Shown: positions 1-64,000 of the stretch, one piece after another
How the letters are laid out: each line of letters starts with the position of its first letter
Position numbering within the stretch: the stretch's first letter is position 1
DNA from: an uncultured Verrucomicrobiae bacterium
Lineage (GTDB): Bacteria; Verrucomicrobiota; Verrucomicrobiia; Chthoniobacterales; JAFAMB01
DNA: 64,000 nt
Assembly (NCBI GenBank): GCA_963762565.1
Contig: CAVXLD010000010.1
Location: 32,001 to 96,000 of the forward strand
Direction of reading: 5' to 3'
Notes under the pieces: model-generated
The model's input: the letters and a program-made list of their open reading frames with translations, nothing else
Databases searched by the model: none
Told to the model about the DNA's origin: nothing
Program-made: the position numbers and the translations under genes

Positions 1-1456
1 TGATGACAGAGTCTAACCCCGCTTGGATCCCGACTCGAACGCTGGCGGCATTCTTTGATAAGGCGAATGCTTTTCGAAGCGGGATCGGTCCTTCGTAGCG
101 GTTGTCCGCTTTTTCTACTCCCCATTCGCCCAGGATGCCGCTGGTCCCTCCGATCATCACCTGATGATTATCCATCGGCGAGTCGTCGACTAGTGACCCC
201 GGAAAAACACCCTTAGCAAAGGCGGCTGCGTAAACGAACGGAATGAAAGCGGTCCCGGCAGGCCGTTTCGACTGGAACGCTCGATCGTATTCGCTTTGCG
301 AATAGTCACGGCCGCCGACGAGAGCCAGGATTCCGCCGGTTCGATTATCAACCGCTAGAACCGCTCCTTGAAGATAGTCGGGATTTGGGGGCACGCCCTC
401 TTTATGCGTTGCCTTCCATTCTCGCAGCTCCTCGCTGAACTGGTCGTAGGCCTGATGCCGATAACCATTGGTTCGCTCAACCTGCAGCAGTTTCTGCTGC
501 AACGCTTCTTCACCGGCATGCTGCAGCACCGGATCGATGGTGGTGTAGATCTTGTAGCCTTCGCTTGCGAGCGACTCGTAATCGAGCTCGGACTGCACCT
601 GTTGGCGAATTGAGTCGATCACATACGACTCGTACACGACGTTCGTCTTTGGCCGGACCTCTAACGGCTGCGCGATCTCTTGATCCGCTTGTTCCTGAGT
701 GATCTTGTGATTTTCCACCATCCGTCCGAGGACGAAGTTGCGCTCGTCGGTCGCAGCCGTCAGGCTTTTCCAAGGCGAAAGATTGTTAGGACTCTTGAGT
801 AGACCCGCCAGCATAGCGGCTTCGCCGATAGAAAGGTCCATCGCCGATTTCCCGAAATAGCCCCGCGCTGCCGCTTCAGCCCCATAAAGCCCACCACCGA
901 AGTAAACCCGGTTCAGGTACAACTCCATGATCTTGTCTTTGGGCAATGCTTTGTCGATCCGCATCGCCAAAAAGACCTCCAGAATCTTGCGATCGTATGT
1001 TCGGTCGCGGAGATCGAACGTATTCCGCGCCAGCTGTTGAGTCAGCGTCGAGGCTCCTTGACGGATTCTGCCTGCAGCCGTGTTCTTGAACGCAGCCCGA
1101 ATGATTCCCCAAAAGTCGACCCCGCTATGTTCGTAAAATCGATTGTCTTCCGCCGAAATCACTGCCCCTACCAGATACGGCGAGATCTGGCTGAGACTCA
1201 CTTCTTCGCGGTTGCGGACAAAGATCTTACCATAAACCTGTCCATACCGATCGTAGATCACGCTCGCAGATTCGAGGTCCTCTAGCTTGGCGAGATTGAA
1301 TTCCTCCGCCTTCTTTTCGTAGCGGACGATCACCCAGAAGTACACAAAGCCGGCTGCCCCGAGCAGACACACCAGCAGTCCAACGAGGCTAAGAAACCAA
1401 ATCCGCCGGTAAAAAGGCTTACGGACTGCCGGTTCGGAAGTGTCAGGCATCAGCAT
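1..1456 (-). CDS. Class A penicillin-binding protein (PBP1A-like transglycosylase/transpeptidase), 3' end runs off the window
   Basis: Manual translation: N-terminal TM, GT51 motifs EDNRFYEHSGVD and QGASTLTQQLARN, YLNRVYFG; TP region LALVGGRDY...RPAGTAFIPFVY and SKN. Start could be 1468, 1456 or 1450. Confidence 0.9.
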   Translation of the reverse strand, partial: MLMPDTSEPAVRKPFYRRIWFLSLVGLLVCLLGAAGFVYFWVIVRYEKKAEEFNLAKLEDLESASVIYDRYGQVYGKIFVRNREEVSLSQISPYLVGAVISAEDNRFYEHSGVDFWGIIRAAFKNTAAGRIRQGASTLTQQLARNTFDLRDRTYDRKILEVFLAMRIDKALPKDKIMELYLNRVYFGGGLYGAEAAARGYFGKSAMDLSIGEAAMLAGLLKSPNNLSPWKSLTAATDERNFVLGRMVENHKITQEQADQEIAQPLEVRPKTNVVYESYVIDSIRQQVQSELDYESLASEGYKIYTTIDPVLQHAGEEALQQKLLQVERTNGYRHQAYDQFSEELREWKATHKEGVPPNPDYLQGAVLAVDNRTGGILALVGGRDYSQSEYDRAFQSKRPAGTAFIPFVYAAAFAKGVFPGSLVDDSPMDNHQVMIGGTSGILGEWGVEKADNRYEGPIPLRKAFALSKNAASVRVGIQAGLDSVI

Positions 1457-1577
1457 TTGTAGCCTCATGGAGCCTCACAGCTTTCACCAGCATTGCGGTC
1501 ATTCAAACAAAAAAAAGCTCCGGTCGTCGAGCGCGGCTTCCAGCGACCGCCGACATAACAAGTTGGTCCCCTGACCT

Positions 1578-1690
1578 GGGAGGGCGCGCTGCCTGTCCGC
1601 CATAGCTTTAGCGACGGAGGATCCTCGCGCGCCGCATCCAGGTCTACATCGTCGAGTTATGGAAACGCTCGATCTGACGCGATCCCTCCC
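1578..1690. repeat. REP/MITE-like palindromic element, GGGAGGG-ended family (other copies 36336-36360, 41033-41222, 50643-50825)
   Basis: GGGAGGGCGCGC...GACGCGATCCCTCCC inverted ends; the same motifs recur at the other loci. Confidence 0.7.
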
Positions 1691-1765
1691 CAACGCTGGA
1701 TCCCCACGGCTTGCAGCCCACAAAACCAATTGGTGAGGGCGCCGGCATTGCGTTACTTGAAAAGA

Positions 1766-2938
1766 GTGTCTACCGGCAACACGGAGCTGCAGCAGATCAT
1801 CCGCGATGAAATCCGGCGGCTAGGTTCGATTTCTTGTGAACGCTTTATCGAGCTGGCGCTTTACCATTCTCGATTGGGCTACTATTCGCAGGAACGGCTA
1901 AGAATCGGCCGCCAGGGCGATTTCATCACGAACGTCAGCGTCGGAAAGCTTTTTGGAGAAATTCTCGCAGATCAGATTGTTGAGCTTTGGGACATCCTGG
2001 AGCGCCCGCCCGAATTCACAATCGTGGAATCAGGCGCCGAGACGGCAGACTTAGCGTCAGATTTGCTCAACCGGCTTTATCAAGATCGGCCTGCTGTGCC
2101 CTGGAACTATGTGATCGCGGAACGGAGTGAAGCAAAGCAGAGGCAACAACGAGAGAGACTGACCGGAAGATCGGACAAGCGAGAGCTCATCCCTACGGGC
2201 GCCGTTCGTTGGGTAAACAGCTTGAATGATCTGGCTCCGATCACCGGTATTGTGCTGGCCAACGAACTTTTGGATGCGATTCCGGTTCGGGTCGTCGATT
2301 TCTCAGAGGATCGATGGCAAGAAGTCCGCGTTGTTGTCGAGAACGACGCATTCAAATTCATTTCGGAGCCAATCATAGATCCGCTATTGGCTGCAATGAT
2401 TGACAAGATTCCCGGTCCCGTGCCTCAGCCTTACAGAACGGAAATCAATCTTGGGGCGCTGGATTGGTTTCGTAGCGCGGTAGGAAATCTCCGGCGCGGA
2501 TTCGTCCTTTTAATCGACTACGGCTATTCGCGAGCCGACTATTATTCTCCATTGAGAACCGAAGGAACTCTCACTGCATACCGGGGTCAGCGGCGGCAAA
2601 AGACCATCTTCGAAGAAATTGGCGAAACTGATATCACCGCCCACGTTGATTTTACTGCGATCGCAGAAGCAGGCTTAAACGGAGGCTGCCAGCTGCTCGG
2701 CTTCACGGATCAGCATCATTTCTTGGTGGGCGCCGGGGAAAGCAGGATGCGATCTTTTGAAGGGGGCCAGAGCCAAGAGGGAAGACAGCAATTTTTGCGA
2801 GCGTACAAAACGCTCATGCATCCGGAGATGATGGGGCTTGCGTTCAAATACTTGCTCATGGGCAAGGATGTACCTGCGACGGTGATGCCGAGCGGGTTCA
2901 GGTATGCGAGCGATCCTAAGAGAGTGTTGGGATTGTGA
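1766..2938 (+). CDS. SAM-dependent methyltransferase, MidA/NDUFAF7 family
   Basis: ALYH..GYY, GDFIT, NELLDA, IDYG and DITAHVDF motifs; GTG at 1766 chosen as start. Confidence 0.9.
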   Translation: MSTGNTELQQIIRDEIRRLGSISCERFIELALYHSRLGYYSQERLRIGRQGDFITNVSVGKLFGEILADQIVELWDILERPPEFTIVESGAETADLASDLLNRLYQDRPAVPWNYVIAERSEAKQRQQRERLTGRSDKRELIPTGAVRWVNSLNDLAPITGIVLANELLDAIPVRVVDFSEDRWQEVRVVVENDAFKFISEPIIDPLLAAMIDKIPGPVPQPYRTEINLGALDWFRSAVGNLRRGFVLLIDYGYSRADYYSPLRTEGTLTAYRGQRRQKTIFEEIGETDITAHVDFTAIAEAGLNGGCQLLGFTDQHHFLVGAGESRMRSFEGGQSQEGRQQFLRAYKTLMHPEMMGLAFKYLLMGKDVPATVMPSGFRYASDPKRVLGL

Positions 2939-3014
2939 GTGGACGGAGTGGACTTAGTGGACGGGGCGGTTTTGGCTTGCTACCGAGTACAGTGAACTGG
3001 TTATAAGCACTCGT

Positions 3015-3992
3015 ATGTCAGCTTACCGGTTTCCGGTTCTTTTGTGCTTGTGGTTGCTAGTTGGCGGCACGGAGTCAGGATTTGCCCAACAGAATTTTGG
3101 CGTGGTCCAAGGAAGGATCGCAGAGGGTATAAAGGAAGTCTCGGTTACCGGGAATCTGGTGCCTAAAAAGGCTGGGACCTCGCTAGCGCTGACCGTGCCC
3201 GTATCCCTCAACAGTTCAAAAACTACGTGGTGGGTCGTTGACACTGGAGCCCCGGTTTGTGTAATCGATCCTTCGTTCTCCACGAAGTTGGGACTTCAAG
3301 CCGACAACAAAGTAGGACGTTTTCCAGTGACGATGGTAAACAATTTCCTACTGGGAACGTTTCAGTGCAATGGCATCGCATGCGTTGTCAGATCGATCGG
3401 AGAACTGCACACTCTCGAATTAAGAAATGAAGGTGGATCATTCGATAAAGCAGGGGTAATCGGCGTCAATCTTCTTGCTAAATACGGAGCAATTATTAAT
3501 TGCCGGACCGAACAGATTTTCTTGTCTCCGTCCGGAAACCTCGGGATGTCACGCCAAAAGTACGAGCAGATGGGGTTCACTTATGTACCCATGAATGTCA
3601 CATCTAGAAACAGGCTCGAAGTAACCGGAACCCTTGGAGGTAAAGAATTTAGCTTTTTCTTGGATACAGGCGCGTTTTCTACAACGTTGGACGACTCGAT
3701 CCGCAACGAGGTAAAGCTTCCCTTCTTCACAACACACACCAAAATCGAAGGTCCATTCCACGACTTTGGTAGGGATGCGCGGTACACTTACGGCACGGCA
3801 ACCGACTTCAAGCTAGGGACTTACGACGCAAGCGGCGCGCGTCTCGGCTCTACAACTCTAAACATATCCGATTCTGGCTCCTCACATCGATTCGCCGGCT
3901 TAATTGGGATGGATTTTCTGTTTTTTCGCTCCGCCATTATCGACGTCGGCGGGCGTGCACTTTATTTGAAACCGGATTCAAGGCCTCACTAA
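3015..3992 (+). CDS. Secreted two-domain retropepsin-like aspartyl protease
   Basis: Signal peptide; two DTGA motifs, followed by GVIG and GLIG respectively. Confidence 0.85.
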   Translation: MSAYRFPVLLCLWLLVGGTESGFAQQNFGVVQGRIAEGIKEVSVTGNLVPKKAGTSLALTVPVSLNSSKTTWWVVDTGAPVCVIDPSFSTKLGLQADNKVGRFPVTMVNNFLLGTFQCNGIACVVRSIGELHTLELRNEGGSFDKAGVIGVNLLAKYGAIINCRTEQIFLSPSGNLGMSRQKYEQMGFTYVPMNVTSRNRLEVTGTLGGKEFSFFLDTGAFSTTLDDSIRNEVKLPFFTTHTKIEGPFHDFGRDARYTYGTATDFKLGTYDASGARLGSTTLNISDSGSSHRFAGLIGMDFLFFRSAIIDVGGRALYLKPDSRPH

Positions 3993-4033
3993 TTTGAACC
4001 GTTTCGCATTCTGGCCAAGATTAACTCCACCTT

Positions 4034-4762
4034 ATGGGACGCCAATGGCTACAAGCTAAACGCGAAGTTGCTCACCTGAAGAAGGGGCAAGCGGTCGGCA
4101 AATTGGTCAAAGAGATCATGGTGGCCGCGAAACTTGGCGGTGCGGAGCCGGAAAACAATGCGCGATTGGCCGCTGCGGTCGACAAAGCTCGCAAAATGAG
4201 CGTCACCCGCGACGTGATCGAACGAGCCACTAAAAAAGGGGCCGGGATCGGCGACGAAAAACTGACTTTGACGAACGTTGTGTTCGAGGGCTATGCGCCG
4301 CATAAGGTCCCGGTGATCGTCGAGGTCTTCACCGATAACCAAAACCGAACCGCGCCGGAGATCCGGATGTTATTCAAATCCGGCCAACTTGGGACCCCAG
4401 GTAGCAATAAATTCCTTTTCGATCATGTCGGCTTGGTGGAAGCTTATCGGCCCGAACAAGGTGTGGACATCGAAGCGGCCGCGATTGAAGCCGGAGCGAA
4501 CGAGGTCGAACCCTTGTCGCCGGCAGACAACGACAGTATTCCGGACGGAAGCACCGGCGCGCGTTTCGTAACCGAGCGGTCCGGTACCCACTCGGTATCA
4601 CAATGGTTAAGCCAAAACGGTTGGACCGTTGTTACTAGCGAAACCGGGTACCTTGCCAAGAAACGAGTGGAACTGCCGGATGCACAGCGAGTCGAGGTAG
4701 GCGAGTTCTTGCAAGCACTCGACGATCACGATGATGTGCACCGGGTGTGGGCGGCGATTTAG
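4034..4762 (+). CDS. YebC/PmpR family protein
   Basis: 242 aa; NARL, FEGYAP, TDNQNRT, LDDHDDVHRVW. Confidence 0.9.
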   Translation: MGRQWLQAKREVAHLKKGQAVGKLVKEIMVAAKLGGAEPENNARLAAAVDKARKMSVTRDVIERATKKGAGIGDEKLTLTNVVFEGYAPHKVPVIVEVFTDNQNRTAPEIRMLFKSGQLGTPGSNKFLFDHVGLVEAYRPEQGVDIEAAAIEAGANEVEPLSPADNDSIPDGSTGARFVTERSGTHSVSQWLSQNGWTVVTSETGYLAKKRVELPDAQRVEVGEFLQALDDHDDVHRVWAAI

Positions 4763-4903
4763 TGCCTAAGATTAAAGCGAGGGCTAAGTCTTCCGGGTCT
4801 CTCTAGGCCTAGAAATTGCTTGTTAACGGCTCTTGTCAGTACGGTTCGAGCCCAGCTGCATGGTTGCAAATGGATTGGCCGACGATGCAAATCACAAAAA
4901 GTT

Positions 4904-5884
4904 ATGGAAGGCGAAATTATGGGGTCCAAATCCGCGCTTGAGGCTGTCCGACAAGCCGAGCAGAAATATCGTAGCATCTTCGAGCACTGTGTTATTGGGA
5001 TTTTTCAGACAACGCCGGAGGGGCAATATCTCAGCGCTAACCCGGCGCTCGCGCGCATGTATGGTTACAACTCGCCCGAAGAGTTGATCGGGGCACTCAC
5101 GGACATCAGCCGTCAACTCTATGTCAAACCCGGCCGCCGCGCTGAATTTCGCAAACTGGTACGCGAACATGGGAAGGTGATCGATTTTGAGTCACAAATC
5201 TACCGGCGCGATAAGAGCGTCATCTGGATTTTGGAAAGCGCGCGCCTGGTACGCGATGAAGTCAGCGGCGAAGTACTTTATTACGAAGGCATGGTGCAGG
5301 ATATCACTCAGCGCAAGTTGGCCGAGGAAGAGCGCGACCAAGCCAACGCTCGCTTGGCTCTCCAATACGCGGTGACGCGCACCCTAGCGGAAGTGCGGCA
5401 TCTTGGTGAGGCTTCCAGCAAGGTCGTTCAGTCGATCTGCGAAACCATGAGCTGGGATGTTGGCGGGCTTTGGTATGTGGATGCCGAGGCAAACGTGCTG
5501 CGGTGCGCAGACGTTTGGTACGCGCCCGGGATAAACGTCCAAGCTTTTATTGATGCCACGCAACGGGCTGCTTTTGCGTCCGACATGGGACTTCCCGGGC
5601 GCGTGTGGTCCAGCCGCAAGGCATTCTGGATTCCGGATGTAGTCGTAGATGACAATTTCCCGCGCGCTGCAGAAGCGGCGAAGGGAGGGCTCCATGGCGC
5701 ATTTGCGTTTCCAATTATTCTCGACGGCGAAGTGACGGGTGTGATGGAGTTCTTCAGCCGTGGGATCCATGCTCCGGATGATGATTTACTCTCCATGCTT
5801 ACGGCATTGGGCACACAGATAGCCAAATTTATCGAGCGCGAGCGCATGGCAGAACAGCTCGCGCAATACACGGAGAACTGCTAA
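4904..5884 (+). CDS. PAS + GAF sensor protein without output domain
   Basis: KYRSIFE..GIFQTTPEG..ANPALARMYGY (PAS); GLPGRVW, AFAFPI..GVMEFF (GAF). Confidence 0.8.
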   Translation: MEGEIMGSKSALEAVRQAEQKYRSIFEHCVIGIFQTTPEGQYLSANPALARMYGYNSPEELIGALTDISRQLYVKPGRRAEFRKLVREHGKVIDFESQIYRRDKSVIWILESARLVRDEVSGEVLYYEGMVQDITQRKLAEEERDQANARLALQYAVTRTLAEVRHLGEASSKVVQSICETMSWDVGGLWYVDAEANVLRCADVWYAPGINVQAFIDATQRAAFASDMGLPGRVWSSRKAFWIPDVVVDDNFPRAAEAAKGGLHGAFAFPIILDGEVTGVMEFFSRGIHAPDDDLLSMLTALGTQIAKFIERERMAEQLAQYTENC

Positions 5885-6050
5885 AACCAGCTGATTGGTA
5901 GCGGAGGATTTCGAGGGCGGGGTGTTGAACGGAGGGCCGGGTGCAGCAAGAAATTATCAAGGAGAGTTGCGTTTCCGTAGGTGATTTCACTGAATCCAAT
6001 TTTGTTATGCCAACAATTCGCCAATCTATTTAGACTCTCTTCAACGATCA

Positions 6051-6815
6051 TCAGGCTGGTTTCTGTTGAACACACCTTCTCGCCACCAAGACAATGAGTT
6101 CCTCCGATTCATCTGTCTCATTTCGCGGCCGTTTGGGAAACGCTTTATATTCGATCTCAAAATGGTTTTTTTCTAGAAACGCGTAAAGCTGAAGATTGTC
6201 TCTAAGACCTTTGTCGGAAAATAGTGAACGGTTGCCCCGATGGGGCAAATTGAGGACAATAATCCTGCCATCCGGTTTGAGATATTTCGCAAAACCACTC
6301 AGAACCTTCCGGAAATCCACGTAGTTCAAAATATCCGAATAAACGATCGCATCCGCACGCTCCGTTCTTTCGTCTGTTTTCGGATTTATCTCAAGGAATG
6401 CGCAGACCCTGAGGATGGCTTTTCGGAAACTCAGCGCCGAAAATTCCCACACCTTCTCTGCGTCAAGCCGGACTCTCAGTTCCTCCAACGATCCACCATT
6501 ATCAGCGGCTATATCGACGCAAATTCGCTTCCTTTCCGGTTTTGTCTTTAGCATTTGCGTTACAGGCGACGCGCCACTGCCAACGTCAATGATCAGGTTG
6601 CCGATCTTTTCTTCTGCCTCGAGCTTGCCAAGAACAGGCTTCAGAAGTCGCTGCTTTAGCTCTGGGGCATATGACTCACCCCAATATTCTTGCCAGGGGT
6701 GCGTATCCCTTCGATCAAGCCTATCGCCGGATATTGGCCTATAGAACAGCCAATTGAGCATCAAAACCAGTATCAGCAGTTGTCGCCAATGCCAACTACG
6801 ATCCAGAGCGAACAC
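6051..6815 (-). CDS. Class I SAM-dependent methyltransferase-like protein
   Basis: IIDVGSG motif I, LNYVD, LKPDGRII; true start probably downstream of 6815. Confidence 0.65.
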   Translation of the reverse strand: MFALDRSWHWRQLLILVLMLNWLFYRPISGDRLDRRDTHPWQEYWGESYAPELKQRLLKPVLGKLEAEEKIGNLIIDVGSGASPVTQMLKTKPERKRICVDIAADNGGSLEELRVRLDAEKVWEFSALSFRKAILRVCAFLEINPKTDERTERADAIVYSDILNYVDFRKVLSGFAKYLKPDGRIIVLNLPHRGNRSLFSDKGLRDNLQLYAFLEKNHFEIEYKAFPKRPRNETDESEELIVLVARRCVQQKPA

Positions 6816-7014
6816 CGCGTATTCGGATGGCGATATCCCGATCGGCTCGGCTCTCGAGGTTTTCCACTACGGCTTCTTTGGTTTGCCGCGATCCAGACAG
6901 CCAAGCCGCCGAACCGGCTCAAAGCAACGGTCGTGTGCGCTGGAGAATATTGAGAGAAAGCGTTGATACTCTAGCGAGGCTTATAGCGTAAGTGCCTAAT
7001 AACAAAGCACTCGT

Positions 7015-7063
7015 CGGAGAGGGGACTCTAACCCCTAAGGATTGCTCCACCAGATCCTAAGTC
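7015..7063. repeat. att site (displaced 3' half of tRNA-Leu), left end of the integrated element
   Basis: 49-bp direct repeat of 26327-26375 with one mismatch. Confidence 0.95.
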
Positions 7064-7150
7064 GTGAAAATTGCCTAGGGTAAGTCGTTCTCTCCTAGGA
7101 AGATAGCGATAAGGAGTGAGAAGGAGTAACAAGGAAAAGGAAGTTATTCG

Positions 7151-7184
7151 GTGACTATTTGTGACTTAGGGCGTATACTGAAGT
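7151..7184 (+). promoter_or_regulatory. Putative sigma70 promoter for a near-leaderless integrase mRNA
   Basis: GTGACT (7151-7156) - 17 bp - TATACT (7174-7179) - 5 bp - ATG (7185). Confidence 0.55.
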
Positions 7185-8363
7185 ATGCCGCGAACCTCGA
7201 AACTCAAACCGACCGAACTCCCATCGAGAAAAGCTCAAGGACTCGCCTCCTGGGTCGTCAATGTTCCGGCTCATTTGTCTGAAACAGGCAAGCGCCAACA
7301 GTTGTTTTTCGATACCAAGAAAGAAGCCGACGTCGAATGCTCCAGGCTCAAAGCCAAGAAGGACAATTTCGGGCTTTCGCTAATGAACCTCAGCCAAGAA
7401 AAATTGCGGCAGGCTACGGCGGCTTTCAAATTGCTTGATCCGATACAGGTCGATTTGTTGGATGCCGTCAATGAATTTATTGCCGGACACAGGCAACGCA
7501 CGGCGAGCATATCGTTTAAGGATCTCTTCGAACAATTCTTGGCCGCTAAATCCGACCGTAACCCTGCCTACTTGCGTGAACTCCGAATCACGCTGAAACG
7601 GTTCCCTGATCTTCATCCTAAAATGGTGTGTGATATCACCACCAAAGAACTCGACACCATCATATCTCCGCTCTCCTCGGGTGCTCACAATCCGATCCTG
7701 AGATATTGGCGTGCGGTCTTTAATTTTGGCATCAAACGCGGATACCTTCAGAAAAATCCAATTGCTGGACTGGATTTCGATCGACGTCCACGCCTAGAGG
7801 TTGTCACGGTCCCGGTTGGCCGAGTCGAGGGAATGTTCCAGCATGCGCTTAAGCATGATCTGGAACTGTTGCCGTACTTGGTGTTCGGGTTCTTCTGTGG
7901 CATCCGGCCTGATGGTGAACTCCCGAAACTGGAGTGGTCAGACATTGTTGAAGGTCAAGTAATCATCCGGCCCGAAGTATCGAAAACCAATCGACGCCGG
8001 TTTGTGGATCTGAGCAACAACGCCAAGGCTTGGTTGAACGCCTACGCTGGCGCTGGTGGTGTCATGACGGGTAAGGTGACCAAGTACAACTATAGCGAGC
8101 TTCGGACGCACCGTACGGCGAATTGGATTGCGGCCGGTATCGCCGATTGGCCACAACAAGGAATGCGTCACACCTACTGCTCAAACTGGCTAGCCCAGAA
8201 CAAGGACGTCAATAAACTGGTCCTCCAGAGTGGTCATGATTCGGTCGACACGATGTGGCGCAATTATCACAAGGGTGTGACCGAAGCTGAAGCCACGAAG
8301 TTTTGGGCGATTAATCCGCCGAAAAGGGGTGACAGGAAGATTCTCGCATTTGCCGCCAAATAG
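7185..8363 (+). CDS. Tyrosine recombinase/integrase
   Basis: GIRPDGELPKLEWSDI (R), SKT (K), GMRHTY (R), SGH, RNYH (Y); adjacent to att. Confidence 0.95.
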   Translation: MPRTSKLKPTELPSRKAQGLASWVVNVPAHLSETGKRQQLFFDTKKEADVECSRLKAKKDNFGLSLMNLSQEKLRQATAAFKLLDPIQVDLLDAVNEFIAGHRQRTASISFKDLFEQFLAAKSDRNPAYLRELRITLKRFPDLHPKMVCDITTKELDTIISPLSSGAHNPILRYWRAVFNFGIKRGYLQKNPIAGLDFDRRPRLEVVTVPVGRVEGMFQHALKHDLELLPYLVFGFFCGIRPDGELPKLEWSDIVEGQVIIRPEVSKTNRRRFVDLSNNAKAWLNAYAGAGGVMTGKVTKYNYSELRTHRTANWIAAGIADWPQQGMRHTYCSNWLAQNKDVNKLVLQSGHDSVDTMWRNYHKGVTEAEATKFWAINPPKRGDRKILAFAAK

Positions 8364-8370
8364 CGCCAAA

Positions 8371-8871
8371 ATGTGCGAATTGTTCGTAGCTGCTCACCAC
8401 GAGAATTTGCCGATAGTGATCAGCGTTATTGCTCTTGTTATCAGTGTCGGGTCACTGGTTTGGAACATCTATCGAGAGATTCTGTTGAAGCCGAGAATGC
8501 GCGTAAGATTCTGGTTCTCGCAGATCATAATGCCTGCCAGAGTTACCGCCCCTTTTCTGAAGTTATCCGTCATTAACTTGGGACCGGGGAGTAATACAGT
8601 GGTTGCCGCCAGGGTGAGGGTGCGACCATTCTTTCTGAGCTGGTTCAGAGAAGAAAATCCGGCTACGGCGATTCACAATTTTAACGATCCATTCTGCGCC
8701 ACACTGCCTGCAAAAATGGCCCCGGGCGAAACGATCATGATCACGTTTCCGATAGAGGGTACCAGGATTCTAGATCCGAAAGTATTGCGGATCGGAATCG
8801 AGGATTCATTTAATCGATTCCACTGGGCACCCCGGAAAAATCTAAAAAGGGCGCGACGCCGGGTTTCTTGA
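8371..8871 (+). CDS. Hypothetical single-pass membrane protein
   Basis: N-terminal hydrophobic helix followed by a beta-rich domain. Confidence 0.65.
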   Translation: MCELFVAAHHENLPIVISVIALVISVGSLVWNIYREILLKPRMRVRFWFSQIIMPARVTAPFLKLSVINLGPGSNTVVAARVRVRPFFLSWFREENPATAIHNFNDPFCATLPAKMAPGETIMITFPIEGTRILDPKVLRIGIEDSFNRFHWAPRKNLKRARRRVS

Positions 8872-9111
8872 GCAGGCTGCAAGCGGCCTTCGCTATGCGA
8901 TGGCCGCGAAGATGATTGGTTCTATTTTCCCGATTTTCCAAAGATTTCAAGATGTTGTATATTGGTCTGACCGAATACCCAAAATATGGGACTTGACTCT
9001 GTCGCTTCACCCGTCTAATAACGCTCGGGTATTGACGGGTCAGTGTACGCCAATTTGCGTATTCCGTTGCCAGGACATAAACGTTATTGTCAGAATCAAC
9101 CTCCTCTTTTC

Positions 9112-9879
9112 ATGCCAGCGATAGGAATATTTCGCCGATCGCCTATTCCTAACAAGATTTCTCCCTGCCCTATTGTCGATGCGACTTTCGAAGTGCGTTT
9201 CGATGCATCGGTGCCTGCGGGAGCAGTTTACGGTCTGGTATACAATGCCTTAAAAGGAAAGTTCCCAAACCAAATACAGCTTCAGACAGTCAATCTTCCC
9301 GAGCAAATGCGCCTGTTGAATCCAGCGCTCCTGTACCAGCCGCAGTTTCGACTTGAAGGCGAGGGGCTCGCGGCAATGATTGGACCGAACGTGTTCGCGG
9401 TCGGCATGGTTGGCGAATATCCTGGTTGGCAGGATCTTTCGGTAGCATTCACGGAGACGTTGAAACTTCTCAAGACTTCCGGTGTGGTTAAGACAGCGCA
9501 TCGCTTTGGATTGCATTACGTTAATTTTTTTCGCCACAATATTCTTAATGATCTAACGTTAGCTATTCAGGTCGAGAAAGAGCTTTTATCCGGAGAGTCA
9601 ACGTTTTTCAAAACGGTGCTACCATGCGACGGCTATAAGCTTCAGCTACAGGTGATGACTGACATTAAGATTGCCCTGAGAGCTCCAGTCGCGAACCTTA
9701 AACAAGGTGACCCGGGCAGTATGATTGATATTGACTGCTATCAGGAGTACCCTTCAACTGATACAGACTTTTTAGCGGCAGCCACCAGTTTCATGGAGTC
9801 AGCGCATACTGGTGAGAAGCAAGTTTTCTTCAGCCTTTTGACTGATGATTATTTGAAAAAATTGGATCCAAAGTACTAA
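9112..9879 (+). CDS. TIGR04255-family protein
   Basis: CPIVDATFEVRF, YPGW..F, RFGLHYVNFF, IDID, FFSLLTDDYL pattern typical of the family. Confidence 0.8.
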   Translation: MPAIGIFRRSPIPNKISPCPIVDATFEVRFDASVPAGAVYGLVYNALKGKFPNQIQLQTVNLPEQMRLLNPALLYQPQFRLEGEGLAAMIGPNVFAVGMVGEYPGWQDLSVAFTETLKLLKTSGVVKTAHRFGLHYVNFFRHNILNDLTLAIQVEKELLSGESTFFKTVLPCDGYKLQLQVMTDIKIALRAPVANLKQGDPGSMIDIDCYQEYPSTDTDFLAAATSFMESAHTGEKQVFFSLLTDDYLKKLDPKY

Positions 9880-9881
9880 AA

Positions 9882-10472
9882 ATGGCCTACTACCCACAAC
9901 AGTTCTTCAATCAGGTCTGCATCGCGGCGGCGGTTCTCGGTTCGAATACTGTGAATCTGGATAGTGCAGACGCAATGTCACGTTCAGTTATTACCGATTG
10001 GTCTCAGATTGAAGTTCATTTAGACAACCAAGAGTTAGCGGATCTTGATTACGTAGTTTCTAAAATGCATGTTTTAGTCGGTGAGCTCTGCAACACATCT
10101 ATCTACGATTATTCTGAGGAGAAGGCTGTCGAAGATCTCGTCAAGAGAGTTTTAGGCGATCGGGCCGCAAATCGTTTTTCAGAACTAAGAAATATAAAAC
10201 AAGGTTGGAGATTCGGCGGAGGCGAAGCTCTATCTCCGGCCTCGGGATCCAATTTCTCCGCGTTACTCCAACGAATACGGTTTACTCCTCCTAATTCTCG
10301 TCTTTTCCTTTTGGAGGATGGCTCACTTGCGGTTCGCTGGAAAAAGTCTGACAACTTAAAAATTACGGTTGTCGCACGGGCCTCGGGGTTCGACCTCGTA
10401 GAGGAATCGCCCGAGAACGAAGTTGAAATCAAGGGCTCAGGCCTAGACGAGCTGATAGGGCGATTGAGTTAG
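9882..10472 (+). CDS. Hypothetical protein, middle gene of the TIGR04255 module
   Basis: Starts 2 bp after the TIGR04255 stop; L..GW..GG..LS and DGSLAVRW motifs. Confidence 0.7.
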   Translation: MAYYPQQFFNQVCIAAAVLGSNTVNLDSADAMSRSVITDWSQIEVHLDNQELADLDYVVSKMHVLVGELCNTSIYDYSEEKAVEDLVKRVLGDRAANRFSELRNIKQGWRFGGGEALSPASGSNFSALLQRIRFTPPNSRLFLLEDGSLAVRWKKSDNLKITVVARASGFDLVEESPENEVEIKGSGLDELIGRLS

Positions 10473-10492
10473 ATCGTTACCGATCACACTGA

Positions 10493-10933
10493 ATGAGTCG
10501 GAAGATTTGCGCAGATGAGGAAGAATTACTTTACGGAATCACCTCTGCGGATTTCGACGAGGACGAGCTTATAGGCGAGTTTTTTGCAGGCAAAAAGGTT
10601 TCGGTTAATCGATTATGCATATGGGACCTTGCAACTTCGATTACCTGGTTTAGAGCCGTATTAGAAAAGCCTGACCGAGGCGTGCGGTTACGAGGATACG
10701 CCATCTTCCAGCATTTAAAGTTGAAGGAGTCGACCAAAGAATACCTCAAGATAAACAGAGATCTTCGGCGCGCCAATTTTACAATTTGGGTCGAGGAAGA
10801 CCCCATTCTTCCCGAGAACCCAGATCATCTTCCCGAGAACCCGGCTCACGCCGAGGTTATGCCAAAGGTGCCAGAGGGTCTCTCTCGACATCTTTTGAGG
10901 AATAGCTTCTTTGATCTTGCCCTCACTCTTTGA
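10493..10933 (+). CDS. Small putative ADP-ribosyltransferase-fold protein
   Basis: EELLY...F...VSVNR...VEEDP...NPAHAEV pattern, recognised by eye. Confidence 0.5.
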   Translation: MSRKICADEEELLYGITSADFDEDELIGEFFAGKKVSVNRLCIWDLATSITWFRAVLEKPDRGVRLRGYAIFQHLKLKESTKEYLKINRDLRRANFTIWVEEDPILPENPDHLPENPAHAEVMPKVPEGLSRHLLRNSFFDLALTL

Positions 10934-11139
10934 TCGACATCAACCAAGGCAATATCACGCAAGGATTTGTCGGCATTGTGGGTCATGATGCTGGCTAGCC
11001 GCCGCGCTCCTTCTTCAATCCTTCTGAGCAATTCAAAAAGATAGCGGTTCATAACCCTATCTTGAACACGTGTTCAACCTTGGCAAGCCTAATTTGATTG
11101 GCGCTTCAGAAAGTCTCTGATCTTAGCCACGGTCTCAGC

Positions 11140-11595
11140 CTAGTGTGGTAAGCGGCCAACAATTTTATCGATACCCGATTGCGCGCATATCTCGTCTTTA
11201 TCGCCCCCGGGTGCCCCTCCCACTCCAAGCGCCGCCACGATTTGCCCGTTGACCTTGAATGCGACCGCACCGGGCAGCGCCATCACATTCGGCAGTCTTG
11301 CCAACTCGGGCGCAAAGGGACTGGTCTTGACCAGCTCGAAGAAGGCGCTCGATGTGTCGAATTGAAAAATCGGCCCCAAAGTGACAACGGTATATGCCTT
11401 TTGAAAGCTTGATGTCCCCGTGTGGATGGTTGCACCGTCGCCTCGAAGCACGACCTGAGGGACGCCTGACAAGTTCACGACCGTCGCGGTAACCTGGTAA
11501 TGATGGATAACGCCGACTCTAACTGCTTCGCTTGCGGCCTCGACCGCCAGCTCCAGGGGTAGATTATAACTGTAAGTTCCTTCTGTCGTTGGCAT
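11140..11595 (-). CDS. GlcG/HbpS (DUF336) heme-binding protein, possibly N-terminally truncated
   Basis: VVNLSG..LRGDGA, KAYT, LGVGGAPGGDKDEICA. Confidence 0.85.
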   Translation of the reverse strand: MPTTEGTYSYNLPLELAVEAASEAVRVGVIHHYQVTATVVNLSGVPQVVLRGDGATIHTGTSSFQKAYTVVTLGPIFQFDTSSAFFELVKTSPFAPELARLPNVMALPGAVAFKVNGQIVAALGVGGAPGGDKDEICAQSGIDKIVGRLPH

Positions 11596-11808
11596 GCTGG
11601 ATTTCCTTCTGAGTCACATGGACTACAATCTAATCGTCCATTCAACCGGAGAGGGCAAGACCCGTCTGATCGCGTTCGGGCGACGTGTGGTCCGGCAGGT
11701 TCGATTCCCGCCCCCCTTAAATCGGCTCCAGTAGCAGTGTTTCCCGGACAGCCTGAATCCCTGCCAATTTCGTCCTCCTTGGGAAGGCGGTATGCCTTAG
11801 AGATTCGA

Positions 11809-12093
11809 TCACGGCCCGTGAATGGTGCGGTCGCGGAGTTCAAGTTTCTCTTCTTGGTGGGTGCGTTGAAGAGAGCGCACAATTTCGAGAATCTCCTTCC
11901 GGCCAACCGTGCGCCCCATCATCCAAGCGCGAAGCGCATCGGTCGTAGTCTCTAGTTCTGCGGCCAACGCCGTTTTGGTCATTCCATAGCGCAACCGGAC
12001 CGCTTCGACCTTCTTAATTAGGCGACGGAATTTTCCCCGTTCCGCATTTCTGCGCCCCGGTGCCCGCCACATCAGTGAGTGCCGGTTGGCCAT
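11809..12093 (-). CDS. Small XRE/Cro-like HTH protein
   Basis: GMTKTALAAELETTTDALRAWMMG helix-turn-helix pattern. Confidence 0.6.
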   Translation of the reverse strand: MANRHSLMWRAPGRRNAERGKFRRLIKKVEAVRLRYGMTKTALAAELETTTDALRAWMMGRTVGRKEILEIVRSLQRTHQEEKLELRDRTIHGP

Positions 12094-12267
12094 CAATACC
12101 ACTTTGCCCGAAGGTGGATTCACAAGCAATGGCCGCGAAGCTGAGCTTGTAGTTGGCCCGTGTCAGTTGCAGAATAGTTTTCGCAAAATTTGAGCAGCAT
12201 GACGAGGCAACCGCAATCAGCAAGCTGGCAACAGTGGTAGAACCGTGCTGGGGCGCACCTTTCTCTC

Positions 12268-13218
12268 ATGGAACAGTGGATCACAGCGCTCGAAAAGTGG
12301 GCAGCCGCCCATGAACCACTTATCACATTAACCGGAGTGACTTTTGCCATCGTTGTCGCTCTAATACCGGGCGTTCGAAAGGCGATTCACGCTGCTGAGA
12401 AGTGGCTTTGGCAGCGCATGCCATGGAACCAAAGCAATGCCCCGCCGCCCTGACCTGCGATTTGTCGCGATTCCGCACAGAAGCGGCCTTTGTCAAAATG
12501 CAAGGCCCTGTCGCTGGTGTGAATGCGCAGATCCTACACGGTGTGGCACGTAACGAATGCGTCTACAGCCGGGTTGCCTGTCAAGCTTTTGAGGGCACGC
12601 CTTACCGAACCTCATTTACCTGATCTAGGAGTGCCGGAGATGATTTACGTAGAGAGAGGCTCCGGAGTTCTTGGACACGACCAAGATGCATTAAGGCCCG
12701 GAGAGACCAGATGCGTGGACATCAGGATATCCGGCGTCTTTACCGGCCCCACCCCGAGCAAACCGATAATCGTGCAAATAACTGTTACCGATCAGCTGGG
12801 CAACGAATATCGGCTACCCAAGTCACCGCTTCGCGTCGTGGTCCCTGAGCCGCAAAAAGCCGTCCAGCCGATCCCGGATAAGCCTCCTTCCACTACAAAG
12901 GTCTTTGCAGTCAGGGTGACTCTCCCTTCTGATGTTTGGGAAGTGATCGTCGAATTCTCTGGTGACTTGGCGAAAAACAATTCTGAGGACAGGCTCGGAG
13001 AGCAAGCTAGCTATGCTGCAATTGATGCACTCAACCGAAGATGGGAGAAGCTGAATCCAAATGGCCCCGAACTTACGAACTTCACCTATCCGAATCTCGC
13101 TCGTGACGTTAGCACCAAAGATCTCACTGGTCGCGATGTAAGCAGCCTCACGTCGGGAGCTGTCCACTATCAACTGACGGTAGATCTTCGAGTTTGGATC
13201 ATCAACGGGCCTACTTAG
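12268..13218 (+). CDS. Hypothetical N-terminally anchored membrane protein, frameshift near 12445
   Basis: TM-containing ORF 12268-12453 appears to continue in another frame into ORF 12523-13218 across a C-rich run. Confidence 0.5.
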
Positions 13219-13469
13219 TGCGCGGACCACAGCAGATGGGGCCATTGTAGTACACTTCCCGCTTTTTGGAATTCCTTGCTTTTACGGATTCCACTTTGCT
13301 AGTCTTCGCTTGCAGTGAAGCTCCTCGCGATACTTGTCATCGCTTTTCTTTTGCCTGCGCCCCTGATTCGGGCTCACGACTTCCCAACCTCTACCGGCTA
13401 CCTACTAGCTCAGTCTGAAGAACGCCAAGTCTGGGTTAAGAAAGGGATCTAACTGGAATCGCTGTTTCT

Positions 13470-14356
13470 ATGGGCTGCTTAATACTTCTTTTGGTTGTAG
13501 TTGGATTGTTTACGTTACCCTTTGGGCTTATCTTCTGGGCTCTAGCGGCCATGATCTGCATCATGCGAGGAAACAGTCAGCAACAAAGCCGAGCGGCGAG
13601 CGTAGCGATGCAGGAAATGGAACTGTTACGCGAACAGCAATTTCAACTCACGGCTACGCCCGAGCAGAGACTTGCACGCGATAAACTCCGGGAAGAACAA
13701 CGAGCCGAGAAGGCGAAAGCTCAGCCAACCAGCTTAAAATGTGGTTAGTTCTGGGAGCCATCGGCATTGTTGTCCTTTTCTTCTATGGAGTAGGACATAA
13801 AGATTCCGCTCCGACGCCTCCCCCGGCAACCGCAAGCCTTACTCCGACCGAAAGCCCAACGGCCACGCCGGAGACGGTGGCGGAAGCGTCGCCAACTCCC
13901 TTAGCACAGAGCACACCAACACCCGAGACCGTGGTTATGCGTGCTGAGCCCGTTGCTACCCCGACAGCTGAGCCATATGCTTTTATTGCCAAGATTCAGA
14001 CTGCGTTTGATAACCACGATTGGAGAACGATAACGGATACTACGGCAGATGGAAAGGTCAACTACTTCGGTCACCGTCATGCCTCTAACGCCTATATAAT
14101 CCGAGACATGCAAAATGACGCCGTGATTTACTCATCGGCAAAAAGCACGTATTACCCCGAGACCTTCACTCACGACCTGTCCGACCCTTCCATGATCTAT
14201 GATTCCATTAACGTGTACTCCGAGGCGCAAGAACAGCATGGCCGGTTACACAAAGCGCTCGTCCGTCTTACGGTGGGCTACAGAATCGAAAACGGAGTCC
14301 CTGTTGTCTACGCCATAGTCGAGAAGGTGCTGTCAAAAGCCAAACCGGCCACATAG
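13470..14356 (+). CDS. Membrane protein(s) with Pro/Thr linker and C-terminal globular domain; two overlapping ORFs, probably one frameshifted gene
   Basis: TM segments in 13470-13748 and at the start of 13739-14356, PT-rich linker. Confidence 0.6.
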
Positions 14357-14692
14357 GAATCAAACGGCCTAACGCTCCCTCTGGTTATACCAGACCTTCG
14401 CGCCGCAACTGGCTACTAGGTTGGGCGTTGAGTATTGAGACAGATCGGCTTCTTCTTCGACCGTTTGCCAGTCACCAGACTTAAAACCAGGAATCTTGGT
14501 ACGCAGAAGCTCGCTAGGGAGTATGCACCAGCGCCTGTGAGCCCGCCAAATTTTCCGAACAACAACTATGACAAAACCAAAGTTATTGCACGGCGAATTT
14601 TCCCAGCATTTTTCCCAGATAGATTTGCAATTAAGAGAACGCACGTCTCTTAAAGTTTCCCCGGTGCAGAAGTGATTGGCGCGTTCTCTTTT

Positions 14693-15025
14693 TTAGCGGG
14701 TGTTTATCAAGATCCGAACCTCTTCGGTCACGTATTGCTGAGCCTTGGTAAGCACTTTGCGCTCCTTCTCGTTGCTGGCCAATCCAGGCAACTCCGAGGC
14801 TATTTCTAACACCTGCAATAGTTCATCGTCTCGCCCGTCCGATGCCTCAGATTCGCCATAATCATAATTCGTAGGCTTCGGTCCAGTCTTGTTGACTTGG
14901 AACAGCTTGTTATCCGATCGCCATTGCTTAGCGCCTGGTAGATCCACAGGCATCCCCCGAGCTACATCCTTTGAGATTTGGGGTCGTGACAGGTTTAGAG
15001 CCTGAGCCAATTGCTTATGGGTCAT
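14693..15025 (-). CDS. Lambda Nu1 (small terminase DNA-binding domain)-like HTH protein
   Basis: KQLAQALNLSRPQISKDVARGMPV resembles the Nu1 N-terminus (KQLA..F......I..W...GMPV). Confidence 0.6.
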   Translation of the reverse strand: MTHKQLAQALNLSRPQISKDVARGMPVDLPGAKQWRSDNKLFQVNKTGPKPTNYDYGESEASDGRDDELLQVLEIASELPGLASNEKERKVLTKAQQYVTEEVRILINTR

Positions 15026-15449
15026 GTGGACAACTATGCGAATGCACCAAAGCGTGATGTCGGCGGTCGAATCAAAACCAGCCAGTAATGGTCGGATTAA
15101 AACCAGCCACTTTTTCTGTTTAAATCGATAGAGGACGTTTTTGCAAGCGGTGATTATAGAGCGGCCGGGCGGGTTTGTGATAAAACGCAGATTTCAACGC
15201 CTTTTCAAAACGTATCATTTATTGGAAGCCCGATTTGTTTTAGATTTTGGGAGCGAGGAACGAGCGAACAAGAATCAAACGCAAAAGACAGTGACCTCTT
15301 AGCGCGGAGCGGAAGCGAGCTCAAGGTCAAAACGGAATAAATGGGGGCAGCCCGTAGGGGGGACCTGTTTATGCCGGATTTGAGCTTGAACTCGATGGAG
15401 CAGAGCGCAACGGGGTTGCGGTTGTTAGCGAGAGAGAGCTGTAGGGCGC

Positions 15450-16202
15450 TTAATGACTGGATTTGGAGGGTTTAGCGAGCGGCTGGAGTCTGTAGCTTCG
15501 GCCGTTGATAGGGATGATCTCGGCGTGATGGAGCAAGCGGTCGAGGATGGCGCTGGCGGCAGGCACATCGCTGAGCAACTTGCCCCATTCTTCGATGGGT
15601 CGGTTGGAGGTCATCATGGTGGAACGGTTTTCGTAGCGGCGCATGATGATCTCCAAGAGGATTTCGCCGCTTTTTGGCGGAAGGATTTTGAGCCCCATGT
15701 CATCAATGATCAGCAGATCGGGCTTAAGGTATTTATTGAGCAGACGAGCCTCACCGGCTAAGGGTCTCCTGAGTCAGTAATTCGCGCACTAGATCGAAGA
15801 TCGAGCGGTAAAGGACCACAAAGCCGGCTTTGAGTGCTTCCAGGCCGATGGCTTGAACAAATGACTTTTGCCGACCCCTGGCGGGCCGACAAAGAGCACG
15901 TCTCGGTGCTGACGTACGAAGTGACAGGTGGCCAGTTCATAGATTTGGGCGCGATTGATGCTGGGATTAAAGCTGAAGTCGAAGTTATCGAGCGAGCGCG
16001 GTTCCCGGAAGTCGGCTGATTTGCGCCGACGGGCTAAAAGGCGTTGGTGGCGGACATTGATTTCGTCTTGGAAGAGTAGTTCGAGGAACTGTGCATAGGG
16101 CAGGCGGTTGGCTTCGGCTTCCTGCAACCGCAATTCCAGGCTCTCAAGCAGTCCGGAAAGACGCAGATTCTGAACATGTTGTTTGAGAGTGTTGGTCATC
16201 AT
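15450..16202 (-). pseudogene. istB: IstB ATPase, frameshifted
   Basis: LDNFDFSFNP, GPPGVGKSHL Walker A, MMTSNRP..W, AILDRLLHH..INGRSYRL across more than one frame. Confidence 0.9.
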
Positions 16203-17768
16203 TTTGGTGTTGGTGGTAGTAGTGGTTAATGAAGTCGGAGTAGGTTTTTAGATCGCGGATCAGAGGATGGCTCTCGGCAAAGCCGAAGGCGGTCTGTTCG
16301 GGTTGTTCGCCGATCAGCCGGCGAACGTCTTTGAGCCGGTAAGTGCCGCTCTTGAGTGCCTTGGCGCAGGCGGTATTCAAGGCCGCTGCGGAGTGCTTCT
16401 TAATCAGGTCGCACAGACCCATAATCGAGCGCAGCGACTCTGGACCGCGTGCGTCGAGGCACTCTGAGCCCATTGGCCGCATTGCTCGCCCAGAACCGCC
16501 GCTCGGTTGACCCAATAACGGCACGAGGACAGCACCGGAGCGCTGAAGCCGCCGGCTCCCAAGCAGTGGCTGAACTTGCCGGCTGCGATGCGGGTATGCA
16601 TCCCAACCTGTTCCATGCGCTCGTTGAAGATCCGCACGCAGCGGCTATCCCAGCGGACCCAGACTTGGCGGCCGATCAGTTCCGGTGGCGCTTCGTAAAA
16701 GGCTTTTTCGACTTCCACGTAACTGTCCCGATGGACGCTGCGCCGTGCTTCCTGGAAGCAGGGAAAAAGCGATTCCGGCAGTGGTTGCAGGTGCGGGCGT
16801 TCTTCTTCAAAACAGGCGGCGACTTGTTTGCGCGTCGTGCCATGGATGCGCTTGTCGGCGACGCTGCCTTCCCAATGTTTTAAAAAGAGGTTTTCTTCGG
16901 CTAGAGTTCGAAGCGCCGGCCCTTGAGCGCATTGGTGCGAACGTAAGCGACTCCCCGCTCTACTTTACCTTTGTGTTCGGGCGTCCCGGGGCGACACGGC
17001 ACCACATGCATGCTGTAGTGCCGGCAGAAGTCGGCCAGCTTTGGATTGATCTCCGGATCAAACCAGTCGGCCTTCAGCACCGCCGCCTTCATGTTGTCGA
17101 GGTTCAACAAGAGCGGGGTCCCGCCAAAGCTGCGGAAGCCGTTTTCCAGACAGCGAAGGAACGTCTCGGTGTCCTGCCGGCTGACCGCCTCGCTGTAGCC
17201 TTTGCGCGAATAACTCAAGACCATGCGCAAGACCCAACTGCGCCGCCTTTTGCCTTGGCCCGCATCGATCGGTGCTCCCAAGACCAAAATCCAGCTGCAG
17301 TTCTTCCCCCGGCTGACATTCCAGGCGCCAGACCCGCTCGGGCTGCCTCGATCGCAGCTTGCGCACAAAGCGTTTTACCGATTGATAGGAATCGGTGAAG
17401 CCGTTTTCCTCAACCAAATCCTGGTAAATGCGTTGCGCGCTTAAACCCACTTCGACCTTGGCCATGATGACTTCGGCCAGGGGTTCGCACTGACTCTTTC
17501 GCCCACCGCCTTTGCCGGCGGTCGAAATGGCTGGTTTTGCTTCGCTACTTCCTTCAAAGCCGGCGGTCGAAATGGCTGGTTTTGCTTCCCTAGCTCCTTC
17601 CGAGCCGGGGGTCGAAATGGCTGGTTTTGCGTTTTCAGCTAAGCGCAAATACCGCCCGACGGTCTCGCGATTGATCCCAAGCTCGCGTGCGATCCGCCGC
17701 TGGGACCAGCCTCTTTCGGCTAAACTGTGAATCGTCGTTTGCACGCTCACTTTGAGGACGTTCGACAT
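16144..17768 (-). pseudogene. istA: IstA DDE transposase, several frameshifts
   Basis: SQRRIARELGINRETV HTH, PGEELQLDFG, LDNMKAAV, KGKVERGV spread over at least 4 ORF pieces. Confidence 0.9.
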
Positions 17769-17918
17769 GCCCCATTGGTCCCGCAGATCCGGGCCGTCCA
17801 GGAGCTGTTTTCAGTCCCAAAAAGTGGCTGGTTTTGAACCCCTTAATTTCGACCTTTAGTGGCTGGTTTTGAGTGACCGCTGACAGTGAACCTTGGTTTT
17901 CAGGAGGAGAACACGCTA

Positions 17919-18240
17919 TTTGGTACGGTTTGGTACCAGATTCATTGAATCGTCAAGAACTTTGCCCACGTAGAAGAGGCTCCGGCTTTCGCCCCCGCAT
18001 GGGGTGGTGACCGTGTCCAGAAGACTCCCTGACGGGAGGTTGGTGTATGGTTTTTTTAATTTGAACCGTCGCCGAGCCGCTCCAGTACTTGATCCACACA
18101 CGTTTTGCATACCTTATAAACTACACTTTCGCATTGTTAGGCGCTGCGTTAGTTACACTAACAACCTCGGGGATTCTGGTTCTTACTGATCCAGTTTTTG
18201 CCAGATCTGACTACTCCTGATTTGGGTGTGTAGTGTGGGA
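17919..18240 (+). ncRNA. Candidate structured non-coding region (second)
   Basis: Series of hairpins with + strand G-U pairs, e.g. 17919-26/17933-40 and 18040-53/18063-75; also 18134-40/18158-64 and 18120-26/18228-34. Confidence 0.4.
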
Positions 18241-18290
18241 GCAATCACCAACAAAAGAACGACCATGGTATTTGCCCTCTAGTTCCGTAT

Positions 18291-19086
18291 CTAGTTCAAG
18301 CCTTGAGCCGCTTTCGCTTTCCAGAACGCCTCGACAAATGCCTTGTCATTTTCTTGAGCCAATCTTTCAATGCCCGTAACGTAGTCACGCCATTCTTCTT
18401 CATCCGCTGCGTAGAGCATGTCACTAAGTGGTTTGGCAAATACTGTCGATTCTTCACACACAAACTCAACCAGGACCCCGTCTAGTTCCGCGTTTCTTGG
18501 AAAAAAACTTGTCCACTAGATCCTTGATCTCATCTTCCGAGCCTTTATAATCGTCGTCGTCGTCCTCGGAATCCATATCGATATCTACATCTCGGTCACT
18601 GTCGTTATCGTTATCGTCGCTATCATCCGAGCCGTTGTCGTCGTCTTTATCCGCGTCGTAACCGGGCGAGTCTTCGTCGTCCACATCAATTCGGAATCGC
18701 TTTGTCCCACATGACACAAGCCGACCTTCCTTTAAATCTTGTTCTGCCGTTGGTTGCTTTTTCTTAACCTTTTTCTCTGGATCTTTCCCCACTAAATCCT
18801 TGCTAGGATTCGCGCTCTTGCCCTGCCTGCCCGGTTGGGTCACATGAGCGGTTCCAGGGTTGACCTCGTTGATAAGCTCTTCGTCTGCACCCTCTTCTTC
18901 TTGATCTTCGATTTCTCCTCTTAGATCGTCAATATCTATCTCGCCCGTGTGTTCGTCACTATCATCTGATAAATCATTTTCTGGATCTTCCACATTCTTG
19001 TCAGGATTACTATCTGGGTCCCAGTCCCGAGCATTCGGCAAATCATTTATGTGAATGACAGGGTAGTGGAGCACATAGGAATTCAT
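18291..19086 (-). CDS. Highly acidic, low-complexity hypothetical protein (~264 aa if one extra base in the T7 run at 18501-18507 is removed)
   Basis: D/E-rich ORF 18466-19086; the +1 frame continues PRNAELDGVLVEF...WKAKAAQGLN to TAG at 18291. Confidence 0.65.
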
Positions 19087-19378
19087 TCAATAGACTAACG
19101 GCTTATTTAACGTCATCACATACTGTGATGCCACTCCCCGCTTTGCTTGTTGCTGGGCAGCAAGTTCATCTTGGCATCGAATACAATAAGGCATTTTCAA
19201 ATTTGGATTGTCAGGCGAAGGATTGAAATAAAAAAAGCTGTAATTCCCGAGAACATCTTCCACAAATCTTTGTGTGCGGTTCCCGCAAATTAGGACCAGC
19301 GCTAGACTTTCTCGGATCGGTGAGGTGGCGAATGTTTGCGGCGCGTTTATCTTGCAAAAAATCAGTTCTCGTCTTCAT
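19087..19378 (-). CDS. Small CxxC...CxxC zinc-finger protein, frameshift at the T7 run 19230-19236 (absent from the ORF track)
   Basis: MKTRTDF...KICGRCSRELQLF / YFNPSPDNPNLKMPYCIRCQ...PLVY; its TGA abuts the ATG of the next gene. Confidence 0.65.
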
Positions 19379-19385
19379 GTTTTAT

Positions 19386-19592
19386 TTAGTCCATTTCATC
19401 TCGGAGTTCTATCAACCGTTTTTGGGTGTCGAGTAGAATCAATCGTAATTCGTCGCACCTTTGTCGAAACTGTTTCGCTGTGTTGGCTATCTCGACTCCG
19501 ATCTGCTCGGAATAATTTCGCCAAGCTTCTTTGGTTAATTCTATTTCGTCAGGTGATCTAAGTTCAGTTTGCCAGTATGCTTTCAAGGACAT
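19386..19592 (-). CDS. Hypothetical helical protein
   Basis: 68 aa; start overlaps the upstream stop (TAATG). Confidence 0.65.
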   Translation of the reverse strand: MSLKAYWQTELRSPDEIELTKEAWRNYSEQIGVEIANTAKQFRQRCDELRLILLDTQKRLIELRDEMD

Positions 19593-20089
19593 TATTTGAT
19601 AATTATAACGTTCGGGTGCATTTTCTGGAATGCGTACAGTATTCCACGGTTAGTAGGTGATAACTTATCAAAGTCCTCTCGGCTTATTCCTACCGCTTTC
19701 CGAGCAGCCTGTAGTTCCATGACGTTCCGCGATTTGTCTAAACTATAAGGCTGGGCTGTATTGTTGTCGGAAACGTGGTGAGGAGGTTCCGTTTGCCCGT
19801 CACGGTTAACTTTCGCCCGTTGTGGTGTGTCATCGTCTCCGTCTTTGGTCACACTCTCGGGCGTATCCACTCCTGAGTCAGTATCTGGATCGGTTCCGCT
19901 TTGTCCTGGAACCCAACTCCGTGCATTTTCGTCAGGTTCCCAATCATTTGGCAGATCTACTGCCGCGGTTAATGATTGTCCTGCCATGGCAGGAAATTGG
20001 TCCAGGTAACCACTGGATAAATGGGTTATTCTCGAATTCTTTCGAGCGTTAAAGTTCTCTACGAAAATTTTTCTCTCTTTACTGGTCAT
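19592..20089 (-). CDS. Hypothetical protein
   Basis: 165 aa; ATGA overlap with the upstream gene. Confidence 0.7.
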   Translation of the reverse strand: MTSKERKIFVENFNARKNSRITHLSSGYLDQFPAMAGQSLTAAVDLPNDWEPDENARSWVPGQSGTDPDTDSGVDTPESVTKDGDDDTPQRAKVNRDGQTEPPHHVSDNNTAQPYSLDKSRNVMELQAARKAVGISREDFDKLSPTNRGILYAFQKMHPNVIIIK

Positions 20090-20441
20090 AGTCTTGTCTC
20101 CTTGTATTTCCTGGTTAATTCCTTGGTTTTCCTAACTGCCTCAGTATTACAAGACTGTTCGCCTTTATACCTACGTCCCATTGACTGGAAATTCACGATG
20201 CGATTCCCTGAGAGGTTTTGCGGATTTTCAAACATCAAAGGATTGTTAACCAGATAAACCAGCTTGCTAGTAACCTCTGCGCTGAGGTTTCTGCGTTCAC
20301 TCAAAAAATCACAAAGGGTCCGCTCTTCATTCCTAGGCTGAACGCTAGGCTGCGCTGAGTGACTTTATGATATTCCAGCCATTGTAGAACGTCACTTCTT
20401 AGTCTCTCAATGGCATCAAAATTGGATAGATTCTCGGGCAT
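20086..20441 (-). CDS. XRE/Cro-like HTH regulator, one base missing near 20321
   Basis: MPENLSNFDAIERLRSDVLQWLEYHKVTQRSLAFSLGMKSG / TLCDFLSERRNLSAEV joins into a canonical HTH. Confidence 0.65.
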
Positions 20442-20450
20442 ACAAAACAT

Positions 20451-20820
20451 AACTACACTTCTGCGTGAAGGGAAAAGTGTAGTTGTTCCTTGACGGTCAT
20501 AAGAGCCGTCACTTGTTCCTTGTTAAGTGCGATCATAATCCAGTGGTCTTGGTGATGGGTCTAGATTAGTCAACGCCAAAGCCAGGACCACATGGAACAC
20601 GTTGGTAAACATCTGGGTTTCGTTAGTTATACGGACCTAGATAATGGTTCGGTGGTCTTTTCCAGCCTACAATCCCATGCGGGCTTGCTTCTTTGCCACT
20701 CATTGAATTGCGACGAAGCCTAGATGTTTGCTAACTTTCCCGTTATGAGGATGATGAGAAATGTGTGGTTACCGCTGCACTACCTGGTCGCGATAGCTCG
20801 GCTTGCCGTCGCGATCAGGT
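20451..20820 (+). ncRNA. Candidate ~370-nt structured ncRNA of unknown class
   Basis: Seven closely spaced stems, including an uninterrupted 24-bp helix (20601-24/20712-35) with 5 G-U pairs; no ORF of 60 aa or more in the track. Confidence 0.7.
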
Positions 20821-20997
20821 TTCTTTGCCCTGTTAGGTGCCCTAAAACATATAGGTTCTGATCTGCTCGACCTTGCCCGCTATGGCTGTTTTTTAAACGC
20901 GTTTTAGTGCCCAAAACTCAAATAGTCCCAGACTTACCCTTATCCGATACCAGTCCGAGCCTTAGACTTCAAAAATAATGTAGATAGCCTATCCAAA

Positions 20998-21840
20998 ATG
21001 TTCAGCGCATGCCCTTCCCAAAACTTAGCCAGCCACATAAAGACCCTCGGTTTTCCGTTCCGTCGACTCCCTACTTCACCGCGACGGAAAATTCCCCCTA
21101 GTGTCTGGTGGGTCCATAAAGCCTATGCCAGCCGACAAGCAGTCTCTCAGCTCGACATTGCCCGAGCCTTGCACGTTTCCACTGCCGCAGTATCCCGATG
21201 GGCGAAAAAAGGCGCACCTATTTCGGAAGGTCCCGAAGCCTGCCGTAAATGGCAAAAAGCTAACATTTTCAGAGGCAAACCCGCCCATAAAGCAGTTACT
21301 CAATCACATTCTCAGGTTCAAATCATTTCCGCATTACCCGAGGTGGTTAGCTTTATGCAGTCAATTGCCCACATGGGCAAAAGATATGTGGATGGTCACA
21401 CGGGCAAACCCGTTTCGGTTGGTGGTCGACTAGCTACGCTAGTAGGTCGGACCCTGAACAACAATACAACCAGCATGGTCTTGAAAAAGTTTACCATTCC
21501 CGTCTACAGATCCAGCCGACCTGGCAGGTCACATACATATGCCAGCAAGTTTTCTATAGAGGTTCGGGAAAGTCGCGGCAGACACACTACAAAATTTTGT
21601 GTGCTCGACCAGTGGGGAGTGTGCCTAAGTGTTTGGGACTGGCATTTTGAAGCCGTGGCTGATATGCGCAGGCTACAAGCCCAAGTGGATTTCGAAGCAG
21701 AAACGCAAGCAAGGCTTTTTCGCCACGGCAGACCTAAAGCCCAGAAAAAGGACCTCGAGCAGCTGGACGATGAGAACCTCGAGGACCAACCCGAGGACGA
21801 GGACGAGATTGAAGCCGAGGCGGAATTAGTCGCAGCTTGA
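20998..21840 (+). CDS. Second Nu1-like HTH protein with acidic C-terminus (true start possibly ATG 21125 with a frameshift)
   Basis: VSQLDIARALHVSTAAVSRWAKKGAP...CRKW pattern, paralogous in outline to 14693-15025. Confidence 0.55.
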   Translation: MFSACPSQNLASHIKTLGFPFRRLPTSPRRKIPPSVWWVHKAYASRQAVSQLDIARALHVSTAAVSRWAKKGAPISEGPEACRKWQKANIFRGKPAHKAVTQSHSQVQIISALPEVVSFMQSIAHMGKRYVDGHTGKPVSVGGRLATLVGRTLNNNTTSMVLKKFTIPVYRSSRPGRSHTYASKFSIEVRESRGRHTTKFCVLDQWGVCLSVWDWHFEAVADMRRLQAQVDFEAETQARLFRHGRPKAQKKDLEQLDDENLEDQPEDEDEIEAEAELVAA

Positions 21841-21996
21841 ACGCCCTAGGACGCCCTAGGAATCGTTTTGATGCTCAAAAACGGGCTCCGTGAGACCATC
21901 CTGTACCAATGCTGCGACGCAGCATGGGGCAAACTGGGAACGGCTAAGGCTATGTTTGCCTACTAGGTCACCCGTCATCCGTCATTGCGAGAATCT

Positions 21997-23259
21997 CTAA
22001 AACGGCGCTAAGGGAAACTCTGTGTCTAGTTTTTCCCATCGAGCTTTCTGCTTAGAATTTAATCGCTCTACTGCGTCCCTAGCATTTGCAGCTTCTCCTG
22101 GTAATGTAGTGGGACGTTTGGCTATATCAGCCAGAACCTTCATCTTTGGAAGTTCTGTTATCTCCTTCTTTATTAGGTCGTGGACCGCTTGGTTCCGCTC
22201 CCGTGTCTTCCGAATCCTGGCACCTTCATAATTCCGACCTTGCACCTTGCCGCCTAACCTCATCACTGGTTTAAGCCGCGGATCTCGAGAACAATGTTTT
22301 CGGTTGTCATACAAATAATGAGCGTATTCGGCTAGGTCCATTTTCTGTGTGCGTTTTGTGTGTGCTCTTGCCTGGAACCAACGCACAATTTCCCGCGTCT
22401 TTTCACTCCGCAGTATCCACTTGATTACGGGGTCATTATTTGGATCTATTTCAGCCTGTTCGTGGTCGTGATAACATGGTGGCATTTCACTAAGCAATTC
22501 CCACCATTTCTCTTGCGCTTCGGTCTTAGGCTTTAGTTGTTGTGATTTTGCGAAAACCTTGGCTGCGTCAACGTCTGAACGTGTTGGGTTACATACCGAT
22601 GGGTCCGAACCACTCCACAAACCGTTGCCGTGATATTTGAAAAATCCTTTAGCTTGGCGACCGATGTTTAAGATTCGGTATGCCTCCACTTCGTCACAGT
22701 CTTCTATCCGCATTATCTCAAGTATCAGCTCGGACCTCGACCGTATCCTGATTTTAGAAAGCCTGAAACGATAGGTGTCCTTGTATATCTGCCCACCAGA
22801 ATACCGAACACCGTCCTTGCCATGTGGTGGCAGTTTTCCGATAGTGACATTAGGTGCCGTTGTCTTATAACCGCGCCATTTTTCTGGATCTTCACCAGCT
22901 TTCTTATTCCCCCGAATGACAAAAATGCTATTCTCGATTGTCTCAAGTTCCGCCTGACTAGCTTTTCGTCCCTTGGCATACTGGAGCCCAGCCATTGACC
23001 TCAACGACTTTGTGCTCATCGCATCCCAGAACTCGGTCACATACTTAGCTTGCTCGGGAGCGAAACCATTCGCTTGGTCCCATTCTGTAAATAACGGGTA
23101 CCGATTATCTTTGTGAGCTAATGCAATAGACCGCAACCAATCGGATATAGTTTGCAGACCGTATCCGCTTTTGAATCTATCGAAACCAACCCTTCGGTTA
23201 TTCTCCTGATTCTCTTGGGCAGTCTTTATCCACTCCTCTGCTCTTTTGCTATGTTTCAT
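21997..23259 (-). CDS. Hypothetical basic protein, 420 aa, with DUF2786-like C-terminal helices
   Basis: KMKVLADIAKRPTTLPGEAANARDAVERL resembles the DUF2786 pattern. Confidence 0.7.
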   Translation of the reverse strand: MKHSKRAEEWIKTAQENQENNRRVGFDRFKSGYGLQTISDWLRSIALAHKDNRYPLFTEWDQANGFAPEQAKYVTEFWDAMSTKSLRSMAGLQYAKGRKASQAELETIENSIFVIRGNKKAGEDPEKWRGYKTTAPNVTIGKLPPHGKDGVRYSGGQIYKDTYRFRLSKIRIRSRSELILEIMRIEDCDEVEAYRILNIGRQAKGFFKYHGNGLWSGSDPSVCNPTRSDVDAAKVFAKSQQLKPKTEAQEKWWELLSEMPPCYHDHEQAEIDPNNDPVIKWILRSEKTREIVRWFQARAHTKRTQKMDLAEYAHYLYDNRKHCSRDPRLKPVMRLGGKVQGRNYEGARIRKTRERNQAVHDLIKKEITELPKMKVLADIAKRPTTLPGEAANARDAVERLNSKQKARWEKLDTEFPLAPF

Positions 23260-23415
23260 GGGTTAGGTGCGGCTCCCTTCTTATTTCCAGCGAGTTGCCA
23301 CGGGCGACGCGAGTCTTCGAGCGGCGGGTGCCCGTGTTGCACGAGCGGCTGGAATAGTCCTGAAATTTGGGCACACTCCTGACAAACCCAACTTTTTCTC
23401 TTTCTTCTTCTTTGG

Positions 23416-23619
23416 CTCTTCTTAGTAGCAGCTGGGAACCCTCGTTTTGCTCGCTGACTCGCAAAATCCCAGCTGTATCTAAGAAGAGATATGCCACATA
23501 CTGGTATGAGGACCATCGCAGGGGGGTGGTCATACCAAAACGTAGCCTTAGCCTGGGGAGTGGTTTTTCGAAATCGTAAAAATAAGAGAGGGAGGGGTCC
23601 CTCATACCAAAACGTAGCC
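23416..23619. other. Candidate origin: long hairpin plus two 18-bp direct repeats
   Basis: Nested IRs 23416-25/23479-88, 23429-37/23467-75, 23445-50/23461-66; TCATACCAAAACGTAGCC at 23530 and 23602. Confidence 0.5.
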
Positions 23620-23779
23620 CTAGAATCCCTACTAGGTGTGTGGGGTAGTGGCAGAAAATGCGAGAAAATCCCGTTGCGACGTCGGCAGGAATAGTTGATA
23701 ATGTCGAAGTCGTTAGTTGTTATCATCAGTTCACAGCCGCTCTCGTAAGGAGCGGTTGAACTGTTTAAAGGGGGTCCGG

Positions 23780-23989
23780 TCATTTTTCCACCACCTTCTT
23801 CTTCGGTCGCCCGGCCGGTTTGAATCCACCTGATGCCAGGAATTTGTCGACGTCCTCTGGCTCGATCAAGAACATGTAGCCGTAGCGTTCGGCAGGGAGC
23901 CTGCCGTCGTGTACGTATCGATTGATGGTTAGTGTGCCTTTATTAAGTTTAGCAGCCACTTGGGGAATGGTTAGTAGTCTAGGTCTCAT
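23780..23989 (-). CDS. HTH_17 excisionase-like DNA-binding protein
   Basis: LLTIPQVAAKL...TINRYVHDGRLPA...IEPEDVDKF, then a GRPKK tail. Confidence 0.85.
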   Translation of the reverse strand: MRPRLLTIPQVAAKLNKGTLTINRYVHDGRLPAERYGYMFLIEPEDVDKFLASGGFKPAGRPKKKVVEK

Positions 23990-24063
23990 AGATATAACTT
24001 TCTAATATCTAGGACTACGCCGATCCCAGATAGTACGAAAATGATCGAACTATTTTTTCACGC

Positions 24064-25608
24064 TCACACTGCCTCGTCCTCGTCCTCATCATCCGATTCC
24101 TGCGTGAACGTACGGTGATCGATTAGTTTCTGGGTCGCACGTACAAAGCCGTCATCGGTAGTGAATAACGGTTCGTCAGCCGGTTCGTCCGTAATCTCAG
24201 GCTCAGGTAATTCGAGTGTTGGGACCTGGGTCAGCACATCGGCTATCAATGCATCGCTCCGGCTATTCACCTCACGTAAGAGTGCCGCCGCGTCGTTGTA
24301 CTGCGCATTTGCCCGTCGTGTGTATTCCACTGCCTCCAAATATCGCGGGTGCGCTTGTAGCTTCTGGTTGGCGTTGGCATACCAAGCGTCCTGTGCTTCC
24401 TTCACCCGACCGGCTAGGGTAAAATCGAAGAACGGTTTGACGGCATCACGTGCGATCTGCTCCATGATCTCGGGGTGCAGTGCGCACAGACTATCGATCT
24501 CGGTCTGCTCGTGGTGCATCGCAGCCATCCACTTTTCTCTGCGCTTCTCTGTTTCTTTCAGCGGCGTATCGGGCAAACCGTATTCGATGACTTGTTTTAG
24601 GCTTAAGGCAACTGGATAAAGCTCGATATCAAAGCTGTGCCCGTTCTTCTCCAGTAGTGCCTGCAGCTTACGCGCACAGGTTACCGGCATCGTATATCCG
24701 CTCGGGTCGAGGTCTGAGAAATAGAGCAGGATCAATGGTCTGCCGTCATCGGCTGCTTTGTCCTCCAGTTCCCAAATCATGGCATTCGACAACTCGCCGG
24801 TAGGTAACCACAGCTCACCTCTGACATCTTTAGCAATCGGTGACAGAACATCTTTAAGCGACGACTTCTCACCGACCATTACGATGTGGTAGGGCTGGCG
24901 CTGTTCGACAGCCGGACAGTTCACTGATGGCTTCAGGTACTCAATGGGTCCTATATTATGACCACAGAACAAGCTCGGGTCTGGTTGACCTGACTCCTCA
25001 AAGGTGAATATTTCAGGTCGTGCATTGCGGTGATCGACAATGCGATTGAAGGGTATGTAGTCCAGCCAGCGGGCAGCATCGGCTAGGTCGCCAAGGATCA
25101 CGTAAAATCGATTGTTGTTCTTGTACTGCTTTCCACATTTGCACTCCATGCCGTCAGGCAGATAAACGCCCTTATCGCTAAGGATGTAGTGGAGACCTCT
25201 GATGTGGATCGTGCGACCGGCTGGTACGTAACGATCTACCATCTCGGCGAACCACTTGGCTTTTTCGTGTCCCAGCTTAGTGCTGTATCGGTACGGGTCA
25301 TTCTGATAAGACATCACGGTCAGGTCGCGCCAGTCTGCTATGCCGTTAGCGTCAGCTTCTCGGGTGATCTGATCGTACAACTTACCGCTGCCGCTGAGGT
25401 CTTCTCCCCGTTCCGCTTCCAGCTCCAATGCAAGCGCCATCACTTCACGGCGACGGCATGTGGTCGCGTTGCCCTTACCCTTACCACCATGGTGGACAGG
25501 AGTAAGCCGACCGGCATTGATGTAGTTGAAAACTGTGGTGGGGCTTTTCCCGAGTATCTGTGCGATCTCGTTCACCCCAATAACATCGTTGTCTCTCAAG
25601 ACTGTCAT
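24064..25608 (-). CDS. HTH fused to Spo11/Topo VI-A/JetD-like (winged-helix + TOPRIM) protein
   Basis: N-terminal HTH_17; IRGLHYIL; VGEKSSL; LYFSDLDPSG (DxD); VALS..QV..YGLP; TEIDSL. Confidence 0.75.
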   Translation of the reverse strand: MTVLRDNDVIGVNEIAQILGKSPTTVFNYINAGRLTPVHHGGKGKGNATTCRRREVMALALELEAERGEDLSGSGKLYDQITREADANGIADWRDLTVMSYQNDPYRYSTKLGHEKAKWFAEMVDRYVPAGRTIHIRGLHYILSDKGVYLPDGMECKCGKQYKNNNRFYVILGDLADAARWLDYIPFNRIVDHRNARPEIFTFEESGQPDPSLFCGHNIGPIEYLKPSVNCPAVEQRQPYHIVMVGEKSSLKDVLSPIAKDVRGELWLPTGELSNAMIWELEDKAADDGRPLILLYFSDLDPSGYTMPVTCARKLQALLEKNGHSFDIELYPVALSLKQVIEYGLPDTPLKETEKRREKWMAAMHHEQTEIDSLCALHPEIMEQIARDAVKPFFDFTLAGRVKEAQDAWYANANQKLQAHPRYLEAVEYTRRANAQYNDAAALLREVNSRSDALIADVLTQVPTLELPEPEITDEPADEPLFTTDDGFVRATQKLIDHRTFTQESDDEDEDEAV

Positions 25609-25913
25609 CGGGATCGTGACCCCTTTCTGTTCCGAGCTAGTAAGAGCCGGACCTGTAAATCACAGTGCGGAAATTGATCTCGCCGACCACTGTGATTTAG
25701 CTCACCGAGCACGTCAGCTCTCAACACAGCCGGATCGATCCCAGCCCGTTCCGCGGCCTGGAGGATTCCGCGGATATAGAATTGGATGCGGTGAAGATAC
25801 TCTTCTCGATTTAGGGCATCTGGTGCCGGTTGGACGTCTGGCAATGGCACTGACGGCACCAGTGCCGGAGTAGGTCGCATCGGAGCGAAAAAGGATTTTA
25901 CGGGTGTGCTCAC
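25605..25913 (-). CDS. Hypothetical protein
   Basis: 102 aa; 4-bp overlaps with both neighbours. Confidence 0.55.
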   Translation of the reverse strand: MSTPVKSFFAPMRPTPALVPSVPLPDVQPAPDALNREEYLHRIQFYIRGILQAAERAGIDPAVLRADVLGELNHSGRRDQFPHCDLQVRLLLARNRKGSRSR

Positions 25914-26125
25914 TTCTCCACCCCTCTCGATAGTAGCGCCAAAGCTTCCTCGGCCCGTTGGAGTGGAATCAAGATCGTTTTCTGGATCTTGATATAAGGC
26001 AGGAGACCGCGATTAATCCAGTCCCTGACCGTGTATTTTGAAATGCCTTTTAGCTTGGCAAACTGCTCAACCCGAAGACACCGCGCTTCTATTATTGCCG
26101 GGCTCTCCGGCTCTTTTGGTTTCAT
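25910..26125 (-). CDS. Excisionase/AlpA-like HTH_17 protein
   Basis: LRVEQFAKLKGISKYTVRDWINRGLLPYIKIQKTILIP; first gene inside the right att. Confidence 0.85.
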   Translation of the reverse strand: MKPKEPESPAIIEARCLRVEQFAKLKGISKYTVRDWINRGLLPYIKIQKTILIPLQRAEEALALLSRGVEK

Positions 26126-26323
26126 GAAGTGGTGTCATAAGGATTGGGTTTTCTGTCCCTACGGTCACCTTACCACATATCCAGTGACATTCCATCGTAA
26201 AATCTGGATATCTTGATAGATTTACGAACCTCGAGGGAAAGCGTGACTATAGCGTGACTGGACCGAATGAGGAGAAGTTCAAAGAAAAGAATTCTAGTCG
26301 TAATCAGTTGAATATAAACGACT

Positions 26324-26405
26324 TGCCGGAGAGGGGACTCGAACCCCTAAGGATTGCTCCACCAGATCCTAAGTCTGGCGCGTCTGCCAATTTCGCCACC
26401 CCGGC
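26324..26405 (-). tRNA. tRNA-Leu(TAG)
   Basis: GCCGGGG acceptor stem, CCAGA-CTTAGGA-TCTGG anticodon arm, long variable arm, GGTTCGAGTCC T-arm; CCA not encoded. Confidence 0.97.
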
Positions 26406-26509
26406 CTAAAGGAAAGGAACTGCGATTAAGCCATAGTTCCATTCAAAAATCAATTGGACGCAACCCCAGGCAGTTTCACAGGAAGATCACAAAGGCCGCA
26501 AAGGCTGAT

Positions 26510-26962
26510 TCTTTAACCGGCGTCGCAAACGGCTTCATTTTGCATGACCCACAACACTGGTTGGGCGCCGTTCAACAACGCCTCCGTCAGCCGTTCCCGG
26601 AACCGTTGATCCGAGCGATTATCGATAAGAACCGGCCAGTGCTCGGTGGCGGCATGCAATCCTGTTACCTGGCGCAAATGAAGGCCGCGATCACTCTCGG
26701 GGATCTGATCAGTCTTAACCATCGGGTAGCAGTCTGGATCGCCAGTTATACCGATATTCTTTTTGCGGTGAACCGCAGGTTTCATCCAGGCGAGAAACGG
26801 CTTTTGATGTATCTGAAAGATTTGCCTGACAAGCCTGAGAACGCTCTGGAAGATGTTCCTCGACTTTGCGCGTTGGCAGGTAGCCTTTCCTCCCCGATCG
26901 TCGAGCAGGTTTCCGACATGTTGAGCAGGTTGGATCGGTGGATGGAAAAGAACGGATTTTAG
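26510..26962 (+). pseudogene. C-terminal fragment of a DUF4037-like protein
   Basis: ILHDP..WL, FPEPL, SYTDILFAVNRRFHPGEKRL; no credible N-terminus; start approximate. Confidence 0.55.
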
Positions 26963-27087
26963 CGAACCCTGGGATTGCTAGCTGCCTCCCGCAGGCTCAA
27001 TCCGAGCTAAGCTCTGGCACCGTTTCCGACTTCGCCCCATCTCCCCCCTTTAGCTCCGTCGGACAAGTCGAGGCTGTCGGCCTCGCA

Positions 27088-27255
27088 CCTGTCGCGCCGT
27101 AGGCTTTGCGGAGGCGGAAGCGAGGCAGCGCTTCACGGGTGGCGACCCCTTTCGGCCTCGCTACCTGTCGCGCCGTAGGCTTGGCGGAGGCGGAAGCGAG
27201 GCAGCGCTCCACGGTGCCGACCGCTTCGGCCTTGCAAGCAAGGCGCGCTCCACGG
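27088..27255. repeat. Tandem REP-like units (CCTGTCGCGCCGTAGGCTT.GCGGAGGCGGAA / GCGAGGCAGCGCTCCACGG)
   Basis: Two near-identical units; motifs recur at 33882, 34182 and 50944. Confidence 0.7.
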
Positions 27256-27359
27256 GGCGCGACCCTGCCTCTCACCTCTCACCAATCACTTCTCACCTCT
27301 CACTTTTCGGTCCCATCGGCTTGTGGTCGACCCCTAGCCGAATTAACTTTCTCCCTTAC

Positions 27360-30300
27360 ATGGCTGACTCGTTTGTTCATCTCCATCTGCACACTGAATA
27401 CTCTCTCCTAGACGGCGCGATACGGATCCCGGAGCTCATGAAAAAGTCGATCGAGTACGGGATGCCGGCGGTCGCCATTAGCGACCACGGCAACATGCAT
27501 GGGGTGATCGAGTTTTATCAGGCTGCGCAGAAGGCCGGAATTAAGCCGATTGTCGGTTGCGAAGTTTATATGGCGCCAGGCAAGAGGGAAGATCGAAGCG
27601 CCAACTCCGCCAGAGATGCTTCGTTCCATTTCAATTTGTTAGCAAAGGATTTCACCGGCTATAGCAACTTGCTGAAGCTCGTCTCGGAGGCGTACCTGAC
27701 CGGGTTCCATTACAAGCCGAGAATTGATAAGGAGTTACTGGCTGCCCACAGCAAAGGGTTGATCGGTCTGAGTTCTTGTCTCAAAGGAGAAATTAGTGTC
27801 GCCATTCAAAACGGCGATCTGAAGAAGGCCGAAGAAACGGCGGGCATCTTCCGGGATATTTTCGGTCCAGGTAATTTCTTCCTGGAGATGCAAGACCACG
27901 GGTTGGAGCAACAACACTTGGTCAACAGTCAACTGAAGAAGATGGCGGCCAAGCTGGACCTACCGTTGGTGGCAACCAACGACGCCCATTTTCTCGAACG
28001 ATCCCATCACGAGGCCCACGATGTGATGATCTGTATCGGCACCGGCGCGATGGTCCACGACGAGCGCCGGATGCGGTATCCGACGGAAGTTTATTTCAAG
28101 TCGCCAACAGAAATGGCGGCCTTATTCGGAGATTGTCCAGAGGCGCTGACCAATACCCTCAGGATCGCAGAAATGTGCGATTTAAAGCTGGAGTTCGGTG
28201 TTTCAAAATATCCGGCTTATGAACCGCCAATCGGTAAAACCAGAGAAAGTTATCTCCGGGAGCTTTGTTACGACGGGTTAGGCCGGCGATTCGGAGAGCG
28301 CGCCGAGACGGACAAAGAGCTGCGCAATCGCTTGGATTACGAGCTTTCGGTGATCGAAAAGACCGGGTTTACCAGCTATTTCTTGATCGTCTGGGATTTT
28401 ATTCATTTTGCGAAGTCGCACGGGATTCCCGTCGGCCCCGGGCGTGGTTCGGCGGCTGGTTCGTTGATCGCCTACGCGCTCGCTATTACCGACCTTGACC
28501 CCCTCCGGTTTGGTTTGATTTTCGAGCGGTTTTTGAATCCGGAGCGGGTCAGTCCCCCGGATATTGACGTTGATTTTTGCCAGAACCGGCGAGGTGAAGT
28601 TATCGAGTACGTGCGCCAGAAATACGGAGACCGCGCGGTCTCGCAAATCATCACGTTTGGAACGTTGGGCGCAAAAAGCGTGGTTCGCGATGTTGGCCGG
28701 GTTCTCGGGCTGAGTTATTCAGATGCTGATCGGATCGCTAAAATGATCCCGAACGAGCTGGGTATCACCCTCTCGTCCGCTTACGAGAAAAATCCAGAAC
28801 TCAAACAAGCAGTCGACACCGAAGAATCGACCCAGCAGTTATGGGGCTTGGCGACTCTACTGGAAGGGTTAACCCGAAATACCGGGATTCATGCCGCCGG
28901 CGTTGTCATCGGTGACAAGCCGCTCGATGAATACATTCCGCTGTGCCGTGGAAACGACGACGAGGTGGTGACCCAATACGCCATGGGTCCCCTCACCGAC
29001 CTGGGAATGCTTAAAATGGATTTCCTCGGGTTGAAAACGCTCACCGTCCTCGACGATGCCGCGGCCTTGATCCGTCAAAGTGACGCGCAGTTCTCACTGG
29101 AAAATATTTCGTTAGAAGATCGATCTACGTTTGATCTGTTGAACCGGGGAGAAACGATTGGGGTCTTCCAGTTGGAATCTGGCGGGATGACCAACCTGTG
29201 TAAGCAGTTCGATGTCAATGCCATCGGCGATATCATTGCGTTGATCGCGCTTTATCGGCCCGGGCCGATGGAGCTCATCCCGGACTATATCAAGCGGAAA
29301 AAAGGATTAACCAAGATCAAGTACGAACATCCGCTTCTAAAAGAGGTCTGTGCGGACACATACGGGGTCATGATTTATCAGGAACAGGTGCAACGAGCGG
29401 CCAATGTGCTCGCTGGATACACACTGGGCCAGGCAGATCTCCTCCGGCGCGCAATGGGCAAAAAGGACAAGGAGAAGATGGCAAAGGAGCGAGGCAATTT
29501 CATCGCCGGATGCAAACGGGTAAATGACATCGATGAGAAGAAGGCGAACTCGATCTTCGATCTATTGGAAAAGTTCGCCGGGTACGGCTTTAACAAGAGC
29601 CATAGCGCCGCCTACGGATTGATCAGTTACCAAACCGCTTATCTGAAGGCGAATTATCCAGTTGAGTTCATGGCTGGGTTACTAAGCAATGAAGTGAACA
29701 ACACCGACAAGATTTCGGTGTTCGTTGCCGAATGCCAACGCATGGGAATGGCGATCTTGCCGCCAGATATCAATCGGAGCAGCCTTAAGTTTGTCCCGGA
29801 AACGACTGAACGCGGACACGGGATCCGTTATGGGTTAGCCGCTATTAAGAATATCGGCGAAGCCTCGATGGTTGCAGCGATCAAGGAACGAGAGAAAGCC
29901 GGTCCGTTTAAATCGTTGGATGATTATTGTGGCCGCCTGGATTCACGCTCGGTTAATCGGAAAAGCTTGGAAAGCTTGATCAGGGCCGGAGCATTTGATT
30001 TCACGGGTCAGGATCGGGCGCAACTATTTCCTCAGATTGATCAGGCGCTGGCTGCTGGCGCCGCCCTCCAAAGAGACCGTATGACCGGCCAAGTTTCGCT
30101 TTTTGGCGACCTTGAGCTCGCCCCGGCGGCCAAACGAAACGGGCGCACGACCGAATTCGCACCCTGGAGCCTGAGCGAGAAGCTCGCCTTTGAAAAGGAG
30201 TTGCTTGGGTTTTATGTCACGGGCCATCCCTTGGATGCTTACCGCGACCTGCTAGAAGGCGGCAAATACACCGCGATTACCGACCTGGGGAATCGAGAAG

Positions 30301-30779
30301 ACCGGGAACAGGTCAAGGTCGCCGGTTCAATCTCCAGTTTGGAAAAGAAATTTACTCGTAAAGATGGCAAACCGTTCGCCGTGATGTCGCTCGAGGATTT
30401 TACCGGCACCATCGAAGTGTTGGTCTGGGCGGACATATACGCCAGGTTCGGGAAAGAGCTCGAAGCAGGTAAGATCGTTGCGGTTTCCGCCAAGTTGGAA
30501 CGGCGCGACGAAACCGTCCGTTTGATCGCTTCGGAGATCGGCTCAGTCGCAAAAGGCAAAAAAGCTGGAGCGCTTACTATTGATATTTCCCTCGAGCGAA
30601 CCAATGAAGATAAGTTGTTAGCTTTACGGGAGTTAGTTATGAAGCATCCTGGACCGCAACCTCTATTTTTGCGCTTTCGAGGCCCCGAGGGCCAAGAATT
30701 GAGGGTGAAAACGAACACGGGCTATTCGGTCCGGGATGACGAGTCATTTAGGGAAGAGCTGGCGCAGCTATTGGGGTGA
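27360..30779 (+). CDS. dnaE: DNA polymerase III alpha subunit
   Basis: FVHLHLHTEYSLLDG, GRGSAAGS, PDIDVDF, YGFNKSH. Confidence 0.99.
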   Translation: MADSFVHLHLHTEYSLLDGAIRIPELMKKSIEYGMPAVAISDHGNMHGVIEFYQAAQKAGIKPIVGCEVYMAPGKREDRSANSARDASFHFNLLAKDFTGYSNLLKLVSEAYLTGFHYKPRIDKELLAAHSKGLIGLSSCLKGEISVAIQNGDLKKAEETAGIFRDIFGPGNFFLEMQDHGLEQQHLVNSQLKKMAAKLDLPLVATNDAHFLERSHHEAHDVMICIGTGAMVHDERRMRYPTEVYFKSPTEMAALFGDCPEALTNTLRIAEMCDLKLEFGVSKYPAYEPPIGKTRESYLRELCYDGLGRRFGERAETDKELRNRLDYELSVIEKTGFTSYFLIVWDFIHFAKSHGIPVGPGRGSAAGSLIAYALAITDLDPLRFGLIFERFLNPERVSPPDIDVDFCQNRRGEVIEYVRQKYGDRAVSQIITFGTLGAKSVVRDVGRVLGLSYSDADRIAKMIPNELGITLSSAYEKNPELKQAVDTEESTQQLWGLATLLEGLTRNTGIHAAGVVIGDKPLDEYIPLCRGNDDEVVTQYAMGPLTDLGMLKMDFLGLKTLTVLDDAAALIRQSDAQFSLENISLEDRSTFDLLNRGETIGVFQLESGGMTNLCKQFDVNAIGDIIALIALYRPGPMELIPDYIKRKKGLTKIKYEHPLLKEVCADTYGVMIYQEQVQRAANVLAGYTLGQADLLRRAMGKKDKEKMAKERGNFIAGCKRVNDIDEKKANSIFDLLEKFAGYGFNKSHSAAYGLISYQTAYLKANYPVEFMAGLLSNEVNNTDKISVFVAECQRMGMAILPPDINRSSLKFVPETTERGHGIRYGLAAIKNIGEASMVAAIKEREKAGPFKSLDDYCGRLDSRSVNRKSLESLIRAGAFDFTGQDRAQLFPQIDQALAAGAALQRDRMTGQVSLFGDLELAPAAKRNGRTTEFAPWSLSEKLAFEKELLGFYVTGHPLDAYRDLLEGGKYTAITDLGNREDREQVKVAGSISSLEKKFTRKDGKPFAVMSLEDFTGTIEVLVWADIYARFGKELEAGKIVAVSAKLERRDETVRLIASEIGSVAKGKKAGALTIDISLERTNEDKLLALRELVMKHPGPQPLFLRFRGPEGQELRVKTNTGYSVRDDESFREELAQLLG

Positions 30780-30850
30780 GGCGCGCTCCACGGTTCGCTC
30801 TTGCAAATGACGGTTTTCCCACTACTGTCAACATTCCCGTCGCCTGGACT

Positions 30851-31810
30851 ATGACGCCTTTTAACCGCGAAGTGAAGATTTTCTCTGGCTCGGCTCATCC
30901 GGAGCTCGCCCAGAAAATCGCGAAATCTATGGGTGCACCCCTCGGGGATGCCACGGTCAGCTCGTTTCCGGACGGGGAGAGCCGGGTAAAAATCAACGAG
31001 AATATTCGGGGTAGAGACGTCTTTATTGTTCAGCCGACTTGCCCCCCGACTAATCAAAATCTGATGGAGCTGCTCATCCTGATTGATGCGGCTCGCCGGG
31101 CCAGCGCTTACCGTATTACGGCGGTTATGCCGTACTTCGGTTACGCTCGTCAGGACCGGAAAGATCAACCCCGGGTTCCTATTACGGCGAAACTGGTAGC
31201 TAACCTGCTAGTGGCTGCCGGCGCTCACCGGGTGTTGACGCTCGATCTGCACGCCCAACAGATCCAAGGCTTTTTCGATATTCCGGTTGACCATTTATAC
31301 GCGGCGCCGGTCCTGATCCGGTACATCCTGCAAAAGAAGCTAGCTAACCTGGTGATTGTGTCTCCGGACGTTGGCGGTCTAAAGCTAGCTTCGGCCTACG
31401 CAGAGGCGTTGGGAGCCACGCTCGCCATTGTCGGCAAAAGACGCAAGAGCCCGACAGAGACTGAGGCGCTTCACGTGATTGGGGATGTAGAAGGCAAGAA
31501 TGTTTTAATGGTAGACGACTTGACCGAGACGGCAGGGACCTTGACCAGTGCGGCAGCCGCTCTCAAGAAACATGGGGCTCAAGATATTTATGCCGGGGTT
31601 TCGCATGCGGTCTTTACCGACATCGCCCATGAACGCCTCCGGAAATCCACAATTTTGGAACTGATCACGACCGATAGCACCCCAGTTCGGCTGCACCCGG
31701 ACAGCAAGATCACAGTGTTATCGATCGCAGAGCTACTGGGACAAGGTATCCAGCGAATTTATTCTAATGAGTCGGTGAGTTCACTCTTCGACGTCCAGAC
31801 GGAACAGTGA
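30851..31810 (+). CDS. prs: Ribose-phosphate pyrophosphokinase
   Basis: FPDGE, PYFGYARQDRK, VSPDVGG, VDDLTETAGT. Confidence 0.98.
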   Translation: MTPFNREVKIFSGSAHPELAQKIAKSMGAPLGDATVSSFPDGESRVKINENIRGRDVFIVQPTCPPTNQNLMELLILIDAARRASAYRITAVMPYFGYARQDRKDQPRVPITAKLVANLLVAAGAHRVLTLDLHAQQIQGFFDIPVDHLYAAPVLIRYILQKKLANLVIVSPDVGGLKLASAYAEALGATLAIVGKRRKSPTETEALHVIGDVEGKNVLMVDDLTETAGTLTSAAAALKKHGAQDIYAGVSHAVFTDIAHERLRKSTILELITTDSTPVRLHPDSKITVLSIAELLGQGIQRIYSNESVSSLFDVQTEQ

Positions 31811-31820
31811 GGTTACATCT

Positions 31821-32492
31821 ATGGCGCAACAAGCTAAATTGACGGTGCAAACGCGGGCAGTAATAGGCCGCAATGCGATAAAGAAGGTTCGAAAGCAAGG
31901 CCTGATTCCCGGCGTTATTTACGGAGTGGGACAAGAGCCGATCAATCTCGAGGTTAACAGTCGTCAGCTGTCCACGGTGCTGGCACGTTCTTCAAGCGAG
32001 AACATCCTGCTCGAGTTGGAGATTGTCGACGGGGACAATAAACGTAACTCGCTGGCGATGATTCAGGAAGTCCAACATCATCCGCTGCAGCGCCAGATTT
32101 TACACGTCGATTTTCACGCGGTTTCAGCCACCGAGAAAATCACAGCGGAAGTACCGATTGAGACAATCGGCGAGCCGATCGGCGTTAAGACTGGCGGCGG
32201 GCTGTTGGAACATATCTTGCGCGACCTGGAGGTCGAATGTCTGCCGGGTGATTTGCCGGACCGGATTCAAGTGGACGTATCCAGCCTCGATCTCAATCAA
32301 TCCATCCACGTGAAAGATCTTAAGCTCCCGGCCGGGGTTGAAGCGGTTACGGACGCTGATCTGACGGTCGTAGCGGTCAGCACGGCTCGAGTTGAGGAAG
32401 AGCCGACCGAAGCGCTTGGAGCTGTCCCGGCTGCACCTGAAGTGATCACGGCCAAGAAGCCTGAAGAGGGCTCCGCGCCGGCAGCGTCTTAA
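31821..32492 (+). CDS. rplY: 50S ribosomal protein L25/Ctc
   Basis: IPGVIYG, Q.HP...ILHVDF. Confidence 0.97.
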   Translation: MAQQAKLTVQTRAVIGRNAIKKVRKQGLIPGVIYGVGQEPINLEVNSRQLSTVLARSSSENILLELEIVDGDNKRNSLAMIQEVQHHPLQRQILHVDFHAVSATEKITAEVPIETIGEPIGVKTGGGLLEHILRDLEVECLPGDLPDRIQVDVSSLDLNQSIHVKDLKLPAGVEAVTDADLTVVAVSTARVEEEPTEALGAVPAAPEVITAKKPEEGSAPAAS

Positions 32493-32504
32493 TTCGTTTC
32501 GGCG

Positions 32505-33068
32505 ATGGCGCACTTGCGGCTGTTAGCCGGGCTCGGTAATCCTGGACCAGAATACAACGTCACGCGCCACAACGTTGGGTTCATGGTCCTCGATCGTTTG
32601 GCGCAACAGGAAGGCCTGGCTTTCGGAGCCGCATCGAAATGGGATTGCCTCTGGACTCGCTGGAACGAGGTAATCCTGATGAAGCCGATGACCTACATGA
32701 ATCGCAGCGGCGATTCTGTGGCCGGCGTACTCCGCTATTTCCGAATCGAGCCCAGCGAACTGCTCGCGGTGGTTGATGATGTCGCCTTGCCCCTGGGCAG
32801 GTTGCGGTTACGTTCTTCCGGGAGCGACGGCGGTCACAATGGGCTGGGATCGATCATCGCTCATGTGGGAGAAGACTTTCCGCGCTTGCGGCTGGGGGTT
32901 GGCGCTGCGACAGATAGCGCCGATTTAGTGGATCACGTTCTGGGGCCTTTCTCCAAAACAGAATTGGCGGTAATAAGCCAATCTGTGGAGAGAGCAACGG
33001 ATGCGATCCGCAAGGCGGTTGAGGCCGGATTAGAAACAGCAATGAATATATTCAACCGCGCAGAATGA
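32505..33068 (+). CDS. pth: Peptidyl-tRNA hydrolase
   Basis: GLGNPG..Y..TRHNVGF, KPMTYMNRSG, GGHNGL. Confidence 0.98.
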   Translation: MAHLRLLAGLGNPGPEYNVTRHNVGFMVLDRLAQQEGLAFGAASKWDCLWTRWNEVILMKPMTYMNRSGDSVAGVLRYFRIEPSELLAVVDDVALPLGRLRLRSSGSDGGHNGLGSIIAHVGEDFPRLRLGVGAATDSADLVDHVLGPFSKTELAVISQSVERATDAIRKAVEAGLETAMNIFNRAE

Positions 33069-33081
33069 TATTGCATACATT

Positions 33082-33399
33082 ATGAAAAACCGTTATGAGT
33101 GTCTAATGGCATTGGATACCAGGGGCCAGGAAGATAGTGTGAAAGAGATCATCGAACGTCTTGAGGCCGAGTTCGCCAAAGAAGGGGCAACTATCGAGCA
33201 GGTCCAAAAGATGGATAAACGCCAGCTCGCTTATGCGCCGGGTAATGTGGAGTCTGCTTACTACGTAAACTTCGTCTTTGAAGCAGAACCGAGCCTGATC
33301 ACTAAGCTTCGCGGAAAATTCAAGCTCGATCCCATGGTCTTTTTGCAACATTATCAGCAATTGCCGGTGAAAAACCCAACGCCGGCCCGCAAAGAATAG
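33082..33399 (+). CDS. rpsF: 30S ribosomal protein S6
   Basis: RYE, KRQLAY, YYVNF; sits before ssb. Confidence 0.92.
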   Translation: MKNRYECLMALDTRGQEDSVKEIIERLEAEFAKEGATIEQVQKMDKRQLAYAPGNVESAYYVNFVFEAEPSLITKLRGKFKLDPMVFLQHYQQLPVKNPTPARKE

Positions 33400-33409
33400 G
33401 ATCAATGTT

Positions 33410-33871
33410 ATGGCCAATCTGAACCGCGTTCTACTGATCGGTAATCTGACCCGGGACCCGGATGTCCGGTATACTCCGAAAGGAACGGCGGTTGCGGATA
33501 TTGGCTTGGCCATAAACCGGGTTTTCACGGGCGAGGACGGGGAAAAACGGGAAGAAGTCACCTACGTCGATGTGGTTCTCTGGAGCCGCCTCGCCGAGAT
33601 CGCCGAACAATACTTGAAAAAAGGGCGCCCAGTCTTCATCGAGGGACGCCTGCAACTGGATTCTTGGGATGATAAGCAGACCGGGCAGAAACGGTCACGC
33701 TTGCGGGTCGTGGCTGAGAACCTGCAGCTTCTCGGATCTCGAGGTGAAGGTGAAGCTGGCGGGACGGGCGTTGCACCCGCGCCTCGTCGTTCAGCCCCAG
33801 CTCCAGCGCCAAAACCGAACCCTCCGCGGGACCCGGACTTGGACGCCGAGCCGGACGACATCCCGTTTTGA
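33410..33871 (+). CDS. ssb: Single-stranded DNA-binding protein
   Basis: NRVLLIGNLTRDP ... DDIPF. Confidence 0.98.
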   Translation: MANLNRVLLIGNLTRDPDVRYTPKGTAVADIGLAINRVFTGEDGEKREEVTYVDVVLWSRLAEIAEQYLKKGRPVFIEGRLQLDSWDDKQTGQKRSRLRVVAENLQLLGSRGEGEAGGTGVAPAPRRSAPAPAPKPNPPRDPDLDAEPDDIPF

Positions 33872-33931
33872 GCGGTCGGAACCGTGGAGCGCTGCCTCGC
33901 TTGCGAGGCCGGGAACGGTAGGGCGAAAGTC

Positions 33932-34138
33932 TGGTGGGGCTCCCGAAGAACCCAACGCTATCGCGGAGCTGCGGTTTGACTCCGGCCGAACGGCAACCGT
34001 TATGCCGTCGATCGTGCCGAGCCGTGGTCTATCGCTGGGCCGCGGCTCGGCACGTTCACAGGCCCCGCTCACCATTTGGCTAGGGTTTGCGCATTTCGTT
34101 GCTGAATCGCTGGGTCTTTCGGGAGCCTCGCCCCACCA
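33932..34138. repeat. Split-REP doublet, copy A
   Basis: GGCTCC-72nt-GCCGAGCC ... GGCTCGGC-70nt-GGAGCCTCGCCCCACCA. Confidence 0.85.
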
Positions 34139-34208
34139 AATTATTCGCCCTACCGATCAGGGGCCTCGTCCCGCGGCCACGGCGAGGCAGCGCTCCACGG
34201 CTTGCGCT

Positions 34209-34667
34209 TCAAGACGTTCCTACACTCCCGTACACATTGGGATTGTGACGCTGCATGAAGCGGTCGGGCTGAGCCAGTCCCGTAAAACCGAATCTTTGAT
34301 AAAGCTCATGCGCATCTGCTGTGGCAAGCATCCAGCGGCGTAAGCCTTGCAGATCCGGATGGGCAAGTATCGCTTCCATTAGACGTTTCGACAGACCTTT
34401 GCCACGGTGTTCCGGCAGGATGAAAACGTCGGCCAGGTAGGCAAAAGTAGCGCGATCCGTTGTCGCTCTCGCAAAGCCGACTTGGAGCCAATCTGCTTGC
34501 GCCGTGGGATTCGCCACAGCATACGCACCGAAGCAGAGCGAATTGGCAATCGAACGGGCCACGACATCTCGCGGAATACCCCGGGCCCAATAGCTGTGCT
34601 CAGAAAGGAATTTGTGGATGAGATCCAGGTCGAGCTTAGTTGGATCCGCGCTGATCAAGTATTCCAT
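34209..34667 (-). CDS. GNAT N-acetyltransferase
   Basis: QVGFAR, AYLADVF..HRGKGL, LYQRFGF. Confidence 0.93.
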   Translation of the reverse strand: MEYLISADPTKLDLDLIHKFLSEHSYWARGIPRDVVARSIANSLCFGAYAVANPTAQADWLQVGFARATTDRATFAYLADVFILPEHRGKGLSKRLMEAILAHPDLQGLRRWMLATADAHELYQRFGFTGLAQPDRFMQRHNPNVYGSVGTS

Positions 34668-35497
34668 AGCGTAGCCGCATCAATCAGTTCCTCGGTAAGC
34701 TTGGCCAGCTGGCCCCTGACTTCTAGGTCGTAGGCTTGAGCATTCGCCTTCGCTTCCTTGAGTCCATCAAAATACTTACCGGTGACACCATCTAGAGCTG
34801 GGTCCACCACTAGTCGCATCGTCGCCTCCAACCCCTCTTCTACAGTGCTCATTATGCTCCACCCCGCTTCCAAAACCATCTTGGTCGGCATCAAGGACGC
34901 CGGGTGCAAAGCATTGACGGTCACCCCGGCATTCGCTAGCTGAGCCGCAAGATCAAAAGTCCAGGCGATCATTGCCAGCTTGCTCTGCCGATAGGCCGTG
35001 ACTCCGGAGTAACCGTGCTCCGACATGATATCCTCGAAATTCAAAGGGGCTTGTCCGACGGAAGCGACGTTCACGATACGGGCTGGCCCAGAAGCTTCGA
35101 GCTTGGGGAGCACTCCCTTAACTAAGAGATAGGGGGCAAGGTAATTGACCGCAAAACGCAGTTCGTAGCCATCTTGGCTCATTTCTCTTTTGGAAGAGTC
35201 TTTACCAAAGCCAACGCCGGCATTGTTGATCAGAATGTCCAGACGTTCTTGTTCAGCAGCAACCCGTCGAGCCAGCTCAGAAGTCTGTTGTAACGACGCC
35301 AGGTCGGCGCAATAGAATTGCAGCTTTTCGTTGCCAGTTTCCTGCCTGATTTCATCAAGGATTGCTTTTCCGCGCTTGTTATCTCGCCCGTGAAGGAGCA
35401 CCGTCGCCCCTTTTTCGGCCAAAGCCTGCGCTAATCCCAGTCCCAATCCACTCGTAGCACCGGTAATAAGAATCGTCTGTTCCGCGAACGGTCTCAT
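34655..35497 (-). CDS. SDR family oxidoreductase
   Basis: TGATSGLG, NNAG, YRQSK. Confidence 0.95.
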   Translation of the reverse strand: MRPFAEQTILITGATSGLGLGLAQALAEKGATVLLHGRDNKRGKAILDEIRQETGNEKLQFYCADLASLQQTSELARRVAAEQERLDILINNAGVGFGKDSSKREMSQDGYELRFAVNYLAPYLLVKGVLPKLEASGPARIVNVASVGQAPLNFEDIMSEHGYSGVTAYRQSKLAMIAWTFDLAAQLANAGVTVNALHPASLMPTKMVLEAGWSIMSTVEEGLEATMRLVVDPALDGVTGKYFDGLKEAKANAQAYDLEVRGQLAKLTEELIDAATLWNT

Positions 35498-35579
35498 AAA
35501 CAAAGAATACAACGCTAGCCTGCGCTCCGGGCAAATGCATCAGGGCATTTGCCCGTAGCGCAAGGCTATGGCCGTAAGT

Positions 35580-36194
35580 TCAGGGGATACTCGATCTTTT
35601 CCACGGGATCGCGCAAGCAGCCGTGATCAAGGGTCCGTTCCAAGTCTTGATCACTTGAGTCTCGTTCTCGTAACCCAAAATGGAGAGCGTGCTCGTACCA
35701 AGCAGGAAACGACTGCCATGATCTGCGGAAAGACCGATCCAACGAGATACAAGCACCCTGAGGAAATGGCCGTGGGAGAAGATTGCAACGTTGCCTTCGA
35801 TCGATCGAAGCTTTGCTACAACCTGATCGGCACGTTGGGATAGCTCGTCGATCGTTTCTCCGTTGGGAAACGGGTGCGTCCAGACGCTCCAGCCCGGTAC
35901 GCGCTCTCGAATCTGGTTTGTGGTCAGCCCTTCGTAGTCGCCGTAATCCCACTCCAACAGTTCTTTGTCCACTTCCACGCGGGAGCTTAGTCCAGCAAGC
36001 TTCGCGGTTTCCAACGCGCGCTGGAGCGGGCTGCTAAGAATACGCGCGAACTTTACGTCATCGAAAATCGGCAAAAGGAATCCAGCCTGCTCGCGCCCCG
36101 CATCTGTAAGAGGAATATCAGTGAGCCCGGTATGCCGCCCACTCTTTGCCCATTCGGTTTCACCGTGGCGAATTAAATAGATGGTTGAGTTCAC
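35580..36194 (-). CDS. Histidine phosphatase (phosphoglycerate mutase family)
   Basis: RHGETEW, SSPLQRA, FSHGH. Confidence 0.95.
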   Translation of the reverse strand: MNSTIYLIRHGETEWAKSGRHTGLTDIPLTDAGREQAGFLLPIFDDVKFARILSSPLQRALETAKLAGLSSRVEVDKELLEWDYGDYEGLTTNQIRERVPGWSVWTHPFPNGETIDELSQRADQVVAKLRSIEGNVAIFSHGHFLRVLVSRWIGLSADHGSRFLLGTSTLSILGYENETQVIKTWNGPLITAACAIPWKRSSIP

Positions 36195-36394
36195 GGTTGG
36201 CGGGTAGCGGTTTACAGTTAGCAGTCGGCGCTTCGCCGCTGCAACACATAAGTCTCATGAGTCTCATTCGAGGCAAGCGTCCCTGGTGTACTAGCCCCTA
36301 GACCCTCCCAGCTGCTAACCGCTAACTGCAAACCCGGATCGCGAGGACGCGATCCCTCCCTGCGAGGGGCCTGCATCATGTAAACTGTAAACTG

Positions 36395-39300
36395 CTAACC
36401 GTGAACTCCGTGAGGCTCCAGCTCATGCTTCGGACGAATTTTTGCGTAGAGCATGGAGGTCCACTCCTGGATCCCTTCGAGATAGAGATACAGTGCGGGA
36501 GTCACATAGAGCGTGATTAATTGGGAGACGATCAGACCGCCAACCAAGATAAGACCGAGGGGGCGGCGAGATTCAGCGTCGGCACCGAAACCGACCGCGA
36601 TGGGAATCGCTCCCATCAATGCGGCCAGAGTCGTCATAATGATCGGGCGAAATCGTTCAACACTCGCCTCATGAACGGCCTCGACTGGCGTTTTGCCGGC
36701 TTTACGCTGTTCGACCGCAAAGTCGACCATCATAATCCCATTCTTTTTCACGATACCGATCAGCATGAACATGCCGATATAGGAATAAAGTGAGAGCTCG
36801 GAGTGGAACAATAGCAGTGTGAATAGTCCGCCGACTGCCGCCACCGGAAGCGAAGATAGGACGGTAATGGGATGGAACCAGCTTTCATAGAGGATCCCGA
36901 GGATGACGTACATGATGAAGACGGCGACAAACAGCAACACTCCTAACTGCGAGAATGTTTCGCTAAACGTTTCCGCCTCACCTTGAAGTTCGCCACGAAT
37001 CGTCGGCGGCAGCACTTCCTTAGCAGTTCGTTCAATGAATTCGGTTGCATCGCCGGTAGCGGATCCCGGTTTCAAATTGAAGTAGAGAGTGACAGCGGGA
37101 AACTGATTGATGTGATTCACCGACAGCCTGCCAGTTGAAGCTTGAGAGTCCGTGACGGTCTGATTTGGAATAATCTGGCTAGTTCCAGAAGGCTTGAAAT
37201 AGAGGCGATTAATGTCGTTGGGATCGCTACGCTGTTGATCTTCAGCCTCAACGATCACCTTATACTGATCCACCGGCGTTTTGATCAGATACGTGTAGTT
37301 CTGCGAATAAGCGTTCTTGAGCAGCTGCTCAACGTTCAAGTTATTTAATCCGTACGACTGCAATTGCAGCTCATTCAAATCCACGCCAAGGACTGGCGTA
37401 TTGAAATAGTCAGAAGAAACCGTGGCAAACCCGGGGTATTGCCGGCATTTCGCCATCATCTCCATCGCGGACTGGTAGACCTGCTGCGCATCAACGCCGG
37501 AAATGGCGAAGGCGTACTGCCCCTGATTGTTCTTGGTGGCGCCGGTACTGATCTGCAGGACCGGGTCCGGCCGCATCAATGGAATAATACCGGGAATCTG
37601 AGCAAGCGCTCGCGAGAGCTCACTCACGACTTTCGTGATCGGCGGACGCTGGCTGGGATCTTTCAGAAAAGCCAGGGCCAACATTTGGTTGGAAGGCAGC
37701 CCTTGGGAAAATCCAGCTAAGGTAAAAGATTCATTGACCGCCGGATTACCTCTGAGGACGACATCAACCTGTTTTTGCAGCTGTTTGATCCGGTCGGGAG
37801 AAATGCCTTCCTGACAAACAAGAATGCCGCGGATAAACGAGCTGTCACCGGCAGGGATAAACGTCTTCGGCAGCAACCCGAAAACCCAAATGGTCAGAGC
37901 AAAGCAACCAACCCAGGTAACGGCTGAAATCCAACGGTGACGGAGAAAGAAGTACAAACTGCGGCCATAGAGCGCGGTAATCCGCTTGAACAAATGTCCA
38001 ACGGTTCGTTCCATCCAAGTTCTTTCGTCATGGCCTCGCGGCCCTAAAACCCGCGAGCACATCATTGGGGTCAACGTGACGGAAACGATCCCGGAGGCGA
38101 AGATGGCTACGATGATGGTTACAGAGAATTCACGGAAGATTCGCCCGATGATACCGGTCACCATCACCAGGGGCAGAAAGACTACCGCCAACGAAACCGT
38201 CATCGCCACAATAGTAAAAGTGATCTGGCGGGCGCTATTCATTGCCGCCTGCATCGGGTTTTGACCTGACTCCATGAGCCGCACCGTGTTTTCGAGAAAG
38301 ACGATGGCGTCATCCACTAGGAACCCGATGGACAACGTCAGCGCCATCAACGTCAAATTGTTGAGGCTGAAATTCAGCATCCCCATGACCAGGAATGTGA
38401 TCAGCATCGATAGGGGTAAGGCCACAACCGGAATCAGAGTGTCAGTAGCCCGGCCAAGGAAGGCGAAGATAACGATAACCACTAAGGCAAAGGCTATCAG
38501 CAAGGTATGTTCGACCTCGTCAGTATTCGTGACGATGGTTTTGGAGCGATCATAGAGCGGGATCATCTGAACGGACCCCGGTATCTGCGCTCGAAAAAAA
38601 GGCAGTAAGTCTTTGATTTTTTGAGCGACTTCCACCGCGTTGGCGCCGGCTTGACGATAGATCGCCAATACTACTTCCGCGGGCGCCTCTCCGTAATCTC
38701 GAGCCCAGAAATTTCGGCTGATGCGTTCATCCTCAACGGTTTTAACTACCTTCGCGACATCCTTCAGATAAACCGGTTGGCCATTCGGCCGCGCGATGAT
38801 CACATTCTCATACTGTTGAGGAGTCGTTAGCTGCCCGTTTGCATAGAGAAGATAGGTACGATCTTTGCCGTCAAATTGCCCGGCCCCCAAGTAAGCAGTG
38901 CTTTGGTTCACCGCGTTCGTCACGTCGGTCATGGTGAGGCCAAGCGAGGAAAGTTTGTTAACTTGAACCTTGATGCGAATCGCCGTCCTGGCGCCATAAA
39001 CCTGGACCTGACTAACTCCGTTTAGGATGGCGATCTGCTGACCTAGATTAGTATTGCCATAGTCGAATAGGTCGCCCTCCCTCATCGTATCGCTAACCAG
39101 GGCGATATAAAAAATTGCCTGGTCGTTCGGATTGGTTTTTGTGAACGAAGGAGGCTGGGGCAAGTCGGTCGGTAAATAGCCTGCGGCCCTCGAGATCGCG
39201 GCCTGTACGTCGGTCGCGGCGTCTCCTAAACTTTTGTCCAGCGAGAACTGCAATACCAGAGTCGATTGTCCGGTTTGATTGGTCGATGTCACCAGATCCA

Positions 39301-39529
39301 AACCCGGGATTTGCAGGAATTGCTTCTCCAGCGGAGTCGCGCAGGTATTCGCCATCGTTTCCGGGCTGGCGCCGGGATAAGTGACGCTAACCTGAATGAC
39401 CGGGTAATCGACCGCGGGCAGATCGTTCACCGCCAATCCCCGAAAAACCTGGATCCCGAAAGCGGTGACGGTGATCGTCAACAGTAGCGTCATGATCGGA
39501 CGCCGAATAAAGAGCGCCGAAAAGTTCAT
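36395..39529 (-). CDS. RND efflux permease (MdtB/C-like)
   Basis: 1044 aa; FIRRP, GFLVDDAIV, GIVKKNGIMMVD, RFRPIIMTT. Confidence 0.96.
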   Translation of the reverse strand: MNFSALFIRRPIMTLLLTITVTAFGIQVFRGLAVNDLPAVDYPVIQVSVTYPGASPETMANTCATPLEKQFLQIPGLDLVTSTNQTGQSTLVLQFSLDKSLGDAATDVQAAISRAAGYLPTDLPQPPSFTKTNPNDQAIFYIALVSDTMREGDLFDYGNTNLGQQIAILNGVSQVQVYGARTAIRIKVQVNKLSSLGLTMTDVTNAVNQSTAYLGAGQFDGKDRTYLLYANGQLTTPQQYENVIIARPNGQPVYLKDVAKVVKTVEDERISRNFWARDYGEAPAEVVLAIYRQAGANAVEVAQKIKDLLPFFRAQIPGSVQMIPLYDRSKTIVTNTDEVEHTLLIAFALVVIVIFAFLGRATDTLIPVVALPLSMLITFLVMGMLNFSLNNLTLMALTLSIGFLVDDAIVFLENTVRLMESGQNPMQAAMNSARQITFTIVAMTVSLAVVFLPLVMVTGIIGRIFREFSVTIIVAIFASGIVSVTLTPMMCSRVLGPRGHDERTWMERTVGHLFKRITALYGRSLYFFLRHRWISAVTWVGCFALTIWVFGLLPKTFIPAGDSSFIRGILVCQEGISPDRIKQLQKQVDVVLRGNPAVNESFTLAGFSQGLPSNQMLALAFLKDPSQRPPITKVVSELSRALAQIPGIIPLMRPDPVLQISTGATKNNQGQYAFAISGVDAQQVYQSAMEMMAKCRQYPGFATVSSDYFNTPVLGVDLNELQLQSYGLNNLNVEQLLKNAYSQNYTYLIKTPVDQYKVIVEAEDQQRSDPNDINRLYFKPSGTSQIIPNQTVTDSQASTGRLSVNHINQFPAVTLYFNLKPGSATGDATEFIERTAKEVLPPTIRGELQGEAETFSETFSQLGVLLFVAVFIMYVILGILYESWFHPITVLSSLPVAAVGGLFTLLLFHSELSLYSYIGMFMLIGIVKKNGIMMVDFAVEQRKAGKTPVEAVHEASVERFRPIIMTTLAALMGAIPIAVGFGADAESRRPLGLILVGGLIVSQLITLYVTPALYLYLEGIQEWTSMLYAKIRPKHELEPHGVHG

Positions 39530-40761
39530 AGCGCTGGGCTGGGCTTCACTATTGAACTTTCCTGTTGAGCGCCGGAGGTCGAATTCTGTTGCAAGCCCTG
39601 GCCAGTCAGCGCCGCTGGGGCCGGCGTCGGACTCGGCATGGGATATTCTTTGGGGTTCACCTTGGTGCCATTGGCGAGCGCGATCTGCCCTTCGACGACG
39701 ACGGTTTCACCCGCTTGCACCCCCTGAGGAACCACAACCAGATCCTGATACTTCACCCCTTGCGGAACTAACCGTTGTTCGACGGTGTTATCCGGTTTCA
39801 CCACGAATAAGTAAGTCCCCTTCCCTCCGAGTTGTACCGTCTGACTCGGCACGACGAGCGCATCCTTCAAGATCTGCAACGTCAGCGCGACGTTGACGTA
39901 TTGGCCAGGCCAGAAATAGCGGTCCTCATTAGGAATCGTCGCCCGAAGTAGAACCGTGCCGGCCTGGGTCGAAACGCTGTTGTCGAAAAAGCTCAACTTG
40001 CCCGCCTTGGCTATGTCGGGCCGGGTTGGCGCTATGACTTCCACCTTAAGAGAATTCCCCTGACTCATGTTCTCTCGCAGATGAGCAAGGTCGTTCTCGG
40101 AGATGTCGAAATCGACGTAGACCGGGTCCTGGAGCTGGATATTGACCAGAGTCGATCCACCAACGGCAACGTAATTACCTGGATCGACCAGCCTGCGACC
40201 GGTACGGCCGTTCCCTGGGGATCGGATATAGCAATATTCGAGATTGAGCTTGGCTAGATCGATCGAAGCCTGATCCCGAGCGACAGCGCCGTTGTAGTTG
40301 TCGAAGTTCGCTTTGTCGGTGTCGATCTGTTGTTCCGACACAAAATGTTGCGGCCCGATCTTTTCATCGCGCTCCAGGTTTCTTTGATTCAAGTCGACTT
40401 GGGCGTTGTCCGACAAGAGTTGAGCCTGGGCTTGCTCCAATTGAGCCTGAAATGGCCTCGGATCGATCACAAAAAGGAGGTCGCCTTTCTTGACCTCCTG
40501 GCCCTCTACGAAATGGACTTCCGTGATTCTGCCGCTGACTTGAGGCTGGATATTGACCGATTCCGGAGAAACGACCCGGCCGAATTCATGGAGCTGCACC
40601 GGCACATCCGCTGCCAGGACTTTCGTGACCAGGACGTTTTTGGGGGCAGCCGGCCCCTGAGTAGTGTTGGACTGGGGGCCGCATCCACTGAAGAAAATGG
40701 CCGTTACTGAAAGAAGAAAAAAAAGAAGGCTTCTAGGACCAATCGCCAGTTGGGGGGTCAT
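39526..40761 (-). CDS. RND periplasmic adaptor (MdtA-like)
   Basis: Lipoprotein-like N-terminus, F.EGQ.VKKGDLLF.IDPRPF, WPGQYV. Confidence 0.95.
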   Translation of the reverse strand: MTPQLAIGPRSLLFFLLSVTAIFFSGCGPQSNTTQGPAAPKNVLVTKVLAADVPVQLHEFGRVVSPESVNIQPQVSGRITEVHFVEGQEVKKGDLLFVIDPRPFQAQLEQAQAQLLSDNAQVDLNQRNLERDEKIGPQHFVSEQQIDTDKANFDNYNGAVARDQASIDLAKLNLEYCYIRSPGNGRTGRRLVDPGNYVAVGGSTLVNIQLQDPVYVDFDISENDLAHLRENMSQGNSLKVEVIAPTRPDIAKAGKLSFFDNSVSTQAGTVLLRATIPNEDRYFWPGQYVNVALTLQILKDALVVPSQTVQLGGKGTYLFVVKPDNTVEQRLVPQGVKYQDLVVVPQGVQAGETVVVEGQIALANGTKVNPKEYPMPSPTPAPAALTGQGLQQNSTSGAQQESSIVKPSPAL

Positions 40762-41032
40762 TTTCGGGGGGAGACATCGTGCGTTTTGCGATACTAATCA
40801 TGCAAATTTGCTGAAGAAAAAGTCGACCCTCCATGGTCGCTTTCATTCTCCTTTTCGAGTTTCGCTCTTCCAGAAGCACTCCTTTTCGTGACGAAACCGA
40901 AGCCGGGTCGCGCCCGACACTTTGCCGCACTTCCAGATAAAAGCTAGTTCCGTACCCCCGGTGGCGTCAAACCGTATATCATATAACCGGACGGTAAATG
41001 CCGAAGAACCGGCGAGCCGCTGGCGCAATTCG

Positions 41033-41222
41033 GGGAGGGCGCGCAGCCACCGGGAGGGATCGCGTCCTCGCGATCCTTGGTTCTCGAAGCCCAGGAGGTG
41101 ATCTGATCGCGGACAAAAATACCCTTCTGGATTGTGGCACGTCCTCGCGGCGCGCGGTGGTCGCAGCGCGCAAATCGGGGAGGGCGCGCGTCCCCGCGCG
41201 CCGCGAGGACGCGATCCCTCCC
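41033..41222. repeat. Composite REP/MITE, GGGAGGG-ended family
   Basis: GGGAGGGATCGCGTCCTCGCG...CGCGAGGACGCGATCCCTCCC; interior shared with 50643-50825. Confidence 0.75.
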
Positions 41223-41273
41223 GACGATGGGCCTGCACACAATCCAAGAACGAAGCGCCCAAGCGCGTTCCGC

Positions 41274-42074
41274 CTATTCACGGCTAGATCCAATTCCCAG
41301 ACGGGACTGGAACCGGCCTCGAGCGAATCGGATCGAAAGCTCAGCTCCGAATGCCTGGGAGAGGTTCTTGCTAGAAACGACTTGGCGCACGGGGCCGTGA
41401 ATCAACACTTTTCCGTCCTTCAAAAGAAGGGCGCGAGAGAAACAGGATAGTATCTCTTCGACGTGATGAGTCACTAACACGAGGTTCGGGCTATGGTCTG
41501 TCGATTGGGTCGCAAGCCTTTGTAAGAACTCCAGAAACCGCTCTCGCGCCACGGGGTCTAGACCAGCGCAGGGTTCGTCTAGAATCAGGATCTTATGATT
41601 GGCCATCAAAGCGCGGCCGATTAGAACGCGTTGGCGTTCGCCCTGTGAAAAATAGCCCCAAGGCCGGTCCGCCAGCTTTTGACATTCTACCTGCTCTAGC
41701 AATCGAAATGCTTGCTTCCGCTGAAGACCATGCGGAGGTTTCCAACTGTTGATCACCGCCTGCTGGCCGCTGGCCACGATATCGAGGCCAACTTGATCGT
41801 CGTCGATCATCTGTCTGACGCTGGAGCTGACCAACCCAACCTGTTTTCGTAGCTCACGCCAATCGGTTTTGCCGTATTCCTGATCCAATACCCGGATACG
41901 GCCGCTAGAGGGTGTGACGTAGCCCGTAATGCAGCTGAGCAGGGTCGTTTTACCGGAGCCGTTAGCGCCAAGGACGGTCCAGTTCTCACCCGGCTTAATC
42001 TCCCAATTCAGGTTTTGAAGGATCTTTGTTTTACCGCGGTAGACGGTCAGGCTCTCTATCGACACAATGGACAT
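41274..42074 (-). CDS. ABC transporter ATP-binding protein (ModF/YlmA-like)
   Basis: GANGSGKT, SQGERQR, ILDEP, VTHH. Confidence 0.92.
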   Translation of the reverse strand: MSIVSIESLTVYRGKTKILQNLNWEIKPGENWTVLGANGSGKTTLLSCITGYVTPSSGRIRVLDQEYGKTDWRELRKQVGLVSSSVRQMIDDDQVGLDIVASGQQAVINSWKPPHGLQRKQAFRLLEQVECQKLADRPWGYFSQGERQRVLIGRALMANHKILILDEPCAGLDPVARERFLEFLQRLATQSTDHSPNLVLVTHHVEEILSCFSRALLLKDGKVLIHGPVRQVVSSKNLSQAFGAELSIRFARGRFQSRLGIGSSRE

Positions 42075-42212
42075 GGGCGTTCACGGTTCACAATTCGCCG
42101 TTCACGGTTCACAGTTTATGGCAGCGCCCGCAACAGTATATTTCTGAAGAGCGAATGAGAATAGGGCGCCAAATCGCGGACAACCGGGGACAGTGAACTG
42201 CGAATCCGTTCA

Positions 42213-42803
42213 CTAAAACTCACAATCGACGTCAAGGGCTTGATGCAGCATGCGGAGGTATTGCCGTTTGGGGACCTCGATTGCTCCAAAGGTACGAAGG
42301 TGTGGAGTGATATATTGAGTGTCCAGCAGCTTAAATCCGCGAGTTTGCAACCGGTCGACCAAAGCTAATAGCGCGATCTTAGAGGCATCGGTTTCTCGAT
42401 GGAACATTGACTCGCCGAAAAAAGCCCCCTGAATGCTCACACCGTAAAGACCTCCGGCTAGCTCCTGGTTCTTCCAGGTTTCGACTGAATGAGCGAAACC
42501 GAGATCGTGCAAGTTGAGATAGCTTTGGATGATTTGCTCGTTGATCCAAGTTTCGGTGCGCTCCGCGCAAGCCCGCAAGACCTCTTCGAAGGCGGTGTCG
42601 ATTTTCACCTCGAAGATCCCTTTTTTCGCGACCCGGTGCAGGCCGTGAGGGACATGAAAGGTATCTAGCGGAATGATCCCTCTTGGATCGGGCGAGAACC
42701 ACGCAATTTCTCCGCTTTCCAGCGCCATGGGAAAGATCCCATTGCGATAGGCCTCAACCAGAAGTGACGCCGGGATGATTGTCGGTGTGGTTCTTCTCCG
42801 CAC
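42213..42803 (-). CDS. aat: Leucyl/phenylalanyl-tRNA-protein transferase
   Basis: AY..GIFPM, WFSPDPR, GGLYGV, FFGESMF. Confidence 0.96.
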   Translation of the reverse strand: MRRRTTPTIIPASLLVEAYRNGIFPMALESGEIAWFSPDPRGIIPLDTFHVPHGLHRVAKKGIFEVKIDTAFEEVLRACAERTETWINEQIIQSYLNLHDLGFAHSVETWKNQELAGGLYGVSIQGAFFGESMFHRETDASKIALLALVDRLQTRGFKLLDTQYITPHLRTFGAIEVPKRQYLRMLHQALDVDCEF

Positions 42804-43064
42804 AAAGCTACTAAAATAGCGGGTGCTGGGGGCAGACGAAAGGGCGAAACGGCGATACGGCGAATGGGCGAGGCGGCGAATCCGTGTTAGTCGTTTCGTT
42901 TTCGATGGGTCACAATGGCTGAGACTAACGGCCTGACCTATTACTCATGCGCGGACATCGCCCTGTCGCCGTTTCGCCGCATCGCCGGTGCGCCGTTTCG
43001 CCCATTCGCCGTTTCGCTTCCTTTGCGGTTCGGCGATTTCGTGGCATAATCGTTTTTTCTACTG

Positions 43065-44645
43065 ATGATCGCCGTCGACTCCACGACTCACTCTACAATC
43101 ATCATCCTGGATTTCGGTTCGCAATACACGCAGGTGATCGCTCGGCGGATCCGGGAAAGCCGGGTTTACTCCGAGATTGCGCCCTTCAATCTCTCGGCTG
43201 AGCAGATCCGAAAACTGCAGCCGAAAGGGATCGTCTTGTCCGGCGGGCCAGCCAGTGTGTTCGCCTCCAGCGCTCCTCTGCCGGATCCAGCAATCTTTTC
43301 GCTGGGAATCCCGATCCTAGGGATTTGCTATGGAGTTCATCTCATGGCGCTGCAGCTTAATGGCTCGGTCGAATTCTCAAATCGGCGCGAGTTCGGACCT
43401 GGCACCTTAAAGGTTCAGAGTCCGTCCCCATTATTTGACGGCTTGCCATTGGAGTTTCCCGTTTGGAATAGCCATGGAGACAAAGTCGTGTCCTTACCCC
43501 CAGGGTTTCAAACAGTTGGTATCAGCGAAAACAGTCCGTTTGCGGCGATTGAAGATCGGAGCCGGAACCTCTTTGGCGTCCAATTTCACCCTGAAGTCGC
43601 TCACACGCCCTTAGGAAAAGAGATCCTGGAGAACTTCGTTTACAACGTCTGTCAATGCCGGCCGGATTGGACCATGGGTTCCTTCATCGAGAGAAGTTGC
43701 CAGGAGATTCGCGAACGCGTCGGCCCGGATAAAGTCGTGCTTGGTCTCTCGGGTGGTGTGGACTCATCTGTGACTGCTGCCCTCATCCATCGGGCAATCG
43801 GCGATCAATTGACCTGCATCTTCGTCAACAACGGTCTCTTGCGCTCGCGTGAGGCCGAAACCGTCCAGAAAGTTTTCGGCGAAACGTTTCGTATCAAACT
43901 TCAATATGTCGATGCCAGTAACCGATTCCTCGAACGTCTGGCAGGCGTCACGGACCCAGAAAAAAAACGCAAGATTATCGGAGAAGAGTTTATCCGGGTT
44001 TTCGAAGCGACGGCTCTCGAGCTGAAAGCGCTGGATTCTAAAGACCATCGGTACCGGTACCTGGCCCAAGGAACTCTCTATCCCGACGTGATCGAGAGCG
44101 TGGCGATCGGTGGGAACCCGGCGGCGATGATTAAGAGCCATCATAACGTCGGCGGGTTGCCCGAGCACATGGACTTCGAATTGCTGGAACCACTTCGACA
44201 ACTCTTCAAAGACGAAGTCCGCCAGGTCGGTCTTGAGCTGGAACTCCCGAAAGAAATCGTCTTTCGCCAGCCTTTCCCCGGTCCGGGCCTGGCGGTGCGA
44301 GTGCTCGGCGAAATTACCCGGGAGCGGCTGCAAATACTGCGGCAAGCAGACGAGATTGTAGTGAACGAGATGAAAGCAGCGGACTGGTATTACAAGGTTT
44401 GGCAGTCTTTCGCCGTTCTGTTGCCAGTTCAATCCGTCGGGGTCATGGGCGACCAGCGAACGTACGAGAACACCGTTGCTCTGCGCATAGTAGAAAGCCA
44501 AGACGGGATGACCGCAGATTGGGTGCGGATCCCATACGAGATCCTAGCCAAGATCTCCAGCCGGATCATCAACGAGGTCAAAGGAGTAAACCGAGTTTGT
44601 TATGACATCTCCAGTAAGCCTCCGAGCACAATTGAGTGGGAGTGA
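43065..44645 (+). CDS. guaA: GMP synthase (glutamine-hydrolysing)
   Basis: [32 protein letters not shown]. Confidence 0.99.
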
Positions 44646-44746
44646 GGGTTCGCAGTTAGCGGTTAGCGGTTAACAGTTGGCTTCCGCCCCATCATTCGCT
44701 TCCCGCTCCCGACTGCAAACGGCCAACTGCAAACCAACTGGCGGAT

Positions 44747-45454
44747 ATGAGCGAATTGAGAAAACCGGAACTTGCTGCGATTGAGGCCCTGGCTAAGCAT
44801 TTTTCTGCAACTTGGGAACATGGCGAGCAGCCGCCCGACGCTTACGTCAAGATCGGGAAGAAGGAGATCGCGGTCGATATCACGGCTATCAAGCAACGGA
44901 TGATTAAGTGGGACGACCAGGCGAAGCCTCGCCTCCGTTTCGATAAAGTCGTACTCGAATTGATTGGACGTTTGCAAACCGGCCTGCACGCGACCGTGCC
45001 CGATGGCAAAACTCTCATAGTGACCGTCACGGCTCCTATACGGCTACCAGGGAAGACAGCGGACACACTGGAAGACAGAATACTAAGCTCTCTGGCTCAC
45101 CGATCCGCTCGATTGGAGCTCAAGGACACCATCCATGGAAATCAGGTCCGTGTTCGTCTCGTAAAGAGTTTTGGAGGAACATCGAGAGTGATCGGATTCG
45201 TGCACAATCCCGACTCAGACCCCGAGATTCTCCTGGGTGTGACCGATTTAATGCTCAAGTGCATCGGCGCTGACGCGGGTAAAGGCATGCCGGCAGGCTT
45301 CGCGGGTGACCGATGGCTCGTTATCGGCTATGAGGGCAAGCCCATCCAAGTCGATACCTATCGTCAGGTCTGTTCCCAGATCTCCCTCCCGAGCGACTTG
45401 AAGAAGGTTTTGATGGTGTTTGCCGGCGGTTTGGTCGAGAGCCTGAGCGGCTAA
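44747..45454 (+). CDS. Hypothetical protein, possibly restriction-endonuclease-like fold
   Basis: 235-aa ORF with PPDAY...IAVDIT; fold call is tentative. Confidence 0.6.
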   Translation: MSELRKPELAAIEALAKHFSATWEHGEQPPDAYVKIGKKEIAVDITAIKQRMIKWDDQAKPRLRFDKVVLELIGRLQTGLHATVPDGKTLIVTVTAPIRLPGKTADTLEDRILSSLAHRSARLELKDTIHGNQVRVRLVKSFGGTSRVIGFVHNPDSDPEILLGVTDLMLKCIGADAGKGMPAGFAGDRWLVIGYEGKPIQVDTYRQVCSQISLPSDLKKVLMVFAGGLVESLSG

Positions 45455-45473
45455 ACGCGAATTGGGCAGCGTT

Positions 45474-45525
45474 GGCGTTTGGCGTTTGGCGTTCGGCGTT
45501 CGGCGTTCGGCGTTCGGCGTTCGGC
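45474..45525. repeat. Heptamer tandem repeat (GGCGTTY)n
   Basis: About 7 consecutive units. Confidence 0.9.
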
Positions 45526-45679
45526 GGTTTGCAGTTTCCCAACCCGTCGTCCACAATGCAGGCAAACCATCGTCCCATAAGTCCTATCGGTCCCATAGGT
45601 CCCATGCGTTCCTACCCATCCTCCCCGGAGCCGCGAACCAAAAACCGCAAACTGCTAACCCACGACCCTCACCTCCTCC

Positions 45680-46294
45680 ATGCGCCTCGCCATTTATCCA
45701 GGAAGTTTTGATCCGATCACTAACGGCCACCTCGATGTCATCCATAGGGCGTGCCGGTTATTCGACGAATTGATCGTCGCGGTGGCTTTAAACGATCAGA
45801 AACATACGTCCTGTTTGTTTACGATCGACGAACGGATCACCATTTTGACGGAAGCGTGTGAAGGGGTCGCTAAGGTCCGGGTGGCCAAGCTGAACGGTCT
45901 GCTGGTGGATTTTGCCCGTGCCTGCGGAGCGAGCGCGATCGTAAGAGGCCTGAGGGCGGTATCGGATTTCGAGTTTGAGTTCCAGATGGCGCTGATGAAT
46001 CGGAAGATGGAACCGGATATAGAGACAATCTTTCTGATGCCGAAAGAGGAGTACACTTATCTTAGCTCGAGGATTGTGAAAGAGATCGCCCGGCTCGGGG
46101 GCAACGTCGACGCCTTTGTCCCTCCCTCCGCGCGAAGAGCCTTGGCCAAGAAGCTATCCGGGCAGGGCGCCGGTGGGGCGAGCGTTGGTGGGGCGAGGCT
46201 CCCGAAAGACCCAATGCCTCATCAGCGCCAGACGGTGAGTCGACGCAAAGGGAACAAAAATAGAACGAAAAGCGCGCCGAGCCGTCACCCCTGA
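45680..46294 (+). CDS. coaD: Phosphopantetheine adenylyltransferase with repeat-derived C-terminal extension
   Basis: YPGSFDPITNGH, RGLRAVSDFEFE, SSRIVKE. Confidence 0.97.
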   Translation: MRLAIYPGSFDPITNGHLDVIHRACRLFDELIVAVALNDQKHTSCLFTIDERITILTEACEGVAKVRVAKLNGLLVDFARACGASAIVRGLRAVSDFEFEFQMALMNRKMEPDIETIFLMPKEEYTYLSSRIVKEIARLGGNVDAFVPPSARRALAKKLSGQGAGGASVGGARLPKDPMPHQRQTVSRRKGNKNRTKSAPSRHP

Positions 46295-46432
46295 AATGCC
46301 ACTCGAAGAGGCGCGGATCACACTATAGACCGGCGGCTCGGCACGATTGTCGGCCTATTGTTGCTCTTCGGCGTCGACACCACCTTATCCCTCGTATAAG
46401 TACTGGGTCTTTCGGGAGCCTCGCCCCACCAA
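46185..46432. repeat. Split-REP doublet, copy B
   Basis: TTGGTGGGGCGAGGCTCC-73nt-GCCGAGCC ... GGCTCGGC-72nt-GGAGCCTCGCCCCACCAA. Confidence 0.9.
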
Positions 46433-46589
46433 ATCAGTCCCCCAAAAAAAGCAGTAGAATGGTCCGGCTTAGCCGGAGTATTCTACTGCCATAGCCTGGA
46501 TTGCTTTCAAAGGTCCCGCCCACATCGCTCCCGCCGTGGCGGAAGAGGGCGGGTCTTTGAAAGCAATCCAGGCTCGGGAGGAATTCGCC

Positions 46590-47051
46590 ATGAAAATTCA
46601 CGTCAATCAAATCCCGGCGAAAGGCGCAGCGTTCGAAGGCAAGGAACAGAGCGACATACTCGAGCTGAACGAACCGGGTTTTCGCCCGGCGGATACGTTG
46701 TCGTATTCACTCTTCGCTGAATTCGACAAAGACACGCTTTTGGTGAGCGGTACGCTATCGATCGTTTTGGAACTCGATTGTGTCAGTTGTTTACAGCCTT
46801 TTGTCTATCCGCTTGAGGTCCGGGATTTCGCAGTACAGATCCCGGCTGGGCCCCACGATACTGTCGACTTGACGCCATACCTACGCGAAGATATTGTCCT
46901 GGCTCTTCCGGCGCATCCGAGGTGCGATTGGGACGGGAGCCGTGTTTGTCCCGGGCCAAAGATACCGAGTCAAGTGACGGAGGAAAAAGAGCCGAGCCAG
47001 CCAGATGCGTGGGCAGCCTTAGATGAATTGAACTTAAGAAAGAATAACTAG
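46590..47051 (+). CDS. YceD/DUF177 family protein
   Basis: CVSCL, VDLTPYLREDIVLALP, W.AL..L; precedes rpmF. Confidence 0.92.
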   Translation: MKIHVNQIPAKGAAFEGKEQSDILELNEPGFRPADTLSYSLFAEFDKDTLLVSGTLSIVLELDCVSCLQPFVYPLEVRDFAVQIPAGPHDTVDLTPYLREDIVLALPAHPRCDWDGSRVCPGPKIPSQVTEEKEPSQPDAWAALDELNLRKNN

Positions 47052-47055
47052 CACA

Positions 47056-47238
47056 ATGGGTGTACCAAAACGAAAAACGTCCAAGATGAGACTTCGGACG
47101 CGCAGAGCCGCCAACCGCTGGCACGCCCCGCAGCTGACCAAGTGTCCTCAATGTGGTAGCCGAGTCCGCGGCCACACAGCATGCCCCGCCTGCGGATACT
47201 ATCGCGGACGACAGATTTTGTCGGTTGAAGTAGCTTAA
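47056..47238 (+). CDS. rpmF: 50S ribosomal protein L32
   Basis: MGVPKRKTSK, CPQCG..H.ACPACGYY. Confidence 0.98.
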   Translation: MGVPKRKTSKMRLRTRRAANRWHAPQLTKCPQCGSRVRGHTACPACGYYRGRQILSVEVA

Positions 47239-47248
47239 AGGTCCGCAG

Positions 47249-47461
47249 TTGGTAGGGCGAGGCTCCTGTACAGCCTAAACCTTATCGCAAGGTTATCCTT
47301 TTGTGCCCGACAGCTAGTTGAGTAAGGCCGAAACGCCGCCGAGCCATCCGTGCAGCTTATCCACGTCCTGGCGGGCGCAGTGACCTGGTTTACCTGATCT
47401 AGAGAGAACGCCAGAGGCGTTGCGAAGGTTTTTTTATCTTTCGGGAGCCTCGCCCCACCAA
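47249..47461. repeat. Split-REP doublet, copy C (right inner motif degenerate)
   Basis: GGTAGGGCGAGGCTCC-71nt-GCCGAGCC ... GGAGCCTCGCCCCACCAA. Confidence 0.85.
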
Positions 47462-47578
47462 CCCTAAACGGCCAACCGCTAACTGTTCGGCTGCGAATTC
47501 CTGTTGAACGGGCCTTTTTATTGCGCTAATCACGGGGTCTAGGCTTTTCGGGTTTCAGGTCAGTCTAAGCCGGCACGT

Positions 47579-48607
47579 ATGAGGATCGCATTAGATGCTA
47601 TGGGAGGAGACTTCGCTCCCAAGAACAACGTCGAAGGGGCCGTTCTAGCGCTAAAAGAGTATCCGCACGTTGAAAAACTCTTCCTGGTCGGTGACGCCAT
47701 GACGATCAGCGCCGAGCTGAAGCGCATCGGGTATCAGGACCAAAGAATTGAAGTTTTTCATGCTTCCGAGGTCGTGAACATGCACGAGTCAGCGGCTAAG
47801 GCAGTTCGCCAAAAAAAGGACTCTTCTATTTCCCGCGCGGTTGATCTGGTAAAAAGCGGCTCCGCCCAAGCGGTAGTGTCCGCCGGTCACACCGGCGCTG
47901 CTGTTGCCGCCTCGGTATTGAAGCTGCGCACACTGAAGGGAATCGAACGGCCGGCGGTTGCTTGCATATTGCCGACTGAACACGGCGTTTTTGTTTTGAT
48001 CGATGCCGGCGCCAACCCGGACTCCACACCCGAAAACTTGTTGCAATTCGGCATTATGGGCTCGGTTTTCTCTGAGCAAGTTCTGGGGAACAAAACGGCG
48101 AAGGTCGCCCTGCTTTCTATTGGTGAAGAAGATCTCAAAGGAAACGATGTTACCAAAGAGGCTTTCAAAGTCCTGAAAACATCTAACCTCAATTTCCAAG
48201 GCAATATCGAGGGGCGCGACCTTTACGAGAACCCGGCAGATGTCGTGGTTTGCGATGGCTTTACCGGCAACGTCGTTTTGAAGACGTCTGAGTCGATCGC
48301 CTACGCCATTTTCGGATGGTTACGGAGGGAACTGAACCGCGGATTGGTAAGAAAGCTTGGGGCCAGTTTGGCTCGAGGCGCCTTTCGCGACATTTACAAG
48401 AAAACCAACTCTGAGGAGTACGGCGGTATGCCGCTGCTTGGAGTCAACGGTGTGTGCATCATCGCCCACGGCTCCAGCTCGCCTGTGGCGATGAAAAATG
48501 CGATTCGGGTCGCCGCCGAGTCGGTGAAACAGGATCTTAACCCCCACATCTTACGGAAGCTCGAAATTTATAATGAGAATCTCGCCGCGACCACATCGGT
48601 CCAATAA
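47579..48607 (+). CDS. plsX: Phosphate acyltransferase
   Basis: IALDAMGGDFAP, DGFTGNVVLK, HGSS. Confidence 0.98.
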   Translation: MRIALDAMGGDFAPKNNVEGAVLALKEYPHVEKLFLVGDAMTISAELKRIGYQDQRIEVFHASEVVNMHESAAKAVRQKKDSSISRAVDLVKSGSAQAVVSAGHTGAAVAASVLKLRTLKGIERPAVACILPTEHGVFVLIDAGANPDSTPENLLQFGIMGSVFSEQVLGNKTAKVALLSIGEEDLKGNDVTKEAFKVLKTSNLNFQGNIEGRDLYENPADVVVCDGFTGNVVLKTSESIAYAIFGWLRRELNRGLVRKLGASLARGAFRDIYKKTNSEEYGGMPLLGVNGVCIIAHGSSSPVAMKNAIRVAAESVKQDLNPHILRKLEIYNENLAATTSVQ

Positions 48608-49592
48608 ACCCTGCCGGACCGTCTCGATTATCGGAACCGGCAGTTACACTCCTGAACGGATCCTGACCAATCATGATCTGGAAAAGATGGTTGATACGAC
48701 AGATCAATGGATTCGCACCCGGACAGGTATTAGAGAGCGACGAATTGCGAAAGATAGCGAGACCACCAGCGACATGGCCACTCGAGCTGCGCTGGCGGCC
48801 ATGGAACAGGCCAAAGTCACTCCGGAAGAGATTGATTTGATTATCGTCGCCACGGCCACGCCGGACCATCAGTTTCCCGCCACCGCCTGTTTTGTACAAA
48901 AGAAGATCGGCGCTATCAACGCCGCTTGTTTTGATGTCTCTGCGGCTTGTTCCGGGTTTCTCTATGCGCTCGAGATTGGCCAGCAGTTTATCTCTACCCA
49001 CGTCTATAACACCGTTCTAATTATCGGCGCCGACAAACTGAGCGCGATAATCGATTGGGCAGATCGCAACACCTGCGTGCTTTTCGGAGACGGAGCCGGA
49101 GCTGCGATTCTGCGTAATCGACCTCATTCTCATGGCGTGATCTCCACCTATATGGGAAGCGATGGAGCGTTCACCGATATTCTAATCATGCCGGGAGGCG
49201 GCACTCGCTGCCCTATTACGCCGGAGAATATCGATCAGCGGCTGAACACGCTAAAGATGTCCGGCAGGGAAGTCTACAAACAAGCGGTCGTTTCCATGTT
49301 CAATGCTGGGACGCGCGTTCTGGATGAAGCAGGATTGCAGTACGAAGACATTAATTGTGTGATCCCTCATCAAGCTAATCTGCGAATTATCGAGGCGATC
49401 GCGGAACGGATGGCGCTGCCGATGGATAAATTCTATGTCAATTTGGATCGGTTTGGGAACACATCAGCAGCTGCTGTCGCTATCGCGCTCGACGAAGCTC
49501 ACCGTACCGGCCGGATCCAAATTGGTGACTACATTCTCCTGATCGTTTTCGGCGGCGGCCTGACTTGGGCTAGTTCGGTGATTCAGTGGTAA
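48573..49592 (+). CDS. fabH: Beta-ketoacyl-ACP synthase III
   Basis: AACSGF, FGDGAGA, PHQAN, GNTSAA. Confidence 0.98.
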   Translation: MRISPRPHRSNKPCRTVSIIGTGSYTPERILTNHDLEKMVDTTDQWIRTRTGIRERRIAKDSETTSDMATRAALAAMEQAKVTPEEIDLIIVATATPDHQFPATACFVQKKIGAINAACFDVSAACSGFLYALEIGQQFISTHVYNTVLIIGADKLSAIIDWADRNTCVLFGDGAGAAILRNRPHSHGVISTYMGSDGAFTDILIMPGGGTRCPITPENIDQRLNTLKMSGREVYKQAVVSMFNAGTRVLDEAGLQYEDINCVIPHQANLRIIEAIAERMALPMDKFYVNLDRFGNTSAAAVAIALDEAHRTGRIQIGDYILLIVFGGGLTWASSVIQW

Positions 49593-49644
49593 CCGCGTTA
49601 GCAGTTCACAGTTTGCCGTTGGTCCGTTTTCGGCGGCAACTGTG

Positions 49645-49735
49645 TTGTCCCGGAGGGACTGAATGAAGGTAGCCTTACGATGTGTTTTCCAGGCATTTCA
49701 TGCCAGGCTACCTTCATTTAGTCCCTCCGGGACAA
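49645..49735. repeat. Palindromic REP-like doublet (GTCCCGGAGGGAC type)
   Basis: ~30-bp inverted arms TTGTCCCGGAGGGACT.AATGAAGGTAGCC. Confidence 0.8.
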
Positions 49736-49748
49736 GCTAGCTGCAACT

Positions 49749-50603
49749 ATGAACGTGAACCCACTCATCGACACTCACTGCCACCTCGATTTTCCTGAAT
49801 TTGCGAACGATCTTGATGCCGTAATCAAGCGCGCAACCGCCGCTGGCGTTGACAGGATCATCACGATCGGGACTTCGTTAGACTCAAGCCGGGCGGCGAT
49901 CGAGTTAGCAAATCGTTACCCTAATGTCTTCGCGACGGTGGGTCTGCACCCGACGTCGATCACGGAGGATACGCCTGAGTTTATCGAAGAACTGAAACAA
50001 CTGGCTGGGCATCCGAAAGCCGTCGCGATTGGGGAGTGCGGACTGGATTTTTATCGACTATCTGACGACGATAAACCGGATCTTGTGGAATCGGCCTTCG
50101 GATCCATCACCCAGAGCGGGATTGAAACAGACCTGAGAATCGATTCACTGAAAGCAGCGCAGGGCGCGGCGTTTGAGCAACAGCTTGAGCTGGCGGCGCA
50201 ATTGGGGAAACCGGTCGTTATTCATCAACGAGATTCGTGGAATGAAACGCTAGAGATCATTAAGCCGTATTCGGTGAACGCGGTATTTCACTGCTTTACC
50301 GGTGGCTTAGCAGAGTTGAAAGAAGTGCTAGCGCTTGGATACCACGTCTCATTCACTGGCATCGCGACGTTTAAGAGCGCTGCCGATGTCCGGGCAGCGG
50401 CCAAAGTCGTACCTTCTGATCGGGTGATGGTAGAGACCGATGCGCCGTATCTGGCGCCGGTTCCTCACCGGGGAAAACGCTGTGAGCCTGCGTACGTGCG
50501 CTTCACGGCGGAATCGATCGCGAGAGAACGCGGGGTAAGCCCTGACGACTTCGCTAAAACCACCACCGATAACGCGGAACGCTTCTTTGGGCTCGTACCT
50601 TAA
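49749..50603 (+). CDS. tatD: TatD family hydrolase
   Basis: DTHCHL, GLHP, AIGECGLD, ETDAPYLAP. Confidence 0.95.
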   Translation: MNVNPLIDTHCHLDFPEFANDLDAVIKRATAAGVDRIITIGTSLDSSRAAIELANRYPNVFATVGLHPTSITEDTPEFIEELKQLAGHPKAVAIGECGLDFYRLSDDDKPDLVESAFGSITQSGIETDLRIDSLKAAQGAAFEQQLELAAQLGKPVVIHQRDSWNETLEIIKPYSVNAVFHCFTGGLAELKEVLALGYHVSFTGIATFKSAADVRAAAKVVPSDRVMVETDAPYLAPVPHRGKRCEPAYVRFTAESIARERGVSPDDFAKTTTDNAERFFGLVP

Positions 50604-50642
50604 GCGATCGCGTTCCTACACTGCTGGCGAACACGCCCATCC

Positions 50643-50825
50643 GGGAGGGATCGCGTCCTCGTACCGCGGCCGCGGGATTGTTACCGAGGACGTGACATAA
50701 TCGCGGGCAAAAATACACCGCGAGTTGTGGCATGTCCTCGAGGCGCGCGGGGATCCGACGTCGCCCCGTTGGCAGAAAATCGATCGGATGCCTTAGGCTA
50801 TGTCGGACAGGCAGCGCGCCCTCCC
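50643..50825. repeat. Composite REP/MITE, GGGAGGG-ended family
   Basis: Shares ends with 1578-1690 and interior with 41052-41160. Confidence 0.75.
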
Positions 50826-51021
50826 CGATTTGCACGTAACAAACGCGGGGCATAATCCAGCCCACAAAAAAACAAACAGTTCATGTCCCCACCTACCGAA
50901 TTACGAGCAGGTGGGGGAGACTAATTCGTCACTACAGGCGGAACCTGTCGCGCCGTAGGCTTGGTGAAGGCGGAACTTATCGCGCCGAAGTCCCAGTTAA
51001 CCGGGACGAAGGCAGACTGCC

Positions 51022-51372
51022 TTATCGGCGGCGAAAATCGCGATCTTTTCCTCTGCGGTTATCACGGCCACCGCCACCACCGCCACGACCGGCCTCACTC
51101 GGGAAGAATCGATCTTGTCGAGGTTCCGGCGGTCGAGCTTCGTTTACGGTAAGCGCACGATTGTCTAAAGAATAACCGTTGAACTTGTTGATGGCCTCTG
51201 TGGCTTGTTCACCTGATTCCATGGTTACGAATCCAAACCCACGTGATTTCCCCGTGAATTTGTCCTGAATGATTTTGACGTCGACGACGTTTCCAACCTG
51301 TCCGAACAGGTCTTGTAGATCTAGCTCGGTCGTAGCGAAGGATAGATTTCCTACGTAGAGTTTTGCTGACAT
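51022..51372 (-). CDS. RRM RNA-binding protein with Gly/Arg tail
   Basis: RNP2 LYVGNL, RNP1 RGFGFV, VNEARP. Confidence 0.96.
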   Translation of the reverse strand: MSAKLYVGNLSFATTELDLQDLFGQVGNVVDVKIIQDKFTGKSRGFGFVTMESGEQATEAINKFNGYSLDNRALTVNEARPPEPRQDRFFPSEAGRGGGGGGRDNRRGKDRDFRRR

Positions 51373-51531
51373 AATAACAGTTTTTCGGGGACACCTCCTC
51401 GAGCAAGCCGGTCGAAACCGGATCCGATCGCCAACCGCTTAAGTGCTGACAATTACCTCGAACGAAAAGAAGTCCCTATCGGCTACGGCAGGAAGCGCCC
51501 GGTTTCAAGTGGAAAAGGGCCTGAAAAGGAG

Positions 51532-51625
51532 TTGGTAGGGCGAGGCTCCGGAATGCTCGAGAGGAGTCGCAGCGTGAAATCGCGTACATGATATGCGGCA
51601 AGCAATCGCCGAGAGCTGCCGAGCC
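51532..51625. repeat. Split-REP singlet, copy E
   Basis: GGTAGGGCGAGGCTCC-68nt-GCCGAGCC. Confidence 0.7.
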
Positions 51626-51636
51626 TTGGGTTGCGG

Positions 51637-52062
51637 CTATTCCTTGTCTCCGTCACCGCTCCAATGAAAATGAACCGGGATCTCTATGTCGGGATGTAAA
51701 CTTTCGCAAACTGGGCAAGCTAGAGCCGCTTTCTCTAATGCGCTTTTTTTTGGGTGAGTAGCAGGGAGTGGAACCGTAATATCGACGGTTAATTTCTTGA
51801 TCCGCCGGACCGGCTCCTGAAGCATCTCTTTTGAAACACTGACTTTCGTTCCTGTCAGATCCATCTCATGGCGTTCGGCAAACAGACCCATGATCGTGAC
51901 CATGCAAGTGCCCAAAGCCGTGGCCACAAGATCGGTGGGAGAAAAGGAAGAGCCTTTCCCGCCGTTATCGACGGGAGCATCCGTCAAAATTCCGGTACCA
52001 GAAGGCGTATGAACGGCTTCGGTCTGTAGCTGCCCCTTATATTCGATTTCGATTTTGACCAT
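51637..52062 (-). CDS. OsmC family protein
   Basis: TDAPVDNGG.G..FSPTDL..ALGTC, CPV. Confidence 0.95.
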   Translation of the reverse strand: MVKIEIEYKGQLQTEAVHTPSGTGILTDAPVDNGGKGSSFSPTDLVATALGTCMVTIMGLFAERHEMDLTGTKVSVSKEMLQEPVRRIKKLTVDITVPLPATHPKKSALEKAALACPVCESLHPDIEIPVHFHWSGDGDKE

Positions 52063-52157
52063 GGAAGCTGTATACGCCGACTCGGTTCAGGATGCTAGAC
52101 CGGAGGAGCTAGGAGCTGGAATCTAGGATCTAGGAGCGGCGTTGGCGCACGGACTTT

Positions 52158-52443
52158 TGGTGGGGCGAGGCTCCCGAACAGCCCATCGAAATCCGCAGCG
52201 GAGGTGTAGGTTCGACTAGGATGCGCCTAGCCGGCCCGATACGCTCGCCGAGCCGTACCCAGCACTTGATAACACCCCTGGACGTAGAATCCTCGACCGA
52301 GCTCGCTGAAATTCTTTGGTCTGGCGTCTTGGCACACGCTGGGACGCGGCTCGGCATGTCAATCGGTGAAGCGTACGCCCGGTTGAGCTAAATCGAACTC
52401 TTCGTTTCGATCTCTGAGACCGTTCGGGAGCCTCGCCCCACCA
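52158..52443. repeat. Split-REP doublet, copy D
   Basis: TGGTGGGGCGAGGCTCC-72nt-GCCGAGCC ... GGCTCGGC-71nt-GGAGCCTCGCCCCACCA. Confidence 0.9.
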
Positions 52444-52479
52444 CAAGTCTATGCAGCAGACGTGCCCTGATTCTAACTC

Positions 52480-53499
52480 CTAGCTTCCTACAGTACCGGG
52501 TTTGCGAAGCGCTCTGCAAATCTGCCGGATGATCCCCGGGCCACGATAAATGAATCCTGTGTAGAGCTGGATCAGGTCAGCCCCGGCGTCAAAACGAGCC
52601 AAGGCGTCCGTTGGGTTCATGATTCCGCCCACAGAAATAACCGGCAATCGGGACTTGGTCTTAATGTATTTCAGAACTTCGCAAGAACGGTCCCGGAGGG
52701 GGGTACCGCTCAGTCCTCCTTGGGTTCGCCTTGGAGACGGGATCCCGGAATGATCGATTGTGGTGTTGGTCGCAACAATGCCGGAAATGCCCTTCGAGTC
52801 AGCGACAGCAAGAATATCGTCGATTTCTTGCCAGGTTAGATCTGGCGCAATCTTAAGCAATAGAGGCGTCTGACTGAGCTCCTGGCGAAGGGTGGCGCAA
52901 AGCGGACCCAGAGCGGCCGGGTCCTGCAGCGACCTCAACCCCGGGGTGTTAGGCGAACTCACATTCAGAACAAAGTAGTCACCGTGATCCCGCAACAGGC
53001 GCAATGACTTAAGATAATCCTCAACTGCGTTTTCGAGGGGAACGACTTTTGATTTCCCGATATTGATTCCAACCGGGATCGCCGGCCATCGCGCGCTTTG
53101 GCGCAATCTTTGTAAGTGTTCCGCTATCGCGGCTGCTCCCCGGTTATTGAACCCTAATCGATTAATGATCGCCTCAGCTTCAGGCACTCGAAACATTCGA
53201 GGTTTCGGATTGCCGGGCTGCGCTACCGCCGTCACGGTGCCAATTTCAACCGATCCAAACCCAAGAGCGGCCAACGCCGGTATCGCGATCCCGTTCTTAT
53301 CAAAGCCCGCTGCCAACCCGACTGGATTCGGGAAACTCAAACCGAAGACTTCCCGCCGGAGCGGCGCCTCCCGCCTTTCTCGATTGAGCGACGGAAGTGA
53401 GGAAGCCAGGCTTAGGGCGTGCAGCGCCAATTCGTGAACTTTTTCCGGATCGACGAGAAACAGCAGCGGTCTAAGGAGGTCTTCGTATGCGGAGAACAC
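52480..53499 (-). CDS. pyrD: Quinone-dependent dihydroorotate dehydrogenase
   Basis: GLAAGFDK, INRLGFN, NVSSPNTPGLR, GGLSG. Confidence 0.98.
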   Translation of the reverse strand: MFSAYEDLLRPLLFLVDPEKVHELALHALSLASSLPSLNRERREAPLRREVFGLSFPNPVGLAAGFDKNGIAIPALAALGFGSVEIGTVTAVAQPGNPKPRMFRVPEAEAIINRLGFNNRGAAAIAEHLQRLRQSARWPAIPVGINIGKSKVVPLENAVEDYLKSLRLLRDHGDYFVLNVSSPNTPGLRSLQDPAALGPLCATLRQELSQTPLLLKIAPDLTWQEIDDILAVADSKGISGIVATNTTIDHSGIPSPRRTQGGLSGTPLRDRSCEVLKYIKTKSRLPVISVGGIMNPTDALARFDAGADLIQLYTGFIYRGPGIIRQICRALRKPGTVGS

Positions 53500-53623
53500 A
53501 GGGAATAGGATAAAGGAGTTGCAGGAGTTACAGGAGTTCAGAATCTGCGTCCATCTGCGTTCATTTCACCCCGGAGAATTTTGGGGCTGCGGTTAAAGAT
53601 TCTTATTCGTGTCCATTCGTGGT

Positions 53624-54955
53624 CTATTTCCCGATACAGAACTCGCTGAAGATCCGGCCGAGAAGATCCTCGGTATCATGCCGCCCGATCACATCGCCGA
53701 TGGCATCGAGCGCGCCTCGGAGCTCGATCGAAATCAGCTCGGGTAATTGGTTGTTTGCCAAGCCCGCTTTCGCTGCTTCGACTTCCGTAATCGCCTTTTG
53801 CAGACATGCTTGATGGCGGACACTAATGGCAATTCGAAAATCCTGACCGCTAAAACCCCCGGCCATCACAAAATCCCAGATCGCTTGACTTAGAGATTCC
53901 TCCCCTTCCCTGGTCCGGCAGGAAAACCTGACACCGGAGCTGGACACCCAATCGGGGTGTACCCCTAAGTCGATCTTATTCAACACCAGGATACGCTCTC
54001 GCTCGCTCCCGCCCGTTGTCCCGGGCAAACTAGCGTCCACCACCTCCAGCACTAGATCCGCTTGAGCCAATTGGAGCTCAGTCCGGCGAATGCCTTCCTG
54101 TTCGATGCTGTCTTTGGATGAACGCTTACCCGCTGTATCAATTAATCGAACCGGGATACCTCTAACATTGATCGTTTCCTCGATGGTGTCGCGAGTGGTG
54201 CCGGGGGTTTCACTCACGATTGCTCGATCGTAACCCAAAAGCAGATTGAGCAGGCTGGATTTCCCAACGTTAGGTTCACCGTAAATGACCGTCCGCAACC
54301 CATGACGCAGAATTCTACCTTGATCGGCAGTAGCAACCAGCCTGGCTAAACTCCCACCGGTCTCTTCCAGGCGATCGAACAGCATCTTACCGGTCTCAGG
54401 GGAGATCCCTTCATCCGGGAAATCGATATAAGCCTCGATATGCGCGAGCGTTGTTAGCAGCTGATCCTGGATATCGATGAGCTCGCGTCCCAAATAACCA
54501 GCTAGTTGTTCGTTAGCAGCCCGCAACGCCAACTCGGTCTGAGCCCGGATCAAATCCATGACCGCTTCGGCTTGCGTCAGATCCATTTTACCGTTCAGGA
54601 AGGCGCGTTGCGTGAATTCACCAGGCTCCGCCGAGCGTGCCCCGGCGTTTAGCAGTAGCGAGAAAATCTTGCCGGTTACTAAGACACCGCCGTGGCAACT
54701 TACTTCGACGAGGTCCTCTCCGGTATAACTGTGCGGACCCCGGAAGGTAATGATCAGCACTTGGTCGATAACACCGCTACCGTCATAGATCTCCCCGAAA
54801 TAGCTCCGCCGAGGCTCCATTTTTTCCGGAGCGATAGACCCGCGAAATATCCGGGCTACCACAATTACTGCGTCGGGCCCGGATACCCGTAGAACCGCGA
54901 TTGCGCCTTCCCCAACTGGAGTCGAAATAGCAGCAATGGTGTCGTCGAGGAGCAT
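53624..54955 (-). CDS. mnmE: tRNA modification GTPase
   Basis: [27 protein letters not shown]. Confidence 0.98.
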
Positions 54956-54964
54956 AGATCAATT

Positions 54965-55575
54965 TTCACAGCAAGATCACAAAGATAGAAACAAAAACAG
55001 AAATAGGATCCGCAGTCCCGAAATCCTCCGGGATAAAATTACACAGATTACGCAGATTTCGGTTTGAGGCCGAGAGAAGATGGCGGGTATTTTGAGATAG
55101 CTCTAGCCCGTGTTCGATGCCTTCGAAAACTGGATCAAGGCACAGCACGTTCACTGGGCCGCGGGCCTGAACTCGATCTCTTGAATATTCTCAAGGGCGA
55201 TGAAGCGTGGTACCCCATTCTTCGTGTAGATGATCATAAAAGACGGGATATCCGGATCCACTTCCTCAGGAATAGGAGGCAGGTCAACGAAGTCGGGATG
55301 ATTGACGGAAAAGCGACTGCCGGAGCCGGTAACGATGACAAACGGCGAAAACGCGTCCGGCCTGATGATATCCGCAATCTCTTCTCTTGTCACGAGCCAG
55401 ACATTAGGCAGCAATTCGAGAAAAGTAAACACATTCATTTATTGTTAGGAAGACCCATCTTCCGACACGAACTGAAGGAACGAAACCTAAATTCACAGCA
55501 AGATCACAAAGGTCACAAAGATAGGACCAAAAACAGAAATAGGATCCGCAGATTACACGGATTACGCAGATTTCG
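54965..55575. repeat. Direct repeats (54965-55061 and 55492-55575) flanking a small gene
   Basis: TTCACAGCAAGATCACAAAG...CAAAAACAGAAATAGGATCCGCAG...ATTACAC.GATTACGCAGATTTCG present twice. Confidence 0.85.
55151..55438 (-). CDS. Small hypothetical protein
   Basis: FSPFVIVTGSGSRFSVNHPD..IALENIQEIE; protein-like composition; start may be ~55390. Confidence 0.65.
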   Translation of the reverse strand: MNVFTFLELLPNVWLVTREEIADIIRPDAFSPFVIVTGSGSRFSVNHPDFVDLPPIPEEVDPDIPSFMIIYTKNGVPRFIALENIQEIEFRPAAQ

Positions 55576-55836
55576 ATGTACGGCCCAGCGAAGTCTTCCC
55601 GAGTCAGTCTGCCGTCGGCTTCGGTCCACTTTCGGAAGTCGAAAAGACAAATTTAAATCGCAGCAAGACCGCGAAGACCACAAGGACGAAACGGGATAGT
55701 TGCAGCAACAGACGCCGACATCTTCCCCAGCAGCCGCATGCTTTAAGCTTAACGGCAGACCAAAATCCTAGACCGAAATCTGTGTAATCTGTGGATAATT
55801 ATCTCTTTGCGTTCTTTGCGATCCTTCGCGGCTATT

Positions 55837-56940
55837 TCATTCAGCCATCACCGCGTCCAGATCCTCAAAGAATCTGCGGTTCTGTTCCATGGTGCCAACA
55901 CTAACGCGGATCCATTCGGGTAATTTGTATTCGCCCGTGGCGCGCACGATCGTACCGCGCCGCAGGAGTTTCTCGAAGATCGCTTTTCCGTCACCGACTT
56001 TGACCAGCACGAAATTGGCCGAGCTCGGGACGTATTCAAGACCGCGTTTCTCGAATTCAGCCTGAAGGAACGCCACACCCTCCAAGGTCAGAGCTCGAGT
56101 TTTTTCCTGGTGTTCGTCGTCCTGCAGACCGGCGATAGCGCCAACTTGCGCAATGGCGTTGGCATTAAAGGGCTGCCGGGTTTTAGCCACCACTTTGATC
56201 AACTCTGGATTCGCCAACCCGTAACCGATCCGCAAACTGGCGAGGCCCTGGATCTTGGAAAAGGTACGCAACAAGATCACGTTACCGGTCTCATGGACGT
56301 ACCGCAGAGTATCAGGAGGGTTCGGCAGAAACTCGTAGTAGGCTTCATCCAGCACAATCCCCACGTTCGAGGGAACCTCTTTCACCAGGCGATCAAGCTC
56401 GGCAGTCCCAACCATGGTACCGGTCGGATTATTAGGGTTGGCGACGTAAATTAGCTTAGTCCGAGGTGTAATCGCCCGGACCATAGCGTCTATGTCTGCG
56501 GTTAAGCCCGGATCAGGCACTTCAATTGCCGAGGCGCCGAACAGATGCGCCATGAGCTTGTAGATTACGAACGCATGATCTGCCACCACAATATTGTCCC
56601 CTGGAGTCAGGAAAGCGTGCCCCATGAACTCGATGATTTCGTTGGAACCGTTGCCGAGGGCCACGTTAGAAATATCGAGCCCAAATTTTTGCGCGATCGC
56701 TTTACGCAAATGATACCCTCCCCCGTCGGGATAGAAATGCGCATTGGTTAATGCCTGAGTCATCGCCGCTACGGCTTTAGGCGAAGGACCGATCGGGTTT
56801 TCGTTTGAAGCCAGCTTTACGATCCTCTCTGGAGGTAGACCTAGCTCGCGGGCAACATCATCGATTGGTTTTCCCGGGATATAAGAAACGATGTCGTTCA
56901 GCCAGGGGTTCGCACGGGCAATCAAATCGGAGGTAACCAT
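55837..56940 (-). CDS. hisC: Histidinol-phosphate aminotransferase
   Basis: KLASNENP, NPNNPTG, DEAY, RTFSK. Confidence 0.97.
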   Translation of the reverse strand: MVTSDLIARANPWLNDIVSYIPGKPIDDVARELGLPPERIVKLASNENPIGPSPKAVAAMTQALTNAHFYPDGGGYHLRKAIAQKFGLDISNVALGNGSNEIIEFMGHAFLTPGDNIVVADHAFVIYKLMAHLFGASAIEVPDPGLTADIDAMVRAITPRTKLIYVANPNNPTGTMVGTAELDRLVKEVPSNVGIVLDEAYYEFLPNPPDTLRYVHETGNVILLRTFSKIQGLASLRIGYGLANPELIKVVAKTRQPFNANAIAQVGAIAGLQDDEHQEKTRALTLEGVAFLQAEFEKRGLEYVPSSANFVLVKVGDGKAIFEKLLRRGTIVRATGEYKLPEWIRVSVGTMEQNRRFFEDLDAVMAE

Positions 56941-57160
56941 TTTGGAGTGAGAAGTGAGAGGTGAGAAGTGAGAGGTGAGAGGTGATCAAATCGGCCCGAA
57001 CCATGGGAAAAAACTAACCCGGGAACCGGCGTTAGGCAACCTCAGAGCGAGTACAGGCGGAAAACGTCGGCCAGGTTATTTATGGCGGACAGGGCGCAAC
57101 CAATTCAAATGAACCCCGATTCCTTTGCGGCCAGCCGTAAATATGGTTTAGTTGCGGATC

Positions 57161-57930
57161 ATGAGGACCATGCTAGAGCTTCCAGATGAGCTTTTTCGCT
57201 CTGCGAAGGCTCGAGCTGCCCAGCAGGGCATTAGTTTACGAGGCTCGCGTAGAGCGAGTTGCTTTCGGCTCGACTGGCTAAAACCGGACGACTTGCCGAT
57301 GTATTACATCGGCTGTAGAAACACAATATATGCCGGCTAGCAAACGGAAAACGAAAGAGCCATCCGGTAAATGCGTTACCATCTACTTGGACAAGGCGCT
57401 TTACCGTCAATTTCTGCACAAGGCTTTAGCCGTAAGTCGACGGTTGGTAAGATCATCAAGGAGAGCTCTTGGAGAAAGAAAATGCTGGGCTCTCCTTGTA
57501 TGACCGACTAGAACATCTGATTGGCCGAGTTAATGGACCGTCCGATCTGGGCACGAATCCAAAGTACTTGCATGGGTTCGGAGAAGATCTGAACTGGTTT
57601 GCAAGAATGAGAACGATTATCGCCGATACCGGTCCGATAGTCGCAATGTTGAATCGGCGCGATCAATTCCACATTGGGCAGCCGATAGTTTGAAGACTAT
57701 TCAAGAACCTTTGCAACGTGCGAGGCGGTGTTAACGGAGGTTTTTTTCGACTCTCACACGTGCCGACGCGGCAAGACAGCTACTTGATCTTTTGACGGAA
57801 CCTGACGTGATTGTCCTCAACTGGCGACTCGACAACAATCGAGTGCAGATTAAGCGATATTGAAGAAATATGCTGACACTCGCCAGTTTTGCCGACACCT
57901 GCCCGGTGTCGATTGCTGCATCTTCGTCTT
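57161..57930 (+). pseudogene. Decayed antitoxin fragments and PIN/VapC toxin remnant
   Basis: MRTMLELPDELFRSAKARAAQQGISL (RHH-like); MRTIIADTGPIVAMLNRRDQFH, TCEAVLTE and FADTC in broken frames. Confidence 0.65.
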
Positions 57931-58246
57931 CACATTGTCTGGACACCACCGCCATTTTGAGATTACCGGTTGCCGGGCGGAAAAGAATTCCGCTTCTCGT
58001 TCCGGAACGCTTACAATGAGCGTATCGGGGGCTGTTCGCGAATACCGGGCCCCAAATAACAAAGCAAAATCGAGCAGCGGAGAATTGCAGTGTCGGAGCA
58101 GTGGATTACTGGAAGGCGACGAACCTTGGCTTTTATTCGCGTAACTTCGTGTCCATTAGCGGTCCCTTTTTGCGATCTTTGCTCTCTTCCGCCTTCGCCA
58201 AGCCAGCGGCGCGACAGGTTTTTGCGGCTATTTCCGTCTTCCGCCT

Positions 58247-58555
58247 TCAATCGCTAGACTGCGGACTCGGTGACGGAAAATCCGCAGTCACTTCCTGACG
58301 CACAATCCGGACATCCAGAATGTTTGGCGTTACCGGAGGGATTTTCTCGCCGGTAAGCAACGCGTAATCAGGGACGATTCGCAATCCTGGGCTCCAGGTC
58401 GATGGCGTTGCTGGTGGGGTCGAATCTTTACCCAAAGCGATAACGCCACCCGTTAAGGTGACATTGGGTGACGCAATTACCTTAGCTGGGTCTGATAAGA
58501 CCGGAGATGATGACGGCATGGACGTTGGAGAAGCCAGGAGGCGGATTTCGCCCAC
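58247..58555 (-). CDS. Hypothetical protein, 5' end unclear; C-terminus similar to that of 63768-64000
   Basis: Ends PNILDVRIVRQEVTADFPSPSPQ. Confidence 0.5.
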   Translation of the reverse strand: MGEIRLLASPTSMPSSSPVLSDPAKVIASPNVTLTGGVIALGKDSTPPATPSTWSPGLRIVPDYALLTGEKIPPVTPNILDVRIVRQEVTADFPSPSPQSSD

Positions 58556-59251
58556 TGGTTTTAGCGACTGGCGGGGTCACCATGGAACCCGCCAGACTCG
58601 TGCCTACCCGTGAACACAGTCTGGCCAGTTAACACACTCCATTCTTTGAAACTGGGTGATAAAGCTGACCACGTTCATAGATTACGCACATAGACCCCAG
58701 AACCCGAGATCTGAAATTGCGACATCGGATTGTAAAAGGAAAATGTGCCGTCGTTAGGATCGTCGACAGTCCTGAGCTATCGCCGGATCTCGACGTGCTA
58801 AATGGCAATTCGTGTCACCGACCGACACCACGATCCGAAGACGTGGATTGCTAGAAATACTTGGGCCGCTCCCATCAATTCCTCCGTCGACGAGAACCAC
58901 ACAGGAACCAGTAGTCAAGGGTTATTGTTCCTTGATCCAAGCAAATATCTGTGAGCCGTTCGCGCGCGCTTCAACATTAATAGTCGTACTCGCATCGCAG
59001 TCTTGTACGTACATTCCGGCGTCACGATCCAGAGCAAAGGCACGGTCAACAATAACCTGCGCAAACTGCTACAGCGACAAAATCGGAGCCAGCAACACCG
59101 TCTCCAAGGTTCCGGACACTTCATAAATAGTTTTCTATTGCCATCGATTGCCATTCCGGTTTCAAGCCTTCGCAACAACTTCTATGAAGTTTTTTCCCGG
59201 TCGCTGTGGGCTGCACCCAATTGCTTCCAAGAAGGCCACATCCCTAGGTAG

Positions 59252-59284
59252 AAAACAAAAACGCCGGGCAGTGGCCCGGCGTTT
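59252..59284 (-). terminator. Rho-independent terminator of the TonB-dependent receptor gene
   Basis: AAACGCCGGGC/GCCCGGCGTTT stem followed by a T-run on the minus strand. Confidence 0.8.
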
Positions 59285-59319
59285 CGTAGAACAGCTTGTA
59301 CCTCTTCTAAAGGCTAAGG

Positions 59320-62228
59320 TTAAAACTTCTTCTCGATCTCCACGTAGAAGTAACGCTGAAAAGCGTTCGTGACCTGGGTATCAAATCCTTCCGTAGTGGC
59401 ATCAGAAAACGGAGGCCGGGTATCAAAAATATTGTTGATACCGAATACCAGCTTGGTGCCGGCCAACCAGGTACGAATACCACCAGTGCGAGCCTCCGGA
59501 ACCGGAGCGACCGCTTTTTCACCAACGACCCGTTTGCCTTCCTTGTTATACCCGGGTTTCGGTGTTTCGGGAGTCACTATCTCGGGCTTACCGAATTCAT
59601 AACTGATCTGCCAATCGAAGGTCAGCCAGTTGCCCACGACGTGGGTCTGAGTGAAACCGGTCTCTGCCACCAATTGAGGGATCGTCAACCCCTCCGATTG
59701 GAAATCGCTACCGTTACCGTCATGTTCGGAGTCGACGAAATTTAGGGTCAACCCGGTCTTGAACGTGTCTACGCCGAAGAGGGTTTTCGAATAAAAGATA
59801 CTCGCCACCATCTTGAAGTCGGGAGTGGTGAAGGAATCAGTAATATTGAAAACCGGAGCGTTCCGCACAAACTGCTCAGAGGAGTAATAGATCCAGGACG
59901 CATCAAGTTCGCCAGTCAGTTTCCCCCAGCTATACTCTTTGGTCGCGTAGCTCGCCCCAAAGTCGACCACATCAACCAAGAGGTTCCCTAGATTCTCTAA
60001 CGGATCATCAACGGTGGTAATCGTACCGCTCGAATCCCGGTGAACGAAGCCGGGAAATTCGGTGGGGTTATTGACCACGTCCTGCGCCGGAATTTGGCCA
60101 ATGAGACTGTTTTTTGTGATTTGGATCCAGTCGACGTAGGCGGTAAACCCGTTGGCCCATCCCCACCAGCTATGTTCCGGGTCTGCGCTTCCAGGGCTCC
60201 AGACCACCCCAGCATAATAGCTGTAACCGGTTTCCGGCTTTAGCTTAGGATTGCCTACGGTCACAATCCCTACTTCGGGTTGGGTCTGGGTAACAGGATC
60301 CACTACGAAAGTGAATGCTTCCAAAGGCCCGGTATATAGCTCTTCAACTGAGGGCGCCCGAAAGCTTTCGGAATAGCTAGCCCGGAAGGTCAGATCATCG
60401 AAAGGTTTGTAACGGATCGAGATCTTCGGTTTAGCGGCGTCGCCAAAGGAGCTATAGGAATCGTAACGTTCGGACAAGTCTACTTCTAGTAAGCGCATAC
60501 CTGGCCAGGACCACTGGCCACCAAAGATCGGGATGATGAGCTGTCCATAAGCGCTCTTGACGTAATCGTTACCGATCGCGTTTTGTTTAAACCCGCTCGC
60601 AGTGATGTTCCCGATAATGTAATTCGGATCGTTTCTTTCGAGGTAATTATCCGAGCGGTATTCCAAGCCGCCACCCACGGTAAAAGCCCCAGAAGGGAGA
60701 TAAAACAAATCGCCACCAGCACGAACTGTCCACTGAACCAAGTTCGTACTCGCTTCTGTGTTCGCGGTGTACCGGAGCGCCTTTATGAACTGCTGGTTAG
60801 GATTGAGGTTGGTATCAATGAATGGATTCAGAGAATTGACCGGTGAGACCCGGCAGCGTGCCGGACAAAGCCTCGTTCAAACGAGAATCCAAGGTAGCAT
60901 TATAGTTTGTCATGGTGGCATCGCTCTCGGAATAAAGAAAACTGGCATCCAAGAAGAAATTGTTCGGCAAGTTAATCAGCCGAATGCCCCCGACGTTGCG
61001 ATACGTGTTAATGACTGATTCGACTTTGCGTTGACCCAGGTTCAGTAAGCGACCAAACCAATCGAGCGGCTCACCAAAAGGATTGAAGGGGTTGTTCGTC
61101 GGTACAACGACCCCGTCGGTATTGGTGATCGGCGAGGCCGTGAAGTTGGCGAACTCGTCCTGACGCTGATAGAGGAAATCGTCGTAAAGCTGGACAAATT
61201 TAAACGGCTGGAAAGTCATTTTTTCGTAGGTGCCAATTCTTTGCTCCCGAGGAATGAGTTCGACGCCCGGAACGGTATTATAAAGGTTGAAGGCGACGTT
61301 AGTAACGAAGTTCGCTGGTGTAACAATCGGTCCAGCCGTCCCGGGAATCAGCGAGTAGAGATTGCCGGTGTTTACGCCGATGAAATTGCCCGCCGGAGTT
61401 CGAGCGGACTGAAGGTCGCTGTATTGGGGGCTCAACAGCGAATGGTTCACGTTACTGGAGTAGGGGCGATCGACTGCCAGAATTGGGCTGGTCTCGTCGT
61501 AATCGAAGGAGGCAACAATGCTCAGTTTCGAGTCATCGCTCCAAAGCTTCTGCGAAATCCCGGCGGTTAGCTGGACGTGGTCCTCTTCGTAGTCGCCGCG
61601 CTGGCTGATACCGTAATGATACCGGATATCAGCGCCGTTGTATTCGTCCTTCATCAGGACGTTGATGACGCCGGCGATAGCATCCGAACCATAAATCGAG
61701 CTTGCGCCGTCCTTCAGAATCTCGATGCGATCGACAGCTGATAGCGGGATCGTATTCAGGTCAACAAAGGGTTCGAAACCGTTTTGTGGGAAACGGCCCG
61801 TTCGTCAGGCGAAACCCGTCGATTAAGACCAGGGTAGAACTGAAACCAACCCCATAAAGGTTCGCAGTCGAGCCTCCAGGCGAAAAACTCGCACCGGCGT
61901 TGACCATCTGAGTGAACGCGCCAGTGTTCTGCGGCAACTTCTGGATCACATCGGAGACCGTTTGGTCCCCCTGGTTTTCGATGAATGTTTGATCGATCGT
62001 AGCAACAGGCTGCGTACCTTCGCCGACACGCGGAACGATGTAACCGGTCACTGTGACTTGTTGCAACTGGCCTTGGTTCTCAATGCCAGTACCGGCGAGC
62101 GTTGATTCCGGTGTCGGAGTGGGACTAGGAGCTTGCGCCCGAAGGTTGCTGGTTAAAGCAAGCGTTAGCAAAAACCCAGCTGTGGCGACAAATCCCACAA
62201 CTGAGTGGAAACGTTTCTTAATTATCAT
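59320..62228 (-). CDS. TonB-dependent receptor, two frameshifts (~61790, ~60830)
   Basis: Signal peptide, QVTVTG, plug STLVLIDG / DRIEILKDGASSIYGSDAIAGVIN, GNPKLKPE, C-terminal F. Confidence 0.92.
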
Positions 62229-62797
62229 TGTTTTGATCCTTGGATTCTCCGAGAAGCCATCTCTCGAGGTGGCCACCCGCGAAAATGGCGGACAGAGACA
62301 GACCAGACCTTCCGCCACGGCGACCCTGATTAGTCGCAACGGCTTCTGCTAGTGAAAGGACTGACTAATTCCCCTGCCAATCGTCTGCCGCCCGTTTTGC
62401 AAAAAAATCGTGATTTGGTCAAGACAATCATGAGCAATTTTTGAACGAATGATGCGGACTTCTGTCACACCGGTCTCGCAGAGCCGCGAAAAGGCACAAG
62501 AAACGCAAAATGGACCGCGAATAAACGGTTAGCATCGCGCAGAGGGCGCAAAGGGCGCGGAGGTTTTAACCCGAAATTGAATGGGGTTAGATCCAGACTC
62601 GACTTCACCCCTTCCCTTTGCGTTCCTTGGCGTCCTTTGCGCGAGGATTTTGTTTGGTTGCGGCTCCGTCGCGCTGCGCCTCTTTGCGGCGATTTTCTTT
62701 GGTCTATCGGCTTAGTTCCCCGCAGATACGTTAGGAACTCAGGAGTGCTGCAAAAACAGTTGAGAAAAGAGGCGTAGCGGCTACAAATTCGTAGCAC

Positions 62798-63049
62798 ATG
62801 AAAATAGCCACGGTACGAGAACTTCGCAATCGATACACGACGGTGCTAAAATGGATCGAAGCTGGGGAAGAAGTCGCCATCAGCCGTCGCGGCGTCATCA
62901 TCGCTCGCTTGGTTCCGGAAAAACACCAGCAAACTGATAAAGTTGACTGGGCGCAGAGCGCCGCTTTCCGGCGCGATCGATCCGGAGAACGTGTGTTAAC
63001 CGCGGAGGAAACCGCGGCTTTGCTGAGCGAAAACAAAGGGAACTGGTAA
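62798..63049 (+). CDS. Phd/YefM-family antitoxin
   Basis: ATVRELRN...GEEVAISRRG..IARLVP. Confidence 0.9.
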   Translation: MKIATVRELRNRYTTVLKWIEAGEEVAISRRGVIIARLVPEKHQQTDKVDWAQSAAFRRDRSGERVLTAEETAALLSENKGNW

Positions 63050-63053
63050 GCCC

Positions 63054-63487
63054 ATGCCGATCTGCTGCGATACAAGCTTCCTATTTGCGACGTACGCTAA
63101 CGATGTTCATACAAGGAAAGCGTTGTCTGAACTTAACCAGATTAGCAGAGCCATTCACATCTCGGTTCTGAACCAATTTGAATTTGAGAACGCGCTCCGT
63201 TTAGCGGCGTTTCGTAAGCTCTTACCGACTGGCAGCGTACTAAGCATCCTGGCAGATTTCGAAGCCGACTTTGGATCTGGCAAACTGATTCTGGCGCCTG
63301 TTAACCTCGCATCCGCAATCGCGGAAGCGCGGCGTTTATCGGCGCGTTACACGCTGAGACTGGGGCATCGGGCCTTCGACAATTACACATTGGCGCCGCC
63401 CTTAGCCTTCGGGCCACGACGTTCCTGTCTTTTGACGAACGCCAACGAAAATTGGCCGGTGCCGAAGGACTATTGGTGAAACCTTGA
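63054..63487 (+). CDS. VapC/PIN toxin, single-base frameshift near 63380
   Basis: CDTSFL, EFENAL, RAFD; then in another frame LHIGAAL...FLSFDERQRKLA.AEGL to TGA 63487. Confidence 0.88.
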
Positions 63488-63767
63488 CCGGATATCTCCT
63501 TGTGTAACTGAGGTTGCAGATCGAGCAAATCCGCGATGAATTTTAAGCTGCCATCGGCCGCGAATAACCGGGTTAGCATCGCGCAGGGGCGCAAAGGTCG
63601 CGGAGGTTTTGACCCGAAATTGAGTTGGGGTAGATCCGGACTCGACTCACCCCTTCACTTTGCGTTCCTTTGCGTCCTTTGCGCGAGGATTTTGTTTGGT
63701 TGCAGCTCACTTGCGCCCCCCTAGATGAACACGAACGCACTGAAAAAAAGGCGAACCGCTGGCTGCC

Positions 63768-64000
63768 TCAATTGTTAGCTTGAGGACTATTGGCCGGAAA
63801 ATCAGCCGTGACTTCTTGCCTGACAATACGGACGTCGATGATGTTCGGGTAACTGCTAGCTTCCGGAGCAAAGGACAACCACGCTGGTACAACAGCGACA
63901 GCGAACAGGTCAGGCCGTGGTCCGAACATTCCCTCGCCGGCCTTTTTATGGCAGACCAACTGGGCTGTCAATAACTCGCCCGTTTTGTGTTGTTTAACAG
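63768..64000 (-). CDS. 3' end of a hypothetical gene entering from beyond the window
   Basis: Frame open from the window edge; ends PNIIDVRIVRQEVTADFPANSPQANN. Confidence 0.6.
   Translation of the reverse strand, partial: VKQHKTGELLTAQLVCHKKAGEGMFGPRPDLFAVAVVPAWLSFAPEASSYPNIIDVRIVRQEVTADFPANSPQANN

Follow-up and report, generated by a model that had tools for sequence, protein, structure and literature searches.

A densely folded, strand-biased region in a tRNA-Leu-integrated element of a Verrucomicrobiota bacterium is probably a regulatory RNA

The region at positions 20451-20820 of the 64-kb window (i.e., the whole stretch of DNA that was analyzed) has a real, dense, and well-defined structure for which the + strand is preferred. 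This region, of about 290 to 370 bases, is probably a regulatory RNA, because its predicted folding is far beyond chance, with a strong preference for one of the two strands. We tentatively favor, at somewhat less than even chances, a structured leader or small RNA that would be part of a repressor/Cro-like switch, in its rightward arm, and end at an attenuator.

The minimum free energy (MFE) of the 370-nt region was calculated with ViennaRNA and compared with that of 100 dinucleotide shuffles. As RNA, the + strand reaches -147.6 kcal/mol, and the shuffles reach -108.7 ± 5.66 kcal/mol (z = -6.87, none of the 100 as good), so that the comparison with shuffles called for in the initial annotation places the + strand clearly beyond them; the z-score of the - strand is -3.65. 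With DNA parameters, the values are -4.60 on the + strand and -2.46 on the - strand. A dinucleotide-regression scan of 370-nt windows (n = 1698, both strands) gave z = -4.37 for the + strand of the region, with only 8 windows lower, and z = -2.42 for its - strand. The core (20598-20738) has z-scores of -6.59 on the + strand and -2.19 on the - strand, is not matched by any of 200 shuffles, and shows the largest asymmetry between the strands among 1277 200-nt windows. The strand bias originates from 20541-20830, where the structure is strand specific; the z-scores there are -3.90 (+) and -2.22 (-) for the sub-region of the hairpin H3 and -3.67 (+) and -1.60 (-) for the 3' hairpins at 20736-20830, which have one dominant fold (MFE frequency of 0.40). 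At 20445-20540, both strands are equally structured (z = -2.55 and -2.46). The 370-nt extent first proposed for the RNA is therefore retained for 20541-20830 and not for the first ~90 nt, which consist of strand-symmetric palindromes, and an RNA of ~290 nt is more likely than one of 370 nt because these ~90 nt behave like double-strand palindromes.

All of the helices listed in the initial annotation were found in the + strand MFE of 20451-20820 calculated with ViennaRNA, including an uninterrupted helix of 24 bp. In the partition function of 20441-20840, eight of the nine helices measured have probabilities of 0.86 to 1.00. The first strand-biased hairpin is H3 (20543-52/20582-91; + strand), a 10-bp stem with additional inner pairs and a probability of 1.00. 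It is followed by the 24-bp helix (H4; 20601-24/20712-35; + strand), which is composed of 19 Watson-Crick and 5 G-U pairs, has a probability of 0.99, and closes the core domain (20601..20735, + strand), a three-way junction. The branches of the junction on the + strand are CGGACC/GGTTCG (20632-37/20646-51; probability of 0.97) and AGCCT/GGGCT (20652-56/20695-99; probability of 0.87), the latter of which encloses a stem at 20664-68/20681-85; the GTGGT/GCCAC stem is present in both the MFE of 20451-20820 and that of the core. Three + strand hairpins are located on the 3' side of the core: H5 (20736-46/20751-61), which has one C-A mismatch and a probability of 0.86; H6 (20763-69/20774-80), in which 3 of the 7 pairs are G-U and whose probability is 0.98; and H7 (20782-94/20808-20), a G+C-rich stem of 13 bp, 8 of them G-C pairs, with a 13-nt loop and a probability of 0.98.

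Among uninterrupted stems of Watson-Crick and G-U pairs, the 24-bp helix ranks third by length on the + strand of the 64-kb window, and it has no counterpart of at least 16 bp on the - strand. This length was not reached in any of 10 block shuffles, the longest stems of which were 16 to 21 bp, with two of the 10 lacking any stem of at least 16 bp. The listed helices contain 16 G-U pairs and one C-A mismatch, and G-U pairs account for 19 of the 125 pairs of the MFE on the + strand and 8 of 112 on the - strand. The claim that almost every imperfect pair is G-U on the + strand, and not A-C, was reexamined with an unbiased stem finder, in which transition mismatches of either kind are permitted. 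For the 24-bp helix, 4 G-T and no A-C mismatches were obtained over 23 bp, the fifth G-U being the trimmed terminal pair; for the five listed stems with a counterpart among the MFE helices, the totals are 9 G-T versus 3 A-C. The bias is thus real, but with the ascertainment bias taken out, it is modest. The + strand at the region is T- and G-rich, and mutation bias could contribute to the G-T excess for this reason.

The position of the region inside a mobile element, as initially proposed, is borne out by the att repeats and the integrase. A 49-bp direct repeat (7015-7063 and 26327-26375, 97.96% identical), which lies within a tRNA-Leu gene, bounds a 19.3-kb island that contains a tyrosine integrase and is integrated at tRNA-Leu; the integrase and the att repeats identify the island as an integrative element but do not identify it as a satellite. 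The designation of the element as a satellite is not supported, as neither capsid nor terminase nor helper-interference genes were recognized among the island ORFs scanned. A phage satellite of the P4-like or PICI-like type is likewise unsupported, since the only matches are at the HTH level, to phrog_57 (E = 0.0015 and 0.0021), with no structural or packaging family. Most of the island genes are without a family. The first same-strand gene downstream of the RNA (20998..21840, + strand) encodes an orphan protein of 280 aa, in which an HTH at approximately residues 41-83 gives weak matches. It had been described as Nu1-like; this name is based on a match to phrog_57 over 33 residues of the HTH (E = 0.0015), and because P22_Cro and YdaS match about as weakly, the name is not supported. 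Among 5.8 billion protein clusters, the only homologue of the 280-aa protein is itself. The divergent leftward gene (20086..20450, - strand) consists of a 49-aa and a 72-aa ORF, with a frameshift near 20310-20325 that splits the gene. It was initially assigned to the XRE type; no profile matches it, and it looks like an XRE-type HTH gene only on reading of its sequence. The gap between the two divergent HTH genes is 547 bp. The island also encodes a Toprim protein (514 aa) of the type IIB topoisomerase A kind, and defence-system profiles gave no relevant match beyond HTH motifs.

The leftward gene is frameshifted, and the IS21 copy of the island, which is the only insertion sequence there and is located 2.6 kb from the region, is broken; for these two reasons, the island may be decaying. 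Such decay would fit a region with no present function, in which a MITE-like 135-bp insertion with 24-bp terminal inverted repeats is degenerating among chance hairpins and the G-T bias arises from strand-asymmetric C-to-T mutation, an explanation that we consider quite unlikely. MITE, Correia, and REP-like elements are small palindromic repeats that form a long hairpin when transcribed, and the core is outlined like such an element, i.e., as a ~135-bp unit bounded by ~24-bp inverted repeats (23 nt, 83% complementary, as terminal inverted repeats). Families of long palindromes occur elsewhere in this genome, the T- and G-rich composition of the + strand is in keeping with a mutational origin of the bias, and there is no evidence of conservation. 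However, the core unit has no additional copy in the 64-kb window or in 80 foreign loci, the sequence of the region is unique in the window, and the repeated strand-symmetric palindromes of the host are dissimilar to it. No target-site duplication was seen beside the 24-bp arms (20598-20600 versus 20736-20738), and the arm mismatches are all G-T on one strand. Furthermore, the 135-bp unit is one of several hairpins in a row, and six further well-defined hairpins arranged end to end, with a sharp boundary at a hairpin and U-run, would not be expected from one insertion. The regional skew is common to many kilobases, whereas the strand asymmetry of the core is the most extreme of the 1277 windows.

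The 5' part of the region differs in character from the remainder. H1 (20451-60/20475-84) directly abuts the leftward HTH gene at its start codon (20450) and is strand symmetric, with 10 of 10 pairs Watson-Crick, no G-U pair, a 14-nt spacer, and a probability of 0.96. H2 (20491-97/20505-11), which is also strand symmetric, is a small palindrome that is present in the MFE and has a probability of 0.04 in the longer context; it is flanked by two copies of TTGTTCCTTG (20483-20492 and 20513-20522), which were identified from 9-mer repeats. From these sequence features, H1 is a candidate for an operator, or it may form a hairpin on either strand, and 20483..20522 is a candidate protein-binding or promoter region. 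Because of the strand-symmetric folding and the lack of G-U pairs in H1, the first ~90 nt, comprising H1 and H2, look more like DNA operators. A promoter scan recognized no sigma-70-like promoter on the + strand upstream of the RNA.

Alternatively, the region might act at the level of DNA, either as a palindrome or iteron cluster for replication origin, packaging, or recombination functions or as a single strand that folds after excision and serves as a single-strand origin or promoter. The symmetry of H1 and H2, the + strand z-score of -4.60 with DNA parameters, the motif CCTAGAT, which occurs twice (20636 and 20719), with TCTAGAT once near 20563, and the topoisomerase-like nature of the island Toprim protein all agree with such a role. 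Nevertheless, double-stranded sites should be strand symmetric, whereas the core has z-scores of -6.6 on the + strand and -2.2 on the - strand, and the five imperfect pairs of the 24-bp helix are without exception G-T on the + strand, which favors RNA. Relaxase, rolling-circle Rep, and conjugation genes were not recognized in the island ORFs scanned, and nothing similar to the region is present in the 80 loci with a homologous Toprim protein. The folded single-stranded DNA signal that had been offered as an alternative to an RNA is thus compatible with the folding energy, but no island gene suggests rolling-circle or conjugative transfer, and we regard a DNA-level signal as highly doubtful.

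The statement that the region contains no ORF of at least 60 aa is correct, the longest being 43 and 45 aa on the + strand and 44 aa on the - strand. ORF A (20592..20723, + strand; 43 aa) covers the H4 domain almost exactly: its AUG lies in the unpaired linker that joins H3 to H4, 4 nt downstream of an AGGA (20584-87) in the 3' arm of H3, and its stop codon lies on the 24-bp helix, in the 3' arm. ORF B (20724-20861, + strand; 45 aa) starts with an AUG immediately after the ORF A stop codon, inside the 24-bp helix. This arrangement is consistent with an mRNA for a small protein, in which ORF A would be translated and the structure would control translation or stability, in the manner of leader peptides or type I toxin-like mRNAs. 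ORF A is moreover a predicted protein in public collections (as a singleton cluster), and its codon score under the island model (0.093) is above those of all 21 spurious ORFs and within the range of the lowest 18% of real-gene chunks. On the other hand, 17% of spurious ORFs score equally high under the host model, and an open frame of 43 codons can readily arise by chance. A search of 5.8 billion clusters for proteins of 23-76 residues at E values up to 10 yielded no homologue of ORF A, the sole candidate scored being ORF A itself, and neither ORF A nor ORF B matched a family, including toxin families. ORF B has a codon score like those of spurious ORFs, is not a predicted protein, and runs across the terminator-like hairpin, its hydrophobic stretch being the translated arms of H7. 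Coding alone would also leave the G-U-rich H5-H7 downstream of ORF A unexplained, and we hold a small-protein mRNA to be very improbable. Nonetheless, ORF A overlaps the core and retains some weight against the attenuator reading. The hok/sok mRNAs are a few hundred nucleotides long and highly folded; long-range helices conceal a start codon, and two small ORFs lie side by side or overlap. The region resembles them in its size, its long-range helices, and its two adjacent small ORFs; the differences are that neither ORF matches a toxin family, that ORF B has no support from codon usage or gene calls, and that no antisense RNA gene is evident.

At the 3' end, H7 is followed by TTTCTTTG (together 20782..20828), and the U-run is on the + side only. 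H7 is terminator-like on the + strand only, as judged from its sequence, and forms the 3' limit of the structured region: the structure stops at H7 and TTTCTTTG, and the next 180 nt (20821-21000) are unstructured (z = +0.24), including the spacer to the gene for the 280-aa protein (20829..20997, + strand). The H7 loop of 13 nt is larger than those of typical intrinsic terminators. A terminator scan for loops of 3-8 nt did not list H7 because of this loop. In 20 kb of the host chromosome, 16 terminators composed of a hairpin and a T-run were found versus 23.1 expected from shuffles, and 4 consensus promoters versus 9.3 expected; since terminator-like sites are not above shuffles, resemblance to a terminator carries little weight in this genome. 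Neither a canonical terminator after the gene for the 280-aa protein nor an alternative antiterminator pairing was identified.

The region does not correspond to an RNA family in Rfam 15, which comprises 4227 models, including tmRNA, RNase P, group I and II introns, riboswitches, and phage and mobile-element RNAs; Rfam holds IsrK and C4-type models. In agreement with the initial annotation, no family reached its gathering score in the region, and the only match in the 64-kb window is the tRNA at 26324-26405. A permissive scan of 20000-21300 with E values up to 10 gave four matches, all with E of at least 2 and scores of 11.6-18.2 bits versus thresholds of 50-114. A blastn search of 20400-21000 in distant mode against phages and plasmids gave no match. 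Related loci were sought through the Toprim protein, which is more conserved than the 280-aa protein and for which 119 homologues were obtained, 44 were aligned, and 80 loci were kept of 91 confirmed. Comparison of the region with these 80 loci by nhmmer and blastn gave only chance matches of 14-29 nt, and a covariance model of the core (R1) found only the source window in 1.34 Mb of related loci. These searches, and those with the flanking proteins, gave no homologue of the RNA and hence neither covariation nor conservation in its favor, which counts against the attenuator reading; the proposal of a novel ncRNA class, which would call for compensatory changes among homologues, is not supported. 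When 25 island ORFs were compared with the 80 loci by tblastn, the shared proteins were Toprim (80 loci), the integrase (1 locus), and one HTH protein (1 locus); the 80 loci represent different elements because so few of the island ORFs are common to them. Several known kinds of element-borne RNA were also considered and rejected. A retron msr-msd was excluded because no RVT-type domain is present in the 31 ORFs scanned against Pfam, the gene downstream encodes the orphan HTH protein, and the model of a neighboring 420-aa protein has no polymerase-like match; a type III toxin-antitoxin RNA, because the sole direct repeat in 20400-20900 is a weak 20-nt pair (75%) and no defence-system protein matches beyond HTH motifs; and an IS110 bridge RNA or IS605/IS607 omega RNA, because there is no IS110, TnpB, or IscB domain among the neighbors.

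The structural evidence for a leader that ends at an attenuator would apply identically to a stand-alone ncRNA gene of ~290 nt that has a promoter and a terminator of its own. Such an RNA would not control the gene for the 280-aa protein and might instead act in trans as an antisense RNA, bind the HTH, Toprim, or winged-helix-like proteins of the element as a scaffold or decoy, or have a role in replication or in immunity toward related elements. Its 3' end is discrete, and the 170 nt of unstructured spacer before the next gene could accommodate a separate promoter. The size and the three-way junction exceed the needs of a simple attenuator, and the absence of any matching Rfam family is equally in line with this explanation. 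However, no target was found: the best duplex in a scan of 1260 60-nt island windows (z = -3.8) is implausibly bulged, and blastn detected no extended complementarity in the window. The promoter was not recognized, and no RNA-binding or RNA-guided domain was recognized in the neighboring proteins. The 420-aa protein belongs to a 21-member family, its closest relatives are 34-44% identical to it, and its AlphaFold model is poor from a single sequence (pLDDT = 41) and good from a 17-row alignment (pLDDT = 85.5). A Foldseek search of the PDB with the 420-aa model returned nothing at E ≤0.001 (best, 0.18) and gave no clue to an RNA partner; an Atlas search for this protein yielded no usable match, and tblastn against plasmids and phages yielded none. 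Taken with its two sides, the stand-alone gene appears rather unlikely.

In the attenuator reading that we favor, the region would be the control region of the tRNA-Leu-integrated 19.3-kb element, situated between the leftward XRE-like repressor gene and the rightward orphan HTH gene. H1 and the TTGTTCCTTG repeats around H2 would act as double-stranded operator or promoter DNA, and from approximately 20541 the + strand would be transcribed into an RNA of ~290 nt. This RNA would fold during its synthesis into H3, the 24-bp helix with its three-way junction, H5, H6, and H7 with the U-tract. Most rightward transcripts would end at H7, ~170 nt before the gene for the 280-aa protein, and this termination would release a stable structured RNA and leave the gene silent, whereas read-through of H7 would produce an mRNA. 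More speculatively, processing by RNase III may set the half-lives of the short and long forms, because the perfect 24-bp duplex is long enough to be a substrate.

Comparable arrangements have been described in other elements. IsrK of Gifsy-1 is reported to originate from the 5' portion of an operon and to end at its own terminator, with read-through leading to the orf45-anrP mRNA for regulatory genes located downstream; in the satellite phage P4, premature termination is reported to be enforced by an RNA that derives from the untranslated leader (PMC4825925). The region is similar to IsrK of the Salmonella prophage Gifsy-1, and to the related seqA/CI RNA immunity region of P4, in that a structured RNA and a terminator-like hairpin precede a regulatory-looking HTH gene. 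However, there is no similarity at the level of sequence or covariance model (no Rfam family passed at E values up to 10), the RNA is several times larger here, and complementary boxes like seqA and seqC were not identified. In addition, those systems belong to enterobacterial hosts, whereas this one is in Verrucomicrobiota, and transcription and termination are here predicted from the sequence. In the prgQ-prgX region of the plasmid pCF10, the 5' RNA of the operon, Qs, contains a small ORF and stops at the IRS1 terminator before the functional genes, and RNase III is involved (PMC3181467). The resemblance to Qs, Anti-Q, and IRS1 lies in an HTH repressor gene divergent from an operon. The two pCF10 transcripts are reported to overlap and act as mutual antisense RNAs, whereas an overlap or a countertranscript would be hypothetical in the present region; ORF A, which has no homologues, is unlike a pheromone precursor, and the phylum is different.

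A bolder interpretation is that the RNA is the first known member of a new class of ~290-nt structured RNAs in integrative elements of a poorly sampled lineage whose hosts are Verrucomicrobiota-like. The core would then do more than an attenuator does; for example, it might lend specificity to the orphan DNA-binding proteins of the element (the 280-aa, 420-aa, and Toprim proteins), serve as their scaffold, or determine immunity between related elements. We judge this to be distinctly improbable. To our knowledge, few regulatory RNAs have been described in the host phylum. The value of the region lies in a well-defined and cheaply testable candidate from a single sequence, not an established discovery. 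If the RNA is real, it would constitute a control point based on RNA in integrative elements of an almost wholly uncharacterized family, and it would extend terminator-coupled RNA switches in the style of IsrK, P4, and pCF10 beyond Proteobacteria and Firmicutes.

The + strand of the region from 20451 to 20820, in the integrated mobile element, folds with a minimum free energy (MFE) of −147.6 kcal/mol vs −108.7 ± 5.66 kcal/mol for 100 dinucleotide-preserving shuffles (z = −6.87); no shuffle folds equally well. Every helix listed in the initial annotation is present in this ViennaRNA MFE structure, namely, H1 (20451-60/20475-84), H2 (20491-97/20505-11), H3 (20543-52/20582-91), the core (20598-20738), which is a three-way junction closed by a 24-bp helix (20601-24/20712-35), H5 (20736-46/20751-61), H6 (20763-69/20774-80), and H7 (20782-94/20808-20). 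In the partition function of 20441-20840, eight of the nine helices measured have mean pair probabilities of 0.86 to 1.00; the ninth, H2, has a probability of 0.04 and is replaced by a long-range alternative. The 24-bp helix consists of 19 Watson-Crick and 5 G-U pairs and ranks third in length among the uninterrupted Watson-Crick/G-U stems of the + strand that span ≤260 nt in the 64-kb window. No counterpart of at least 16 bp is observed on the − strand, and block shuffling of the window (10 replicates) yields longest stems of 16 to 21 bp, with 2 of the 10 lacking any stem of ≥16 bp.

The reverse complement of the region folds at −114.6 vs −93.4 ± 5.8 kcal/mol for its shuffles (z = −3.65). When the MFE is corrected by regression for dinucleotide content across 1,698 370-nt windows, each scored on the two strands, the region has a z of −4.37 on the + strand, where eight windows are lower, and −2.42 on the − strand; in a 200-nt scan, the start at 20601 has the largest difference between the strands among 1,277 positions (−2.68 on + vs −0.08 on −). 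This shuffle-corrected asymmetry is a stronger argument than the G-U count; the initial annotation had noted that nearly every non-Watson-Crick pair is G-U on the + strand and would be A-C on the − strand. In the listed helices, 16 pairs are G-U and a single mismatch (C-A) occurs, and G-U pairs make up 19/125 of the MFE pairs on the + strand and 8/112 on the − strand, a count that is biased because the folding program has no A-C option. A second finder that accepts either transition mismatch was therefore used, and it gives 4 G-T and 0 A-C in the long helix (23 bp) and 9 G-T vs 3 A-C in the five listed stems that match MFE helices; the bias is thus real but modest. Since T and G predominate on the + strand (T 109, G 96, A 83, and C 82), mutation bias may also have contributed to the G-U excess.

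The sub-regions were folded one by one with 200 shuffles each. The z values on the + and − strands are −2.55 and −2.46 for 20445-20540, −3.90 and −2.22 for 20541-20600, −6.59 and −2.19 for the core, and −3.67 and −1.60 for 20736-20830. The strand-specific, RNA-like part is 20541-20830, so that the RNA is more likely ~290 nt long than the 370 nt proposed initially; the first ~90 nt have similar values on both strands and so consist of ordinary double-strand palindromes. In H1, the two arms of a perfect 10-bp inverted repeat are separated by 14 nt, and the repeat abuts the leftward gene's start codon; one copy of TTGTTCCTTG lies on each side of H2. We read H1, H2, and these copies as candidate operator/promoter DNA. 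With DNA parameters, the whole region has a z of −4.60 (+) and −2.46 (−). A signal at the level of DNA or single-stranded DNA is an unlikely explanation of the region. The 3′ end is sharp, i.e., H7 is a G+C-rich 13-bp stem followed by TTTCTTTG, and the 180 nt after these elements fold no better than shuffles (z = +0.24).

Windows more extreme than the region are found at 46126-46650, 49426-49850, 33826-34200, and 52126; they are equally strong on both strands and contain members of a palindromic repeat family found on the host chromosome. The region shares no sequence with these palindromes or with anything else in the window, and the explanation that it is a decaying palindromic relic appears unlikely. 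The host palindromes (46185-46574, 49636-49744, 33882-34200, 27087-27214, and 41047-41227) are long and strand symmetric, provide the strongest-folding windows in the 64 kb, match no Rfam family, and look like a REP-like repeat family. A perfect 29-bp inverted repeat (46185-46213/46404-46432) has its sequence repeated at 33933-57/34108-32; there is also a 52-nt direct repeat at 27087/27163.

The location inside a mobile element was borne out. The host probably belongs to Verrucomicrobiota, a lead provided by proteins resembling its bL25. The island (7015-26375, 19.3 kb) is bounded by a 49-bp direct repeat (7015-7063/26327-26375, 97.96% identical), the right copy of which sits within a tRNA-Leu gene, and contains a tyrosine-recombinase (integrase) gene (7185-8363) with weak Pfam and NCBIfam matches. 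Its G+C content is 0.44 to 0.50 vs about 0.53 to 0.57 in the flanks, and most of its ORFs belong to no family in Pfam, PHROGs, NCBIfam, or PADLOC. An IS21-family insertion with terminal inverted repeats (15065-17872) is broken, as fragments of IstB_IS21, rve, and Mu-transposase-C are scattered across several frames, and three 45-bp tandem repeats occur at 17514-17648. The ORF at 9043-9879 (+) has a match to TIGR04255, a family with a sporadic distribution (E = 4.8e-32), and the next ORF (9882-10472) weakly matches the PADLOC candidate PDC-M32A (E = 4.4e-05).

To the left of the region, the divergent gene (20086-20450, −) has a frameshift near 20310-20325 that leaves two ORFs of 49 and 72 aa (...GMKSGPFVIF* and ...EERTLCDFLSERRNLSAEV...); the gene may be a pseudogene, the shift may be programmed, or the assembly may be wrong at this point. 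Its divergent orientation stands, and when read across the frameshift, it looks by eye like an XRE-type helix-turn-helix (HTH) protein; profile searches gave no match confirming XRE. Downstream in the leftward operon, a 206-aa, extremely acidic (D/E-rich) protein without a family is encoded at 18466-19086 (−). To the right, on the same strand as the RNA, the 280-aa ORF (20998-21840, +) has an HTH at about residues 41 to 83 as its sole recognizable feature, and its only homologue among 5.8 billion protein clusters is itself. The HTH matches phrog_57 (small terminase; E = 0.0015) and also, weakly, P22_Cro and YdaS (E = 0.014 to 0.03); therefore, the earlier designation "Nu1-like" means just "HTH." Further right, the 420-aa protein (21997-23259, −) has no Pfam domain and belongs to a small family with 21 representatives at E ≤0.001 among 1.84 billion. 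Its AlphaFold model from a 17-row alignment is confident (pLDDT 85.5, pTM 0.41) and has no PDB match at E ≤0.001, the best being winged-helix-type proteins (E ≥0.18). The 514-aa Toprim protein (24064-25608, −) has an N-terminal HTH_17 domain, and its Toprim region is similar to phrog_6247, annotated as "DNA topoisomerase" (E = 8.6e-24). Its residues invariant in a 44-sequence alignment (E247, D299-x-D301-x-x-G304, R137, and Y141) conform to the pattern that PMC7671362 gives for type IIB topoisomerase A, Mini-A, and Topo VIII proteins. Some of its relatives carry fused HATPase_c or Topo-VIb transducer domains, and its profile match to solved Topo VI A has an E of only 0.079.

Rfam 15 at gathering thresholds gives a single match in the whole window, the tRNA at 26324-26405, which is also the only ARAGORN prediction (tRNA-Leu); when the cutoff is relaxed for 20000-21300, four matches appear, each with E ≥2 and far under threshold. 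No relative was found by blastn (distant mode) in phage and plasmid collections. Because the flanking 280-aa gene is an orphan, the Toprim protein (119 homologues) was used to collect 80 related loci from species-representative genomes of Alphaproteobacteria and Actinomycetota (≤45% identity). These loci contain no counterpart of the region by nhmmer or blastn and none of the core by a covariance model (1.34 Mb), and only 3 of the 25 island ORFs have any match in them. Nothing known matches the region by sequence or covariance model. No reverse transcriptase, transposase, relaxase, terminase, capsid, or defense-system protein was recognized near the RNA; retron, type III antitoxin, and transposon-guide readings were rejected, as the defining partner gene or repeats are absent.

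Two small ORFs overlap the structure. ORF A (20592-20723, 43 aa) begins in the unpaired linker that follows H3, terminates within the 3′ arm of the long helix, and is a predicted protein in public collections (a singleton cluster), with no family and no homologue up to an E of 10. Its codon score is intermediate, exceeding 21/21 spurious ORFs under the island model and being matched by 17% of spurious ORFs under the host model. ORF B (20724-20861, 45 aa), which crosses H7, has a spurious-like codon score and is absent as a predicted protein; its hydrophobic stretch is nothing more than the translation of the two arms of H7. ORF A may be coding, yet this would leave H5 to H7 unexplained, and there is only a small chance that the region is simply a small-ORF mRNA.

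A functional + strand RNA is probably made here. Our favored but tentative reading, which falls short of an even chance, is the control region of a repressor/Cro-like switch with an RNA ending at H7 ahead of the 280-aa gene. A stand-alone RNA with another role is possible but not probable, and it is distinctly unlikely that this is the first example of a new class of large RNAs encoded by the element and working with the orphan proteins of the island. In the proposed switch, H1, H2, and the repeats would serve as operator and promoter DNA, and a + strand transcript of ~290 nt would fold into H3, the three-way-junction core, H5, and H6. The 24-bp duplex is longer than the roughly 20 bp needed by RNase III according to PMC3181467, and processing by this enzyme is therefore plausible. 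The scan gave no recognizable promoter for the RNA, consensus promoters and hairpin-plus-T-run terminators are not enriched in this genome, the large loop of H7 counts against a terminator role, and no antiterminator pairing was found. Precedents are described in two sources: IsrK of Gifsy-1 ends at its own terminator, with read-through producing the orf45-anrP mRNA, and the CI RNA of P4 imposes premature termination (PMC4825925); in pCF10, Qs and its terminator, IRS1, occur with a divergent repressor gene, prgX (PMC3181467). Among the kinds already known, this single sequence most resembles the regulatory RNAs coupled to a terminator that occur in switch regions of mobile elements. Most transcripts would stop at H7, 170 nt ahead of the 280-aa gene, which would yield a stable structured RNA and keep this gene off until read-through.
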